Assembly: GCA_002104945.1 (NCBI GenBank)
Contig: MCFH01000065.1
Location: forward strand, 227,491 to 291,490
From: Piromyces finnis finn
Taxonomy: Eukaryota > Fungi > Neocallimastigomycota
Length of the DNA stretch: 64,000 nt
Reading direction: 5' to 3'
In this document: in pieces, positions 1-64,000 of the stretch
How positions within the stretch are numbered: the first letter of the stretch is position 1
How the letters are laid out: each line of letters starts with the position of its first letter
Position numbers and translations under genes: made by a program
The notes under the pieces: model-generated
What the model was told of the DNA's origin: nothing
Seen by the model: the letters and a program-made list of their open reading frames with translations, nothing else
Databases searched by the model: none

Positions 1-292
1 TACCATTTAATTTGAATATGTGCCCATGTATTATTGATATATTAATCATTTATTATTTATCTATTTCTATAAAAAAACAATACTAAAACTAGGGATTTAA
101 ATTGAGAATATTAATTTACTTGTTAAACATTAAAAATAAATTAATAATTTATTTTGTTTTAAACTTTAATTATTAATAAATAAATTATGTCTCATTTTCT
201 TTTTCTGAATATAATTTGTGTAACTTAAACAATAATACTTGTGGCTTAAGTTACATTAAAGATATCAAACAGAGGCGTTTGATATCTTTACA
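1..292 (-). repeat. 3' LTR (type A) of chromovirus copy 1, partial
   Basis: Direct repeat of 5650-5941. Begins with TG at 292 on the minus strand, right after the PPT. Confidence 0.95.
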
Positions 293-304
293 ATCTCTCT
301 CTCT
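293..304 (-). promoter_or_regulatory. Polypurine tract of copy 1
   Basis: Minus strand AGAGAGAGAGAT abuts the TG of the 3' LTR. Same sequence in copy 2 at about 8214-8225. Confidence 0.9.
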
Positions 305-328
305 AAGTCGAGCTCCTGCGAGATTAAT

Positions 329-3300
329 TTATAAGGAATCTTTTCTCGAAGGAATTTCAATTACAAATGGTTGGTATCTGTGCTTGATTAGATTACCAAC
401 TTTATTCTTTCTAATTTTCATGGAGGAGTCGTTCGACTTATATTTTGACTTTTTAGAGTTTCTTTCAAACTCTTGTATTAATTGTTTATCTGGAATATGA
501 TCTTCAGAAACCCAAGTGGATTTGTCAAATCCTTTCCATGATAACTTATAAAATGTTTCACCATTAACAGATTTCATCTTTTCAATTTTCTCTGGAATTT
601 TTTCAATTAAATCTGTGTTAAGGTGAATGTTCCTCTTCCTACGATTAGACCTGTCGTTAAACTTGTTTTCAAAGTATGGTTCTAACAATGAAACATGAAA
701 GACTGGATGACATCTCATTGTCTTTGGAAGTTTCAATTTGAAAGCGAGAGAACTAACTTTTTCAATTATCTCAAATGGGCCAAGCATTTGAGGTGCTAAT
801 TTTCTCTTTAGGTTAGTTCCAGGAGAATCTTTCAATAACCATACCTTCTTTCCCATTTCGAACTCCGGGGGAATCATTCTCTTCATATCGGCATATTTCT
901 TATATGTTTCTTTTGCTTTTTCTAAGTTTTCTTTTAATAATTTAAAGTTTTCATTCATATCAATTACTCTTTGTTCAGCTCTACTAGGTCTATCATTAGC
1001 TGGAATTTCTAAGCTGAACTTTGGATGAAAACCATAATTAGCAAAGAATGGAGATTGATTTATAGATTGTTGTAAAGTATTATTATATGCAAATTCAGCA
1101 AATGGGATAAGATCAACCCAGTTATTCTGCTTTTTATTTATAAAACAACGGAAATATTGTTCTAATATGCCGTTCACCCTCTCCGTTTGACCATCTGTCT
1201 GCGGATGGTTGGCAGTTGATAATGAATGATTGATATTAAGAAGGTCACAAAGTCTTGACCAAAAGTCAGAAGTAAATTGCGAGCCTCTATCAGAAATGAT
1301 GGAATCAGGAAGACCATGCAAACGGAAGACATTAGCAATAAAAGCATCAGCAGCAATCGAAGCAGTAGGAAGACAACGTAAAGGAATGGCGTGAGCAAAT
1401 TTAGTAAATCTATCGACAACAACCATGAGAGTTGTCATATCTCTGGACTTAGGAAGATCAACAATAAAATCAATAGAAATATCAGACCAGGGCCTACTGG
1501 GAGTGTCCAAAGGGGATAACAATCCATAAGGCTTATGCCTGGGGACTTTGGATTTGCAACAAGTCACGCAAGATTTGATAAAAGATTTAACGTCTGAATG
1601 AAACCTTGGCCACCAAAAGTTTCTGGAAATCAGTTCAGTGGTTTTCTTAATACCGAAATGACCAGCAGCAACAGAATCATGATGAAGTTCCAAAACTCTT
1701 GTCCTAAGAGATTTAGGAACATAAATAAGATTATTATATAACAAAAATCCTTCGTTATCAATAATAACTTTATCAATATTTTTAATAGGTGCATTACATG
1801 CAGAACCATTCATTTTAAATTGGACAATAGAATTATACAAATCGTCATTTTTAAGTTCTAATAAAATAGAATCGATTAACGGTTTGTTATCGCTATGATG
1901 AAACGAAATAGTAAGACAAGAAACATCAGAATTAATATTATTCTCTACATGGTCACTTCTACGAGACAGGATATCAGGCTTACCGGATTTCTTTCCAGCT
2001 CTATAAATGAGTTTAAAATCAAATCTGGATAAGAACAAATTCCATCTAATTTGTCTCTGAGATAACATTTCAGGTTTTCTAGGAAATGTTAAATTCTTGT
2101 GATCAGTATAAATTATGAACGGATGGCGTGCACCTTCTAAATAATGACGCCATTCTTCAAGAGCAACTACAATAGCTAAAAGTTCCTTGTCATATATAGG
2201 ATAGTTTCTTTGACAACTCGTCAAACTTTTTGAAAGAAATGCAATAGGATGTAATTTGCCATCAAATTCTTGAGAGAGAATAGCACCGACAGCATAATTA
2301 CTAGCATCAGTTTCTACAATAAATTGTTTATTACTATCCGCATGTTTTAGAATAGGAGCTGACGTGAACAGAGATTTTAATAAAATAAAAGCGTCCTGAT
2401 CTTCTTTCACCCAGTTAAAAGCAACGTTCTTTCTAGTGAGTTTGTGAAGAGGGTTTGCAATTTTAGCAAAGTCTTTAATAAAAATTCTGTAATAGTTGCA
2501 TAAACCAATAAAAGACTGAACCTCTTTAACATTCTTGGGAACCGGCCAATCGAGAATTGCTTTAACTTTATTCTCATCCATTTGCAATCCATCCTTTGAA
2601 ATGACATAACCAAGAAAAGTGGTTTTCTCAACATCAAACTCACATTTTTCTAATTTAACATAAAGATTATTTTCAAGTAGTTTCTTAAGTACCTTTTTAA
2701 CATGCTCATGATGTTCTTCGATATTATTAGAATAAATAAGAATATCATCAATATATGAGATAACAAAATCGTCTAAATAGTCACTAAGGACATCGTTAAT
2801 GAAGTGTTGAAAAGTTGCAGGTGCATTCTTTAATCCAAAAGGCATAACCAGATATTCAAAATGACCATACCTAGTACGAAAAGCCGTTTTGTATTCGTCA
2901 CCTTCTTTAATACGAACAAGATTATAAGCGGATTTAAGGTCTAATTTGGTAAAAATCTTAGCATTTTTCACCCTATCCAAAAGGTCACTTATTAAAGGTA
3001 AAGGATATGAATTACGAATTGTAATATTATTCAACCTTCTATAATCAATACAAAGTCTTAAGGAACCGTCCTTCTTTTTAACAAACAAAATTGGGGCACC
3101 AGCAGGAGACGATGATTTCCTAATAAAACCTTTATTTAAATTTTCATCTATATACTTTTTAAGTTCCTCTCTTTCAACTTCAGTTAATGGATACAAGGGT
3201 CCATAAAATAAAGTTGAATCATCCTTAAGTTTGATTTCACAATCATAAGGTCTATGAGGAGGTAACACTTCACAATTTTTTTCGTTAAACACTTCACTAA

Positions 3301-4918
3301 ATTCTAAATATTGGGTTGGTACGGCGACCAATTTATCTTTATTAATATTCTTTTCATTATTATTATTACTACATGATTCATTATCATTATTACATGTTTC
3401 ATTAATTTTCGTTACAATACATTTAACTTTTTTATTAAAACTAATATATTCATCATCGCTGTCATCTTCATCATTAATGGTTCTAACAAGGCGGCCTTTA
3501 ACATATTCTTTTTCTTCATGGTTTGGGACGGAGGGATCTACTTTCGGTTTTTTGGTTAAGCTTCGGTCGAGAACATCATGATCTAATTGATCATTCTTGG
3601 ACTTCTTTCTTGGTTTTCTTTTTCTTTTACCTTTGTTACAGTGTCTGGCACAATAACCAGAACTAAAAGCGATTTTCTTAGAGTCATAGAAAGCATTTGG
3701 ATTATGCTTCTTTATCCACGGCAAACCAAGAATAACATCAACACCGGGGACTTGTAATCCATAAAGTTGAATTACTTCGAAGTGATTTTTGCAACGGAGC
3801 ATGCACTTCTCAGTCCTTTCCCAAACACTAACAACTCCATCACTAACACCTGAAACACGGAATGGTTCTACCTTTTCCAACTTAATACCAAGGTCTTCAG
3901 CAAGACTTGGATTAATGAAATTTAATTCAGAACCGGAATCAATTAAAACCTTAATCTTAACTTCCGAAACTTCATTGGTACTCAAGTAAAAGTCCACAAG
4001 GTTTAAATCACTTTTCACTCCCTTGACTCCAACTTTGTAAATTTTTGGATTAACAATTTTTGGAGTCCTTTCTTTCACAATTCTTAACACTTTTCTGGGC
4101 TTTACTCTATTAGGACAATTAAATTTTAAATGTCCTGGTTGTTTACAAAGAAAACATAACCCCTTTTTCTTTTCTTCTTCAAAGTTGTCTATGTTTTCAT
4201 TGTAATTTTTACTTGATCCTTGGATATTCACATACCTTTTGCGTTTATTTTCTCTACTAATTCTAAATACATCCACATCCATAGGATCGTTAGCCCTTCT
4301 ACCATTAAAATAAAATTCACTTAGAGAATTCCTTTTCATCATATCTTCAACTAAAATAGTTGAAGAAATCAATTGTTCAATTGAAGTTGGGTTTGATTCA
4401 ATGAAAGCCAACTTCTCCCTAAGTGGTGGTAATAAACCTTTCAGAAACATGTAGATTTTTGCGCTGTCATTAAAGCTTGAATTTTGGCTAATACGTTGAA
4501 ACTCGGTAATGTAATCTAATACCTGACCAAGTTTCCTTTGGCGAAGATTATCTAATTTACCGTTAGCTACAACGGTATCGTATCTATAACTGCCAAAATT
4601 AGCCTTCAACCTATCTACAAATTCATCATAATGGTTTAAAACCCCACTATTATTCTTCATCAACACTGAAGCCCATTCCAAAGGTTTACCAGAGAAGTAT
4701 GATATAACGAAGTCGACCTTGACTCGATCTGTATTATACAGTGTCGGTCGAGTACGAAATACCAACTCAACTCTGGTTAAAAATCCATCCAATTCTCTTT
4801 GTTTACCAGAAAATATCGGTGGAGCATTAATAATGTTCCCCGAATTCCCAGAAACACCCACAGTCCTATCACCCATCTCTAAATTTAAATTTTCAAACTC
4901 ACTAATTAAGTCCTCCAA
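329..4918 (-). CDS. Gag-Pol polyprotein (Gag, CCHC knuckle, aspartic protease, RT, RNase H, integrase, chromodomain)
   Basis: CFLCKQPGHLKFNC knuckle; LIDSGS protease; RLCIDYRRLN and YIDDILIYS (RT); ETDASNYAVG and DKELLAI (RNase H); HHCC zinc finger, SIDFIVDLP, SDRGSQF and QTERVN (integrase); GPFEI; YKLSWKGFDKSTWV chromodomain. The ORF begins at TTG; the first ATG is at 4876. Confidence 0.97.
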   Translation of the reverse strand: MEDLISEFENLNLEMGDRTVGVSGNSGNIINAPPIFSGKQRELDGFLTRVELVFRTRPTLYNTDRVKVDFVISYFSGKPLEWASVLMKNNSGVLNHYDEFVDRLKANFGSYRYDTVVANGKLDNLRQRKLGQVLDYITEFQRISQNSSFNDSAKIYMFLKGLLPPLREKLAFIESNPTSIEQLISSTILVEDMMKRNSLSEFYFNGRRANDPMDVDVFRISRENKRKRYVNIQGSSKNYNENIDNFEEEKKKGLCFLCKQPGHLKFNCPNRVKPRKVLRIVKERTPKIVNPKIYKVGVKGVKSDLNLVDFYLSTNEVSEVKIKVLIDSGSELNFINPSLAEDLGIKLEKVEPFRVSGVSDGVVSVWERTEKCMLRCKNHFEVIQLYGLQVPGVDVILGLPWIKKHNPNAFYDSKKIAFSSGYCARHCNKGKRKRKPRKKSKNDQLDHDVLDRSLTKKPKVDPSVPNHEEKEYVKGRLVRTINDEDDSDDEYISFNKKVKCIVTKINETCNNDNESCSNNNNEKNINKDKLVAVPTQYLEFSEVFNEKNCEVLPPHRPYDCEIKLKDDSTLFYGPLYPLTEVEREELKKYIDENLNKGFIRKSSSPAGAPILFVKKKDGSLRLCIDYRRLNNITIRNSYPLPLISDLLDRVKNAKIFTKLDLKSAYNLVRIKEGDEYKTAFRTRYGHFEYLVMPFGLKNAPATFQHFINDVLSDYLDDFVISYIDDILIYSNNIEEHHEHVKKVLKKLLENNLYVKLEKCEFDVEKTTFLGYVISKDGLQMDENKVKAILDWPVPKNVKEVQSFIGLCNYYRIFIKDFAKIANPLHKLTRKNVAFNWVKEDQDAFILLKSLFTSAPILKHADSNKQFIVETDASNYAVGAILSQEFDGKLHPIAFLSKSLTSCQRNYPIYDKELLAIVVALEEWRHYLEGARHPFIIYTDHKNLTFPRKPEMLSQRQIRWNLFLSRFDFKLIYRAGKKSGKPDILSRRSDHVENNINSDVSCLTISFHHSDNKPLIDSILLELKNDDLYNSIVQFKMNGSACNAPIKNIDKVIIDNEGFLLYNNLIYVPKSLRTRVLELHHDSVAAGHFGIKKTTELISRNFWWPRFHSDVKSFIKSCVTCCKSKVPRHKPYGLLSPLDTPSRPWSDISIDFIVDLPKSRDMTTLMVVVDRFTKFAHAIPLRCLPTASIAADAFIANVFRLHGLPDSIISDRGSQFTSDFWSRLCDLLNINHSLSTANHPQTDGQTERVNGILEQYFRCFINKKQNNWVDLIPFAEFAYNNTLQQSINQSPFFANYGFHPKFSLEIPANDRPSRAEQRVIDMNENFKLLKENLEKAKETYKKYADMKRMIPPEFEMGKKVWLLKDSPGTNLKRKLAPQMLGPFEIIEKVSSLAFKLKLPKTMRCHPVFHVSLLEPYFENKFNDRSNRRKRNIHLNTDLIEKIPEKIEKMKSVNGETFYKLSWKGFDKSTWVSEDHIPDKQLIQEFERNSKKSKYKSNDSSMKIRKNKVGNLIKHRYQPFVIEIPSRKDSL

Positions 4919-4974
4919 CGTTAAATATAAAACAAAATATAAAAAATGTTTTCTTACTACTGTTTCAAGTAAGT

Positions 4975-5029
<55 letters not shown>

Positions 5030-5145
5030 AAACTATTTCTACAAAAACGATGTTAGTTAATACAAAAGTTATTCAAACTCGATCTGTTATACAGTGTCGA
5101 ACAAGTTTTGTATTATATAATAATAATATTAATCAGAGTAGTTTT

Positions 5146-5182
<37 letters not shown>

Positions 5183-5192
5183 CTTCTGCTAG

Positions 5193-5288
5193 GGTAGCAA
5201 CAAAGTTTCTTCAATACTCTCTTGAACCAAGGTAGCAACAAAGTTTCTTCAATAATCTCTTGAACCAAGGTAGCAACAAAGTTTCTTC
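5193..5288. repeat. 38-nt tandem repeat (about 2.5 copies) in the 5' leader of copy 1
   Basis: ggtagcaacaaagtttcttcaata... starts at 5193, 5231 and 5269. Confidence 0.9.
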
Positions 5289-5325
5289 GGGCGGTAGATA
5301 TCCTAACGTACTCTTGAAGTAGTTA

Positions 5326-5337
5326 GGTAATTGTTAT
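5326..5337 (-). promoter_or_regulatory. Self-priming-type primer binding site (ATAACAATTACC)
   Basis: Directly follows the 5' LTR end (...TTACA) and has no TGG. It is complementary to GTAATTGTTAT inside the LTR (about 5460-5470). Confidence 0.85.
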
Positions 5338-5941
5338 TGTAATGCTGACACAGAAAGAATAGATTAGGATATCTATTCTATTACAATAACACAAAATTTA
5401 AAATAAAATAAAAAATTGTTTTATTAAAAATATCTTTTATTATAATAGAAATTTTATTAATAACAATTACATCGATAAAATGATGAAAAATATCTTCTAT
5501 TTATATTTTTCCTAAATACATTTATATTATATTATAACTATTTATTTCTTATATATTATTATTTAAAATCTACACTAAAATCTTAATTATTAATAAATAT
5601 TTAAACTATAACTATTTTTAGTAAAATACAATTGGCAATTCAAATTAAGTACCATTTAATTTGAATATGTGCCCATGTATTATTGATATATTAATCATTT
5701 ATTATTTATCTATTTCTATAAAAAAACAATACTAAAACTAGGGATTTAAATTGAGAATATTAATTTACTTGTTAAACATTAAAAATAAATTAATAATTTA
5801 TTTTGTTTTAAACTTTAATTATTAATAAATAAATTATGTCTCATTTTCTTTTTCTGAATATAATTTGTGTAACTTAAACAATAATACTTGTGGCTTAAGT
5901 TACATTAAAGATATCAAACAGAGGCGTTTGATATCTTTACA
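5338..5941 (-). repeat. 5' LTR (type A, about 604 bp) of copy 1
   Basis: TG...CA termini. Homologous to 19366-19976 and to 1-292. Confidence 0.93.
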
Positions 5942-7993
5942 GTCTTTTATAGTATATAATAAATTTATTTCAATAAGATAACTTATTCCTCAACTACTTT
6001 TAATTAATAAATATCAAAATTTTAATTTTCATATTTCTCAATGTATTTTAAATAAATCTAAAATTATTATATACTACGTCTAAAAGATGTCGCTCAGACT
6101 CTATCCTATCAAAAGGTGTCGAGCGAGGTCTTTTATAATATATAATAAATATATTTCAATAAAATAACTTTTTCCAATAAGTGATATTTACATTTTAATT
6201 CACTTATTTCTCAATTTCATTTTAATTAATAAATATCAAAATTTTAATTTTCATACAATATATTTTAAATAATTCTATAATTATTATATACCATGTTTAA
6301 AAGATGTCGCTCAGACTCTATCCTATCAAACGGTGTCGAGCGAGGTCTTTTAAGTATATAATAAGTTCATTTCAAAATAACAATTAATAATTCATTCAAA
6401 TAAGTGAAATCAACATACTAATTCACTTATTTCTCAATATATTTAAATAATTTTAAAATTTTATTAACTTTTTCTTAATTTTCTTTCTTTTTAAATAAGT
6501 TTTAATTTTCTTACTTTGCAATTAATTTTTTGATTTAATTTACTCTTTTAATTGTATATATCCAATTTAATTTATAATATACTATGTATAAAAGATGTCG
6601 CTCAGACTCTATCCTATCAAACGGTGTCGAGCGAGTTCTTTTTATAGTATATTATAATTAAATTTAATTTTAAAAGAGTTTCATCAATTTAAAAACAAGA
6701 GTATTTCATAAATATATTTCTATTAGTATTACAGATAGATTTTATATATAAAGATTTCATTGTTCCATACAGTAGAATTACACTTATTCCAATTCCAATA
6801 TAAAAAGGAAAGTTTCACAGAGTAGAAGTTCCACAAGCAAAGTTCCACGAGATTCGTTCAAAAGAATTCCACGAAGGAAGGATTTCACAAGGTAGTGTTC
6901 CACAAGTAGGTAAAAATTCCACAATTATAGTTCCACAAAGTAGTGTTTCACAAAATTTATTTAGAATTTCACAAAGTAGGGTAACACAAAATTAATGTTA
7001 CACTGACAGAAGTTACACCATAAATAGTTCCACAAGGTAGGCTACTCAAGTAGACAAAAAAAAAATTTCCGAAGAGAAAAAATTTCCGAAAAGTTCCAAA
7101 TTTTCTACGGTAGCAATTCCCAATGTTGTAACTTCAGAAAATAAAAATTGTTTTATTATTAAATATAAAACGTGTTTTTTAATAAGAAAAGGTAATTGTT
7201 ATTGTAAAAGTATAAAATTTAAAACAGATTTTATACTTAAAACAAAACAATTTTTATTAACACAAAAATAAAAAAATAAAACATTAAATTTTTATTTTAA
7301 AAAAAAACATTTTTATTTAAACTCTTAAAAATATTATTAACTATATAATAGTTAATAATTAAAAAATTGAAAATAACAATTACCTCGATTTAACAAATAA
7401 AAATTACATGTATTTATATTTTTTCATAATTATATTCTAATATATTATTCTATTTAAATAAACATATATTTAATATAAAATAAACAAAACTAATTTAATT
7501 AAATAATAAAATAACAGAACTAAACTAAACTAATTCATTATACTTTTAATTCAATTTGAGTAAACTCAAAATTGAATAAAGCCCATGTATTTTCTATAAA
7601 TTAATTTAATATTATCAATACTATTCTTAATATATTTCCTATTGAAATATAAATAAATCTATTTTTAAAACTAAGTTAAAATTATTAAACTATTCTAAAT
7701 TTAAATAAAAAAGTATAATCTATTCTAAAATCAAATAAAAAGTATTTAAAAAATATTTTAATTATTTTAAATATTTGAAATATTTAAATTTAATTAAAAT
7801 TCTTTTATTCCTTAAACTTAAATATTTATCTTAATTTAAATTTAACGGAATTATTATAAAATAATTTATTATTAAATTATTCCATAAAATTTACTCAAAA
7901 ATTTTATAATCAGTTTTACTAAATATTAATTTATTATTTAATAATTAATAATTAATTATTAAATAATCTAAAGATATATCTTATATCTTTACA
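5942..7993 (-). mobile_element. Non-coding LARD-like LTR element, copy 2 (5' LTR type B at 7203-7993, PBS 7191-7202, leader, first three array cores; cut by chromovirus copy 1)
   Basis: Reverse complement of 10444-12495 with only a few substitutions. Starts TGTAAAGATAT at 7993, where it interrupts the 3' LTR of chromovirus copy 2. Confidence 0.9.
6082..6642 (-). repeat. Three conserved ~53-nt hairpin cores of the LARD array (6082-6134, 6299-6351, about 6590-6642)
   Basis: aaaagatgtcgctcagactctatcctatcaaa(a/c)ggtgtcgagcgag(g/t)tctttt occurs three times, separated by AT-rich linkers. Confidence 0.95.
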
Positions 7994-8213
7994 CAAAACA
8001 ATACTAAAACTAGGGGTTTGAATTGAGAATTTTAATTTATTTGTTAAACATTAAGAATAAACTAATAATTTATTTTGTTTTAAACTTTAATTATTAATAA
8101 ATAAATTATGTCCCATTTTCTTTTTCTGAATATAATTCGTGTAACTTAAACAATGATATTTATGGCTTAAGTTACATTAAAGATATCAATCTGTGGCGTT
8201 TGATATCTTTACA
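7994..8213 (-). repeat. Truncated 3' LTR (type A) of chromovirus copy 2
   Basis: Matches 19756-19976 apart from a 1-nt indel. Confidence 0.92.
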
Positions 8214-8249
8214 ATCTCTCTCTCTAAGTCGAGCTCCTGCGAGATTAAT

Positions 8250-10443
8250 TTATAAAGAATCCTTTCTCGAAGGAATTTCAATTACAAATGGTTGGTATCT
8301 ATGCTTAATTAGATTACCAACTTTATTCTTTCTTATTCTCATGGAGGAGTCATTCAACTTATGTTTTGACTTTTTAGAGTTTCTTTCGAACTCTTGTATT
8401 AATTGTTTGTCCGGGATCTGATCTTCAGAAACCCAAGTGGATTTGTCAAATCCTTTCCACGATAACTTATAAAATGTCTCACCATTAACAAATTTCATCT
8501 TCTCAATTTTTTCTGGAATTTTTTCAATTAAATCTGTGTTAAGATGAATATTTCTTTTCCTACTATTAGACCTATCTATAAACTCGTTTTCAAAGTATGG
8601 TTCTAACAATGAGACATGAAAGACTGGATGACATCTCATTGTCTTTGGGAGTTTCAATTTAAAAGCGAGAGAACTAACTTTTTCAATTATTTCAAATGGA
8701 CCAAGCATTTGAGGTGCTAATTTCTTCTTCAAGTTAGTTCCCGGAGAATCTTTCAATAACCATACCTTCTTTCCCACTTCAAATTCCGGGGGACTCATTC
8801 TTTTCATATCGGCATATTTCTTATATGTTTCTTTTGCTTTTTCTAAGCTTTCTTTTAATAATTTAAAGTTTTTATTCATATCAATTACTCTTTGTTCAGC
8901 TCTACTAGGTCTATCATTAGCCGGGATTTCCAAGCTGAACTTTGGATGAAAACCATAATTAGCAAAGAATGGGGATTGATTTATAGATTGCTGTAAAGTG
9001 TTATTATATGCAAATTCAGCAAATGGAATAAGATCAACCCAGTTATTCTGCTTCTTATTGATAAAACAACGGAAATATTGTTCTAATATGCCGTTCACCC
9101 TCTCCGTTTGACCATCTGTCTGCGGATGGTTAGCAGTTGACAATGAATGATTGATATTAAGAAGGTCACAAAGTCTTGACCAGAAATCAGAAGTAAATTG
9201 CGAGCCTCTATCAGAAATGATGGAATTAGGAAGACCATGCAAACGGAAGACATTGGCAATAAAAGCATCAGCAGCAATTGAAGCAGTAGGAAGACAACGT
9301 AAAGGAATGGCGTGAGCAAATTTAGTAAATCTATCGACAACAACCATAAGTGTAGTCATATCTCTGGACTTAGGAAGATCAACAATAAAGTCGATAGAGA
9401 TATCAGACCAAGGCCTACTAGGAGTGTCCAAAGGGGATAACAATCCATAAGGCTTATGTCTAGGGACTTTGGATTTGCAACAAGTCACGCAAGATTTAAT
9501 AAAGGATTTAACGTCTGAATGAAATCTTGGCCACCAAAAGTTTCTTGAAATAAGTTCAACGGTTTTCTTAATGCCGAAATGGCCAGCAGCAACAGAATCA
9601 TGATGGAGTTCTAAAACTCTAGTCCTAAGAGATTTAGGAACATAAATAAGATTGTTAAATAACAAAAATCCTTCACCATCAATAATAACTTTATCAATAT
9701 TTTTAATAGGTGCATTACTTGTAGAACCATTCATTTTAAATTGAACAATGGAATTGTACAAATCGTCATTTTTAAGTTCTGATAAAATAGAATCTATTAA
9801 AGGTTTGTTATCGCTATGATGAAGTGAAATTGTAAGACAAGAAACATTAGAGTTAATATCATTCACTAAATGATCACTTCTACGAGACAGAATGTCAGGC
9901 TTTCCAGATTTCTTTCCAGCTCTATAGATGAGTTTAAAGTCAAATCTGGATAAGAACAAATTCCATCTAATTTGTCTCTGAGATAACATTTCAGGTTTTC
10001 TAGGAAATGTTAAGTTCTTGTGATCAGTATAAATTATGAACTGATGGCGTGCACCCTCTAAGTAATGACGCCATTCTTCAAGAGCAACTATAATAGCTAA
10101 GAGTTCCTTGTCATATATAGGATAGTTTCTTTGACAACTCGTCAAACTTTTTGAAAGAAATGCAATAGGATGTAATTTGCCATCAAATTCTTGAGAGAGA
10201 ATAGCACCGACAGCATAATTACTAGCATCAGTTTCTACAATAAATTGTTTATTACTATCCGCATGTTTCAGAATAGGAGCTGACGTGAACAGAGATTTTA
10301 ATAAAATAAAAGCGTCCTGATCTTCTTTCACCCAGTTAAAAGCAACATTCTTTCTAGTGAGTTTGTGAAAAGGGTTTGCAATTTTAGCAAAGTCTTTAAT
10401 AAAAATTCTGTAATAGTTGCATAAACCAATAAAAGACTGAACC
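8250..10443 (-). pseudogene. 3' half of gag-pol (RT thumb, RNase H, integrase, chromodomain) of copy 2
   Basis: Open frame, nearly identical in protein to the C-terminal half of 329-4918. Separated from its 5' half by an insertion. Confidence 0.93.
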
Positions 10444-11234
10444 TGTAAAGATATAATATATATCTTTAGATTATTTAATAATTAATTATTAATTATTAAA
10501 TAATAAATTAATATTTAGTAAAACTGACTATAAAATTTTTGAGTAAATTTTATGGAATAATTTAATAATAAATTATTTTATAATAATTCCGTTAAATTTA
10601 AATTAAGATAAATATTTAAGTTTAAGGAATAAAAGAATTTTAATTAAATTTAAATATTTCAAATATTTTAAATAATTAAAATATTTTTCAAATACTTTTT
10701 ATTTAATTTTAGAATAGATTATACTTTTTTATTTAAATTTAGAATAGTTTAATAATTTTAACTTAGTTTTAAAAATAGATTTATTTATATTTCAATAGGA
10801 AATATATTAAGAATAGTATTGATAATATTAAATTAATTTATAGAAAATACATGGGCTTTATTCAATTTTGAGTTTACTCAAATTGAATTAAAAGTATAAT
10901 GAATTAGTTTAGTTTAGTTCTGTTATTTTATTATTTAATTAAATTAGTTTTGTTTATTTTATATTAAATATATGTTTATTTAAATAGAATAATATATTAG
11001 AATATAATTATGAAAAAATATAAATACATGTAATTTTTATTTGTTAAATCGAGGTAATTGTTATTTTCAATTTTTTAATTATTAACTATTATATAGTTAA
11101 TAATATTTTTAAGAGTTTAAATAAAAATGTTTTTTTTTAAAATAAAAATTTAATGTTTTATTTTTTTATTTTTGTGTTAATAAAAATTGTTTTGTTTTAA
11201 GTATAAAATCTGTTTTAAATTTTATACTTTTACA
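10444..11234 (+). repeat. 5' LTR (type B, 791 bp) of LARD copy 1
   Basis: Direct repeat of 15794-16586 and inverted repeat of 7203-7993. Confidence 0.95.
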
Positions 11235-11246
11235 ATAACAATTACC
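11235..11246 (+). promoter_or_regulatory. Self-priming-type PBS of the LARD (ATAACAATTACC)
   Basis: Identical to the chromovirus PBS. Perfectly complementary to GGTAATTGTTAT at 11053-11064 within its own LTR. Confidence 0.88.
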
Positions 11247-11399
11247 TTTTCTTATTAAAAAACACGTTTTATATTTAATAATAAAACAATTTTTATTTTC
11301 TGAAGTTACAACATTGGGAATTGCTACCGTAGAAAATTTGGAACTTTTCGGAAATTTTTTCTCTTCGGAAATTTTTTTTTTGTCTACTTGAGTAGCCTA

Positions 11400-11630
11400 C
11401 CTTGTGGAACTATTTATGGTGTAACTTCTGTCAGTGTAACATTAATTTTGTGTTACCCTACTTTGTGAAATTCTAAATAAATTTTGTGAAACACTACTTT
11501 GTGGAACTATAATTGTGGAATTTTTACCTACTTGTGGAACACTACCTTGTGAAATCCTTCCTTCGTGGAATTCTTTTGAACGAATCTCGTGGAACTTTGC
11601 TTGTGGAACTTCTACTCTGTGAAACTTTCC
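11400..11630 (+). repeat. Cluster of about 11 YTGTG(G)AA motifs in the LARD leader
   Basis: cttgtggaac, ctttgtgaaa, tttgtggaac, ttcgtggaat, ctcgtggaac and similar motifs recur every 12-35 nt. Confidence 0.75.
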
Positions 11631-11779
11631 TTTTTATATTGGAATTGGAATAAGTGTAATTCTACTGTATGGAACAATGAAATCTTTATATATAAAATCT
11701 ATCTGTAATACTAATAGAAATATATTTATGAAATACTCTTGTTTTTAAATTGATGAAACTCTTTTAAAATTAAATTTAA

Positions 11780-13300
11780 TTATAATATACTATAAAAAGA
11801 ACTCGCTCGACACCGTTTGATAGGATAGAGTCTGAGCGACATCTTTTATACATAGTATATTATAAATTAAATTGGATATATACAATTAAAAGAGTAAATT
11901 AAATCAAAAAATTAATTGCAAAGTAAGAAAATTAAAACTTATTTAAAAAGAAAGAAAATTAAGAAAAAGTTAATAAAATTTTAAAATTATTTAAATATAT
12001 TGAGAAATAAGTGAATTAGTATGTTGATTTCACTTATTTGAATGAATTATTAATTGTTATTTTGAAATGAACTTATTATATACTTAAAAGACCTCGCTCG
12101 ACACCGTTTGATAGGATAGAGTCTGAGCGACATCTTTTAAACATGGTATATAATAATTATAGAATTATTTAAAATATATTGTATGAAAATTAAAATTTTG
12201 ATATTTATTAATTAAAATGAAATTGAGAAATAAGTGAATTAAAATGTAAATATCACTTATTGGAAAAAGTTATTTTATTGAAATATATTTATTATATATT
12301 ATAAAAGACCTCGCTCGACACCTTTTGATAGGATAGAGTCTGAGCGACATCTTTTAGACGTAGTATATAATAATTTTAGATTTATTTAAAATACATTGAG
12401 AAATATGAAAATTAAAATTTTGATATTTATTAATTAAAAGTAGTTGAGGAATAAGTTATCTTATTGAAATAAATTTATTATATACTATAAAAGACCTCGC
12501 TCGACACCTTTTGATAGGATAGAGTCTGAGCGACATCTTTAGATATTGTATATAATAAATTAAATTGAATATATAATTAAAACAAATTAAAATTTGATTA
12601 TATAATAAGTAAATTTGAAATGAATTTATTATATACTTAAAAGACCTCGCTCGACACCTTTTGATAGGATAGAGTCTGAGTGACATCTTTTAGATATAGT
12701 ATATAATAAATTAAAATTAAGAAATGAATTAAAATTTTACAATAAAAGTAAAAGTAATAAATGTGTAAAGTTAGTTAAATAAATAAATTATTCTTTATTA
12801 TAATAAGATTTCGATGACACCTTTTTAGAGGACAGAGTCAGATCGACATCTTTTTGGGAAATAGTATATAATAAATTAAATTGAAAATACTATAAATTAA
12901 TTTAACTTGAAAATTTGAAATATATAATTTAATTTAATGAAGTTAGAAAATGATTTGATATTTAAAATTACTTTTAAAATAATTTAATTTTATACTAAAT
13001 AAATAATTCGATGACACCTTTTCTTTAAAGGATAGAGTCAGGTCGACTTCTTTAATATGAAGATACAATATAAATTCGATTAACTAATTAAATAAATAAA
13101 ATATATTCAAGGATTATATATTATTAATTAAATTAGATAAATACAATTAAGAAGTTTATTAAATAATATATTAAAATATTATGAAGTAATACGAAAACGA
13201 GCTTAAAAAAAAAATAATTTAATTTCATTGTAATAACATGTTTTATACTTTATAAAGAATTCGCTGACACCAGTTGATAGGATGGAGTTGACTTCTTTTA
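11780..13300 (+). repeat. Array of about 8 conserved hairpin cores with variable AT-rich linkers (possible structured ncRNA array)
   Basis: Cores at about 11795, 12086, 12303, 12489 and 12639 (near identical), then about 12804, 13005 and 13254 (progressively diverged). Consensus AAAAGACCTCGCTCGACACCTTTTGATAGGATAGAGTCTGAGCGACATCTTTT. Confidence 0.93.
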
Positions 13301-15758
13301 TATAAAGGTGTATTTTATATAACTGAATATTTGACTAAATAGAAAATTCTTAATAATTAGAATATAAATTTAAAGCATTTTTAATTTGATTTGAATTTAT
13401 CAACAAAAGTCAATACAAATTTAGTTATTTAAAAAGTTATACATTTATTAAAAAAAAAAAAAAAAAAAAAAAAATTAATTTTATATTTCGTAAATTAAGA
13501 TAATTTGATTGTAATAGTTTATTAAATAATTCATTAAACAAATGATTAAGATTAATAATTAAAATAATTTGAATTCAATATGAGGAGGTTTTACAAATTT
13601 AGTTGTTAAATAAATTATGTTTTTTATATTTAATAAATTAAAATAAACTAATTAAATAAAGAATTTCTTATAATTGTAGAATAAATTCACAAATTTAATT
13701 TGATTTGAATTTATTATAAAGAAGTTATTGTATATCTAGTTAATAAGTTTATATTTTTATTAAGAAGTAAGTTTTATATTTAAAAGATTCAAATAACTTG
13801 AATAAATTAATATAGTAGCTTTGATTGAATAATTATAAAGTTAAATAAATATATAATAAGAAATGAGTGTAATATTTTTTTATTCTTAATAATATGATGG
13901 TAGTGAAATCAGAGCTAGAAAATTAATCTATTCTGGATCTGTTCTTAATTTCATTTAGTATTGTAGAATTAGAAATAGCTATAATAGAAATTAATGAGGA
14001 ATAGTTTTAGTAATAGTAACAATTTGATAATATAATAGTTAGTATTAATAATAATTAAAAAAAAAAATAGAATTAATAAATACAACAAATGAAAAAAAAA
14101 TATAATAAAATGTAATAAATAGAATAAATTAATAAATAGAATAAGTTAATAAATAGAATAAGTTAATAAATATGATAAATGTAATAAATATAATGAATAA
14201 AACAAATATAAATTAATGTAATATGTATAATAATTATAAGAGTTTTTAATAAATGAATAGTTTTTATGTACTTAATAAAACGAACTTTATAAAGGAAAAA
14301 AAAAAAAAAAAAGATTTTAATCTTTATACAATTCTTTTTAATGGAAGTATAATGAGATTGATAACTAAAATTACTATATATTGATTGTAGGAAATTAAAT
14401 GATATAATTATTGAAATTCATATATTCCTTTAATCAATAAATAAGATAAATGGAGTAAAATATGTTTTTAAACTAAATTTAAATATATCAATAGCTTAGT
14501 AATAATTAAATAAGGTGATGAATTTAAAATTGCTTTAATCTTTATATGGCATTTTTAATTTATTATCATACCTTTTATTCAAAAATGTATCAGCTCTATT
14601 TTAATATTTTAAGTGATGCTTTTGATGAAGTATTTTAATTACTTTATAATTAATGATATTTAGTACAACATTATGTATATGTTTATATCAATTCTGTGAT
14701 GTTTTATTGATGATATTTAAATTTATGAATTCATTGTTAAATTTTTAAAAAAAAAGAAATAATTTTATAATACCATATATTGATAAATTATAAAATAAAA
14801 GAGAATTATAAATATGCTAAAAGTATTTTAAAAATGTCTAAAAATGATAAATTTGTTAATTAAATTATAGTATTTACTTGATGACTTGATACCACTTTTG
14901 TTTATTTAATAATAAGATTAAAAAAAAAAATAGTGGTATAGTTAATATAATTATTGAATGATGTTTTTCCATTATTATTAATGAATGTTAATTTTTTTTA
15001 CAAATATTTTATTACTAAGAATTTTGTTATATTTATTTGCTTAATAATAACCTTTAAAAAAAATAAGTTCCACTTGGTTTAAAGTTTGTACAATAATAAA
15101 AAACATTTAATACTCTTTAAATGCTATTTTCTTTATAATTTTAGAATTGTCTGTTTGATATATTTTATATAAATTTTATCACAGACTTTTCATTTAAATG
15201 AGAGGGTGAACGAGATATTGTTCCAATATCTCCGTTGGTTAATAAAATCGAATTGATTGTTATATTGGAATCTACTTATAATATTTTATTGTAATCAATC
15301 AATCAATTTCAATTTTATACAAACTATGGATTTAATTTAAAATTTAATATTGAAATTTCTTCAGCTAATAAATCAAAGAAAGTTGAACAGATTATTATAA
15401 GTATTAATAAAAAGTATTAAAATTGTAAAATAGAATTTTAATCATGCATAAGAAGATTATAAAAGTCATGATGATCAAGAAGAATTGAATAAATAAAAAA
15501 TTTGAAACTTAAGTAAATGTTTTGTTTTGAATACTTAAATAAAAATGTTAATAGAAAACAATTTATAAATAACCATAATCTGAATATAAAAACAAATGGA
15601 TTCTTGATGATTAAGTTTTAGATAAATTATTAGAATTATGTATAAGTAACAAGAATGATAATAAGAGTATAAATAAATTAAATACTTATATATTTTTTTA
15701 ACAATGTTATGATTTAGAAAAAGTAGTAACCATTTGTTATTTAAATTTCTTCAAGAAA

Positions 15759-15793
15759 ATAATCTCGCAGGAGCTCGACTTAAAGGGCGAGAT
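15759..15793 (+). promoter_or_regulatory. Conserved 3' cis segment plus PPT shared with the autonomous chromovirus
   Basis: AATCTCGCAGGAGCTCGACTTAAAGGGCGAGAT versus AATCTCGCAGGAGCTCGACTTAGAGAGAGAGAT (minus strand, 293-325). Confidence 0.88.
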
Positions 15794-16586
15794 TGTAAAG
15801 ATATAATATATATCTTTAGATTATTTAATAATTAATTATTAATTATTAAATAATAAATTAATATTTAGTAAAACTGACTATAAAATTTTTGAGTAAATTT
15901 TATGGAATAATTTAATAATAAATTATTTTATAATAATTCCGTTAAATTTAAATTAAGATAAATATTTAAGTTTAAGGAATAAAAGAATTTTAATTAAATT
16001 TAAATATTTCAAATATTTTAAATAATTAAAATATTTTTCAAATACTTTTTATTTAATTTTAGAATAGATTATACTTTTTTATTTAAATTTAGAATAGTTT
16101 AATAATTTTAACTTAGTTTTAAAAATAGATTTATTTATATTTCAATAGGAAATATATTAAGAATAGTATTGATAATATTAAATTAATTTATAGAAAATAC
16201 ATGGGCTTTATTCAATTTTGAGTTTACTCAAATTGAATTAAAAGTATAATGAATTAGTTTAGTTTAGTTCTGTTATTTTATTATTTAATTAAATTAGTTT
16301 TGTTTATTTTATATTAAATATATGTTTATTTAAATAGAATAATATATTAGAATATAATTATGAAAAAATATAAATACATGTAATTTTTATTTGTTAAATC
16401 GATGTAATTGTTATTTTCAATTTTTTAATTATTAACTATTATATAGTTAATAATATTTTTAAGAGTTTAAATAAAAAATGTTTTATTTTTAAAATAAAAA
16501 TTTAATGTTTTATTTTTTTATTTTTGTGTTAATAAAAATTGTTTTGTTTTAAGTATAAAATCTGTTTTAAATTTTATACTTTTACA
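15794..16586 (+). repeat. 3' LTR (type B) of LARD copy 1
   Basis: Matches 10444-11234 with one G/T substitution and small changes in homopolymer runs. Confidence 0.95.
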
Positions 16587-18990
16587 GAACCTCTTTAACA
16601 TTCTTGGGAACCGGCCAATCGATAATTGCTTTAACTTTATTCTCATCCATTTGCAACCCATCTTTTGAAATGACATAACCAAGAAAAGTGGTTTTCTCAA
16701 CATCAAACTCACATTTTTCTAATTTAACATAAAGATTATTTTCAAGTAGTTTCTTAAGTACCTTTTTAACATGCTCGTGATGTTCTTCGATATTATTAGA
16801 ATAAATAAGGATATCATCAATATATGAGATAACAAAATCATCTAAATAATCACTAAGAACATCGTTAATAAAGTGTTGAAAGGTTGCAGGTGCATTCTTT
16901 AATCCAAAAGGCATAACCAGATATTCAAAATGACCATACCTAGTACGAAAAGCCGTTTTGTATTCGTCACCTTCTTTAATACGAACAAGATTATAAGCAG
17001 ATTTGAGATCTAATTTAGTGAAAATTTTAGCATTTTTCACTCTTTCCAGAAGGTCACTTATTAAAGGTAAAGGATATGAATTACGAATTGTAATATCATT
17101 CAACCTTCTATAATCAATACAAAGTCTTAAGGAACCGTCCTTCTTTTTAACAAATAAAATTGGGGCACCAGCAGGAGACGATGATTTCCTAATAAAACCT
17201 TTATTTAAATTTTCATCTATATACTTTTTAAGTTCCTCTCTTTCAACTTCAGTTAATGGATACAAGGGTCCATAAAATAAAGTTGAATCATCCTTAAGTT
17301 TGATTTCACAATCATAAGGTCTATGAGGAGGTAACACTTCACAATTTTTTTCGTTAAACACTTCACTAAATTCTAAATATTGGGTTGGTACGGCGATCAA
17401 TTTATCTTTATTAATATCCTTTTCATTATTATTATTATTACTACATGATTCATTATCATTATTACATGTTTCAATAATTTTCGTTACAATACATTTAACT
17501 TTTTTATTAAAACTAATATATTCATCATCGCTGTCATCTTCATCATTAATGGTTCTAACAAGGCGGCCTTTAACATATTCTTTTTCTTCATGGTTTGGGA
17601 CGGAGGGATCTACTTTCGGTTTTTTGGTTAAGCTTCGGTCGAGAACATCATGATCTAATTGATCATTCTTGGACTTCTTTCTTGGTTTTCTTTTTCTTTT
17701 ACCTTTGTTACAGTGTCTGGCACAATAACCAGAACTAAAAGCGATTTTCTTAGAGTCATAGAAAGCATTTGGATTATGCTTCTTTATCCACGGCAAACCA
17801 AGAATAACATCAACACCGGGGACTTGTAATCCATAAAGTTGAATTACTTCGAAGTGATTTTTGCATCGGAGCATACACTTCTCAGTCCTTTCCCATACAC
17901 TAACAACTCCATCACTAACACCTGATACACGGAATGGTTCTACCTTTTCCAACTTAATACCAAGGTCTTCAGCAAGACTTGGATTAATGAAATTCAATTC
18001 AGAACCGGAATCAATTAAAACCTTAATTTTAACTTCCGAAACTTCATTGGTACTCAAGTAAAAATCCACAAGATTTAAATCACTTTTCACTCCCTTGACT
18101 CCAACTTTGTAAATTTTTGGATTAACAATTTTTGGAGTCCTTTCTTTAACAATTCTTAACACTTTTCTGGGCTTTACTCTATTAGGACAATTAAATTTTA
18201 AATGTCCTGGCTGTTTACAAAGAAAACATAATCCTTTTTTCTTTTCTTCTTCAAAGTTGTCCATGTTTTCATTGTAATTTTTACTTGATCCTTGGATATT
18301 CACATACCTTCTACGCTTGTTTTCTCTACTAATTCTAAATACATCCACATCCATAGGATCATCAGCCCTTCTACTATTAAAATAAAATTCACTAAGCGAA
18401 TTCCTTTTCATCATATCTTCAACTAAAATAGTTGAAGAAATCAATTGTTCAATTGAAGTTGGGTTTGATTCAATGAAAGCCAACTTCTCCCTAAGTGGTG
18501 GTAATAAACCTTTCAGAAACATGTAGATTTTTGCGCTATCATTAAAGCTTGAATTTTGGCTAATACGTTGAAACTCGGTAATGTAATCTAATACCTGACC
18601 AAGTTTCCTTTGGCGAATATTATCTAATTTACCGTTAGCTACAACGGTATCGTATCTATAACTGCCAAAGTTAGCCTTCAACCTATCTACAAATTCATCA
18701 TAATGGTTTAAAACCTCACTATTATTCTTCATCAACACTGAATCCCATTCCAACGGTTTACCAGAGAAGTATGATATAACAAAGTCGACCTTGACTCGAT
18801 CTGTATTATACAGTGTCGGTCGAGTACGAAATACCAACTCAACTCTGGTTAAAAATCCATCCAATTCTCTTAGTTTACCAGAAAATGTCGGTGGAGCATT
18901 AATAATGTTCCCCGAGTTCCCAGAAACACCTACAGTCCCATCACCCATCTCCAAATTCAAACTTTTAAACTCACTAATTAAGTCCTCCAA
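16587..18990 (-). pseudogene. 5' half of gag-pol (Gag, PR, most of RT) of copy 2
   Basis: Open frame homologous to residues 1 to about 800 of the copy 1 polyprotein. Also begins at TTG. Confidence 0.93.
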
Positions 18991-19186
18991 TTCAAAATAT
19001 AATATACAATATAAAATTAAAATGGTTTCTTACTACTGTTTCAAGTAAGTAATCTTAAAAAAAAATTTTTTTTTTTTTTTAATTACACTAGTACAATATA
19101 TTCTAATACAAAAGTTATTCAAACGCGTTCTGCAAAGCAGTGTCGAACAAGTTTTGTATTACTAATTCCTTTAAGATTTTAATAGT

Positions 19187-19324
19187 TTTCTTTCTTCAAT
19201 TTCTTGTCCTTCGGCGGTAGAATCCAACCAAGTAGCTTTTTCTTTCTTCAATATCTTGTCCTTCGGCGGTAGAATCCAACCAAGTAGCTTTTTCTTTCTT
19301 CAATTTCTTGTCCTTCGGCGGTAG
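19187..19324. repeat. 52-nt tandem repeat (about 2.7 copies) in the 5' leader of copy 2
   Basis: tttctttcttcaat(t/a)tcttgtccttcggcggtaga... starts at about 19187, 19239 and 19291. Confidence 0.9.
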
Positions 19325-19365
19325 ATACCCTAACGTATTCTTGGATTTCGTTAGGTAATTGTTAT

Positions 19366-19976
19366 TGTAAAGTCGACACAAAAGAATAGATTAGGATATC
19401 TATTCTATTACAATAACACTAAAGATTTATATAAAATTGTTTTGTTAAAAAAATATCTTTTATTATAATAGAAATTTTATTAATAACAATTACATTGATA
19501 AAATGATGAAAAATATCTTCTATTTATATTTTTCCTAAATACATTTATATTATATTATAACTATTTATTTCTTATATATTATTATTTAAAATCTACACTA
19601 AAATCTTAATTATTAATAAATATTTAAACTATAACTATTTTTAGTAAAATACAATTGGCAATTCAAATTAAGTACTATTCAATTTGAATATGTGCCCATG
19701 TATTATTGATATATTAAACATTTAATAATTATATACTAGATGTCTATTTCTATTACAAAACAATACTAAAACTAGGGGTTTGAATTGAGAATTTTAATTT
19801 ATTTGTTAAACATTAAGAATAAACTAATAATTTATTTTGTTTTAAACTTTAATTATTAATAAATAAATTATGTCCCATTTTCTTTTTCTGTAATATAATT
19901 CGTGTAACTTAAACAATGATATTTATGGCTTAAGTTACATTAAAGATATCAATCTGTGGCGTTTGATATCTTTACA
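19366..19976 (-). repeat. 5' LTR (type A, about 611 bp) of copy 2
   Basis: TG...CA termini, PBS at 19354-19365, homologous to 5338-5941. Confidence 0.93.
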
Positions 19977-20440
19977 AAAAGTTTATAAAAAAACAGATTA
20001 TAAAATTTTACAATAAAACATAAAACACGAAATAAATAAAAAGAAACAAGAAAAACAAAATCTATTTAAAAATATCTCTTTTATTAATTTTATTTAGTTA
20101 TTAACTAAATAATAGTCAATAACAATTACGTCGTTTTAATCAAGAAATTTTACATGCATTTATATTTTTCGTAAATTATATTTTAATATACTATTCTATT
20201 TAATTATACATATATTCAATATAAAATAAACAAAACTAATTTAATACTAATTTAATTAAATAATAAAATAATAAAACTAAACTAAAACTAATTAAATACA
20301 CTTTTGATTCAATTTGAGTAAACTGCAAATTGAATACAGTCCATGTATTACCTATATATTAATTAAATATTAACAATACTATTTATTATATATTTATAAT
20401 TAAAAATACTAATTTAAAACTACGCTAAAGTTATTAAACT
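19977..20440 (-). mobile_element. Diverged LTR-B-like relic (U5/R portion) into which copy 2 appears to have inserted
   Basis: Patchy similarity to 7203-7690: aataacaattac, ttacatg(c/t)atttatatttt, ttcaatttgagtaaact and ccatgtatt occur in the same order. Confidence 0.7.
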
Positions 20441-20442
20441 TA

Positions 20443-20907
20443 TTGCTACCAATTGCATTATGGGCTATTCGAACTTGTAAATATGTTTCTACTGGTTATT
20501 CAAGTTTTGAACTATTGTATGGAAGATCAGAAAATATCCCAATAGATATTAATATAAGAAATTCAATATTAAGTATAGAAGAAAGATCAATAGAGGAACT
20601 ATTAACGGAAAGATTTATAGACCACGCCAAATGGGTAAAACAAGCTGCCAGTAAAATGCTAGGGACGATAAATTATTGGAAAAGTAGAAGATTAGCTCAA
20701 CAAAGTATGAACAATAAAAATAATTATAAAATAGGAGATAAGGTAAAGATTAGGAACCAACAAAGAAACAAGTTAGAACCCTATTTTATTGGTCCTTTAA
20801 TTATTAGAGAAATATCTTGGAACACAGTTAAATTACAAGATGAACTGACAGGACAATATCTAGAAAGAAATGTCCATTTTAAAAATATATTACCATTCAG
20901 GGAGTAG
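20443..20907 (+). pseudogene. C-terminal integrase fragment of a second Ty3/gypsy family
   Basis: LPIALWAIRT...SSFELLYGR and KLEPYFIGPLII. Related to the integrase at 43293-44354. Confidence 0.85.
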
Positions 20908-21245
20908 AAATAAAATAAAATAAAATAAAATTATAAATGCATTAAAATATATATATACTAACTATATAAGTATATAATAATAAGTAAGAAGAAAATTGAT
21001 AACTTAGTAGATTAATAATTTTATTAATTATTAATAATAATAGAAAGATATATACATATATATAAACAAAACAAAACAAAACAAAAAAAATTTTAAATAT
21101 AAAAATTTTTATAAAAATTTTAAATTTTTTTATATATAATTATAAAAATATTTCAATATAAATTTTATTAAATTATTTGGCATATAATTATTTTAATTAT
21201 ATCAAATAATTAATAATTATAGCTCAATTCTAGCAGGGAAGTTTC

Positions 21246-21831
21246 TGATATGAAACTCATATGTCTAGCTACATATTAGCCAATATTTAAAATAATTTTT
21301 ATTATTTAAAATATTCAATTTCATATTTAAAAATTTATATATAATATTTCATAATAATAATAATATAATAATTGATACATTATGTATATATTAATTATAG
21401 AATTCATGTACATATTTCATTACATTCTTAAATATTAATATTATATATTAGTATTTGTTCATTATTAAATGTAGAGTTACATTTTATTGTAATACTTATT
21501 TGTATTACATTACCTTTCCTTATATAGTAATATTTCATATAAAATGTAAAATATATTATACTATATCCGATTTAATTATTATTCATATATTATGAATACA
21601 TTACATTATATAATCAATTATATGTAAAGGAATTTTATAATATAAAAATATTCATGTAAAAATAATTAATAATTAGAAAGAGAAGAGTTTTAATAATTAA
21701 TAAGAAAATATTATAAGTGAAATTACTAATAAGAGAGAAGTTAATAATAGTAATAAAGTATTTTCACCTAATATAATAAATTATAAATAAACTAATATTA
21801 AATGCCTACAACATAAAAGAAACATATATCA
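21246..21831 (+). repeat. LTR type C, probably the 3' LTR of the integrase-fragment element
   Basis: TGATATG...ATATCA termini, homologous to 38369-38821. Preceded by purine-rich AGCAGGGAAG and lies downstream of the integrase fragment. Confidence 0.75.
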
Positions 21832-22607
21832 AAACACATATCATAGTTCATATCACAGGTTAAGTTTGAATTATTTTATATTAATTAGAGTTTGATAAAA
21901 ATTTAATACTAGTTTATTAAAATTTACTAAAAAATTTTTTATTAATCATTTAAATTTTGAAATTAGCCAAAAGTCTTTATACTTTATGAATATAAAAATC
22001 AAAAATTTTAATTGGAATTTGGACCAGACATAAAATAGTGATTAATATGAATGTCATTAAAATATAGACATTATATTAGCCAACATTGAATATTTTGATT
22101 ACAACAACTTTTATAATATGAACATTCTTTACATCAAATTTAAATCTATATTTAATACGGTCAATACAAAAAAATCCATGTAAAAGAGAAATAATATGTA
22201 ATATAATAAAATAAAAGCATATAAACGGACATACAATTTTTATAATTTTTATCTTTTATTAAATTGTGTATATAAAACATGGAAAACTTATGTATATTTA
22301 ATACAATAAAAACTATATTATTAAATAACACTTTATTATAATATTATTATAATCTAATATGTAAGTTATTAATGTCTTATAAATGATTATTAAATAAGTA
22401 ATTACAATGAATTTATGAAAAATTTTAATAAATATATATTATAAATACGACTAATTACAATGAAAATCCATTGTATATGATATTATTAGAACATGTGATT
22501 TATTCATACATTATTAATTATAAGTTAGGAAATATATAAAATATATAAAAAGTTTGATTAAAATGTTATTGTTATATAGCTTATATATATATATATTTTT
22601 TCATCAC

Positions 22608-23816
22608 TTATATAGGTTGAACACTTTTCTTTGTCTTATTTTTAGCTCTTTTTTTATTAAGATAATCTGCAATATATTTTAATTGAGTTGTATTATTTGT
22701 TTCCTTTTTCTTTTTCTTTTCTTGTTGTTGTTTTTCCATTTCCATTTCTGTATCCATAGCTGCAAACATAAATAATTTGAATTCATTATAATTCATTTCC
22801 TAATTTTTTTATTATTTTATATTTAAAATAGAAATTTTCAAAATGAACAACAAATATATTTTAATAATAAACATAAATTATTTTCAATATCAGTAATTAT
22901 TATTTTGTTAAAAAAAAAAAAAAAGAATAGTACTCTTGTTCCTGAGACATCAAATTCAGCAAAAATTTTATCAACGGCTCTTGAACCAAAATTAAATAAT
23001 ACCCCAAGAGTTTCAAATTCTTTTTTTGATACAGATTTTGAACCATCTTCATCAAGTAATTCAAAACAGGTACTCCAATGTCTATACATAAATTGCTTTG
23101 CTTCGTTATTCTATATTAAATATTAATTTTAATAGCATAATATTTAAATATAAATAATAAATAATATTTAAAAGTAATATACATTTCAATATAACTACAT
23201 TAATTTCAGTCTAATTCAGATATTACATAATATTTATATAAAGAAAATATATTTTATCTACTTATATATTATTTTAGATATTATTGTAATTAACATACAT
23301 TTACAGCAACAAGAATACAAACCAATAGATAAAACTGTTATTTTTAATAGTTCAGCACATTTTAATTATTTTTGAATAATTATAATTTATTTTTATCAAA
23401 ATTTTGATAAGTAATTATATAATAATAATTTTTATATATTATATGTATATATATTTTTTTTAAAAATATTTTTTACTTCATCAAATTCAACACTACCACT
23501 TCGATCTAAATCAAAAATATAAAAAATTTTTTCTATATGTGACTGTGATAAATTAGTTGTACTTTGTAGAAAACTAGTAAATTGAATATCATCTAAAGCC
23601 CCAGTTCCTCTAAAATCAATTAACTTAAACAATTCATACACAACTTGAGCAGATTGAACATTTAAAACCCCTTAATATTTCATTCAATACAGCATGGTAT
23701 AAATAAATATTAATAAATTGTTTATATATATATATATATTGTGTACAACAACTATATAATTTACCATACTTTGGATCTAAATGTAAATGATTTAACAATT
23801 TTGACATAACTTTCAT
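22608..23816 (-). CDS. EFCAB9: EF-hand Ca2+-binding protein, EFCAB9-like (5 exons: 23816-23765, 23670-23477, 23334-23299, 23110-22934, 22799-22608; about 216 aa)
   Basis: GT-AG introns keep the frame (651 nt). Product: MKVMSKLLNHLHLDPKYGVLNVQSAQVVYELFKLIDFRG...DLDRSGSVEFDEFYLLVCILVAVNNNEAKQFMYRHWSTCFELLDEDG...LFNF...FDVSGTREMNYNEFKLF. This is collinear with vertebrate EFCAB9 motifs as I recall them (LYLDKIY, FYMLVCML, QFMYRH, LFNI, LNYQEFKL). Confidence 0.8.
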
Positions 23817-25734
23817 TGTGAATATATAAACTATATTTTAATTACAGTATATTTAATATATTTGAAAATAGAAACACTCATTATTAAAATAAATAAATTA
23901 AAAAATAAATAAATGAAATAATAAATAAATTATTAAAGTACTTAACATAAAAATAATTTAAGGTATTTAAAGTTTTTACTTTTGTTTTTATTTTAACTTT
24001 TTTTTTTTTTATATATATAATAAAAAATAATACTTTTACAAATATTAATTATTACTATTTTTATTAATTCATTGACTTTTTTTTTTTTTTGAAACTTTTT
24101 TTTTCTATCGATAATGATACAAATAATTAAAACTACTTTTATTTTCTATTAAAATATAAATGTTTTGTTTTATTTTATTAAACATTATTATTCAATTAGT
24201 TAATTATTCTAAACTACTTTTAAAAAAAAAAAAAAAAGAAGATAAAATTTATATATTTAATATATTAAATAAATATATCTTTACAACAAAAATAGTAACT
24301 TTGTCGTTTATAATTAAATAATTAATGTCGATATAATATGCTTGATTGACAAAGTTCATTTATATAAATTTAATAAATATATTATTTATATATATTTTTT
24401 AACTTTTATAAAGCTAAAACTTTAAATATTTTTAGTAACTCAATACATGCCAATATTAAGTTTTTATTAAAATAAAAATATTAATTTCTTTTATTAGTTT
24501 TATACCTTTAATAAAAAAAAAAGTATATTTAAGTAGTGTAATTCCCACTTTTTTTTTTTTTTTTTGATATTTAATAAATTATCTTTAAACTTATTTAATA
24601 AAAATGGTGGAAAAATTAAATAGAAATTAATTTAAAATATTAGGTTATATGGAATAAATAAACTTTTTCAAATATATAATATATTAAATAGTTTAATAAC
24701 TTTAGCGTAGTTTTAAATTATTCTTGTTTACAATTAAAAAAAAAAAAAAAAGATCATTACCCAAATATGATTTTATTAGACGATTTAAATATAACAAATT
24801 CATTTCATTAAAAAATAAAAAAGTATAAAATACAATAATACTATTAAACCTTTTGTATCATTTATCCTTTATATTACCTTTTTATTTTTGTTTTTAAAAA
24901 AAAAAAAAAAAAAAAATACGTATTATAATAAAATAATGTTTAGAACATAAGAACGTAATCATCATTTATTTCTTCCATCTTTAATTACATAAGAAATATT
25001 ATTTATTATATTTCTTATATTTAAAAAAAAAAAGAACTCCGAAATTATTTCTATTTTATTACTCTAAAAAGAATAAAGCATGTAAAAAAAATTAAATCTA
25101 ACTGTCTTTATGCATTATTATGTTTTTAATCATTTATAAATATTTTCTTTGAGTAATTCTTTTATCCCGTTAAAATCAATATATACAATGTTTTTAAATT
25201 TCTTATACTTTTAATTTTTTTTTAGAATTATTGAAAACATGAGATTAAGAAAAAATATAATTCCTTTTAAACTTTCACTTTTTTTATAAACCTATTATCA
25301 ATATCAAAAATTTGTTTCTTTCTTCTCCAGGATCGAGGATCTGTCGATATAGTTTTATAATTTTTTTTTAAAAAAATAAATTTATTTCATATTGATGAAA
25401 TCAAATTGAATATAAAATGGAAAGAGAAGAAAGCTTGTCTTTTCGAAGCAATTCCTGTAGGTATTCAATTGTAATTTCAAAATTTTAATTATATTTTTTT
25501 TTTTTTTTTAATTTCAAAAATTACAATAAAGCTTTTAAATAGCATTTTCTTATCAAAAAGGAAAAATTATATAAAGGATAATAATAATAATAATATGTTT
25601 TTTAAAAAAAAAATATACAAGAATAAATAAATAATTATTTTTTGTTTTTTTAAAAAAAAAAAATTGTATACATTAAAAATCATCTTAAAAATTCACATTC
25701 TTATTAATCCAGAAAAAAATGAATAAATCTTATA

Positions 25735-25766
<32 letters not shown>

Positions 25767-26727
25767 GGAAAATAAATAAAATTCATAGTATGCAAATGAG
25801 CTTCAGAGAATGTTCCGTAGAAATCAAGTTCACTCTTCTTCTCTATCGGCACATTCGCTACATCAGATATTAATGAATAAATTAGAATATTTTAAAAAAA
25901 AAAAAAAAAAAAAAGCATTGGTCTATGTATCTATTGTATCAAAGATCTTTATAACTTTTGGAATGAGAATTTTTAAGATGATTTTTAATGGATATAGAAG
26001 TTTTTAAAGAAAATAAAAAATAATCATATACTACATACCCTATTTGTTTTAAAATCTCTTTATTCTTATGATATAAAAATTTTTTTATTTTATTTTTCTT
26101 CTTCTAGATCAAGTGTAATAATTTTTTTTATTATTATTATTATTATTAATCATGGTTTCTGTATAATAAATTATTTAAAAAAAAAAAAAAAAAAAAAAAA
26201 AATAGTAGTAATAAGATTGAAATTCTTTATTATTTATATTTATTATTTTATTCTCATTAATATAAATATATAGATTAAAAAATATATATATATTTTGTTA
26301 ATATATGATTATATCCGTTCAAAGTATAAAGATACTTGAGATTCATTATTTTCTGAATAAAAAAATATTTTACACCAGTACATTATACATACACATACTA
26401 TATTCTTGTAAATTATATATAAAATATATCAATAAAATAATTATTTATTTTTAATATAAACTTTTTTTTTATTTTTTCATTAACTTATTAATACTATTTA
26501 TTTCTTATAAAAAAAAACTTTAAAGTTTAAAAAAACTACTAGATAAAGAATTATTTCTATTTTATTTTCTATTTTGCTTTTTGTTTTGTTTTGTTTTGCT
26601 TTGTTTTGTTTTCTATTCTAATCTATTTATTATTTTCATTTGAAAACTGTTTAAAAATAATATTTGTCTAATATAAAAACATTAAATTTAAAAAAAGGTA
26701 AATTTTTACATTATAAATGATTTAATT

Positions 26728-26764
<37 letters not shown>

Positions 26765-27032
26765 GAATGACATCAGACAATTAATTTTTTTAAAAATATA
26801 ATAATATTATTAGAATATTAGTGTCTTCGTCAAAATTAATAATTATCTTTTTTACTTTTTTTGTTGTTGTTGTACTCATTTGATGAGAAATATTATTTTT
26901 TTTAATATTTATAAAGTAAAAGACTATTAAATGTATAAATAAACAAAAAGATATAACATACATATAAAAGTCTTTCCCAAAATATTTACCATTTTAGTAC
27001 ACCGTTTTTTAATATAAATTTCTCATATAAAT

Positions 27033-27917
27033 TTAAACAAGAATGAATATGACTGTTGCTATAGTAACTAATAGTATACTATCACTTAGTTTGAAACTGG
27101 TAGCATTACTTTTATTATCTTCATTAAAAAAACATTTGCCGGATTTTAAGTATTCTGATGTTTTACTCAATATATTTTCTTGATTAACACCTTCTACTGT
27201 AAAAGTAAATTTTACTCTTGGGTCAAGTATTGGAACATCTCTAGTAACACCCAATAATTTAATGATACCTGCCACTTGATTTTTAAAATCTTCAAATTCT
27301 ATTTTAAGTTTATTAAAATCATTTTCGAATTCAAGCGTAGTATCAATACATGTTTTTGATTTACAAGTGGCATTAACGGCATCATTATATTTTTTAATAA
27401 CTTCTTCTTCATTAGAAGAAGTTTGTTGACTTGTTTCGTTTATTAATTGAGTGGAAAGACTACTTAATGGACAATATTGATTAGATTCATCTTTAGCACA
27501 CTGCATTTTTAAGGAAACATAATTAGTTTCTACTATAAATTTTTTAATTTTTAATAAAAGATCGTCTAAATCTTTACAACCATCCAATGATTCCATACCA
27601 TTATTGAAAAGGTGTTGACATTTTTCGGCGTTAAAAGTACGACAAATAACATCTTTATTATTTTGATCAATTTCAATAGTACCTATTAAACATTCTTTAT
27701 AATTTATAAGTGAATTTTCACATTTTTCATTTGTATTTATACCGAGGTAACTTAAATCTATATTAGAAAGTTGAGATAAATCAAAATTTTGAACATCTGG
27801 AATATTTTTTTGGTTGGTATTAATATTCAATTCTATTTCTTGTCTTTTTACTGGAATAGAATAAGTAAAAACTGAAGTAGTTGTAAGTATAGTTAATAAC
27901 TTTTTTATAAATTTCAT
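27033..27917 (-). CDS. Secreted, probably GPI-anchored cysteine-rich surface protein (294 aa)
   Basis: N-terminal signal-like segment, spaced Cys residues (C..KDE.NQYCP, CKSKTC), and a C-terminal small-residue site followed by a hydrophobic tail (SNATS...ILLVTIATVIFILV). Confidence 0.85.
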   Translation of the reverse strand: MKFIKKLLTILTTTSVFTYSIPVKRQEIELNINTNQKNIPDVQNFDLSQLSNIDLSYLGINTNEKCENSLINYKECLIGTIEIDQNNKDVICRTFNAEKCQHLFNNGMESLDGCKDLDDLLLKIKKFIVETNYVSLKMQCAKDESNQYCPLSSLSTQLINETSQQTSSNEEEVIKKYNDAVNATCKSKTCIDTTLEFENDFNKLKIEFEDFKNQVAGIIKLLGVTRDVPILDPRVKFTFTVEGVNQENILSKTSEYLKSGKCFFNEDNKSNATSFKLSDSILLVTIATVIFILV

Positions 27918-28360
27918 TTTCTATTTATTTATTGATTTGTTTATTCCTTTATGGGTTCTTTGTTTAAATCTTTATTTGTTTTTTATTTTTATACTTTTAA
28001 CCCTTTAGGTTTCAAAAAAAAAAGATTTTCTTTTTTTCTTTAAATTTTTTTTTTAATATTTTAAATTAAATTGGATAACGAATAGTTTTTTTATTTTCCT
28101 TTTTTTTAACATTCAATGTTACACAAATATTAAAAAATTTACAAAAAATAATCATACATACATTTTATTAATTATTATTAATTATATGTATTAATGTAAT
28201 GATGTAATACATTAAAATATTAATAAATTTAATATAGCAAAAAAAAAAATTAAAAATTTTATAAAAAAATAAATTTATCTATTTTATTAATTGTATACAT
28301 TAATATAATAATGTAATACATTAATACATTAGAAAGAAACTTTTCAAAATAAAAAAAATA

Positions 28361-28398
<38 letters not shown>

Positions 28399-31300
28399 CT
28401 ATTTCTATTTTTTTTCTTAATTTTATTTCTATTTTAAAAGAAAACTAAAAAGAGTTTTATCATTAAAAGAGATATGTTGGTTGAGAATAAAGAATCTTTT
28501 ACCATTATATACTTCATTGTGATGTATCTTTATTTTAAATATATATAATATATATTTTTATTTTTATTCTTTATTTTTATATCATTATAAAAAGTACTTT
28601 TTCTATAATTATTGAATTTACATCTGAAAGAATTGTTATATAATATACTTTTTTTTTTTTTAGTTTTTTATGTTTAAGACTATAAAAAATGTAAAAATAT
28701 TTTTTATATAATCAACAATTAAAAAATAAAAGAATAATGTGTATGTATATTGAAATAAAACAGTAATTAATATAAGATAAAAAATAATTTATTTCCATAT
28801 TTGAAGGGTTAGTTTATATATTATCATATTATCATTAATATTTTAAAATTTTATATAAAATTTATGAAAACAAGCATTAATATATTTTTGTTAATGTTAA
28901 CATAATCTAATCCTAATTCTAATAAAATACTTTTTTCTAAAAATAAAAAAAAAAATTATTTGATATCAAACTATAATAAAAAGTTTTGCATTTTTAACGC
29001 TATACATAACAACATAACACATATTTTCTTTTAAAATTTATATCTTTATTACATTATTTCTACTACAAAATAAGTTGTTGAATGCATGTTTATATTCAAA
29101 AATAAAGTATTTATTAATAATAATAATAAAAAAAAGAATTTATTTAGAGGCATTACCTTTTCTATTTTTCATTTATAACAAAGACTTTTTATTTATTAAT
29201 ATAAATTTTATTAAAAAAGTAATTTCTTCATGTTTATCTTTTTTTTTTTTTATTGGAATAGTAATCAAAATATTTACCAACATAACATATAATACTTTTT
29301 TTAATAAAATAATTTAAACCGTTTTCTAACATATTATTCTGATGTTCAACAAAACTATTAGTCTATTCAATCTCACTTATTTCTATAGAGTGGATTTAAA
29401 AGTAAAAAAACTTTGATCTAAATTTTAAAAATATTTTTCTATTACAATACGCAAACAATGAGATACATTCAAGATAAATTAATGTATCTTTTTTTGTATC
29501 TTTTAAAGATATTTATATATATATATAAAATAAGGTTTTTATATACAAATAGAAAATATATATATAAATGTGATTTTTTATGGTTGTTTAAAATGAAAAA
29601 ATTACACTTTTATACTTTTAATCTTTTTTTTTTTTTTAAATAAAAAATAGTGAATATTATTAATGTATATGCCTTCTAACTTCATTTTTACGGCCAATAC
29701 AAAATATCAATCAAAAGAACAAATCACGATGAATCACATTATTTCAAATAAGGCAAGTATTGTTTCAAAATTGTAAAAGGTCAATAAAAGTGGAGGGTGA
29801 TATTTTTTTTTTATTATTTTTTTTTATTAAAAAAAAAAAAGTAATGTCATCATGATAATAATATAAATTTAATATAATTAAATCTTGTAATATTTTTTTT
29901 AATAAAACTTTAATTATACATTTTATATATATAATAAATAATACTACGATATTTAATCTATAATAACACTCTATTACTACCATAAAATAATTGTTTAATA
30001 AATCATCATTATCATTATCAATATCAACATACTATAAAACAATTCAATGATACATATCATATCTTTATTGTTTCAAAAATATATATATATGATAATATTA
30101 TTTTTTTAAAAAACAAAAACATTCCAATACCCATTCCTTTTTTTTTTATATATATAAATAAATAAATAGTCTTTTTTATAATTATTTATAAATTATTAGT
30201 TTTAGCCTTTTTTCAAACTGAACTTTTAACTTTTTCTTTTAATAGATTAGTTTTATTTGTTAAAATTTTTATTTATAATTTAAAATTTAAAAAATAATAA
30301 TTAATATTTTTTTAATTATATATAAATAAAGTAACTTTTTTTAATTAAAGGAATAAATTTAAAATAAAAAAAAAACACCACCCATTTTTTTATTATAAAC
30401 TGTTATTTATAAATAAATTTTTTATTCTTGTTAAAGTAATGTAAATCTAAACTTTATTTGATACACTATGAGTCATCAATTCATTTATATTTAATATAAA
30501 TAAATTAAATTTAATTATTAAAATAAAATGTAAATATCTCCCATTTATAGTTTTCTTTTTTTGGATATTGTATCCAAAATTGATTTTCACTTTAAGTTTT
30601 TTTTATTTAGTTATTCATTTGATTCACGATGATAATTATTAATTATTAATTAATCATATTAATTCATAATAATAATTTATTATAAATTATGAGATAGAAT
30701 CAATTAATAGACGATCTATAGGATTCATCATCTGGTAATATATTAAATAAATAGGTGGTAATTAAATAAATATTTTTACTACACTTGAAAATCTAGTGTG
30801 ATAAACAATAAATAATAAACAAATATACTGTAATAAATATAAATGATATATACAATACTATACATAGTAATATACAAAGTAATATACCTTTTATTTTTTT
30901 TACTCTATACCAAAATTTTTATTATTTTTTATTAATAAAAAATTATGTGGCTTTTATGGTTTAGATTTCGAGATGCTTTAAATTATGTATCAGATAAAAA
31001 ATAAATGAAACAATTTTTGTATCAAGATAAGGAGTATGTATGTAATTAAAAAGATTACATTATCATCGTAAAAACTGTATCAAAAAAAATTGTATACAAA
31101 GTCATCTTTTTTTTTTTTGTATTATATATTTGTAAATCATCTCTATACCCATCTTTTTTTATAAACCTTCTTTTAAGTATAAAATAATAAGAAGATAATA
31201 AGAATGGTAAAAAAACATAATTTTTTAAATAATAAAAAAATAACATGATTTTTTTTTTGATCGATTCTTTTTTTTGATTTTTTAGATCGCATGATACTTG

Positions 31301-33258
31301 TTTAATCTTTATAAATTAAATTTATAAATCATTAATTTGGGATACATTTTATTTTATTATTTATTTATTATTTTTTTAATATCACCAAAAGAAATTAATT
31401 AAAATTTTATGACTTTATTTATTTTCTATTTTTTCCATTCATTTACTTTTTTCTATGAAATTTTCTTTTTTTTTTTAAAAAAAAAAAAGAGGTCACTTTT
31501 GAAATTATACTCTTTTATATCATTATTAATGTATGGTAATGTTATTTAATAATATATTAATGATTTCTATTGAATTTAATTTTAAATAGACACTTTTTTA
31601 TTTTTTTATTTCTTATATTGTATAATTTATTTTATTTTTTATTTTAATGTTTAATTTAAATTTAATATAAAAAATTCTTTTTTTTCTATTGGTAAAAATT
31701 TCTATTTATTATTTTATTGTTTTTTTTTTATTATATAATTATTAAAATCGATAATTATTATTAAATCGATGATTATTTAATTTTATTATTTATTAATTAA
31801 TTTTATTATTAATTTTATATTATTTAATTCTATGATGAATTATTGGCAATTTCTATTTGACAACCATTAAAGTTTTTTAGTGGTAAAAAAATTATAGGAT
31901 GGTGTGGTGATAGTTTGTTTATACATTTTATATTTTAAATTAAAAAATCATTCACAAGTTTTTTCTAAAAGTGGAAATGTTTTAAATTTATAAAAGAAAC
32001 GGCGAATACTTATACTTTGTATTATGATGAAATGAATGATGTAGGAAGGATAGTAGCTAAGAATTATAAATATTAAAAGTTTATAATTTTTAATTCATAA
32101 AAACCATGATCAAAAATGAATTTAATTATTATTAAAGAGTATTGTTATTAAAAAAGAAGACAAAAGTATAAATTCTTTTTTTACCCAAACTTTAAATGAA
32201 GGATGCATGTAAAATGTTTAAAATGCATTTCAACTATATTATTCATTACTATTTCTTTTTATTTCTTAAAAAAAAGATCATCATTACTGTTATTATTATT
32301 ATTATTTACAATAAAAGGGTAATTTTTAATAATAAATAAAAGGATAACAATAAAAAAGTAAATGAAATTTTTATTTGACCATTGTTTTTTTTTTACCAAA
32401 CAATTAAAAGTGTACACCATCATTAATCAACATCATCTATCATTTTGATACAAATAATAATAATAATAATACCTAGTAATATTAAATAGTTATAGTATTG
32501 CTATTACTGCTACTTCTATTATTATTATGATAATATTATTATTATTACTATTGTATTCCTTTTTATTATTATCTTTTTACCTTTTAAATTGTAGACATTT
32601 TCCTCTTTTTTTAATATATGGATTTTTAATTAATTTTCATACAAAATTTTTTCATCGATAGTAAAAATAACAATATTAAATAATATATAATAGAATATAA
32701 TAGAATATGTTATGCAATATAATATCTATTATAGATTATATATACTAATCAAATATTAATATTAATAAAAATTAATAATATTTTTAATAATAATGAATGT
32801 ATTAATAAATATTAATAAATATTAATAAATCTTATTTATTATTAAGTAATATTAAATAATAATATTAATAATAATTGATGTATTAATAAATTTTAATAAA
32901 TATTAAGTAAGGGTATTAATTTTTATTTATTATTAAATAATAATATTATTAAATATTATTTATTTATTTATTTTTCTATTTATTTATTTAGTTTAAAAAA
33001 AAAAAGTTTATTTTTTTTTTAAAAAAATTTAATTTAAATTTAATATATTAATTTTTTTTAGTTTATAAAGCAAACTTTTTTTCTTTTTTTTTTTATTTTA
33101 TTTTCAAGGTCTTTATTTGATTTATTTTTAAAATATTAAAATATTATTTTTTATCTTTTTTTTTGGTTATCCATTCTATTTATCATTATAAAAATATATA
33201 CAGCATTACCTTTCTATTATAAATTATACTTGCTAAAAAAAAAATAAAGTATAATAAA

Positions 33259-35507
33259 ATGCAAGGAGTTTTAACAACTGAAAAGTAATTGTCTTTTTCT
33301 CCCTACCTATATTTTAGTCAATGGATATATTTTTATTCACTAAAAATTTTTTATATATTTACCATTTTCATTCTATTATCCTTCTAGTTCGTACAATAAA
33401 TACTTTGCAAAACAGATGGAATTTAAAGATCTTGTAAAGAATATCCAATGCACTCTAGAATCAAAATATTACAAGTTACAAGGAGTATCATTTGACGAAT
33501 TTGTCAGAGTTAATTGGAATATATCAAAGTAAGTTTTTTTTTTAATTACTATTATTGTAATTAATTAAAAATTTAAACTTTTTTTTATATTAAAAATTTA
33601 TTATATCATTTTTATATTCTACTCCATAATTTTTAATATATGAATAATTAAATTTTTTAATATATTTTAATTATTTTTAATATAAATTAATAAACTAATA
33701 TATATTATTAACAATAGAGCTCGTAAGTAAAATTGTATACATTTGTATACATTATATATATCCTATACAAAATAATTATTATTCCTACCTTTTTTTTTTT
33801 ATTAAGCCTTTTTTTTTTTTTTTAATTCTATGTCTTTTTAACATCAATAGAGGCTTATCGTTATTTAATTTCTGCCAAGGTATTAGATCAACTTGAAGAA
33901 TTTCAAATTCAACCATGTAAGTATAAGAGTATATTTTGGGTCATTTAAAAGAAATAATAATTAATTTTTTTTTTAAAAAAAAAGGTTATGAAAGATTATG
34001 TAGAACATTATATTCTTTTGCTAAAACACCAAAACAAATGAAACTCTTATGGTCAGCAATTATACAAAAAACTAAAGGAAAGCCTCATTTAATCAATAGT
34101 TCCCATGTAGCCAAGACTTGGAGGGAACTTTGTAAAAATAAGAAATATAATGATATTTGTCATTTTGAAGATAAAATAATGGCAAAAATTGATGAAACCT
34201 TGAAGAATTATTCAAAAAAAATAAAAAGTAAGAATGAAGAAAAGGAAGAAGTAGAAGAAGAAGAAGAAGAGGTCGAGGAAGTTGAAAAAATACAAAATGA
34301 TGAATGTCATTATACCATCAAAAATGAACTCTTTGATAAAAAAGCAAATACAAAGAATGTAAAACAAAATGCTTATTTATCACCCCCAGTAAATGAAATT
34401 TCATATCATGAAGTTCATTCATCTTCAAAAACAACACCGTTATCCACAGTTTATGAATCTTTATCTCCTGTCACTGAAACTTTTTCACCTGTAAGTGAAT
34501 CTTTTTCACCAATAAATCATTACAATGTTACCCCAACAAACTATAGTTTCAGTAGTCATATTAATGCAAATACTAATACCACATTTGTTAAAGTAAATGA
34601 TTCTCAAATGAATCCATATTATATCCAAACTAATAACACAATACAATATACTACTACTACCCCTATCACCACTGATATTACTACGACAGCTATTTCTATT
34701 GAAAAACCTATAGTAGCAACATCAATTCAAAATGGTAGTCATACCACTTCTATCATGACTACTCCAATTAGCAATGGTAATATTATCACAACACCAATTC
34801 AAAATGGTAATCATACCACTTCTATTATGACTACCCCAATCAACGATGATAATAATATTTCAGTCATAACTACACCAATTCAAGATAGTAATAATTCTAT
34901 TATTACTACAGCTTCTATTCACCATGCTCCAAATTCTATGATGACTGCTACACCCATTCCTCAAGTGAATCATCATCCAATAATAGCTACCTCTATAAAC
35001 CATGGAAATAATACTGTTATTACACCAACACCGGTTCAACACCACAATAATAATACCATGATAACTCCAATTCATAATACAAATGTTACCTCACTTCCTA
35101 TTACTGCTACACCTACCGTTTCTAATAGCACAATAATAACTACTCCTATTCCTAATGGTAATACCTCAATTATTACTACATCAATTCCTAATCCTAATCA
35201 TTCAATCATTACCTCTTCCATTCCAAATACCAACACCTCAATAATAACGACTACAATTAACAATGGAAATAATTCTATGATAGCTGCCACCCCTGTTAAC
35301 TCCAATAATACTAATTATAATAATTATTATATCTGTAGTAATAATACTATAAATAGTAATTACAATACCACACTTCCATCATCTAATAATAATATCATTT
35401 CTATTGTAAATAATAATAACACCACCACCCCTAATTTCATTCCAGTTGTAAATAATAATAGTAGCCATAATACGGCGGCTAATAATAATAATATTTATTT
35501 ATTTTAA
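33259..35507 (+). CDS. Spliced hypothetical protein with an N-terminal HTH-like domain and a long Thr/Asn/Ile/Pro low-complexity tail (exons 33259-33284, 33388-33528, 33718-33722, 33851-33916, 33985-35507; about 586 aa)
   Basis: All donors are GTAA(G/T)T, all acceptors are AG, and the phases are consistent only with the 5-nt exon. Spliced product: ...YYKLQGVSFDEFVRVNWNISKAQAYRYLISAKVLDQLEEFQIQPCYERLCRTLYSFAKTPKQMKLLW... Confidence 0.78.
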
Positions 35508-36633
35508 TCAACATAAAGCCTTTTTTTTTTAATTCTTTCTCTTTTTTTAAATAAAAAACATGTAGTATTTTTTTTATTCCATATTTTAATCGCTATTTAC
35601 CATCATTTACAAATGACTTTTTTTTATATATACTTATTCTTCATTATCTATCATAATATTTTTTTTATAACAATAAGCATTAATAAAAATTTTTAATAAT
35701 AATTCATAATAATAATCACATTATTATTCCATAATAATAAAAGTTTTTTATAATATGCATAATATTCATAATAAAAAATAAACTATAATTTATAATAATA
35801 TAAATGTATTGTTTTACAATTTCAATTTTGATGTTTACATTTTTTTAATGTAAGCGTTTACATTTACATTATAATATATGAGTTTCCATCCATATTTCTT
35901 TTTAAATCATAATTATACATTAAACTTTTTTTTAATTTATCATTCAACTAATTCCACAATAAATTTTTTAAATGTTAAAAACTATATATGGTTGGATTAA
36001 TTTAAAATGAATTAAATCTTAATTATACAATATATTAGAATATATTGATATAATAATTTAATATATATTAAATTTTGATTATCATTCATTTAATTGAATT
36101 TGATCTTTACATTTTGCCATCGATGGTTTCTTTTCATCATTTAAAATAGAGTTTTCTAAATTAAATAAAATATTAAGTTTTCTATTAAAATTAAATTAAA
36201 TATAAATTAAAAAATAAAATAAATTATAAAAGTATTTAAACAATAACATCAATTAAAATAAATTAAATTTAATTTATTATGCTTTATAATTTAAATTAAA
36301 AATTATTATTATGATCTATTTTAATGACTATTTTCGAATTTTTACACATTTTTCTTTTTTTTCCTAATAAAACTACTTTTTTCCTTTTATGGTATCTATT
36401 AAATTGTATACAAAATCATTTAAAACGCTTGTCATAATATTATATGATAATACTAAAAAAAAAGCAACTATTTCCAAAAATAGAAAAAAGTCATCGATGA
36501 AGCCTTTATTACATTATTCTTCCCTTTGTGTATAAAATATATTGGCTGTTTAACTGTGTAATGCTACATAAATCTAAATGTAATAGAAAAAATAATTATT
36601 TTTTTAAAGTATTTAAAGTTTTATTTGTGGCTG

Positions 36634-36665
<32 letters not shown>

Positions 36666-37479
36666 TCATAAGAGGATGGATGCAAAACAACAATTTGAAA
36701 TATATAAAACATAACATTTTTTATAAAGTAATGCAAAACAACAATTTGAAATATATAAAACATAACATTTTTTATAAAGTAAAAAGTGATGATAATACTA
36801 TGTGATAATAATAATAAGGATGCTGATTATCATGATCATTATTGAATGGTATGATTAGATGCTTTTTGGTTTAAAAAAAAAGTATAATAAGAGTATATTA
36901 TAATAAATAGATGTTAGAATAATGAATAATAACTAGTGGATTAGTGAATAGTATTGAATTATTAAAAAAAAAAAAAAGGTTAAATTAGTACTTTTATCTA
37001 AATTTGGTTTAAAATGTTAAATTTATGTAAATAGTGCGATTAATATAATTTATAGGAAAAAAATACTTTTTTTCAATTATAATACAATAGTATGTATATA
37101 AAAATCTTTATAATAATTCTCATTCCAAAAGTTATAAATATCTTTGATACATAGACCAATACTTTTTTTAAAAAATTTTAATTTACTCATTAATATCTGA
37201 TGTAGCAAAGTTGCGAATAGAGGAGTAATCATTCTTTGAAGCTCATTTGAATACTATAAATTTATTTTAAAAAAAAAGTAAGATTTATTCATTTTTTTGC
37301 TGGATTAATAAGAATGTATATTTTTAAGATGATTTTTAATGGATACAATATATTGTTTATATTTGTAATATTATTGATATTATAAATGTCATAATTGAAT
37401 TTTTCTATATGACTATCATAACAAATTCATCAAGAATACTATATATTATCAAATTAGTGTATTATTTGTTTATTTAATA

Positions 37480-37830
37480 TTCTGGTTACATCAAGTCAAC
37501 GAAAGTATTATCGGTGCAATAAGTACTGTTATTGATGCTTTAACAGTAGCAGATTATGGTGTACGTCTTGTCAGTGACTGGTTTTCTCAAGATAAAGAAA
37601 TTCTATATTATTTGGGGTAATGAATATGAAGAAATTAATATTTGTCCAAATTTATGTGTTGAAGTATGTTCAGGAGCTTTACTTAGATTAAGATACTTAA
37701 CCAAAATAGTTTTTTTCATAAATTCATTTAATAGATATGGTAGAATGTACTTGTGTAGCAGCAAAAATAGATGTTCATTATAAGACCACATTTTGTTATG
37801 ATAATCTTATTGGTGGATTAAAAGAAGTTG
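37480..37830 (+). pseudogene. Possible decayed coding fragment, unidentified
   Basis: GC-enriched island with protein-like partial frames (QVNESIIGAISTVIDALTVADYGVRLVSDW) broken by stops and shifts. Confidence 0.25.
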
Positions 37831-38368
37831 GAAATACTCCATTAATAAAAAGAGTTATAATTATTAAAAATACTTTTTTTTTTTAAAAAAGTAAAGTTAA
37901 TTTCTTTTTAATAAAATGTATATTTTAAGGGTACTTTATATTGGTATTAGTTATAAAATTATATGTGACTTAAACCTAACTTTATATAATTTTTAGTATA
38001 ATATTAATTATTTCCATAATGTAAGAAAATATAATGTAAATGTAAAATAATAATCCATATAGTTCCATCCTTATAATTTATAAATTATTATTAAATAAAT
38101 CATTAGTATAAATTGACCAGAGAATAATAAGTATTATTAAAGAGGGCTTCTTGTTTTAGTAAAGTTTAAATAGTTAAAAACGACAGGATAAACATTTTAG
38201 TATTTAGAGAGAAGAAAAATATTGAAAGGTAATTAATAAAATTTTATATCATTTAAAGCTATATTCTTTCTACATAAAAACAAACCCTTGTCAATATGAT
38301 ACGAGCTAATATGCCTAGCCACTTATTAGCCATTGCCATTAATTACTATAATTACTATAAATACTTTA

Positions 38369-38821
38369 TGATATGAAACTAATATGTCTAGCTACATATT
38401 AGCCATAATTATAATAATTTTTATTATTTAAAATATTCAATTTCATATTTAAAAATTTATATCAAATATTTTATAATAATATAATAATTGATACATTATT
38501 TATATATTAATTATGGAATGTATGTACATATTTCATTACATTTTTATATATTAATATAAATTATTATTCATATATTATGAATACATTACATTATATAATT
38601 GATATTCAATTATATGTATAAGAATTTTATAATATAAAAATATTCATGTAAAAATAATTAATAATTAGAGAGAAGAGTTTTAATAATTAATAAGAAAAGA
38701 TTATAAGTGAAATTATTAATAAGAGAGAAGTTAATAATAATAATAAAGTATTTTCACCTAATATAATAAATTATAAATAAACTAATATTAAATGACTACA
38801 ACATAAAAGAAACATATATCA
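38369..38821 (+). repeat. 5' LTR type C
   Basis: TGATATG...ATATCA, homologous to 21246-21831, followed 3 nt later by a TGG-type PBS. Confidence 0.85.
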
Positions 38822-38824
38822 AAT

Positions 38825-38841
38825 TGGTGCGAAGTGCGAGG
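38825..38841 (+). promoter_or_regulatory. tRNA primer binding site (TGGTGCGAAGTGCGAGG)
   Basis: Its complement reads C-CUCGC-ACUUCGC-A-CCA, which fits tRNA 3'-end geometry (C61, 7-nt acceptor strand, discriminator A). It resembles the ...UUCGCACCA end of tRNA-Phe, but the isotype is uncertain. Confidence 0.75.
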
Positions 38842-39508
38842 TTGTAGAATAAAAATATTAATATTAGTTAATTAAATCTATAATATTGGTGAATTTAGTG
38901 ATTTATTCTGTGTGTTTTATTGATAAGTGGAAGATAAACGTGATATTATTGAATTTAATTGAATTGATTGTTAATTTTATATTTCTTTATTTTATTTGTG
39001 TATTTTGTGAAATTTTGAGTATTTACTTTAATCAAATTATATTCTAATATCCACAATAATATTATTATTAATACAATTTTATTATTTTTATATAGTTGAA
39101 TATGAGAAACTGGGGAAATCGGACCAGAATAAAAACGATTAATCTTTTATTCATAAATGTTTATTAATTGGTAGATTATTTATTTTATTTTTGTTCAATA
39201 ATTTGAAAAGTTTTATGTTATACTACTATATAACATTATATTATATATAAAGAATTTTATATTTAAGAATTATTATAACATTTTTCATAATATTTCTACT
39301 TCCTTTTATTTATTTTATAATATTTGATTAATCTTACTACCAACTATATTAGTTATAGTGAATTTTTATTTTAAAGAAATTTTCATCTTATTTTTAAGTG
39401 AATTAAAATATTGTATTCTCTTATTTTAATTCTATTTATTTATATTTATTGTATCAGCATTTAAATGAATTAAAATATTGTATCTTCTTACTTATTTTAA
39501 TTCTAACT

Positions 39509-39926
39509 ATTTTATTTTATTTTATTTTATTTTATTTTATTTTATTTTATTTTATTTTATTTTATTTTATTTTATTTTATTTTATTTTATTTTATTTTAT
39601 TTTATTTTATTTTATTTTATTTTATTTTATTTTATTTTATTTTATTTTATTTTATTTTATTTTATTTTATTTTATTTTATTTTATTTTATTTTATTTTAT
39701 TTTATTTTATTTTATTTTATTTTATTTTATTTTATTTTATTTTATTTTATTTTATTTTATTTTATTTTATTTTATTTTATTTTATTTTATTTTATTTTAT
39801 TTTATTTTATTTTATTTTATTTTATTTTATTTTATTTTATTTTATTTTATTTTATTTTATTTTATTTTATTTTATTTTATTTTATTTTATTTTATTTTAT
39901 TTTATTTTATTTTATTTTATTTTATT
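39509..39926. repeat. (TTTTA)n microsatellite, about 83 units
   Basis: Directly visible perfect pentanucleotide run. Confidence 0.98.
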
Positions 39927-39989
39927 CAAAGAAAATTAAAATATTGCATTACATTATTTTAATCCTATATTTAAGAATTATTTTCATAC

Positions 39990-40310
39990 TGTAAAGATAT
40001 AAGATATATCTTTAGATTATTTAATAATTAATTATTAATTATTAAATAATAAATTAATATTTAGTAAAACTTATAAAATTTTTGAATAAATTTTATGGAA
40101 TAATTTAATAATAAATTATTTTATAATAATTCCGTTAAATTTAAATTAAGATAAATATTTAAGTTTAAGGAATAAAAGAATTTTAATTAAATTTAAATAT
40201 TTCAAATATTTTAAATAATTAAAATATTTTTTAAATACTTTTTATTTAAATTTAGAATAACTTAATAATTAATTATTAAATAATCTAAAGATATATATTA
40301 TATCTTTTCA
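39990..40310. mobile_element. LTR-B fragment with a fold-back end (about 270 bp forward plus about 50 bp inverted LTR start)
   Basis: Starts TGTAAAGATATAAGATATATCTTTAGATT. Ends with the reverse complement of TG(A)AAAGATATAATATATATCTTTAGATT. Confidence 0.85.
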
Positions 40311-40315
40311 AAAGC

Positions 40316-40564
40316 ATGCGTCTAAATGAAGAATCTACCTTGGAAAATATATTACCTATTGAGAATCCTAATAGTACAAAAACAAAAACTTCAATTCAAA
40401 TACTAAAAGATTCAAAGGAATATAATATATGCACTGCCTTATTAAATACTCCAGCTAATATTACATTTGGACAACTTTTAGGTGTTAGTAAAACGTCCAA
40501 AGCCGAATTAATTAGAGGATTAAAGAATTTAAAGTTGGATAATAATATTATTAGTACTCCTTAA
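40316..40564 (+). pseudogene. Gypsy Gag/pre-protease fragment, probably from the LTR-C element
   Basis: YNI..LLNTPANITFGQLL is a motif typical of the segment before the protease in fungal gypsy polyproteins. Same strand as the LTR-C and its PBS. Confidence 0.6.
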
Positions 40565-41260
40565 TAAATTGACGTTCAACAGGAGTAGTTGAATAAATTG
40601 GCCCATAAAATAATGAAGCATTAGGTTTCAAATCGATAGAACAATCATATACACGATGTTCAGGAAATTCATCAACTCGTTCTTCATTGAAGACTTCATA
40701 TAAATCTTCATATTCCAAAAGTATACCGTTGATAGATTCTATTAATTCAGGATTCTGATCATCGGCTGTGAAGACTGTTTCTGTTGGAATGGAAGTTGAT
40801 TTATCCAAATTTGAGCCTTCGAGTTCCGTGATAAACATAACTTTAATATAGGGGTTAAGATATAGAAGAAGTTGGTTTTCATGAACTTAGAACCTAAGAG
40901 AATCGAAGAAGGAAGCTGATCAGCTACGTGGCATCGAAGTTTGTATTGACGAACTTCTCGAGTTCCTTCTAAAGAAGATAAGTTCATTTCAATGTTGAAC
41001 TCTTCTGTGATGTAATGCATTAGGACATTACCTCCCATGACCTTTACAACAGTATCGGCTGGTATAATCTTGATTCCTAGTTTCTTCACTAGATCCTTAT
41101 GAATTACATTGGCAGTAGAGCCGAAATCTAAGAGAGACGAAGTGATAACCTGTCTAAATCCTTTAGAAGTTTTTACAATAGTCTTCACGATGGGATACTT
41201 CTTCGGATCAGGATTTGGTAGCTCTAAGATATCTTGCTCTTCTACTTCACAGAGATAGCT
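40551..41260 (-). pseudogene. Protease and RT-start relic of another chromovirus-like family
   Basis: LLDFGSTAN (degenerate protease motif) and EVFNE...FPEHRVYDCSIDLKPNASLFYGPIY, similar to the copy 1 RT start, with frameshifts. Confidence 0.8.
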
Positions 41261-42832
41261 GGAGTATGAATGTAAAATATTCTATTCTAAGTTCAGGTTT
41301 GTATACACTAAATCAAACTAACACTAGTTATAAATTTATTTATTATTAAACTTTATTTATTTATTAAATTATATTAAACTAAACTAAACTAAAACTAAAA
41401 CAACCGTTGACTACTTTACCGTGAAGGTTATTTTACCAGAGCCCTCACTAGGTAATCAATTATTAATTAAAACTAAACTAATTATTAACTAATGTTAATT
41501 TATCTAAACTAAATTAACCTATACCACTAACTATACGATTTTCCAACTATCGTTTCAATAGTTGAAAAATTTTCTTTATTTATACTTTTTAAATAAATTG
41601 AATAAATTCTAATATACATGTTTTAATATTATAATTTTACATTGTTTACATTTATGCATTTATTAAAAGAAATTATTTGTATTAAACTATTTAAATTCAA
41701 TTTATTTACTAAAGAATTTTCTAAACTTAAAATAAAGTTTTGATTTATTTACTATATGGTTGATTATATTTCAAACATATATTTAATTTATTTATTTCTA
41801 ATTTTGAGGCTTAGTTTAAAAAAAAATTTTTTCTTATCTAAAATATTTATTGGTTAAAAATTATTTAATTTAAAAAATTTATTTTATCATCAAAAACTTT
41901 ATCTTATCATAAAATTAAATTTACATAAATTTATGTTAATGTATTGTAATACATTATTTTATCGTAACTTTAGATTTCACATAGATTTATGTTAATGTAT
42001 TGTGATATAAATCTTGTAAAGATTTACGGTACATTAATTCAATACATTGTGCATTATTTTAAATACGTATTAAATACATTATTCTATTAATATAATATTT
42101 TACAATGAAATACTGTAACGAATTGGTACGTATTATTTAATAATACCATAAATTTAATTATTTATTTTATTTCCAGGAGTCGAACAAAAGGGATTTATAC
42201 AAAATAATATATTCTAATAAAAGAATAAAAAAAATGATTATTTGTATATTTATTTATATTATAACTAATAATTATTTTTTAGTGTTATTAATTATTTTGC
42301 TTTTACTTTTATTATTTTTAACAATTTATACACAAAGTATTTGAATATAAGAAAAAAAAAGGATTAAACATAAAAAAAAAATCTTATTTGTAACTTTCTC
42401 TTTTATTTTATTAATAAAAATAATTTTAAGTACATTTATATATTTAATATAAAAAATATTTTTAGTTAAAACAGATATAAAAATTCTCAATAATTAATTA
42501 TATTTATCAAAGAACTCTCTTTTCTTAATAAAAGTGAATTTTTGTTATTTTTATATAAAATTTTTATAATATTTTATTGGTTATTCAATAATAGATTAAA
42601 TTATTATTTTTCTTAAATAATTGCTAACCCTTAAAAATAACTATATAAATTTAATATTTTTAACTATATAATTTTATCACGTATCAAGATGCCTCCGCCG
42701 AAATTAAACTTCGTCTCCTGAAGTCTTATGGCAAGCATTGATATACGATAAAACAAAGGAAAATTTTAGTATTATCATTATTATTAAAATTTTTTTTTTT
42801 TTTTTTTTTTTAAAATTTAGATTTCGAAATTT

Positions 42833-42869
<37 letters not shown>

Positions 42870-43163
42870 TATATATATACTAAATAAAAATTATTATTAT
42901 AATTATTATTTATAATTATTATATTAAAATTATTAATTATTATTTGATCAAATTTACAATTTGAATTTTGAAATTTTGAAATTTTGAAATTTTGAAATTT
43001 CACAATTACTATTAATTGAAATGTATTTTTCCATCAACTGAAATTCTTTTAAATTATTTTTGTAAGTATTAAATTTTTATATATATTTGTAATATTGTTT
43101 ATTTATTATGATTACTACTATCATTTATTAGTATTATTTATTATCATTTATTATTTATTTATT

Positions 43164-43229
<66 letters not shown>

Positions 43230-43241
43230 TTATTTTATTTT

Positions 43242-43273
<32 letters not shown>

Positions 43274-43292
43274 TTCCTTAAAATTTCACTTT

Positions 43293-44354
43293 TCATTCTT
43301 CATTTACATATCCTACATAAGAGGTATAATACGGAATTATATTTTTAAGGTGAATATTGCGTTCGGCTATTTCCCCTGTCTGTGGGTCACATACCGTCAC
43401 AGTGTTGAATTGTCGTTTAATAATTTTTAAAGGTCCAATAAAGTACGGGTCCAATTTTCGACGATTGAAGTGTTTTATCAAAACAAGGTCTCCGGGTTTA
43501 AATTCACTTCTTAATCTCCTTATTTGTTTTCTTCTATCCCTCCAAACCTCATTTGCAGTCTCAATATTGTTTATTGCTTCCTGAATCCAGTTATGGTGAG
43601 TAATAAATTTTCTAAGGTAGTATTCATCATCTGTTTCTTCAGGTCCTTTTTTATCTAAATTTATTGATAATTCAAATGGTTGCATATCTCTGCGACCATA
43701 TAATAATTCAAAACTACTAAATTTTGTTACTTCATTTTTAGCAGTTCGAAGTGCCCATAAAGCGCTAGGTAATATATCGTCCCATTCTTCATTATTTTTT
43801 CCTAACACTCTTAAATATTTTGAAATTTCTTTATTTCTGTTTTCAATTTGTCCATTTGAAGCAGGATGGTAAGTTGTAATATATTGTACAAACACATCAT
43901 TAAGATCTAGGAATGCTTTAGTTCTATCTGAACTAAATTGTGGTCCATTATCTGTAACCAAGACTTCTGGAATACCATGCCTACAAAACACTTCCGTTAA
44001 AAATCTTATCACATCTTCAGATTCAGTTTTTATTAATGGGGAAGCCTCTACCCATTTAGTCATATAGTCCACTAAAGCAATAATATACCTTGAGCCTCTT
44101 TTAGTGGTATTTAAAGGTCCTATTAAGTCCAAACTAACACGAGTAAAAGGAAGTTCTGGTGGAGTAGCAATATTTTCAGGATATTTATTTAATGGTTGCA
44201 CTTTACATGTTTGACATTTATGGCAACCTTTGATGAATAATTTTATATCTTTAGACATTCCTTTCCAATAATAATCTCTACATAACCTATGATATGTTTT
44301 ATAAATACCTTCATGTCCTATTGCATGAGCTTGAGCTATTAATCGGATTTCCAT
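43293..44354 (-). CDS. Ty3/gypsy integrase (isolated open frame of an internally deleted element)
   Basis: HAIGHEG...CHKCQTC zinc finger; SLDLIGP, TDNGPQF and NGQIENRN catalytic core; YFIGPLKI. Confidence 0.9.
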   Translation of the reverse strand: MEIRLIAQAHAIGHEGIYKTYHRLCRDYYWKGMSKDIKLFIKGCHKCQTCKVQPLNKYPENIATPPELPFTRVSLDLIGPLNTTKRGSRYIIALVDYMTKWVEASPLIKTESEDVIRFLTEVFCRHGIPEVLVTDNGPQFSSDRTKAFLDLNDVFVQYITTYHPASNGQIENRNKEISKYLRVLGKNNEEWDDILPSALWALRTAKNEVTKFSSFELLYGRRDMQPFELSINLDKKGPEETDDEYYLRKFITHHNWIQEAINNIETANEVWRDRRKQIRRLRSEFKPGDLVLIKHFNRRKLDPYFIGPLKIIKRQFNTVTVCDPQTGEIAERNIHLKNIIPYYTSYVGYVNEE

Positions 44355-44367
44355 AGAAATAAAGAAA

Positions 44368-44424
44368 TTGTCTTAGTGGTTAGTAACTAAGACTTTGATC
44401 CGAATGTCTTGAGTTCGAGACTTC
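44368..44424 (+). pseudogene. Degenerate tRNA-Gln(UUG)-like relic
   Basis: TAGTGGTTA, CTTTGATCCGA and a B-box GTTCGAGAC in tRNA order, but the stems are poor. Confidence 0.3.
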
Positions 44425-44715
44425 TAAATTACTTTTTTTATTTTTATTTTAATTTTTTTTATTTTTTATCAACTCGAAATTCTTTGATTGGTTAAGAAAT
44501 TTAAGTTGTAAAAAATCTTTTAGATTAATTTTAAAAATTTTTATATAAATACGAGTGGATTTTTCTAAATTTAAAAAAAAAATTGAGTTTTTATTAATTA
44601 ATAAATTATTGTTAAACACTAACCTATTAAGTTAAAATTTGTGTGTTTTTAATAATAATTTTAAATATTAATAATTAACAGTAAGATAAAAGTGTTTTAT
44701 ATTTACTAAGTTATT

Positions 44716-44998
44716 TTAGTAAATTGTTATAAATTTTTTATTGTTAAGAACACATTTCCTTACAAATACCATTATTGGGTTTAGTACTTTTATTGAGATT
44801 TTGGGTACTAGATTTGCTATCCAAATTACTGGAGCCTTTTCCTTTTTGGTTAGACGGGCGATTGTTGCTATTGTTCTTCCTTTGGTTGTTATTACGATTG
44901 TTAGTCTTGTTAGGGTTCTTGGAATAAAGATTTCCATGAATACCTAATAAATTGGCTATTAAGGGGTCTTTGTCCTTGTAGTTGGATTGTCTTTCCAA
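44716..44998 (-). pseudogene. Gag-like low-complexity fragment (frameshifted)
   Basis: Asn/Lys/Arg-rich coding-like segment upstream of, and co-oriented with, the integrase. Confidence 0.4.
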
Positions 44999-47774
44999 AG
45001 TATCAATTATTATAAATACTCATTTTATACAGAAACATAAAAGAGTTCTGTATTTTATCTTTAGAATTGTTATTATTGTTCTATTTCCAGGTTTTAAGTT
45101 TATCATTTTAGTAATAATTACTCAATTAGTTATTTATTAATTTATAAGTTTAAAAGAATTTCTAAGAAACATTTGAATAAACACTAGAATTAATAATTTG
45201 ATGTATACCATTTTATTTTTAGTTTATTTATTCATTTTTATTTATTTATTATTATTTTATTATTTTAGTACATTATTGGATTAAGTCATTTTATTTATTT
45301 AATAATTTATTTTATTATTATCACTATTAGGTCGTTTTTACTCAGAATTCATTATATAATAAAGAGAGAATATTATTTATTTAAGAAAGGGTTATATCTT
45401 CATAAAATTATTATTCATTCATTTTTAAGGGTTATTATCATTTATTTTTTTATTAGAAGTTACTATGGGTTAAGTCGTGTGTAAAGTGGGTTAGGGTTGA
45501 TATGTAACTTGGTCAGAATGTTTTTATATAATACAACTTAATCTTTAATAAAATATTAAACTTGTTTACTATTAAACCTTTTCTTTAAAACTTATTAAAG
45601 AATTTTAAATAATACTAATTTAAAAATTAAGTAGATTTTTATATTTAAACTAAAAATTCTAATATAATTTAATTATGAAATTTATTTATTAATTATTTAT
45701 TTATGAAATAATATTTATCAAGTTATATTATAGATTATAATTAATAATTAATAATCTTACAAAGAATTTCAAAAATGATTTCAATTCTTTGTTTAAATAC
45801 TTTTTCTTACAATTAATAAAATTACATTGATATTAATATTGATATTAATAATAAAGATAAAAATAAAATAATTTTAAATTAAAATATTAATAATTGATAT
45901 TGATATTAATAATGTAGATCTTAAGATTAATCTTTTAAATTACTTTTAAAATAAAAGTATTGTTTTAACCATTTTAAATTGTAAATATTTAATATTATAA
46001 ATTGAGAATAACAATAGTTGATACTAATTATATATTCTCATAATTAATTAATTAATAATTATAACTAATAATTTTTGATCCAAAGGCTTTTTTGGTTTGA
46101 TTACGATTGAGGTTATTAATCAAAATCATTTGAAAAATTATTAATTAATTTTTATAATTGATTAGGTTTGTAATCAAGAATATTTATTATCTAACTTTAT
46201 TTTATAATAATGGAGAATTTTTAAATTGAATTATTTATAGAAAGTTGGATGACTTGAATAATGACTTTAATTATATAAATTAATATTGATCATTTTAATA
46301 TATATTAATTGGTACTAATTAAATCTTTGAATAGTTATATCTCAAGAACTAGTGGTCTAAATTAGCTGAAAATTTTTGAGAATATAGATCTCAACTAGTA
46401 CTTTCTAACAAAGTTGATTTGAAGTCTTTAGAAAAGGAAAATAGGACACGAGATTCAGAAGTTATCACTAGTTTCGTATAATGTATTTTTTTCTCAAGGG
46501 TTAATTTATTGAAAATTAAAATTTTGTGATCCTTAACCCTTTTCAATATTAAATTTTTTCAAGTGATCTTTTAAACGTATTTTATAATTTTTGAAATATA
46601 AATTTGATTTTTAAATTGTTTATTTGAATATTTAATTTATTTTTTAATCGTCTTCTATTCTTGACAAACAGTGTTAAATTTTGTGGTTTGGTTATGCGGC
46701 CAGGTCAGAATGTTTTTAATTATATAGCAAAATCGTTTTTTAAGAAATTAAATTTAATTATAAAGTAACATTTTAAACTTTTAAATGAAAAATTAATATT
46801 TATTTTTTAAAATAACTTTTTATGAAATTTTATTTGTTTAGTAATAATAATATAAATGATAATATATTTAATAACTATATAATTAAGATTATAACTATAA
46901 GCTTTACAAAGGATTAAAATCGAATTCAATTCATTCTATTTTATATTTCTTGTTCATATTATTAAATTGATAAAAATAAAGTATTACATGTAATATATTA
47001 ATAATATAATTAGATAAGTAATAAGATTGTTTGTTTGTTCGTTTGTCATGACATAAAAATAAAATAAGCATATGATTAATCATTTAAGCATTTGATCCTA
47101 ATTAGTAATTATAAAAACTATTCAATTAATTCATCATTATTAATTGATATTAACATAACATATTTATTATAATTAAATAATTATTATTTTAAAAATTATT
47201 TCTAATAAAACTTGCCTTTAACCTATTTTATAATAATTAAAATTATTTAATTTATAGGTGTTAACTGTTACACCTAAATGTCATTATCATTAATTAAATT
47301 AATATAATTAAAATTCCTATTAATAAATTTTTAATTTTCGTAAAGGCATAAGAAGTGTTTATGATCCATACTTGATGTCATATTGATTTTAATTTACCTA
47401 TTAAATTCTTTAAATGATCAGTTAAAAGGACCGCGATTGTACCAAAATGTAGCTTTTTTCCTAAGCTTTCTAATAAGCTTGGTTTCACAGCCGTAGTACT
47501 TACAACCGTAGCGCTCGTTTTTGGCGAGCTACGCCTTGTTTCGTGTTTGTTTATTTTTCGTTAAGGGTTATAGTGTATTGATAAATTTTTGAAAGCATAA
47601 CCCTTTCACTGAATCAAAATTTAAAAGGTGACTTTTAAAGGTGTTTTAAAATAATTATTGAAATTAAAAATACTTAAGTTAAAATAACTATAAAAATTCT
47701 CAATAATTAATTATATTTTATAAAAGAACTCTCCCTTTTAAATAAAAGTTAATCTTTGTTACTTTTATAATATT

Positions 47775-50700
47775 TATAGACATTTTTTCAAGAAAGCTGA
47801 AGAATCAGTTCTTGGAATGAGAGGCTTATATTTAGGTTTTCACAATTCGTGTCAAGCCTCACTTGAAAACTTCTTTGGAAAGTATATTATTTCTATTTAT
47901 GCTTTTAGTCTTTGGAATAGATTCAAATGTTCGATTGGAAATGTTTATATGCCTCATAGTCATCACAACATCTATGTTGATCATGCAAAGTTAGAAGTTC
48001 GCTTGTGGTTACAAACTCATTCATCCCATCCATCGATTCTTGTTAGTGATTTTAATATGTCTAAAGTAAAATTATCCAACTGGTTATCAACTAATGGATT
48101 AGGAGATTGGGAAATTCTTCCGCTTAGAGGGTCTACTATCTCTTGGACTCGAGGTGATCAATCTTCCGACATTGACCATGCTCTTATCAATTCGAAGATG
48201 AAAGATCTTATTTACTCAGGATCATTTATAAATAATTTTTATCCTGTATCAGACCATAAGCCACTTCTCATTAATGGTAAAATTATTCCTATGGAAGATT
48301 TTTCTAATGACTTTAATGTTCCTAAGAAAATTCTGAAATGGAATAGATTAAAATGTATTGAGGAAAAGGAATCTATTCTCAGTCATAATAAATTCCAAAT
48401 ACTTTCAGCAAAATTCAACGATCCTAATGTTTCTACAGATAAACTTTCCAAAGAGTTTACTTCAACTGCTTTTTCAATTGCAGACGAGCTCAGTATTACC
48501 TCAGCAAATAATGTTATAAAGTCTTCATTTCATATTTCACAACAAATTTTTAATCTTCAAAAAATCAAAATGAAGTTGTATAAGAGATTTAAAAAAGAAA
48601 GAATTTATGATATAGATGAATTTATTAAAAGAATTAAAATCTACCGTAAGCTCATTGATTACATACACAAAAGATGTAATGAATTTAGGAAACAAGAATA
48701 TCTTCATTGGATTAAAACAGGATGTGAGTATATGAAGAGTCATAATCCTAAGAAGGCCTGGAAATGGATCAAAAAAACTGCAAAAATTGGAAAAGATTCT
48801 TTCTTTATTGCTCAACCAATTAAAAACAAAAATGGAGAATTAGTTGTTGCTACAGAAGAATAACTTGAAGTGTGACATGATCATTTCGAAAAGCTTGCAT
48901 CAGATCCAAGTGGTGTAAGTCTTGATTTGGATCATTGGTATGAAGAACCAACGAATAAACGTTTTTCACTTCCTATGCTTGATGAATGGGATATCAACCA
49001 AGATATTAGTATTGATGAAGTCAAGTCAGCTATCCTCTCTACTCCAAATTATAAAGCATCAGGTCCGGATGGTATTCCAATTGAATTTTACAAAGCATTA
49101 ATTCCATCAAGTAATGATTCTAATAATGCTACAGATAATAATTCTTCCGGTAATACCACTTCAGATAATGATGCTCATGGGTTAAATTTTATTCTTAAAT
49201 TATTCAACCGTATTTGGGATGGAGACTTCCCCAGCTCTTGGAATGAATCCAGTATTGTTTCTATTCCTAAGAAGGGTGATTTGACAGATTGTGATAACTA
49301 TCGAGGTATATCACTTATCAATAATGGTATTAAGTTGATTTCCAAAATTGTCACCACTAGAATCTCAGAATATGGTCTTAAGAATAATTTCATTAGACCT
49401 GAACAATTTGGTTTTCGAAAAAAGGAAGAAAGTATTAGTCTTTTCATTTCAATCCAAGAAATACGCCGTAGACGTCAATTAGATAATAAAGAGACATATT
49501 TGGCCTTTTTAGATCTCAGGAAAGCATACGATTCAGTCCCAATCGGTAATATTCTCCATAAATTAGATTGTTTAGGAATCCGAGGTAAGAGTTTACAATT
49601 CATCAAAAATTTATATTTAACATCTAAGGCTAATGTCAAATTAGATGGACAATTCTCGAAATCTTTTGATGTGAAGAAAGGAGTCCGTCAAGGTTGCCCA
49701 CTTTCGCCTATTTTTTTTAATCTCTTTATTAATGATATATTTAAAGAGTGCGAAGATCTCGGAGTTAGTTTAGGTGATACTCGATGCTGTGGTGGACTTT
49801 TTGCAGATGATATAGTTATTTGTGCTCCAACAAGAGGATGCTTAAAAAAGATGCTTAGAAGAGTTAATGAATGGGCCTTGTATAATGAAATGGAATTTAG
49901 TATTCAGAAGTGTTCAACGATGGTGATTCGTCCTGAATCAATAGAAAATCAGAACAAGAGAGATCCAACATTTTACTTAGCAGGACAACCCATTCCAACT
50001 ACTGATTGTTATACTTATCTTGGTGTTCCATTTGATAAGAATTTGTCCCTTAAACCAGTTATTAAAATTCTTAATAACAAAGTTTTGAAAGGACTTTTCT
50101 CAGTCAGTAAATTCTTAAGAAATCCTAATATTCCTATTCCCTTCAAAAAGCTAGTACTTATTTTAAAAGTTATTAGCAGAGTTTCATACTTTGCACCATT
50201 ACTTGGATCCAACAAAGCTAGGTCTAAGATTGCTCAGAAGCATGTTAATAAAGGAATACGATGGGTTGCCGGAGTTCATAAAGCTGTATCGTTTATATCT
50301 TTATACTCTATCTCAAAAGATTTGAATATTCCTCCATTGTCAGCCAAATGTGCGTTAGCTCAGGTTAGATGTTTTAACAAATGGAAAAACTCGAATTGTA
50401 TTATCTCACACCTTGTCAATTACATTCCTAAATTTAGAAAATACACGTGGTGCAAATCAAGTAGGACACTTGATAAAAAATTAAAGAAACATGGAGATGT
50501 TAAAGCAGTTAAAAACTTTTATTGGAAAGATTTCTAAGGAAATTCAATCAAAGCACAATATTATGATGATAATAAATTTATTGAAACTAAAGATTTTATT
50601 AAATTATGTTATGAGTACCCAGAGTTTGCCTATGGCTTCTACTGGCTATTGAAAGCAAGAAGCGGATACAAGTTGGATGCTAGAGTTGCCAAAGCTGCTA

Positions 50701-51773
50701 AATTTGTTGATCCAGTTTGTCCTAACTACTGTCCATGTTGCAAGTGTGGTGTTCAAAGTATTAAGCATTGGTTATTAGATTGTCCAACATTTAGAGATAT
50801 CCGTATTAAACATTATGATTCCATAGTCCAGATATTAAATTTTTTCAGTCAACGTAATTCCAACAGTCCTATCAATAATAATGAAAATGTTAATATCAGT
50901 AGAGATAGTAATAATATTAATAATAATAGTAACAATAGTAATAGTAACAATAGTAATAGTAACAATAGTAATAGTATCATTAGTAATAATAACAATAGTA
51001 ATAATAACAACAGTAGTGGTAGAAATAATAATATTAGTAATGATAGCACTAGTGAAAATAATAATTCTAATTTAGATAGTAATTTAGTTAATAATAGTAA
51101 TAGTTTTAATAATCCGGTGAATATTCTAGTGTATGTAATAAAATATTTAAATTCCTTCTTGGGGGAAGAAATTTTAATAATGTCAATTACAATTCAAGGG
51201 AATAGAAAGAACTTTGCAAGTGTCAGATTCAATCTGGTACTAATGAAGGAACACCATTCTTGACGGTAACCGCGGAACTTCTAACCAAAATCATGCCTTT
51301 TGCTATTGGCCAGCAATAGTCAATGTTCAAAAGGTTTGAAGCAACATCCAAGAGCGTCAATGCTGAAGAAACAGTAAGACAGGCCAGGAGGGCCAGCGCA
51401 ACCAATGGAGATCATAATTTTGTAATTTTGTCCCATGAAAAAGTTTTGATCTTTGACTCGGTGTCCCATTGGAAATCAAATACAATTACTATATTTTAGA
51501 TGATCTAGAAAAGGTGCGTAGGTTTTGGAAGGGGAGGATTTCGGGCCCTTCGAAAACACGTTCTTTTTTAGATCTCGTATAACTGAACCTATTTTAGTAT
51601 AATAGAGGTTTTCTTACTTTAATTAAAATTACTAGAATACATTATACCCAATTTTTATTCATTTATGTTTATTTTTATTTTTAATTTTGTTTTTTTATAA
51701 CATGCATTATAATTTTAATTAAATTAAAATAAAGTTTAAAAATATTTGATGCGGTTAAAAAAAAAAAAAAAAA
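47775..51773 (+). mobile_element. 5'-truncated, mutated copy of the APE-type LINE with poly(A) tail
   Basis: Near identical to the reverse complement of 54107-57940. In-frame stops (e.g. about 48861, 50535) and a frameshift. A-run at 51757-51773. Confidence 0.95.
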
Positions 51774-52543
51774 GCTTATATAGTTGGTTGTTAATTAAGT
51801 TTGTACTTATTCTTTTTGTTTTCTTATTCCTTCATGTTTTATATTTTATTATATTTATTCTTTATTAAAAGGTTTTTTTATTAGAATGTTATTAACTACT
51901 TAATAGTCAATAACGATTACAATTTTTTAAATTTATATGAAATTTCAAACTATTTTTATTTTTTAAAATTACATTATAATATATTGATATAACTAGGTTC
52001 AATACAATTTTATTTTTAAGGGTTTTTGTGATTAACTACTTTATTATTAATTAAATTAAGACGTGTTTTTAATAATATTTACTAAATATTTAAGATTTTT
52101 TTTTAGACTTTATATATCCTCATCTAACCCCCTGAGTTATATATGGTATGTGATTGTACATTGTCATATCAGTACGACGTCGGCACAATTACCCTTCTGG
52201 GCAGGGTTAATATGGAATGGCTTATTGCTCTTAATGATCTTTCCCCACAAGACCGAGTTATCAACATCAGTGATCTCCTTGAACCTTTATTAGCGGAGGT
52301 TGATTAACAATGAGAACAACCCTCAAAGAACATAGTTAGTGACCTGTGAATTATTTGATACCCTTTCCTATGAATATTCTAAACTTCAGAGGAAAAACTG
52401 TTTGTTACGGAGAAAACTACCATACTGAATTAATTGCTTAGGGTAGAGTCTAGTGGTATAATTGTACTTATTTGAATTGGGGTTTGGCCTTTAAACCCTA
52501 TTTTTTAGCGCAAACCTGAAACAGGAAAATCGCTAAAGAACTG

Positions 52544-52617
52544 TCAATGACGGGGTTCGAACCAGAAGCCTTATAAATGCTAAGCGAGGTTTTAACAACC
52601 AATATAGAAACTGGAAC
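52544..52617 (-). pseudogene. Degenerate tRNA-Ala(AGC)-like relic
   Basis: CCTCGCTTAGCAT anticodon-arm-like segment and GGTTCGAACCCC T-loop in the right order; acceptor stem not intact. Confidence 0.3.
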
Positions 52618-52729
52618 GACTTTAATTTGATACATGATAAAATTATATAGTTAATAACTGATTAAGCTATTAAATAATTCCTAACCCTTAATTCAACTAT
52701 ATAAGTTTAATATTTTTAACTATATAATT

Positions 52730-54046
52730 AGAGAAGTTTTCAAGTGAGGCTTGACACGAATTGTGAAAACCTAAATATAAGCCTCTCATTCCAGGAACTG
52801 ATTCATCAGCTTTCTTGAAAAAGTGTCTATAGTTTCGTAAAGTAACACAACAAGGATACTCTGTATTCGATCCAGAACCATTACCAGTTTTTTGGAAACA
52901 TAAAAATAATGGTTTGAAAATAGCTGTGAAATAGCTAATACTAACTCTTCGTGATTCCACCTATTGCTGTTCCAACTAAGATAAAAAGAAAAGTTATCAG
53001 GCTTGTTGGATGAGAAAGAATCGTTGCTATTATTATTATTATTATTAAAGTTATCATTATTAATGGATGATGCATCAGAGGAATAAGTAGAACTATTGCT
53101 AGATGGCTGTAAAACTGAAGAACTATCAACTATTGAACTGTTATCAGAATTGATAAAACTATTAGAATTAATTGTTGAATGTTGAGATTGAAATTGTGTT
53201 TGTTGTAGATCTGGAATATTTTCATGATGGGAAACTTGTTGAAGATCTTGTTGAAGATCGGATTGTTGATGAGATTGTTGAACTGATTGATGAAATGATT
53301 ATTGAATTGATTGTTGATGTTTATTAGAAACTAAAATTTTACGTTTGAGTGTGGAAAAAGTGTATTTGTGATTCCTTCTACTACGAGCTGAAAAGGAAAT
53401 TGAGGTAACTGAAAGTTTCTTCTTTAACATGTGTAAGATTTTAATACAATCTTTCGATGAACCATGAACCTTGACTATGAAAAAGTGATCATTGATAGTC
53501 TGAAAATATTTAACACTAATAACTGAATTAAATTTATCTTCTATAATAACCTCGAGTTTTTCCCATAGCATATTAACTGACAATGATTGAATACCACGGA
53601 TAAAGAAGGAGCTAATATCATCTAAGGGGATACCATAAGAATGGGTACCACGTCTGATATAATTCTTATCTTTAATATAAAGGACTGACATGATAATTAA
53701 TTCTAATTAAAAATATTGAATATAAAATAAATACTAATAAAAAATTATAAATATAATGTATATGGAAAAAAACCTGTCTCTCTCTTCTTAAAAGTACTGG
53801 ATAGTACAAAAATTGTTACGATGCTTTGTTTAAAGTTTCTTTTTTTTGAATTCTAGTTGTAAATTTTCTTTAAAAATTCTGGTTTTGGTTTGTTGTTAGT
53901 AAATTCGATTCGCTTTTTGACACTAAAATTGTTTGACTTTACTTTTTATTAAATATTTAAATTGGTAAAAAATTTGAATCAAAGAATGTCGACACCAGAA
54001 AGCTTGTGAATAGTATTTTTACATGATGTAGAGTGAATCAGTCTCT
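52730..54046 (-). mobile_element. 3'-truncated LINE copy (5' UTR plus N-terminal ORF, with stops)
   Basis: Homologous to 57850-59170 and has the same 5' terminus (AGAGACTGA). Confidence 0.93.
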
Positions 54047-54106
54047 AAATTGTTTGACTTTACTTTTTATTAAATATTTAAATTGGTAAAAAATTTGAAT
54101 CATGAA

Positions 54107-57100
54107 TTTTTTTTTTTTTTTTTTTTAACAGCATCAAATATTTTAAACTTTATTATTAATTTAATTAAAATTATAATACATGTAATAAAAAAATTAAATA
54201 TAAAAAAAATATGTTTAAATAAACACAAATGAATAAAAATTGGGTATAATGTATTCTAGTAATTTTAATTAAAGTAAGAAAGCCACTATCATACTAAAGT
54301 ATAATAATTGTATTTGACTTCCAATGGGACACCGAGCCAAAGATCAAAATTTTATCATGGGACAAAATTATGATCTCCATTGGTTGCGCTGGCCCTCCTG
54401 GCCTGTCTTACTGTTTCTTCAGCATTGACGCTCTTGGATGTTGCTTCAAACCTTTTGAACATTGACCATTGCTGGCCAATAGCAAAAGGCATGATTTTGG
54501 TTAGAAGTTCCGCGGTTACCGTCAAGAATGGTGTTCCTTCGTTAGTACCAGATTGAATCTGACGCTTACAAAGTTCTTTCCATTCCCTTGAATTGTAATT
54601 AATATTGTTAAAACTTCTTCCCCCAAGAAGGAATTTAAATATTTTACTGCACACACTATAATAATCATACACATTAATATTCACCGGATTATTAGAACTA
54701 TTACTATCATTAACTAAATTACTATCTAAATTAGAATTATTATTTTCACTATTGTTATCATTACTAATATTATTATTTCTATTACTACTATTGTTACTAT
54801 TACTATTAATGTTATTGCTATCTCTACTGATATTAACATTTTCATTATTATTGATAGGACTATTGGAATTACGTTGACTGAAAAAATTTAGTAGCTGGAC
54901 TATGGAATCATAATGTTTAATACGGATATCTCTAAATGTTGGACAATCTAATAACCAATGTTTAATACTTTGAACACCACACTTGCAACATGGACAGTAG
55001 TTAGGACAAACTGGATCAACAAATTTAGCAGCTTTGACAACTCTAGCATCCAACTTGTATCCGCTTCTTGCTTTCAATAGCCAGTAGAAGCCATAGGCAA
55101 ACTCTGGGTACTCATAACATAATTTAATAAAATCTTTAGTTTCAATAAACTTATTATCATCATAATATTGCGCTTTGATTGAATTCCCTTTGAGATCTTT
55201 CCAATAAAAGTTTTTAACTGCTTTAACATCTCCATGTTTCTTTAGTTTTTTATCAAGTGTCCTACTTGATTTGCACCACGTGTATTTTCTAAATTTAGGA
55301 ATGTAATTGACAAGGTGTGAGATAATACAATTCGAGTTTTTCCATTTGTTAAAACATCTAACCTGAGCTAACGCACATTTGGCTGACAATGGAGGAATAT
55401 TCAAATCTTTTGAGATAGAGTATAGAGATATAAATGATACCGCTTTATGAACTCCGGCAACCCATCGTATTCCTTTGTTAACATGCTTCTGAGCAATCCT
55501 AGACCTAGCTTTGTTGGATCCAAGTAATGGTGCAAAGTATGAAACTCTGCTAATCACTTGTGAGTTAAGTACTAGCTTTTTGAAGGGAATAGGAATATTA
55601 GGATTTCTTAAGAATTTACTGACTGAGAAAAGTCCTTTCAAAACCTTGTTATTAAGAGCTTTAATTACTGGTTTAAGGGACAAATTCTTATCAAATGGAA
55701 CACCAAGATAAGTATAACAATCAGTAGTTGGAATGGGTTGTCCTGCTAAGTAAAATGTTGGATATCTCTTGTTCTGATTTTCTATTGATTCAGGACGAAT
55801 CACCATCGTTGAACACTTCTGGATACCAAATTCCATTTCATTATACAATGCCCATTCATTAACTCTTCTAAGCATCTTTTTTAAGCATCCTCTTGTTGGA
55901 GCACAAATAACTATATCATCTGCAAAAAGTCCACCACAGCATCGAGTGTCATCTAGACTGACTCCTAGATCTTCGCACTCTCTAAATATATCATTAATAA
56001 AGAGATTAAAGAGAATAGGAGAAAGAGGGCATCCTTGACGGACTCCTTTCTTCACATCAAAAGATTTCGAGAATTGTCCATCTAATTTGACATTAGCCTT
56101 AGATGTTAAATATAAATTTTTGATAAATTGTAAACTCTTACCTCGGATTCCTAAACAATCTAATTTATGGAGAATATTACCGATTGGGACTGAATCGTAT
56201 GCTTTCCTGAGATCTAAAAAGGCCAAATATGTCTCTTTATTATCTAATTGACGTCTACGGCATATTTCTTGGATTGAAATGAAAAGACTGATACTTTCTT
56301 CCTTTTTTCGAAAACCAAATTGTTCAGGTCTAATGAAATTATTCTTTAGACCATATTCTGAGATTCTAGTGGTGACAATTTTGGAAATCAACTTAATGCC
56401 ATTATTGATAAGTGATATACCTCGATAGTTATCACAATCTGTCAAATCACCCTTCTTAGGAATAGAAACAATACTGGATTCATTCCATGAGTTGGGGAAG
56501 TCTCCATCCCAAATACGGTTAAATAATTTAAGAATAAAATTTAAACCATGAGCATCATTATCTGAAGTGGTATTACCGGAAGAATTATTATCTGTAGCAT
56601 TATTAGAATCATTACTTGATGGAATTAATGCTTTGTAAAATTCAATTGGAATACCATCCGGACCTGATGCTTTATAATTCGGAGTAGAGAGGATAGCTGA
56701 CTTGACTTCATCAATACTAATATCTTGGTTGATATCCCACTCATCAAGCATAGGAAGTGAAAAACGTTTATTCATTGGTTCTTCATACCAATGCTCCAAA
56801 TCAAGACTTATACCACTTGGATCTGATGCAAGGTTTTCGAAATGATCATGCCACACTTCTAGTTGTTCTTCTGTAGCAACAACTAATTCTCCATTTTTAT
56901 TTTTAATTGGTTGAGCAATAAAGAAAGAATCTTTTCCAATTTTTGCAGTTTTCTTGATCCATTTCCAGGCCTTCTTAGGATTATGACTCTTCATATACTC
57001 ACATCCTGTTTTAATCCAATGAAGATATTCTTGCTTCCTAAATTCATTACATCTTTTGTGGATGTAATCAATGAGCTTACGGTAGATTTTAATTCTTTTA

Positions 57101-59170
57101 ATAAATTCATCTATATCATAAATTCTTTCTTTTTTAAATCTCTTATACAACTTCATTTTGATTTTTTGAAGATTAAAAATTTGTTGTGAAATATGAAATG
57201 AAGACTTTATAACATTATTTGCTGAGGTAATACTGAGCTCGTCTGCAATTGAAAAAGCAGTTGAAGTAAACTCTTTGGAAAGTTTATCTGTAGAAACATT
57301 AGGATCGTTGAATTTTGCTGAAAGTATTTGGAATTTATTATGACTGAGAATAGATTCCTTTTCCTCAATACATTTTAATCTATTCCATTTCAGAATTTTC
57401 TTAGGAACATTAAAGTCATTAGAAAAATCTTCCATAGGAATAATTTTACCATTAATGAGAAGTGGCTTATGGTCTGATACAGGATAAAAATTATTTATAA
57501 ATGATCCTGAGTAAATAAGATCTTTCATCTTCGAATTGATAAGAGCATGGTCAATGTCGGAAGATTGATCACCTCGAGTCCAAGAGATAGTAGACCCTCT
57601 AAGCGGAAGAATTTCCCAATCTCCTAATCCATTAGTTGATAACCAGTTGGATAATTTTACTTTAGACATATTAAAATCACCAACAAGAATCGATGGATGG
57701 GATGAATGAGTTTGTAACCACAAGCGAACTTCTAACTTTGCATGATCAACATAGATGTTGTGATGACTATGAGGCATATAAACATTACCAATCGAGCATT
57801 TGAATCTATTCCAGAGACTAAAAGTATAAATAGAAATAATATACTTTCCAGAGAAGTTTTCAAGTGAGGCTTGACATGAATTGTGAAAACCTAAATATAA
57901 ACCTCTCATTCCCGGAACTGATTCGTCAGCTTTCTTGAAAAAGTGTCTATAGTTTCGCAAAGTAACACGACAAGGATAATCTGTATTCGAACCAGAACCA
58001 TTACCAGTTTCTTGGAAACATAAGAATAATGGTTTGAAAATAGCTGTGAAATAGCTAATACTATCTCTCTTTTCATGATTCCACCCATTGGTGTTCCAAC
58101 TAAGACAAAAAGAAAAGTTATCAGGCTTGTTGGATGAGGAAGAATCGTTGCTATTATTATTATTATTAAAGTCATCGTTATTAATGGATGATGCATCAGA
58201 GGAATAAGTAGAACTATTACTAGATGGCTGTGAAACTGAAGAACTATCAACTATTGAACTGTTATCAGAGTTGATAGAACTATTAGAATTAATTGTTGAA
58301 TGTTGAGATTGAAATTGTGTTTGTTGTAGATCTGGAATATTTTCATGATGGGAAACTTGTTGAAGATCTTGTTGAAGATCGGATTGTTGATGAGATTTTT
58401 GAACTGATTGTTGAAATGATTGTTGAATAGAATGTTGATGTTTATTAGAAACTAAAATTTTACGTTTGAGAGTGGAAAAAGTGTATTTGTGATTCCTTCT
58501 ACTACGAGCTGAAAAGGAAATTGAGGTAACTGAAAGTTTCTTCTTTAACATGTGTAAGATTTTAACACAATCTTTTGTTGAACCATGAACCTTGACTAAG
58601 AAAAAGTGATCATTGAAAGTCTGAAAATATTTAACACTAATAACTGAATTAAATTTATCTTCTAGAATAACCTCGAGTTTTTCCCATAGCATATTTACTG
58701 ACCATGATCGAATACCACGGATAAAGAAGGAGCGAATATCATCTAAGGGGATACCATAAGACCGGGTACCACGTCTGATATAATTCTTATCTTTAATATA
58801 AAGGACTGACATGATAATAAATTCTAATTAAAAAATATTGAATATAAAATAAATACTAATAAAAATTACAAATATAACGTATATGGAAAAAAATTTGTCT
58901 CTCTCTCTCTTCTTAAAAGTACTGGATAGTACAAAAATTGTTACGATGCTTTGTTTAAAGTTTCTTTTTTTTGAATTCTAGTTGTAAATTTTCTTTAAAA
59001 ATTCTAATTTTGGTTTGTTGTTAGTAAATTCGATTCGCTTTTTGACACTAAACTTGTTTGACTTTACTTTTCATTAAATATTTAAATTGGTAAAAAATTT
59101 GAATCAAGAATGTCGACACCAGAAAGCTTGTGAATAGTATTTTTACATGATGTAGAGTGAATCAGTCTCT
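54107..59170 (-). mobile_element. Full-length non-LTR retrotransposon (APE-type, single ORF)
   Basis: 5' UTR 58813-59170, intact 1485-codon ORF, 3' UTR, poly(A) at 54107-54126. Confidence 0.95.
54355..58812 (-). CDS. LINE polyprotein: N-terminal RRM-like domain, APE endonuclease, RT, CCHC-type zinc finger
   Basis: APE motifs SWNTNG, FQETG, GNVYMP, GDFN, DIDH and SDHKPL. RT motifs SGPDGIP, YRGISL, QFGFR, FLDLRKAYDSV, GVRQGCPLSPILF and LFADD. Zinc finger CPCC...HWLLDC. Confidence 0.96.
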   Translation of the reverse strand: MSVLYIKDKNYIRRGTRSYGIPLDDIRSFFIRGIRSWSVNMLWEKLEVILEDKFNSVISVKYFQTFNDHFFLVKVHGSTKDCVKILHMLKKKLSVTSISFSARSRRNHKYTFSTLKRKILVSNKHQHSIQQSFQQSVQKSHQQSDLQQDLQQVSHHENIPDLQQTQFQSQHSTINSNSSINSDNSSIVDSSSVSQPSSNSSTYSSDASSINNDDFNNNNNSNDSSSSNKPDNFSFCLSWNTNGWNHEKRDSISYFTAIFKPLFLCFQETGNGSGSNTDYPCRVTLRNYRHFFKKADESVPGMRGLYLGFHNSCQASLENFSGKYIISIYTFSLWNRFKCSIGNVYMPHSHHNIYVDHAKLEVRLWLQTHSSHPSILVGDFNMSKVKLSNWLSTNGLGDWEILPLRGSTISWTRGDQSSDIDHALINSKMKDLIYSGSFINNFYPVSDHKPLLINGKIIPMEDFSNDFNVPKKILKWNRLKCIEEKESILSHNKFQILSAKFNDPNVSTDKLSKEFTSTAFSIADELSITSANNVIKSSFHISQQIFNLQKIKMKLYKRFKKERIYDIDEFIKRIKIYRKLIDYIHKRCNEFRKQEYLHWIKTGCEYMKSHNPKKAWKWIKKTAKIGKDSFFIAQPIKNKNGELVVATEEQLEVWHDHFENLASDPSGISLDLEHWYEEPMNKRFSLPMLDEWDINQDISIDEVKSAILSTPNYKASGPDGIPIEFYKALIPSSNDSNNATDNNSSGNTTSDNDAHGLNFILKLFNRIWDGDFPNSWNESSIVSIPKKGDLTDCDNYRGISLINNGIKLISKIVTTRISEYGLKNNFIRPEQFGFRKKEESISLFISIQEICRRRQLDNKETYLAFLDLRKAYDSVPIGNILHKLDCLGIRGKSLQFIKNLYLTSKANVKLDGQFSKSFDVKKGVRQGCPLSPILFNLFINDIFRECEDLGVSLDDTRCCGGLFADDIVICAPTRGCLKKMLRRVNEWALYNEMEFGIQKCSTMVIRPESIENQNKRYPTFYLAGQPIPTTDCYTYLGVPFDKNLSLKPVIKALNNKVLKGLFSVSKFLRNPNIPIPFKKLVLNSQVISRVSYFAPLLGSNKARSRIAQKHVNKGIRWVAGVHKAVSFISLYSISKDLNIPPLSAKCALAQVRCFNKWKNSNCIISHLVNYIPKFRKYTWCKSSRTLDKKLKKHGDVKAVKNFYWKDLKGNSIKAQYYDDNKFIETKDFIKLCYEYPEFAYGFYWLLKARSGYKLDARVVKAAKFVDPVCPNYCPCCKCGVQSIKHWLLDCPTFRDIRIKHYDSIVQLLNFFSQRNSNSPINNNENVNISRDSNNINSNSNNSSNRNNNISNDNNSENNNSNLDSNLVNDSNSSNNPVNINVYDYYSVCSKIFKFLLGGRSFNNINYNSREWKELCKRQIQSGTNEGTPFLTVTAELLTKIMPFAIGQQWSMFKRFEATSKSVNAEETVRQARRASATNGDHNFVP

Positions 59171-59404
59171 TACAAGAAACAATACAACAATAGCTACATG
59201 AATATAAAAATACAATGCAAATGCTAAAGTTGACTACATTGGATTCTTACAAGAGAAGAGTAGTACTACATGAATACATGAATAAAAGAAAAAAATACAG
59301 CAACAAAATGTATTACTCTTCTAATTAAATACTATACAAACTTACCAGAAAAATCAAACATTCACTTATTCATCAAATACTTAAATTCGATGAATAAAAT
59401 GTTT

Positions 59405-60015
59405 TTTAATCGCTCAGTACCATGAGCTTAGTCCTAATAATTTTCCCTTGAAGACTATCCAAGCATCCATTGCGCAATGCTTGGATTTAATTATTTCTAC
59501 TCTCTCAGTACCATGAGCATGAGTAGACCCCCTTGAGAAATTACATTTATTAAATAAATGAAGGCACATTCCTAAGAGGGCACCAAGCATCCATTGCGCA
59601 ATACTTGGATTTAATTCTTTCTACTCTCTCAGTACCATGAGCATGAGTAGACCCCCTTGAGAAACTACATTTATTAAATAAATGAAGGCACGTTCCCAAG
59701 AGGGCTCTGGTTCCAAAATGACAGTATTGTAACTGAAATGATGTACTTATATAGAAGAGGTTCAGGAGTAAAGGAACAAGAGTTATGAACACCAATATAA
59801 AGTCCTCCCATACCTGGAACTTTAGGATTAGCACGTCTGTGTACTGGTTTATAGTTCAGTAGGCATGGGGAGGAAATTGCATTACCACAGAGGAATTGGC
59901 TGTTACCTAATTCTTGAAGGAAGACACATACAGGTTTGAAAACAGAGATGAAGTATAAAACACCGTCCTTTTTCTCAGGGTTCCAGCCATTGATGTTCCA
60001 GCAAGTACATAAGTT
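59405..60015 (-). pseudogene. APE-endonuclease relic of a related, diverged LINE family, with a 124-nt tandem duplication
   Basis: Minus-strand frame CWNINGWNPEKKDG..FKPVCVFLQELG...VPGMGGLYIGVHNSC...KYIISV..SFWN aligns with the neighbouring LINE APE domain. 59459-59582 is repeated at 59583-59706. Confidence 0.85.
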
Positions 60016-60536
60016 GAAAAGGCATTAAATTTTCAACACATAACAATACGATATTAAAGGGGAATAATATCATCGCTTTAACAATACAATTTAAATAAAA
60101 ATAAAAAAAGGAGAAGGAAAAAAAAAAGAATGACTACCATTTTCTTTAACAACTACAAATCTTTCAACAATAAATAACCTTTTATATAAATCCCTTAAAT
60201 AATAAAGGTTTATCTATTTATTTTTATTTTACAAATTTATTATTTTTTAATTAAACCAATTAAAATTAAGCTTTACATTAATTTATATTTAGGTTTTTTC
60301 TTTTTAATTTATGTAGAAATTATTTATTATTTTCTATAATTTATTAAGTTCTATTTTCTTATCCTATTATTACTATTACAATTTTTTTATTTTAATTTTC
60401 TTATTTATTATTATCCTCATACAATGAGGACTTGCAATCATTAAAAAAAAAAAACTTTCAATTAAGGATTGTCGCTTATTATTGGAATATTAACAATAAT
60501 AAACTTTTTATTTTACGATTTCATTCAATAGTGCGT

Positions 60537-62090
60537 TTAAGCCTTACCAGCCATCTTGGCATCCATTTCTTCAAGAGTAAGACCCTTACATTCAATAACG
60601 TAGAATTGAGAGTAAATCCAAGCGAGGAAACTGGCAGCAGCAAAAAGAATGAAAGTGTTAGTAGACCATTTCTTCATGAGGAATGGACCAACAAAACCAA
60701 TAATCCAATTGTTTAAGAAGTTAGAGACAGTACCAACAGCAGAACCCTTAACTCTGACACGAAGTGGGAAAACTTCAGCTTGGTAAACCCATGGAACTGG
60801 ACCCCAAGTCCAAGCGAATGAGAATACGAATAAGAAAACGGAAGCAACAGCAGCGTATTGCCATCCCTTGATTGGTTGTTCAATGAACTTACCATTAGCA
60901 TCCTTCTTACCACCAGTTAACTTAGAGCAAGCCCAAGTAGAAAGATGGAAGACCATCATCATAAGAGAACCAATAACTAAAAGAGTCTTACGACCTAATC
61001 TTTCAATACCCCACATACCTGGGAAGGTGGAAACAAAGTTAACGAGGTTGTTGACGTTTGGTAATACAACAGTAGACATAACCTTGTTGAAACCCATTTC
61101 AGAGTAAATTTGACTTTGGTAGTACATAATAACGTTAATACCAGTCCATTGTTGGAAAAGTTGCATTAAGAAAGTAATGAAAGTACGACGACGAATGACG
61201 GAACTGAAAAGTTCACCGAATGAAGAGGAACCAGCAGCACGAGTAGCAGCAACATCTTCTTGAATAGCCTTAAGTTCTTCTTGAACAACAGCATCAGAAG
61301 TAGAGGCGGCATTAAGCTTAGCAAGAATTTCAACAGCTTCTTCATCACGATCCTTAGAACATAACCATCTTGGGGACTTTGGAACGAAGCACATAAGAGT
61401 AGCAAGACCAAGACCTGGAACAACTTGTAATAAAAGAGCTAATCTCCATTCAAGGTTAGAGATTTCTTCATCACCCTTTCTAGTGAAAGAAAGTAAACCT
61501 TCTGGCTTACGGTTAGTCTTGTACCAGATAAGAGCATTGATAAGAGAAGCAACAATAATACCAAAAGTAGTCATAAGTTGATAACAAGAAGAAAGAGTAC
61601 CTCTAAGGTTAGATGGAGCAACTTCTGAAATGTAGGTTGGGCAAAGTACACCATTACAACCAATAGAAAGACCAGTGATAAGACGACCAATGGCAATCAT
61701 AACAGAGGAACGGATAGAAGAACCTTGAATAATAGCACCACAGGTGAAGATACAAGCACCAACCATAATGGTTCTTTGACGACCAAACTTTTCACCAAGG
61801 TAAGTAGCCATAAGAGCACCACAAAGAGCACCAAGAACGAAACTAGAAGTAATAACACCTTCAAGGAAAGCCTTATTACCTTTTTCTTCTAAATCACGGT
61901 ACATAGCCTTTGAGGCATCATCAGTAGATTCACCAACTTCATCAATAGCTTTTCCCTTCCATTCGTGGAATCTGAAGAAAATACGGAATGAGTCCATAAC
62001 AAGAACAACATTCATAACACCAACTTCATAACCAAAAAGAAGACCACCAAGTGAGGCGGTAACAGCGACTAAAAATTGAAAGCTGTTCAT
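60537..62090 (-). CDS. MFS sugar porter family transporter (intronless)
   Basis: GGLLFGYE, GRLITGLSIG, PTYISEVAP..RG, PKSPRWL, QQWTGINVIMYY, ERLGRK, WGPVPW...EVFPLRVR and ECKGLTLEEM, with multiple TM segments. Confidence 0.96.
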   Translation of the reverse strand: MNSFQFLVAVTASLGGLLFGYEVGVMNVVLVMDSFRIFFRFHEWKGKAIDEVGESTDDASKAMYRDLEEKGNKAFLEGVITSSFVLGALCGALMATYLGEKFGRQRTIMVGACIFTCGAIIQGSSIRSSVMIAIGRLITGLSIGCNGVLCPTYISEVAPSNLRGTLSSCYQLMTTFGIIVASLINALIWYKTNRKPEGLLSFTRKGDEEISNLEWRLALLLQVVPGLGLATLMCFVPKSPRWLCSKDRDEEAVEILAKLNAASTSDAVVQEELKAIQEDVAATRAAGSSSFGELFSSVIRRRTFITFLMQLFQQWTGINVIMYYQSQIYSEMGFNKVMSTVVLPNVNNLVNFVSTFPGMWGIERLGRKTLLVIGSLMMMVFHLSTWACSKLTGGKKDANGKFIEQPIKGWQYAAVASVFLFVFSFAWTWGPVPWVYQAEVFPLRVRVKGSAVGTVSNFLNNWIIGFVGPFLMKKWSTNTFILFAAASFLAWIYSQFYVIECKGLTLEEMDAKMAGKA

Positions 62091-62464
62091 TTTTTTTTAA
62101 AAAAAAAATTAAACTTAAATTAAACTTAAATTAATATTATTATTAAATAATAATGATTTTTTTTTAAAAGAAAATTTATTTCTTTTATACAAAATTTCAA
62201 TATAAAGATAAAATCATAATATTTAATTATAATTATATATAATTAATTGTATTTGTATATAAATTATTTTTAAATTAATAATTATTTTCAATTTATTTTA
62301 ATATGTTATGATTATTGCTTTATTATATTTATTATATTTATGAATATTAAAATTTAATTTTAATTCTTTCGAGAATTAAAAATAAATATTAAAATAAATT
62401 ATAATATAATATTTAACTTATATATAATAAACTTTACATTTGTTTCAAAAATGTACACAAAATT

Positions 62465-63580
62465 TATATTATATTATATTATATTATATTATATTATATT
62501 ATATATATTATATTATATTATATATTATATTATATTATATTATATTATATTATATTATATTTTTATATTATATTATATTATATATTATATTATATTATAT
62601 TATATTATATTATTTATATTATATTATATTATATTATATTATATTATATTATATTATATTATATTATATATATTATATTATATTATATTATATATATTAT
62701 ATTATATTATATTATATTATATTATATTATATTATATTATATTATATTATATTATATTATATTATATTATATTTTTTTTTTTTTTTTTTATATTATTTTA
62801 TATTATATTTATATTATATTATATATATTATATTATATTATATTATATTATATTATATTAATTATATTTATATTATATTATATTATATTATATTATATTA
62901 TATTATATTATATTTATTATATTATATTAATATTATATTATATTATATTATATTATATTATATTATATTATATTATATTATATTATATATTATATTATAT
63001 TATATTATATTTATTTTTATATTATATTATATTATATATATTATATTATATTATATTATATTATATTATATTATATTATATTATATTATATTATATTTAT
63101 ATATTATATTATATTATATTATATTATATTATATTATATTATATTATAATATTATATTATATTATATTATATTATTATTATATTATATATATTATATTAT
63201 ATTATATTATATTATATTATATTATAATTTATTATATTATATTATATTATATTATATTATATTATATTATATTATATTATATTATATTAATATTATATTA
63301 TATTATAATTATATTAATTATATTATATTATATTATATTATATTATATTATATTATATTATATTATTTATATTATATTATATATTTATTATTATATTATA
63401 TTATATTATATTATATTATATTATATTATTATTATATTATATTATATTATATTATATTATATTATATTATATTATATTATATTATATTATATTATATTAT
63501 ATTATATTATATTATATTATATTATATTATATATATATATTATATATATTATATTATTATATTATATATTTATTATATTA
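62465..63580. repeat. Imperfect (TATAT)n microsatellite, about 1.1 kb
   Basis: Directly visible; it produces the spurious YIILY ORFs. Confidence 0.97.
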
Positions 63581-64000
63581 TAAAAAATCATAAGATAAAA
63601 CTTAATAAAATAAAATTTATATTTTTATTAAAATTTTTTAATTTATAATATTTAAAGTTTAGTAATTATTAGGAATTATATAAATTTAACTTTTATTTTA
63701 AATATTTTTAATAAATTGATAAAAATAATATTTTTTAAATAACACATAAAATTTATGAATTTTTAATTTTTTTAAGATTAAATATATTTTTATTATTTAC
63801 TAATAATAATTTAACATTTTTTAAATTAAAAAGAAATTATAATATTTTACAAAATTTAAAATTTGAATAAAGTTTTTTATTAAATAATAAATATCCTCTT
63901 AAAATGAAACACTAAATTATTAAATATATATTAAAAGAAAATATTTTAATATATATTTAATATTGTAATAACCAATAAATTTACATCTCAATTGTTTAAA

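Follow-up and report, generated by a model that had tools for sequence, protein, structure and literature searches.

Retrozymes carry hammerhead ribozymes in their long terminal repeats (LTRs) and circularise, and duplication of the packaging signal is frequent in parasites of viruses, as in defective-interfering RNAs. Mouse VL30 RNA is non-coding and is efficiently packaged by murine leukaemia virus Gag via leader stem-loops related to those of its helper (PMC4997597, PMC9450689). The interiors of LARDs (large retrotransposon derivatives) reportedly give rise to RNA with a conserved secondary structure (PMC7215508). Like VL30, LARDs undergo packaging and mobilisation in trans (PMC4997597, PMC9450689, PMC7215508). 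A self-priming mechanism has been described for Tf1 (PMC7175516). Here we analyse a 64,000-nt stretch of the very AT-rich Piromyces finnis genome (the window; contig MCFH01000065.1, positions 227,491 to 291,490) in which an LTR element carries an array of RNA hairpins.

A young LTR element with a Tf1-type priming site

Positions 10444-16586 hold a complete, young LTR element, as an earlier note on this DNA had proposed from its near-identical LTRs. The 5′ LTR (LTR-B, 10444..11234, + strand; TGTAAAGATAT...TTTTACA), which ends at 11234 and not at 11236 as first reported, and its partner, the 3′ LTR (15794..16586, +), have TG...CA termini and are 99.6% identical, with 1 mismatch and 2 gaps across 793 nt. 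The claimed 5-bp target-site duplication, GAACC, was read directly from the sequence on both flanks (10439..10443 and 16587-16591, +); Tf1-type integrases generate duplications of 5 bp. The primer-binding site (PBS; ATAACAATTACCT, 11235..11247, +) had been taken for a tRNA site. It is the exact 13-nt reverse complement of AGGTAATTGTTAT within the LTR (11052..11064, +), putatively the bases at which the transcript starts, and is a self-priming site of the Tf1 type, not a tRNA site. The predicted polypurine tract (PPT) was recovered as a block (15763..15793, +) consisting of TCTCGCAGGAGCTCGACTTA, which is shared with the helper elements described below, and a purine-rich tract abutting the 3′ LTR. 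The leader contains ten matches to the short motif CTACYTTGTGRAAY within 280 nt (11397..11675), four of them exact and all on the same (+) strand.

No ORF of 100 aa or more is present in the element interior, which agrees with the earlier description of the element as gene-less, but tblastn detected a decayed integrase C-terminal remnant at 15241..15417 (+; helper polyprotein residues 1266-1325, 40% identity, E 4e-9). A weak protease remnant (E 0.13) is collinear with the integrase remnant and the PPT block. Because the integrase remnant survives in the interior, we regard the element as a decayed chromovirus.

An array of eight hairpin units

The array comprises eight units with a GACAC core (at 11809, 12100, 12317, 12503, 12653, 12816, 13013 and 13266), spaced 291, 217, 186, 150, 163, 197 and 253 nt apart, in line with the earlier count of about 8 copies at irregular intervals of about 150-290 nt. 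Five units are near identical, two are diverged but still fold, and one is broken. A covariance model built from the units (R1) scored unit 1 (core 11792..11851, whole rod about 11773-11874) at 76.1 bits, unit 2 (12083..12142) at 78.4, unit 3 (12300..12359) at 78.5, unit 4 (12486..12545) at 73.3 and unit 5 (12636..12695) at 76.4, all on the + strand. Units 1-5 each form a rod of ∼90 nt with a near-perfect stem of about 35 bp and a dG of -28 to -33 kcal/mol (-32.6 for unit 1), at z values of -5.1 to -6.4 (-6.4, -5.3, -5.1, -6.2 and -6.1, in order); none of 200 shuffles was as good, and the five stay separate rods in the fold of the entire 2.1-kb leader plus array. A single C-to-U change in unit 5 converts a G-C pair into G-U.

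The last three units, all on the + strand, had been described as decaying progressively. Folded as 111-nt pieces, units 6-8 do no better than shuffles. The core fold is nevertheless retained in unit 6 (12799..12858; R1 55.6 bits), which has the 5-bp stem, AG bulge and ACAGA loop and a decayed outer rod, and in unit 7 (12996..13058; 50.9 bits), which has a 5-bp apical stem and is the top-scoring unit of the element (39.8-49.5 bits) under a second model built from the relatives alone (R2). Unit 8 (13250..13303; R1 33.6 bits) has lost its 3′ arm, and it admits no consistent parse.

From base to tip, in a structural parse optimised for pairing, the unit consists of a 5-6-bp stem, a 1-2-nt 3′ bulge, a 3-bp helix, a 1x5 internal loop and a short apical stem-loop. 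The internal loop is conserved, with a 5′ A facing 3′ A-N-A/C-G-A/C. The earlier note had listed an unrecognised ribozyme among the possible identities of the units, and the sole argument for self-cleaving units is the analogy with retrozymes, which are likewise non-autonomous LTR elements. The conserved fold is one simple, unbranched hairpin without a known catalytic core, the units are interior and not in the LTRs, and an Rfam search at E up to 10 gave only three chance-level matches, far below gathering scores; we consider the probability that the units are ribozymes to be close to negligible.

Copies of the element and conservation of the cores

The array also occurs, as claimed, in a second copy of the element (5946..7990, − strand) that contains the 5′ LTR, leader, units 1-3 and the 5′ arm of unit 4, with the array at 6078-6645 on the minus strand. 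This is a full copy into whose unit 4 a helper element has inserted: the helper's LTR-A truncates it at 5945, and the rest lies just before the window start (R1 and R2 matches at C195:226611-227183). Genome-wide, the array travels with the element in at least 25 copies that are 96-100% identical, mostly with the identical 8-unit layout; differences in unit number are losses of one or two near-identical units. Four runs contain element sequence, as assembled contigs of uncertain kind, one of which bridges U3 and the leader.

Tandem repeats are common in the interiors of LTR elements, and the array could be a neutral repeat whose uniformity means no more than that its units duplicated, and its copies spread, recently. 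The identity between copies leaves little time for selection, and the variation in unit number also fits such a repeat. However, linkers of the same age within the array have diverged by indels and the cores have not, and across 17 copies the share of variable positions in cores is about half that in linkers (4.8% versus 9.2%, p 0.011), a difference that base composition could partly explain (42% GC in cores versus 17% overall). The unit is also homologous to a hairpin conserved with covariation among coding relatives whose Gag has diverged by about 50% (see below), and we regard a neutral repeat as highly unlikely.

The unit in the leaders of protein-coding chromoviruses

Candidate helpers in the window are Tf1/Tf2-like Ty3/gypsy chromoviruses with a single gag-pol ORF that specifies a Ty3 capsid, PR, RT, RNase H, IN, a Tf2-1 SH3 domain and a chromodomain; a CCHC knuckle occupies aa 255-268 of their Gag. 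The helper LTR (LTR-A) shares with LTR-B the first 11 nt (the LTR start, TGTAAAGATAT) and the ..TTACA end, contains a matching self-primer motif of 11 nt, and is followed in both helpers by a PBS identical to that of the element. The PPT regions of helper and element are 76-77% identical over 91 nt, and helper leaders contain two or three CTACTTGGTTGGAT motifs, related to the leader motif of the element, within 52-nt repeats. Among the 40 best of 750 candidates, no autonomous element bearing LTR-B was found.

R1 detects a leader hairpin (H1, 69-73 bits) and a gag hairpin (H2, 27-30 bits) in every examined helper copy. H1 of helper element 1 lies between the PBS and the gag start (19103..19161, −; 72.7 bits), and its H2, inside the gag frame (18773..18834, −; 26.6 bits, E 2e-6), encodes gag aa 53-73; genomic copies of this H2 score 48.7-50.2 bits under R2. 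The corresponding hairpins of helper element 2 are at 5057..5115 (H1, −; 69 bits) and, inside gag, at 4701..4762 (H2, −; 29.8 bits, E 4e-7). H1 is nearly invariant though helper leaders are just 74-79% identical overall, and it forms an island of conservation (0.82-0.90) beside neighbouring leader parts at 0.1-0.5. Its apical stem covaries between helper element 2 (CUGU..ACAG) and helper element 1 (CUGC..GCAG).

R1 also identified the leader hairpin of a third chromovirus family in the genome, and at least two other families have R2 matches at 100-310 nt upstream of gag. Ten relative contigs were drawn from other assemblies and metagenomes, with Gag just 45-53% identical; seven have one match (16.9-37.7 bits), which lies either 80-220 nt ahead of gag or downstream of the element. 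Among three near-identical contigs (L072-L074), two have a match 3′ of the ORF, and the shortest gave none. The array units are closer to the leader hairpin of L070, a relative from another sample, than to the hairpins of the LTR-A helpers.

The stems covary. In 13 sequences from the window genome, 91.9% of cells are paired versus 30-45% on sliding the register, with double changes at seven pairs, and in the relatives 84% are paired versus 17-43%, with double changes at 13 of 17 pairs and none of 500 shuffles as good; much of the covariation signal comes from a few lineages and from model-fitted alignments. The 3-bp helix takes the forms GAC:GUC, AUC:GAU, CAC:GUG, GUC:GAC and GGC:GCC, and all four Watson-Crick pair types appear at one stem column. 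On the sense strand the model scores 78 bits, compared with about 20 for the antisense strand, and this excess, together with the G-U pairs, places the structure in the sense-strand RNA of the element. The array unit is homologous to the leader hairpin of protein-coding chromoviruses, and the signal is present seven to eight times in the gene-less element versus once or twice in its protein-coding relatives.

Only the top 9-10 bp and the internal loop are conserved across helpers and relatives, and this distribution bears on two further explanations. The rods of units 1-5 could be RNAi substrates and the array a polycistronic source of small RNAs, either silencing the helper or arising as a side effect. 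Long, near-perfect stems that fold separately would suit such a source, and RNAi genes are present in anaerobic gut fungi (PMC5796279). The lower stems vary in the relatives, however, the conserved stem falls short of the length that Dicer products require, and in units 6-7 the core persists although the long rod is lost; a small-RNA precursor appears decidedly unlikely. Kissing-loop dimerisation of the genomic RNA is compatible with the leader position, and palindromic GUCGAC/UCGA in the stems could permit extended duplexes. Conservation resides in the internal loop and not in the apical loop, which varies by lineage in length and sequence (UUU, AUA, UAA, GUUUGAUA, UAAGUAU and others) and is in no case a GC-rich palindrome. 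Because the apical loops are neither conserved nor palindromic, the dimerisation signal proposed earlier fits poorly, and we hold it to be very improbable.

That the hairpin is kept and multiplied in untranslated RNA argues for a function at the RNA level. Export, stability or binding of a host factor could each account for the conserved leader hairpin, and the element may have multiplied a CTE-like cis element for nuclear export, stability or localisation of unspliced RNA, raising its own RNA level. The conservation and covariation of the leader hairpin and the sequence specificity of its internal loop fit this role equally, and multimerised CTEs act additively. Against it, no observation points to a host factor, and the hairpin lies between the PBS and gag and has a second copy that extends into gag, where retroviral packaging signals are classically found. 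The element multiplies its UG-rich leader motif too, which fits nucleocapsid (NC) binding, and Gag has a CCHC knuckle. We consider a host-factor site unlikely.

Discussion

The evidence supports the view, advanced in the earlier note, that the array is selected RNA cargo of a trans-mobilised non-coding LTR element: its unit is homologous to a covarying helper leader hairpin, its cores are less variable than the linkers, and the copies are numerous. Among the three kinds of cargo then proposed, our analysis suggests a multimerised packaging signal as the best fit. We think it somewhat probable that the element is a LARD-type parasite that multiplied the leader signal of its helper, probably a Gag-binding site used in packaging.

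The element would descend by decay from a self-priming Ty3/gypsy chromovirus of the Tf1/Tf2-like kind and have kept only cis-acting parts, namely the LTR ends, self-primer and PBS, PPT and leader. The array would then comprise a structured RNA element in seven working copies plus one that is broken. Coding chromoviruses of the clade carry this RNA element once in the 5′ leader, and the helper family of the window has a second copy inside gag. The five near-identical units by the leader probably reflect recent tandem expansion of a derived unit, and units 6-7 look older. In retroviruses, unpaired G within stem-loops and UG-rich runs are bound by NC knuckles, and the internal loop is most likely the recognition site for the nucleocapsid part of helper Gag with its CCHC zinc knuckle. 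Many hairpins and ten UG-rich leader motifs would allow the non-coding RNA to out-compete helper RNA for virus-like particles, inside which helper reverse transcriptase would copy, and integrase insert, the element RNA.

Searches of the literature on LARDs, packaging signals and Neocallimastigomycota gave no description of such a hairpin array. Retrozymes are similar as non-autonomous LTR elements with structured RNA modules, but the modules here are interior, unbranched hairpins without a ribozyme match. Tf1 and Tf2 of Schizosaccharomyces pombe (Tf1/sushi group) resemble the helpers in their single gag-pol ORF, Tf2-1-type SH3 domain and chromodomain integrase. To our knowledge, Tf1 Gag lacks a CCHC knuckle, which helper Gag here possesses, and descriptions of Tf1 include no such leader hairpin. 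The 5-bp target-site duplication is common to both systems, as is a PBS complementary to a putative RNA start inside the LTR, over 11-13 nt here versus 11 nt in Tf1 (PMC7175516). LARDs such as Sukkula of barley and other trans-mobilised non-autonomous LTR elements are alike in their LTRs, priming sites and long non-coding interiors, in being numerous and uniform, and in relying on a coding helper; the present element differs in its fungal host, its Tf1-type self-priming and a conserved structure that is identified with a defined leader hairpin of the helper and is multiplied. VL30 offers the likeness of a non-coding retroelement with leader stem-loops related to those of its helper, packaging being a prediction in our case, and both VL30 and defective-interfering RNAs differ in that the signal here is repeated seven to eight times in an ordered array and the helper is a fungal chromovirus. 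New features of the locus are the homology of the unit to the helper leader and gag hairpins, its presence in distant relatives, the stem covariation with a conserved 1x5 loop, the self-priming PBS and the decayed-chromovirus origin with an integrase remnant. The most likely gain from the multiplied hairpin would be preferential capture of the element RNA by the proteins of its relatives.

Anatomy and origin of the non-coding element

The element at 10444-16586 (+) is bounded by two LTRs in direct orientation with TG...CA ends, a 791-nt 5' LTR at 10444-11234 and a 793-nt 3' LTR at 15794-16586, which are 99.6% identical (one mismatch and two single-base gaps across 793 nt). A 5-bp target-site duplication, GAACC, flanks the element at 10439-10443 and 16587-16591; a putative self-priming PBS follows the 5' LTR at 11235-11247, and a purine-rich tract with a helper-like block precedes the 3' LTR at 15763-15793. 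The 4.56-kb interior contains no ORF of 100 aa or more, and gag/pol coding capacity is absent. These features agree with an earlier note, which had described a complete, recent insertion with near-identical LTRs, a GAACC duplication and no ORF. The insertion interrupts pol of another element, on the minus strand, and divides that element's ORF into two pieces, 8250-10331 and 16582-18990. With its LTR pair and target-site duplication, a PBS and PPT beside the LTRs, a long non-coding interior, and many copies together with a coding element that has common cis sequences, the element is by all testable criteria a LARD-type non-autonomous LTR element. Because its copies are young, carry the duplication and lack genes, we infer that helper proteins mobilize the LARD in trans.

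The coding elements of the window (the ORF at 4918-329 and the split ORF), which carry a different LTR type (LTR-A), are Tf2-1-type Ty3/gypsy chromoviruses with a single gag-pol ORF each. Pfam matches on both the 1529-aa ORF and the split ORF identify Ty3 capsid, protease, RT, RNase H, integrase, SH3_Tf2-1 and chromodomain. These helper elements and the LARD have in common the LTR ends (11 nt at the start, TGTAAAGATAT, and ..TTACA at the close), the post-LTR sequence (ATAACAATTACC), and a 20-nt block plus purine tract ahead of the 3' LTR; LTR-A and the LARD's own LTR-B are only ~68-70% alike over their alignable parts. Traces of integrase (60 residues, E 4e-9) and, weakly, of protease also survive in the LARD interior. 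The collinearity of both remnants with the helper indicates that the LARD is a decayed chromovirus and was not gene-less from the start.

The 13 nt at 11235-11247, directly after the 5' LTR, are an exact reverse complement of 11052-11064 within the LTR, and the helper LTRs contain the same self-complement motif over 11 nt; in each case the complement lies inside the LTR, 128-185 nt upstream. Tf1 has the same arrangement of PBS and LTR complement as the LARD and helper, in which an RNA start at the complement is putative, as read from the sequence. A brute-force search for self-priming complementarity in metagenomic relatives gave nothing convincing, and these contigs may miss the relevant part of the LTR.

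The minus strand of 1-20400 is an insertion nest in which helper element 2 (ORF 4918-329) lies inside a second LARD copy, and that copy lies inside the 3' LTR of helper element 1 (the split ORF). Helper element 1 also contains LARD copy 1 in its pol and is itself inside a third LTR type (19980-20400) resembling LTR-B. Elsewhere in the window, near-identical stretches (TAGTAAATTCGATTCGCTTTTTGACAC...) at 53919 and 59044 (+), 5125 nt apart, may be an LTR pair or the leader of another element.

An array of hairpin units in the LARD

The LARD interior contains eight units, whose GACAC cores are located at 11809, 12100, 12317, 12503, 12653, 12816, 13013 and 13266 (+). Units 1-5 are near identical across ~95 nt, and each is predicted to fold into a ~35-bp rod (dG -28 to -33 kcal/mol; z -5.1 to -6.4; no shuffle equally good). 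Units 1-6 stay separate hairpins when the 2.1-kb leader and array are folded as a whole. The long rod is gone from units 6 and 7, which keep the core fold via compensatory changes, and unit 8 has lost its 3' arm; the array has the form reported in the earlier note, with five near-identical units nearest the 5' LTR and three decayed ones. Linkers between units are homologous and indel-rich. A possible role as Dicer substrate would be confined to the long rods.

The stem is 5 bp and the bulge 2 nt in units 6-7; in the distant relatives described below they are 6 bp and 1-2 nt. Units 6-7 are probably the older members of the array, since their stem and bulge are nearer the relatives' form and unit 7 is the top-scoring LARD unit under a covariance model built on distant relatives alone (R2). 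On this view, units 1-5 would have arisen afterwards, when a derived unit multiplied on the side facing the leader. In the LARD leader, a 280-nt stretch contains CTACYTTGTGRAAY ten times on the same strand; related motifs occur two or three times in the helper leaders, as part of 52-nt repeats. Linkers 1-2 and 2-3 (11999-12051 and 12222-12274) contain another hairpin, smaller than the units (AAATAAGTGA...TCACTTATTT), which is degenerate or absent in later linkers.

Homologous hairpins in helper elements

A second covariance model (R1) was trained on units 1-7 plus six helper hairpins, five of them from other genomic copies. Each helper copy contains one leader hairpin between PBS and gag (H1; 68-74 bits with R1), and a second hairpin (H2) is located inside gag, ~115-175 nt past the ATG, scoring 24-30 bits with R1 and about 50 bits with R2. 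H1 is almost invariant though helper leaders are otherwise 74-79% identical, and it stands out as an island: its conservation is 0.82-0.90, against 0.1-0.5 in the repeat regions beside it. Judged by these matches, the LARD unit is a homologue of the helper's own leader hairpin. H2 (4701-4762 and 18773-18834, -) is in frame and covers gag residues 53-73. At these residues the helper family has VFRTRPTLYNTDRVKVDF, against approximately AMESRPxxFxxDxxKVRF in relatives, and the Gag protein sequence seems to have been moulded here by the RNA structure.

Other features of the helper leaders were also observed. A small hairpin, CTTACT-TGAAACAGT-AGTAAG, lies just upstream of the gag ATG (~4953-4976 and 19035-19058, -); it is the most conserved helper-leader stretch (0.93 across subfamilies) and is absent from the LARD. 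Three tandem repeats of 33-52 nt (CTACCGCCGAAGG...CTACTTGGTTGGAT) followed by long A-runs are present at 19190-19335 and 5195-5300 (-) and differ strongly between helper subfamilies.

The hairpin in distant relatives and other families

Gag homologues at 45-53% identity were found in other assemblies and metagenomes, on contigs of 29-32% GC. Exactly one hairpin match was present in seven of the 10 relative contigs fetched, located either 82-224 nt before the ORF or directly past the element, where the next copy would start. Among three near-identical contigs (L072-L074), the downstream match is present in two and the shortest is without a match. Within the window's genome, R2 matches 100-310 nt upstream of gag in two or more additional chromovirus families (~1617-1635 aa and 1599 aa), which were positioned by coordinates only, as well as H2 within gag of helper families; R1 recovers the leader hairpin of a 1531-aa chromovirus family.

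The single metagenome match to a 24-base structured pattern was discarded as chance, the contig being 72% GC and the stem non-pairing. The contig of locus L078 (GCA_015059045.1, SVBD01000027.1), 5.2 kb long and consisting essentially of a single chromovirus of the helper clade, is filed as a bacterial MAG (Erysipelotrichaceae); misbinning in a gut metagenome is the probable cause.

Structure and covariation

At its base the hairpin has a lower stem that varies, then a stem of 5-6 bp, 1-2 nt bulged out of the 3' strand, and a helix of 3 bp. Above this helix the 5' strand has a single A that never varies, and the apical stem opens with C-G, continues with C-G or U-A and ends in a variable loop. 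On the 3' strand, five bulged nucleotides read A-N-(A/C)-G-(A/C), with one case of U-C-A-G-A. The 3-bp helix occurs as GAC:GUC, AUC:GAU, CAC:GUG, GUC:GAC and GGC:GCC, and one stem column contains C-G, G-C, U-A and A-U.

In the set from the window's genome, 91.9% of cells are paired vs 30-45% in slid registers. The relatives, in which the covariation sought by the earlier note is also found, have 84% paired vs 17-43% slid, and 13 of 17 pairs are changed on both sides; no shuffle attains the observed values, which come from few independent lineages, model-fitted alignments and a pairing-maximizing parser. In the pair table, relative L077 was parsed by eye, and the decayed unit 8 and four units of an old array copy (L026) were left out. 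The presence of G-U pairs and the gap between sense-strand (~78 bits) and antisense (~20 bits) scores place the structure on the sense-strand RNA.

An Rfam 15 scan of window positions 5000-17500 on both strands (E up to 10) returned only three chance-level matches, the best at 24.8 bits vs a gathering threshold of 51.4. The possibility that the units are ribozymes, raised in the earlier note together with retrozymes, has no support, as the scan revealed no hammerhead or other known ribozyme core and no Rfam family; a ribozyme reading of the hairpin was also dropped on inspection by eye. A K-turn reading was dropped because the would-be 2b position is a C in helper H1 (by eye).

Copies in the genome

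The assembly surveyed has 232 contigs totalling 56.5 Mb, and the GC content of the window is 22.8%. At least 25 array copies are present in the assembly, many 100% identical over one unit. Most have eight units with the same spacings, a few lack one or two of the near-identical units, and L026 is decayed all through. The many recent insertions indicate that the system is or was formerly active. The ~20 best LTR-plus-leader matches with comparable coordinates all adjoin arrays, and no coding element with LTR-B, which would be a true helper, was present among the best 40 of 750 candidates, the ones that were scored. The same array in a second insertion, seen previously, is located at 6078-6645 (-) within the LARD copy inserted in the 3' LTR of its host element; this copy was later split within unit 4 by another coding element, and its other units are just before the window start. 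Helper LTR-A elements are inserted within a LARD hairpin unit in two cases, at 5945/5946 in the window and in locus L064 (-, near 1480), which may reflect chance or nesting by chromodomain targeting.

Among 17 aligned copies, 4.8% of core positions are variable vs 9.2% of linker positions (Fisher p 0.011), a difference to which base composition may add; the same comparison of whole rods with linkers gave p 0.003. Cores are thus more conserved than linkers, the reverse of a pattern that the earlier note held would count against selection. An array that is a neutral satellite is contradicted by these values and by a unit that is homologous to the helper hairpin, is present in distant relatives and other families, and covaries.

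A candidate packaging signal

H1 in the leader and H2 at gag residues 53-73 place structured RNA between PBS and gag and reaching into gag, the position of retroviral-type packaging signals (psi), and in relatives the hairpin lies 80-310 nt upstream of gag. CCHC knuckles bind unpaired G and UG-rich RNA, and helper Gag contains such a knuckle (CFLCKQPGHLKFNC). Because of this packaging-signal position, the purine-rich conserved internal loop with its invariant G, and the CCHC knuckle in Gag, we infer that the hairpin is a Gag recognition site. Alternatively, it may be a host-factor element acting in export or stability. A dimerization site, also suggested in the earlier note, fits poorly because apical loops are neither conserved nor palindromic.

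If Gag is the reader of the internal loop, a candidate site, packaging would favour an RNA with 7-8 sites over helper RNA, and packaged LARD RNA would be reverse transcribed by self-priming and integrated with a 5-bp duplication. We tentatively propose, as a reading with a little less than an even chance of being right, that the hairpin is an undescribed Gag-recognition (packaging) motif of the whole anaerobic-fungal chromovirus clade, and that the LARD outcompetes its helper for Gag by stacking 7-8 of them plus ~10 UG-rich sites. The LARD would then be a hyper-parasite and a natural interfering RNA that limits the helper's spread. LARD sequence is present in four sequence runs. These are assembled contigs, only guessed to be RNA, from which neither strand nor transcript ends can be read; one of them spans from U3 into the leader.

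Beyond yeast Ty1/Ty3 and retroviruses, the packaging signals used by LTR retrotransposons are, to our knowledge, poorly characterized. The hairpin provides a compact candidate with covariation support and an invariant loop open to mutation, in a natural dose series: most helpers carry one, one helper family carries two and the parasite 7-8. It is also a new structured RNA motif that can be used for annotating transposons of anaerobic gut fungi.

In the literature searched on LARDs, packaging signals and Neocallimastigomycota, no such array was described. The element matches the LARD type (PMC7215508), and its relation to the helper can be likened to that of VL30 and its helper virus (PMC4997597, PMC9450689). 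New with respect to these systems are the fungal host and the putatively self-priming chromovirus lineage, the hairpin itself, which is without an Rfam match, and the multiplied module, which its homology identifies as the helper's conserved leader hairpin.

Follow-up and report, generated by a model that had tools for sequence, protein, structure and literature searches.

In retroviruses, the Psi stem-loops needed for Gag recognition and packaging lie between the PBS and the start of gag or reach into gag, and in plants LTR retrotransposons contain internal tandem-repeat arrays of a non-coding segment with variable spacing. The cis-acting signals for packaging and dimerisation in Ty1 and Ty3 are situated at the 5' end and are poorly defined (PMC4974528). 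BARE2, which lacks Gag, retains packaging and dimerisation signals and is packaged in the particles of BARE1 (PMC3735527). LARDs, helper-parasite pairs and structured leader signals are known kinds. The array described here is carried by such a LARD and, on the evidence of sequence comparison, is made up of eight tandem copies of a conserved chromovirus leader stem-loop, five of them intact and three decaying.

The array is located in a 64,000-nucleotide stretch of the Piromyces finnis contig MCFH01000065.1 (hereafter the window), which is eukaryotic and very AT-rich (13-34% G+C). It contains Ty3/gypsy chromoviruses with gag, protease, RT, RNase H, integrase and chromodomain; LINE-like ORFs and a sugar transporter are also present. 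The host element is a non-coding LTR retrotransposon (LARD) of 6143 bp on the plus strand (10444..16586), situated inside the pol gene of a minus-strand chromovirus, whose two halves are still recognizable as ORFs 16582-18990 and 8250-10331 (minus strand). Its LTRs (5', 10444..11234; 3', 15794..16586) end in TG..CA, and a 5-bp TSD, GAACC, flanks the element on both sides (10439-10443 and 16587-16591). The PBS ATAACAATTACC (11235..11246) is of the self-priming type and complementary to GGTAATTGTTAT at 11053-11064 in the 5' LTR. The leader contains short repeats of the CTACC-TTGTGGAAC type (11300..11700) upstream of the first hairpin, and the polypurine tract (PPT) AAAGGGCGAGA(T) (15783..15793) directly precedes the 3' LTR. 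Since the PBS follows the 5' LTR and the PPT precedes the 3' LTR, the plus strand is the sense strand of the LARD. An earlier note on this DNA had named the plus strand as the transcript strand, with which the placement of PPT, PBS and TSD agrees.

The LARD interior of 4.56 kb encodes no intact gag or pol, and its longest ORF has 76 aa. A look-up of the spurious 76-aa ORF across units 4-5 returned no record for other LARD copies. An integrase remnant of 56 residues is retained (tblastn, E 2.5e-8), and we therefore regard the LARD as a decayed chromovirus derivative. The family is high-copy, and the window itself contains a second, truncated and inverted copy (5942..7993, minus strand) that is 100% identical to 10444-12495; its units 1-3 (6567-6661, 6276-6368 and 6059-6152, minus strand) thus do not constitute independent data. 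LTR ends, PBS and hairpin family are common to the LARD and the window chromoviruses, which makes the latter candidate helpers (hereafter helpers). The LARD was compared with the helper by tblastn and stricter blastn; low-stringency blastn gave mainly A/T-rich noise.

All eight units have the same orientation on the plus strand. Unit 1 (11776..11870) lies 541 nt after the PBS and, like units 2 (12069..12161), 3 (12285..12378), 4 (12471..12563) and 5 (12622..12714), is an intact rod; unit 5 carries a G.U in the central helix. Units 6 (12784..12879; 54.8 bits) and 7 (12980..13078; 27.8 bits) have kept the core, the latter with a U.G, and have lost the outer stem. Unit 8 (13236..13321) is degenerate, with a 5-nt deletion in its 3' arm that is absent from other genomic copies. 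The core motif thus occurs eight times, versus zero expected occurrences, and the linkers between the units are themselves tandemly homologous (217-nt period, 85%).

The pairing proposed in the earlier note for the canonical core was reproduced by RNAfold: AAAAGA/TCTTTT, a 2x2 loop (CC/CA), TCGCTC/GAGCGA, a bulged T, GAC/GTC, A versus ATAGA, and CC(T)/(A)GG. The further claim that each unit forms a rod of ~90 nt with an outer stem of ~15 bp holds for units 1-5, which have an A/T stem of 12-15 bp, fold on the plus strand with an MFE of -28 to -32 kcal/mol compared with -12 +/- 3 for dinucleotide shuffles (z -5.8 to -7.0), and form separate hairpins also when the whole 1.6-kb array is folded. 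It does not extend to units 6-8, whose outer stem is lost and which fold no better than shuffles when their flanks are included (z about 0 to -1.5; on the plus strand -1.0, 0.0 and -0.1). TCGAT/GTCGA with its T.G wobble is indeed present in unit 7. The 5-bp pairing CCTTT/AGAGG suggested for unit 6, however, would leave a loop of 2 nt, which is sterically impossible, and at most 4 bp can form there (CCTT/GAGG, including one T.G). Pair counts within the window were taken from a hand-segmented alignment checked against the sequence, because the MAFFT alignment of the eight units (A1) shifts units 6-8 by one base and an alignment of 12 cores (A4) mis-registers the apical stem and the 3' arm of the gag hairpin. 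Consisting of five near-identical and three degenerate units, the array alone cannot carry a covariation argument.

Homologs outside the array were found with a covariance model (R1) built from units 1-5. Run unfiltered over the window, R1 recovered the units, their palindromic reverse matches and sense-strand sites in both chromoviruses. Chromovirus 1 has a leader hairpin upstream of gag (5054..5115, minus strand, sense; 28.8 bits, E 3e-4 over the window), and chromovirus 2 has its leader hairpin at 19084..19168 (minus strand, sense; 27.3 bits). Weaker R1 matches correspond to a 93-nt rod inside gag of chromovirus 1 (4686..4778, minus strand; sense -33.4 kcal/mol, z -4.8), the apex of which is nearly identical to the leader hairpin of the same element, and to the same gag-internal rod in chromovirus 2 (18758..18850, minus strand).

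Relatives of the gag part of the helper were represented by 14 protein matches with 42-48% identity, and the 12 contigs taken for analysis (11 from metagenomes, one from a genome assembly) encode 10 of these 14. Every contig that extends far enough upstream has one R1 match per element, located on the sense strand and 65-145 nt ahead of gag (E-values from 6e-10 to 9e-3). The scores were 51.1 bits in the metagenomic contig L121 (E 6e-10), 42.3 in L130, 36.1 in L131, 33.7 in L123/L124, 31.9 and 28.4 for two matches in L122, 30.5 in L128, 27.5 in L129, and 22.7 in L127, where the match lies at the contig end. The LARD hairpin core is closer to that of L121 than to those of the window chromoviruses: of the 24 letters in the L121 core GACACCGTTTGATAGGAGAGAGTC, all but one agree with unit 1. 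The L121 element also shows the order LTR, PBS, short CTAC-type repeats, poly(A/T), hairpin and gag, and the distance from PBS to hairpin is 525 nt, compared with 541 nt to unit 1 of the LARD. Its PBS is identical to that of the LARD, as is the PBS of the helper; L121 and the LARD have the same PPT region, and repeats analogous to the CTACC-TTGTGGAAC type occur in both helper and L121. The hairpin is thus present once in the leader of coding relatives and twice in the window's helper, and this single homolog in the coding relatives is the reason why we interpret the array as a tandem amplification of the leader stem-loop. The chromovirus clade that carries the hairpin belongs to AT-rich genomes, which are probably those of gut fungi to judge from composition and from the metagenomic origin of the relatives. 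Exact-match scans with the core were blank in collections of viral and prokaryotic genomes, which contain no fungal genomes, and a loose DNA-pattern scan of metagenomes yielded at least 120 loci, all of them chance matches or an unrelated bacterial gene.

The stem-loop has a core of about 55 nt and, with its outer stem, forms a rod of 75-100 nt. Its central helix comprises 9 bp, divided into 6 and 3 bp by a bulge of 1-2 nt, and is topped by a short CC/GG stem with a variable loop. Conservation of unpaired letters is asymmetric: the 5' arm has the bulged A of GACACC, whereas the 3' arm has AUAGA within GGAUAGAGUC. The outer stem is A/U-rich and lineage-specific, with no sequence similarity between lineages. 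The relatives refold as rods of 75-100 nt, with z-scores of -2.3 to -6.6 in seven of eight cases and -1.2 in the eighth.

Covariation was assessed in two alignments. The first (A5) was fitted to the model and contains nine distinct leader hairpins. Of its cells, 88.3% are paired, compared with 64.2% in shuffles (0 of 500 reach the observed value) and 26-43% with slid partners; 24 of the 33 pairs show changes on both sides, and the covariation score is 0.475 versus 0.131 in shuffles and <=0.118 with slid partners. Because A5 leans towards the model, the test was repeated on a structure-blind MAFFT alignment (A6) of 16 sequences, comprising eight relatives, five LARD units, two helper leader hairpins and one gag hairpin. 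From A6 alone, RNAalifold recovers the central 6+3-bp helix. In this helix 141 of 142 cells are paired (99.3%; shuffles 81.7%, 0 of 500; slid partners <=41.5%), six of the nine pairs have undergone double compensatory changes, and the covariation score reaches 0.570 (0.221 in shuffles, <=0.11 with slid partners). One position occurs as AU in ten sequences, CG in three and UA in three, and another as GC in eleven, AU in two, GU in two and CG in one.

Within the array, two variable pairs form a series that leads from the ancestral A-U + C-G via A-U + U.G in unit 7, A-U + U-A in unit 6 and C.U + U.G in unit 8 of other genomic copies to C-G + U-A in units 1-5. The exchange of TCGCT/AGCGA for TCGAT/ATCGA, which the earlier note had read as a double compensatory change of unit 6, is real, but its polarity is reversed: judged by the state in the relatives, A-T of the TCGAC/GTCGA type is ancestral and the canonical C-G of units 1-5 is derived. 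Selection on base pairing, likewise proposed in that note, is supported by the homologous hairpins in autonomous relatives and by covariation in A5 and A6 rather than by the array alone, and this support is far stronger than what could be read from the letters of the array. What the comparison establishes is the homology, position and orientation of the hairpin, its base-pair covariation and its amplification in the LARD.

Which strand acts is a separate question. The wobbles on the plus strand had been taken as a sign that selection favors the sense strand, and this receives weak support from the non-canonical pairs. The central helix in A6 contains seven G-U cells, representing about five independent events, versus no A-C (one-sided p about 0.03), and the model-fitted outer stems contain nine G-U versus five A-C; the canonical LARD units carry one A-C-type position. 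Folding energies of single hairpins show no consistent bias. For units 1-5, the expected advantage of the plus strand was not observed: the antisense strand folds equally well or better (-28 to -34.6 kcal/mol, z -6.4 to -8.5), one reason being the C.A of the 2x2 loop, which turns into G.U when the minus strand folds. Across the LARD units and relatives the mean sense-minus-antisense difference was +1.4 kcal/mol, that is, towards antisense, and not significant (Wilcoxon p 0.20). The sense strand is favored in the helper gag hairpins (93-nt stretches) and the helper leader cores, by up to 6 kcal/mol in the gag rod. For the whole array the plus strand is favored by 32 kcal/mol, which may only reflect G>C skew. 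Contigs of three runs, whose RNA nature is only guessed, cover the array at 99-100% identity; as contigs they give neither strand nor ends, and they count as weak support. Taken together, it is likely that the hairpin acts on the sense strand.

On balance, we lean towards the view that the hairpin has some cis-acting function in the RNA and that its amplification is of consequence. In the LARD, in both helpers and in eight related contigs it is located between the PBS and the early part of gag; its structure covaries, and it is common to helper and LARD. Because of the position between PBS and gag, where Ty1, Ty3 and retroviruses have their cis signals for packaging, dimerisation and priming, and because a gene-less element must be recognized by helper proteins, a role in Gag recognition or packaging suggests itself by analogy with known leader signals, although we advance it tentatively and at somewhat less than even odds. 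The hairpin would then be a cis signal that helper proteins recognize in the sense-strand RNA, and its multiplication could raise avidity and help the gene-less LARD to compete for helper particles. The tandem array itself would probably go back to slippage of replication or reverse transcription at the hairpin, or to a jump between templates there. That the amplified hairpin serves as a packaging signal by which a gene-less element with 5-8 copies out-competes its helper (1-2 copies) for virus-like particles is a possibility that we put at below even odds. The copy number may not be under selection, as three of the eight units form no rod, units 1-5 may be no more than recent duplicates, and slippage at hairpins can produce arrays neutrally. 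A function as kissing-loop dimerisation site was considered as well and appears unlikely, since the apical loops (UUUGAU, UUUUAAG, UAAGUAU, GUGA and others) are neither conserved nor palindromic.

The same structure, position and covariation would be expected if the hairpin acted in cis in some process other than packaging, such as control of gag translation, nuclear export or stability of the RNA, or pausing or transfer of the reverse transcriptase, in which case slippage would have multiplied it neutrally in the LARD. The proximity of the hairpin to the gag start codon (65-145 nt before the AUG) agrees with such a role, and the decay of units 6-8 is what one would predict for superfluous copies. 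Translation control, however, fits the coding relatives and not a gene-less element, to which it would be useless, and yet five intact copies persist in the LARD and the family is high-copy. We therefore consider a non-packaging role of this kind rather unlikely.

Another explanation dispenses with RNA function altogether. Template switching can create and repair stems in one step and thereby give rise to compensatory changes (PMC8794818), so that the symmetry of a DNA-level palindrome might be created and maintained by such switching or by repair templated on the hairpin, and the palindrome expanded by slippage, with the compensatory changes being purely mutational. That both strands fold equally well is in line with this, and the process would also produce A/T flips of the kind present in the outer stem of unit 1. 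Such a palindrome would not, however, account for a helix that has been kept at 42-48% gag identity with only one of 142 central-helix cells unpaired, in a fixed position and orientation and with asymmetric conserved unpaired motifs. Moreover, some pairs have changed on one side only, giving G-U in units 5 and 7, in the helper hairpins and in that of L123, and C.T in unit 8 of other copies, a pattern that agrees with stepwise compensation and not with copying in a single step. This makes a palindrome maintained purely at the DNA level improbable.

The size of the units had also led to the proposal that they resemble pre-miRNAs, in which case the ~90-nt rods would be miRNA or siRNA precursors diced to 20-25-nt RNAs with a regulatory effect on the element, on its helper or on host genes. 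Units 1-5 do form almost perfect rods of the matching size (90 nt), have strongly negative z-scores and fold independently in the array context, and they alone of the eight show the length and long duplex of a pre-miRNA (60-100 nt). Size, however, was the sole basis of this proposal, and the hairpin descends from an element present once in the leader of coding chromoviruses, which points to a cis-acting element of the genomic RNA. The conserved parts are loop letters and the inner helix instead of an arm-length duplex, the outer stems differ completely between lineages, and self-targeting small RNAs would harm the element. Rfam contained nothing at gathering score, the sole match with E<1 being a spurious bacterial sRNA (24.8 bits versus a cutoff of 51.4 bits). 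We thus regard small-RNA precursors as quite improbable. A self-cleaving, retrozyme-like ribozyme was likewise rejected, as the Rfam search gave no match to a ribozyme covariance model. Lastly, although every unit is an imperfect inverted repeat with A/T-rich ends, independent foldback or MITE-like insertions or sites for a dimeric DNA-binding protein are very improbable, because the units share one orientation, have no TSDs around them, are separated by linkers that are tandemly homologous with a 217-nt period at 85%, and have a single homolog at the same leader position in autonomous relatives, whereas the bulges and the 50-nt spacing are unlike a symmetric protein-binding site.

In the literature searched, we found no LARD for which eight tandem copies of a covarying leader stem-loop are described, nor any account of this hairpin family in the chromovirus clade. 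As the cis signals for packaging and Gag recognition in Ty3/gypsy elements are poorly defined (PMC4974528), the stem-loop represents a compact and testable candidate. It also offers a concrete candidate for the means by which a gene-less retrotransposon secures helper proteins, in a fungal lineage whose mobile elements have hardly been studied. If a packaging role proved true, the hairpin would be the first defined candidate packaging element for the chromovirus clade, and the array would reflect a copy-number arms race over a packaging signal. Should the hairpin have another role or none, it would still be a clean example of structure-preserving evolution in a retroelement leader.

Compared with known systems, the hairpin resembles the 5' cis-acting RNA domains of Ty1 and Ty3 (PMC4974528) and the retroviral Psi stem-loops in that structured RNA is placed between the PBS and the gag start or reaches into gag; the window's helper has a second copy inside 5' gag. 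It differs from both in having no sequence similarity to them and no palindromic kissing loop, and its function is a proposed one. With Tf1-type self-priming chromoviruses the locus has in common a PBS, ATAACAATTACC, complementary to 11053-11064 in the 5' LTR, and a pol domain order that includes a chromodomain; unlike the priming structure of these elements, the hairpin array is separate and lies about 540 nt downstream of the PBS. The internal arrays of plant LTR retrotransposons differ from the LARD in their repeat unit, which in the LARD is a covarying structured element common with autonomous relatives and not an anonymous satellite-like repeat. Template switching (PMC8794818) offers a mutational origin for perfect stems, such as the A/T outer stems might be, and for compensatory changes of several bases, but this model does not explain a fixed position, orientation, unpaired motifs and G-U intermediates across diverged elements. 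A further parallel is the relationship of BARE2 to BARE1 (PMC3735527), in which, as would apply to the LARD, an element that is gene-less or Gag-less has retained LTR ends, PBS, PPT and leader signals in common with a coding partner and is mobilized in trans. The LARD differs from such elements in that its leader stem-loop has been multiplied to eight tandem copies, a feature for which the literature searched offered no LARD counterpart.

Besides the leader hairpin, a stem-loop between the primer-binding site (PBS) and gag that occurs once in relatives and as eight tandem units in the non-coding LTR retrotransposon (LARD; 10444-16586, plus strand), a second leader motif is multiplied in the LARD. 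It consists of short repeats containing CTACC/CTACTGC, with about ten copies in the stretch from the PBS to the hairpin (11300-11700, plus strand). Three copies occupy the same interval in the gag/pol-coding chromovirus helper (5180-5330, minus strand), and such repeats are likewise found there in the metagenomic relative L121 (L121 6440-6600).

When folded as a whole, the hairpin array (11740-13360) reaches -323.5 kcal/mol on the plus strand versus -291.9 on the minus strand; this region also has a strong skew of G over C (+0.28). Unit 8 lacks 5 nt (CAGG + C) at 13288-13289. Since contigs from other genomic copies retain these nucleotides, the deletion is private to this LARD insertion.

A 93-nt rod is located within the gag coding sequence on the minus strand (4686-4778 and 18758-18850), with a sense MFE of -33.4 (z -4.8) and an antisense MFE of -27.6. 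Its apex, GACACTGTATAATACAGATCGAGT, almost matches that of the leader hairpin in the helper itself. Even so, the helper Gag protein aligns at the rod without gaps to relatives that have no hairpin at that place. These observations suggest that an RNA element was superimposed on the coding sequence by copying or conversion.

The window further contains a 2,052-nt inverted repeat of 100% identity (5942-7993 versus 10444-12495). The segment at 5942-7993, which adjoins the 5' LTR of chromovirus 1, represents another LARD copy, truncated and in opposite orientation to the one at 10444-16586; the repeat could stem from an insertion or a conversion event in the very recent past, or else from an error of assembly. 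LINE-like ORFs on both strands at 47817-58812 encode reverse transcriptase with an endonuclease/exonuclease/phosphatase domain, so that retroelements of several classes are nested in the window. L131, a contig of a genome bin labelled bacterial (GCA_015059045.1, a MAG with the source name 'Erysipelotrichaceae bacterium'), encodes a complete chromovirus polyprotein of eukaryotic type; the contig probably comes from a fungus and was assigned to the wrong bin in a gut metagenome.

The LARD PBS, ATAACAATTACC (11235-11246), is complementary to a site within the 5' LTR (11053-11064), the layout of Tf1-type self-priming. At position 11053 the 5' LTR carries a G, but the 3' LTR and other copies have a T. 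The PBS is conserved in L121 (LTR site 5968-5982, PBS 6121-6132).
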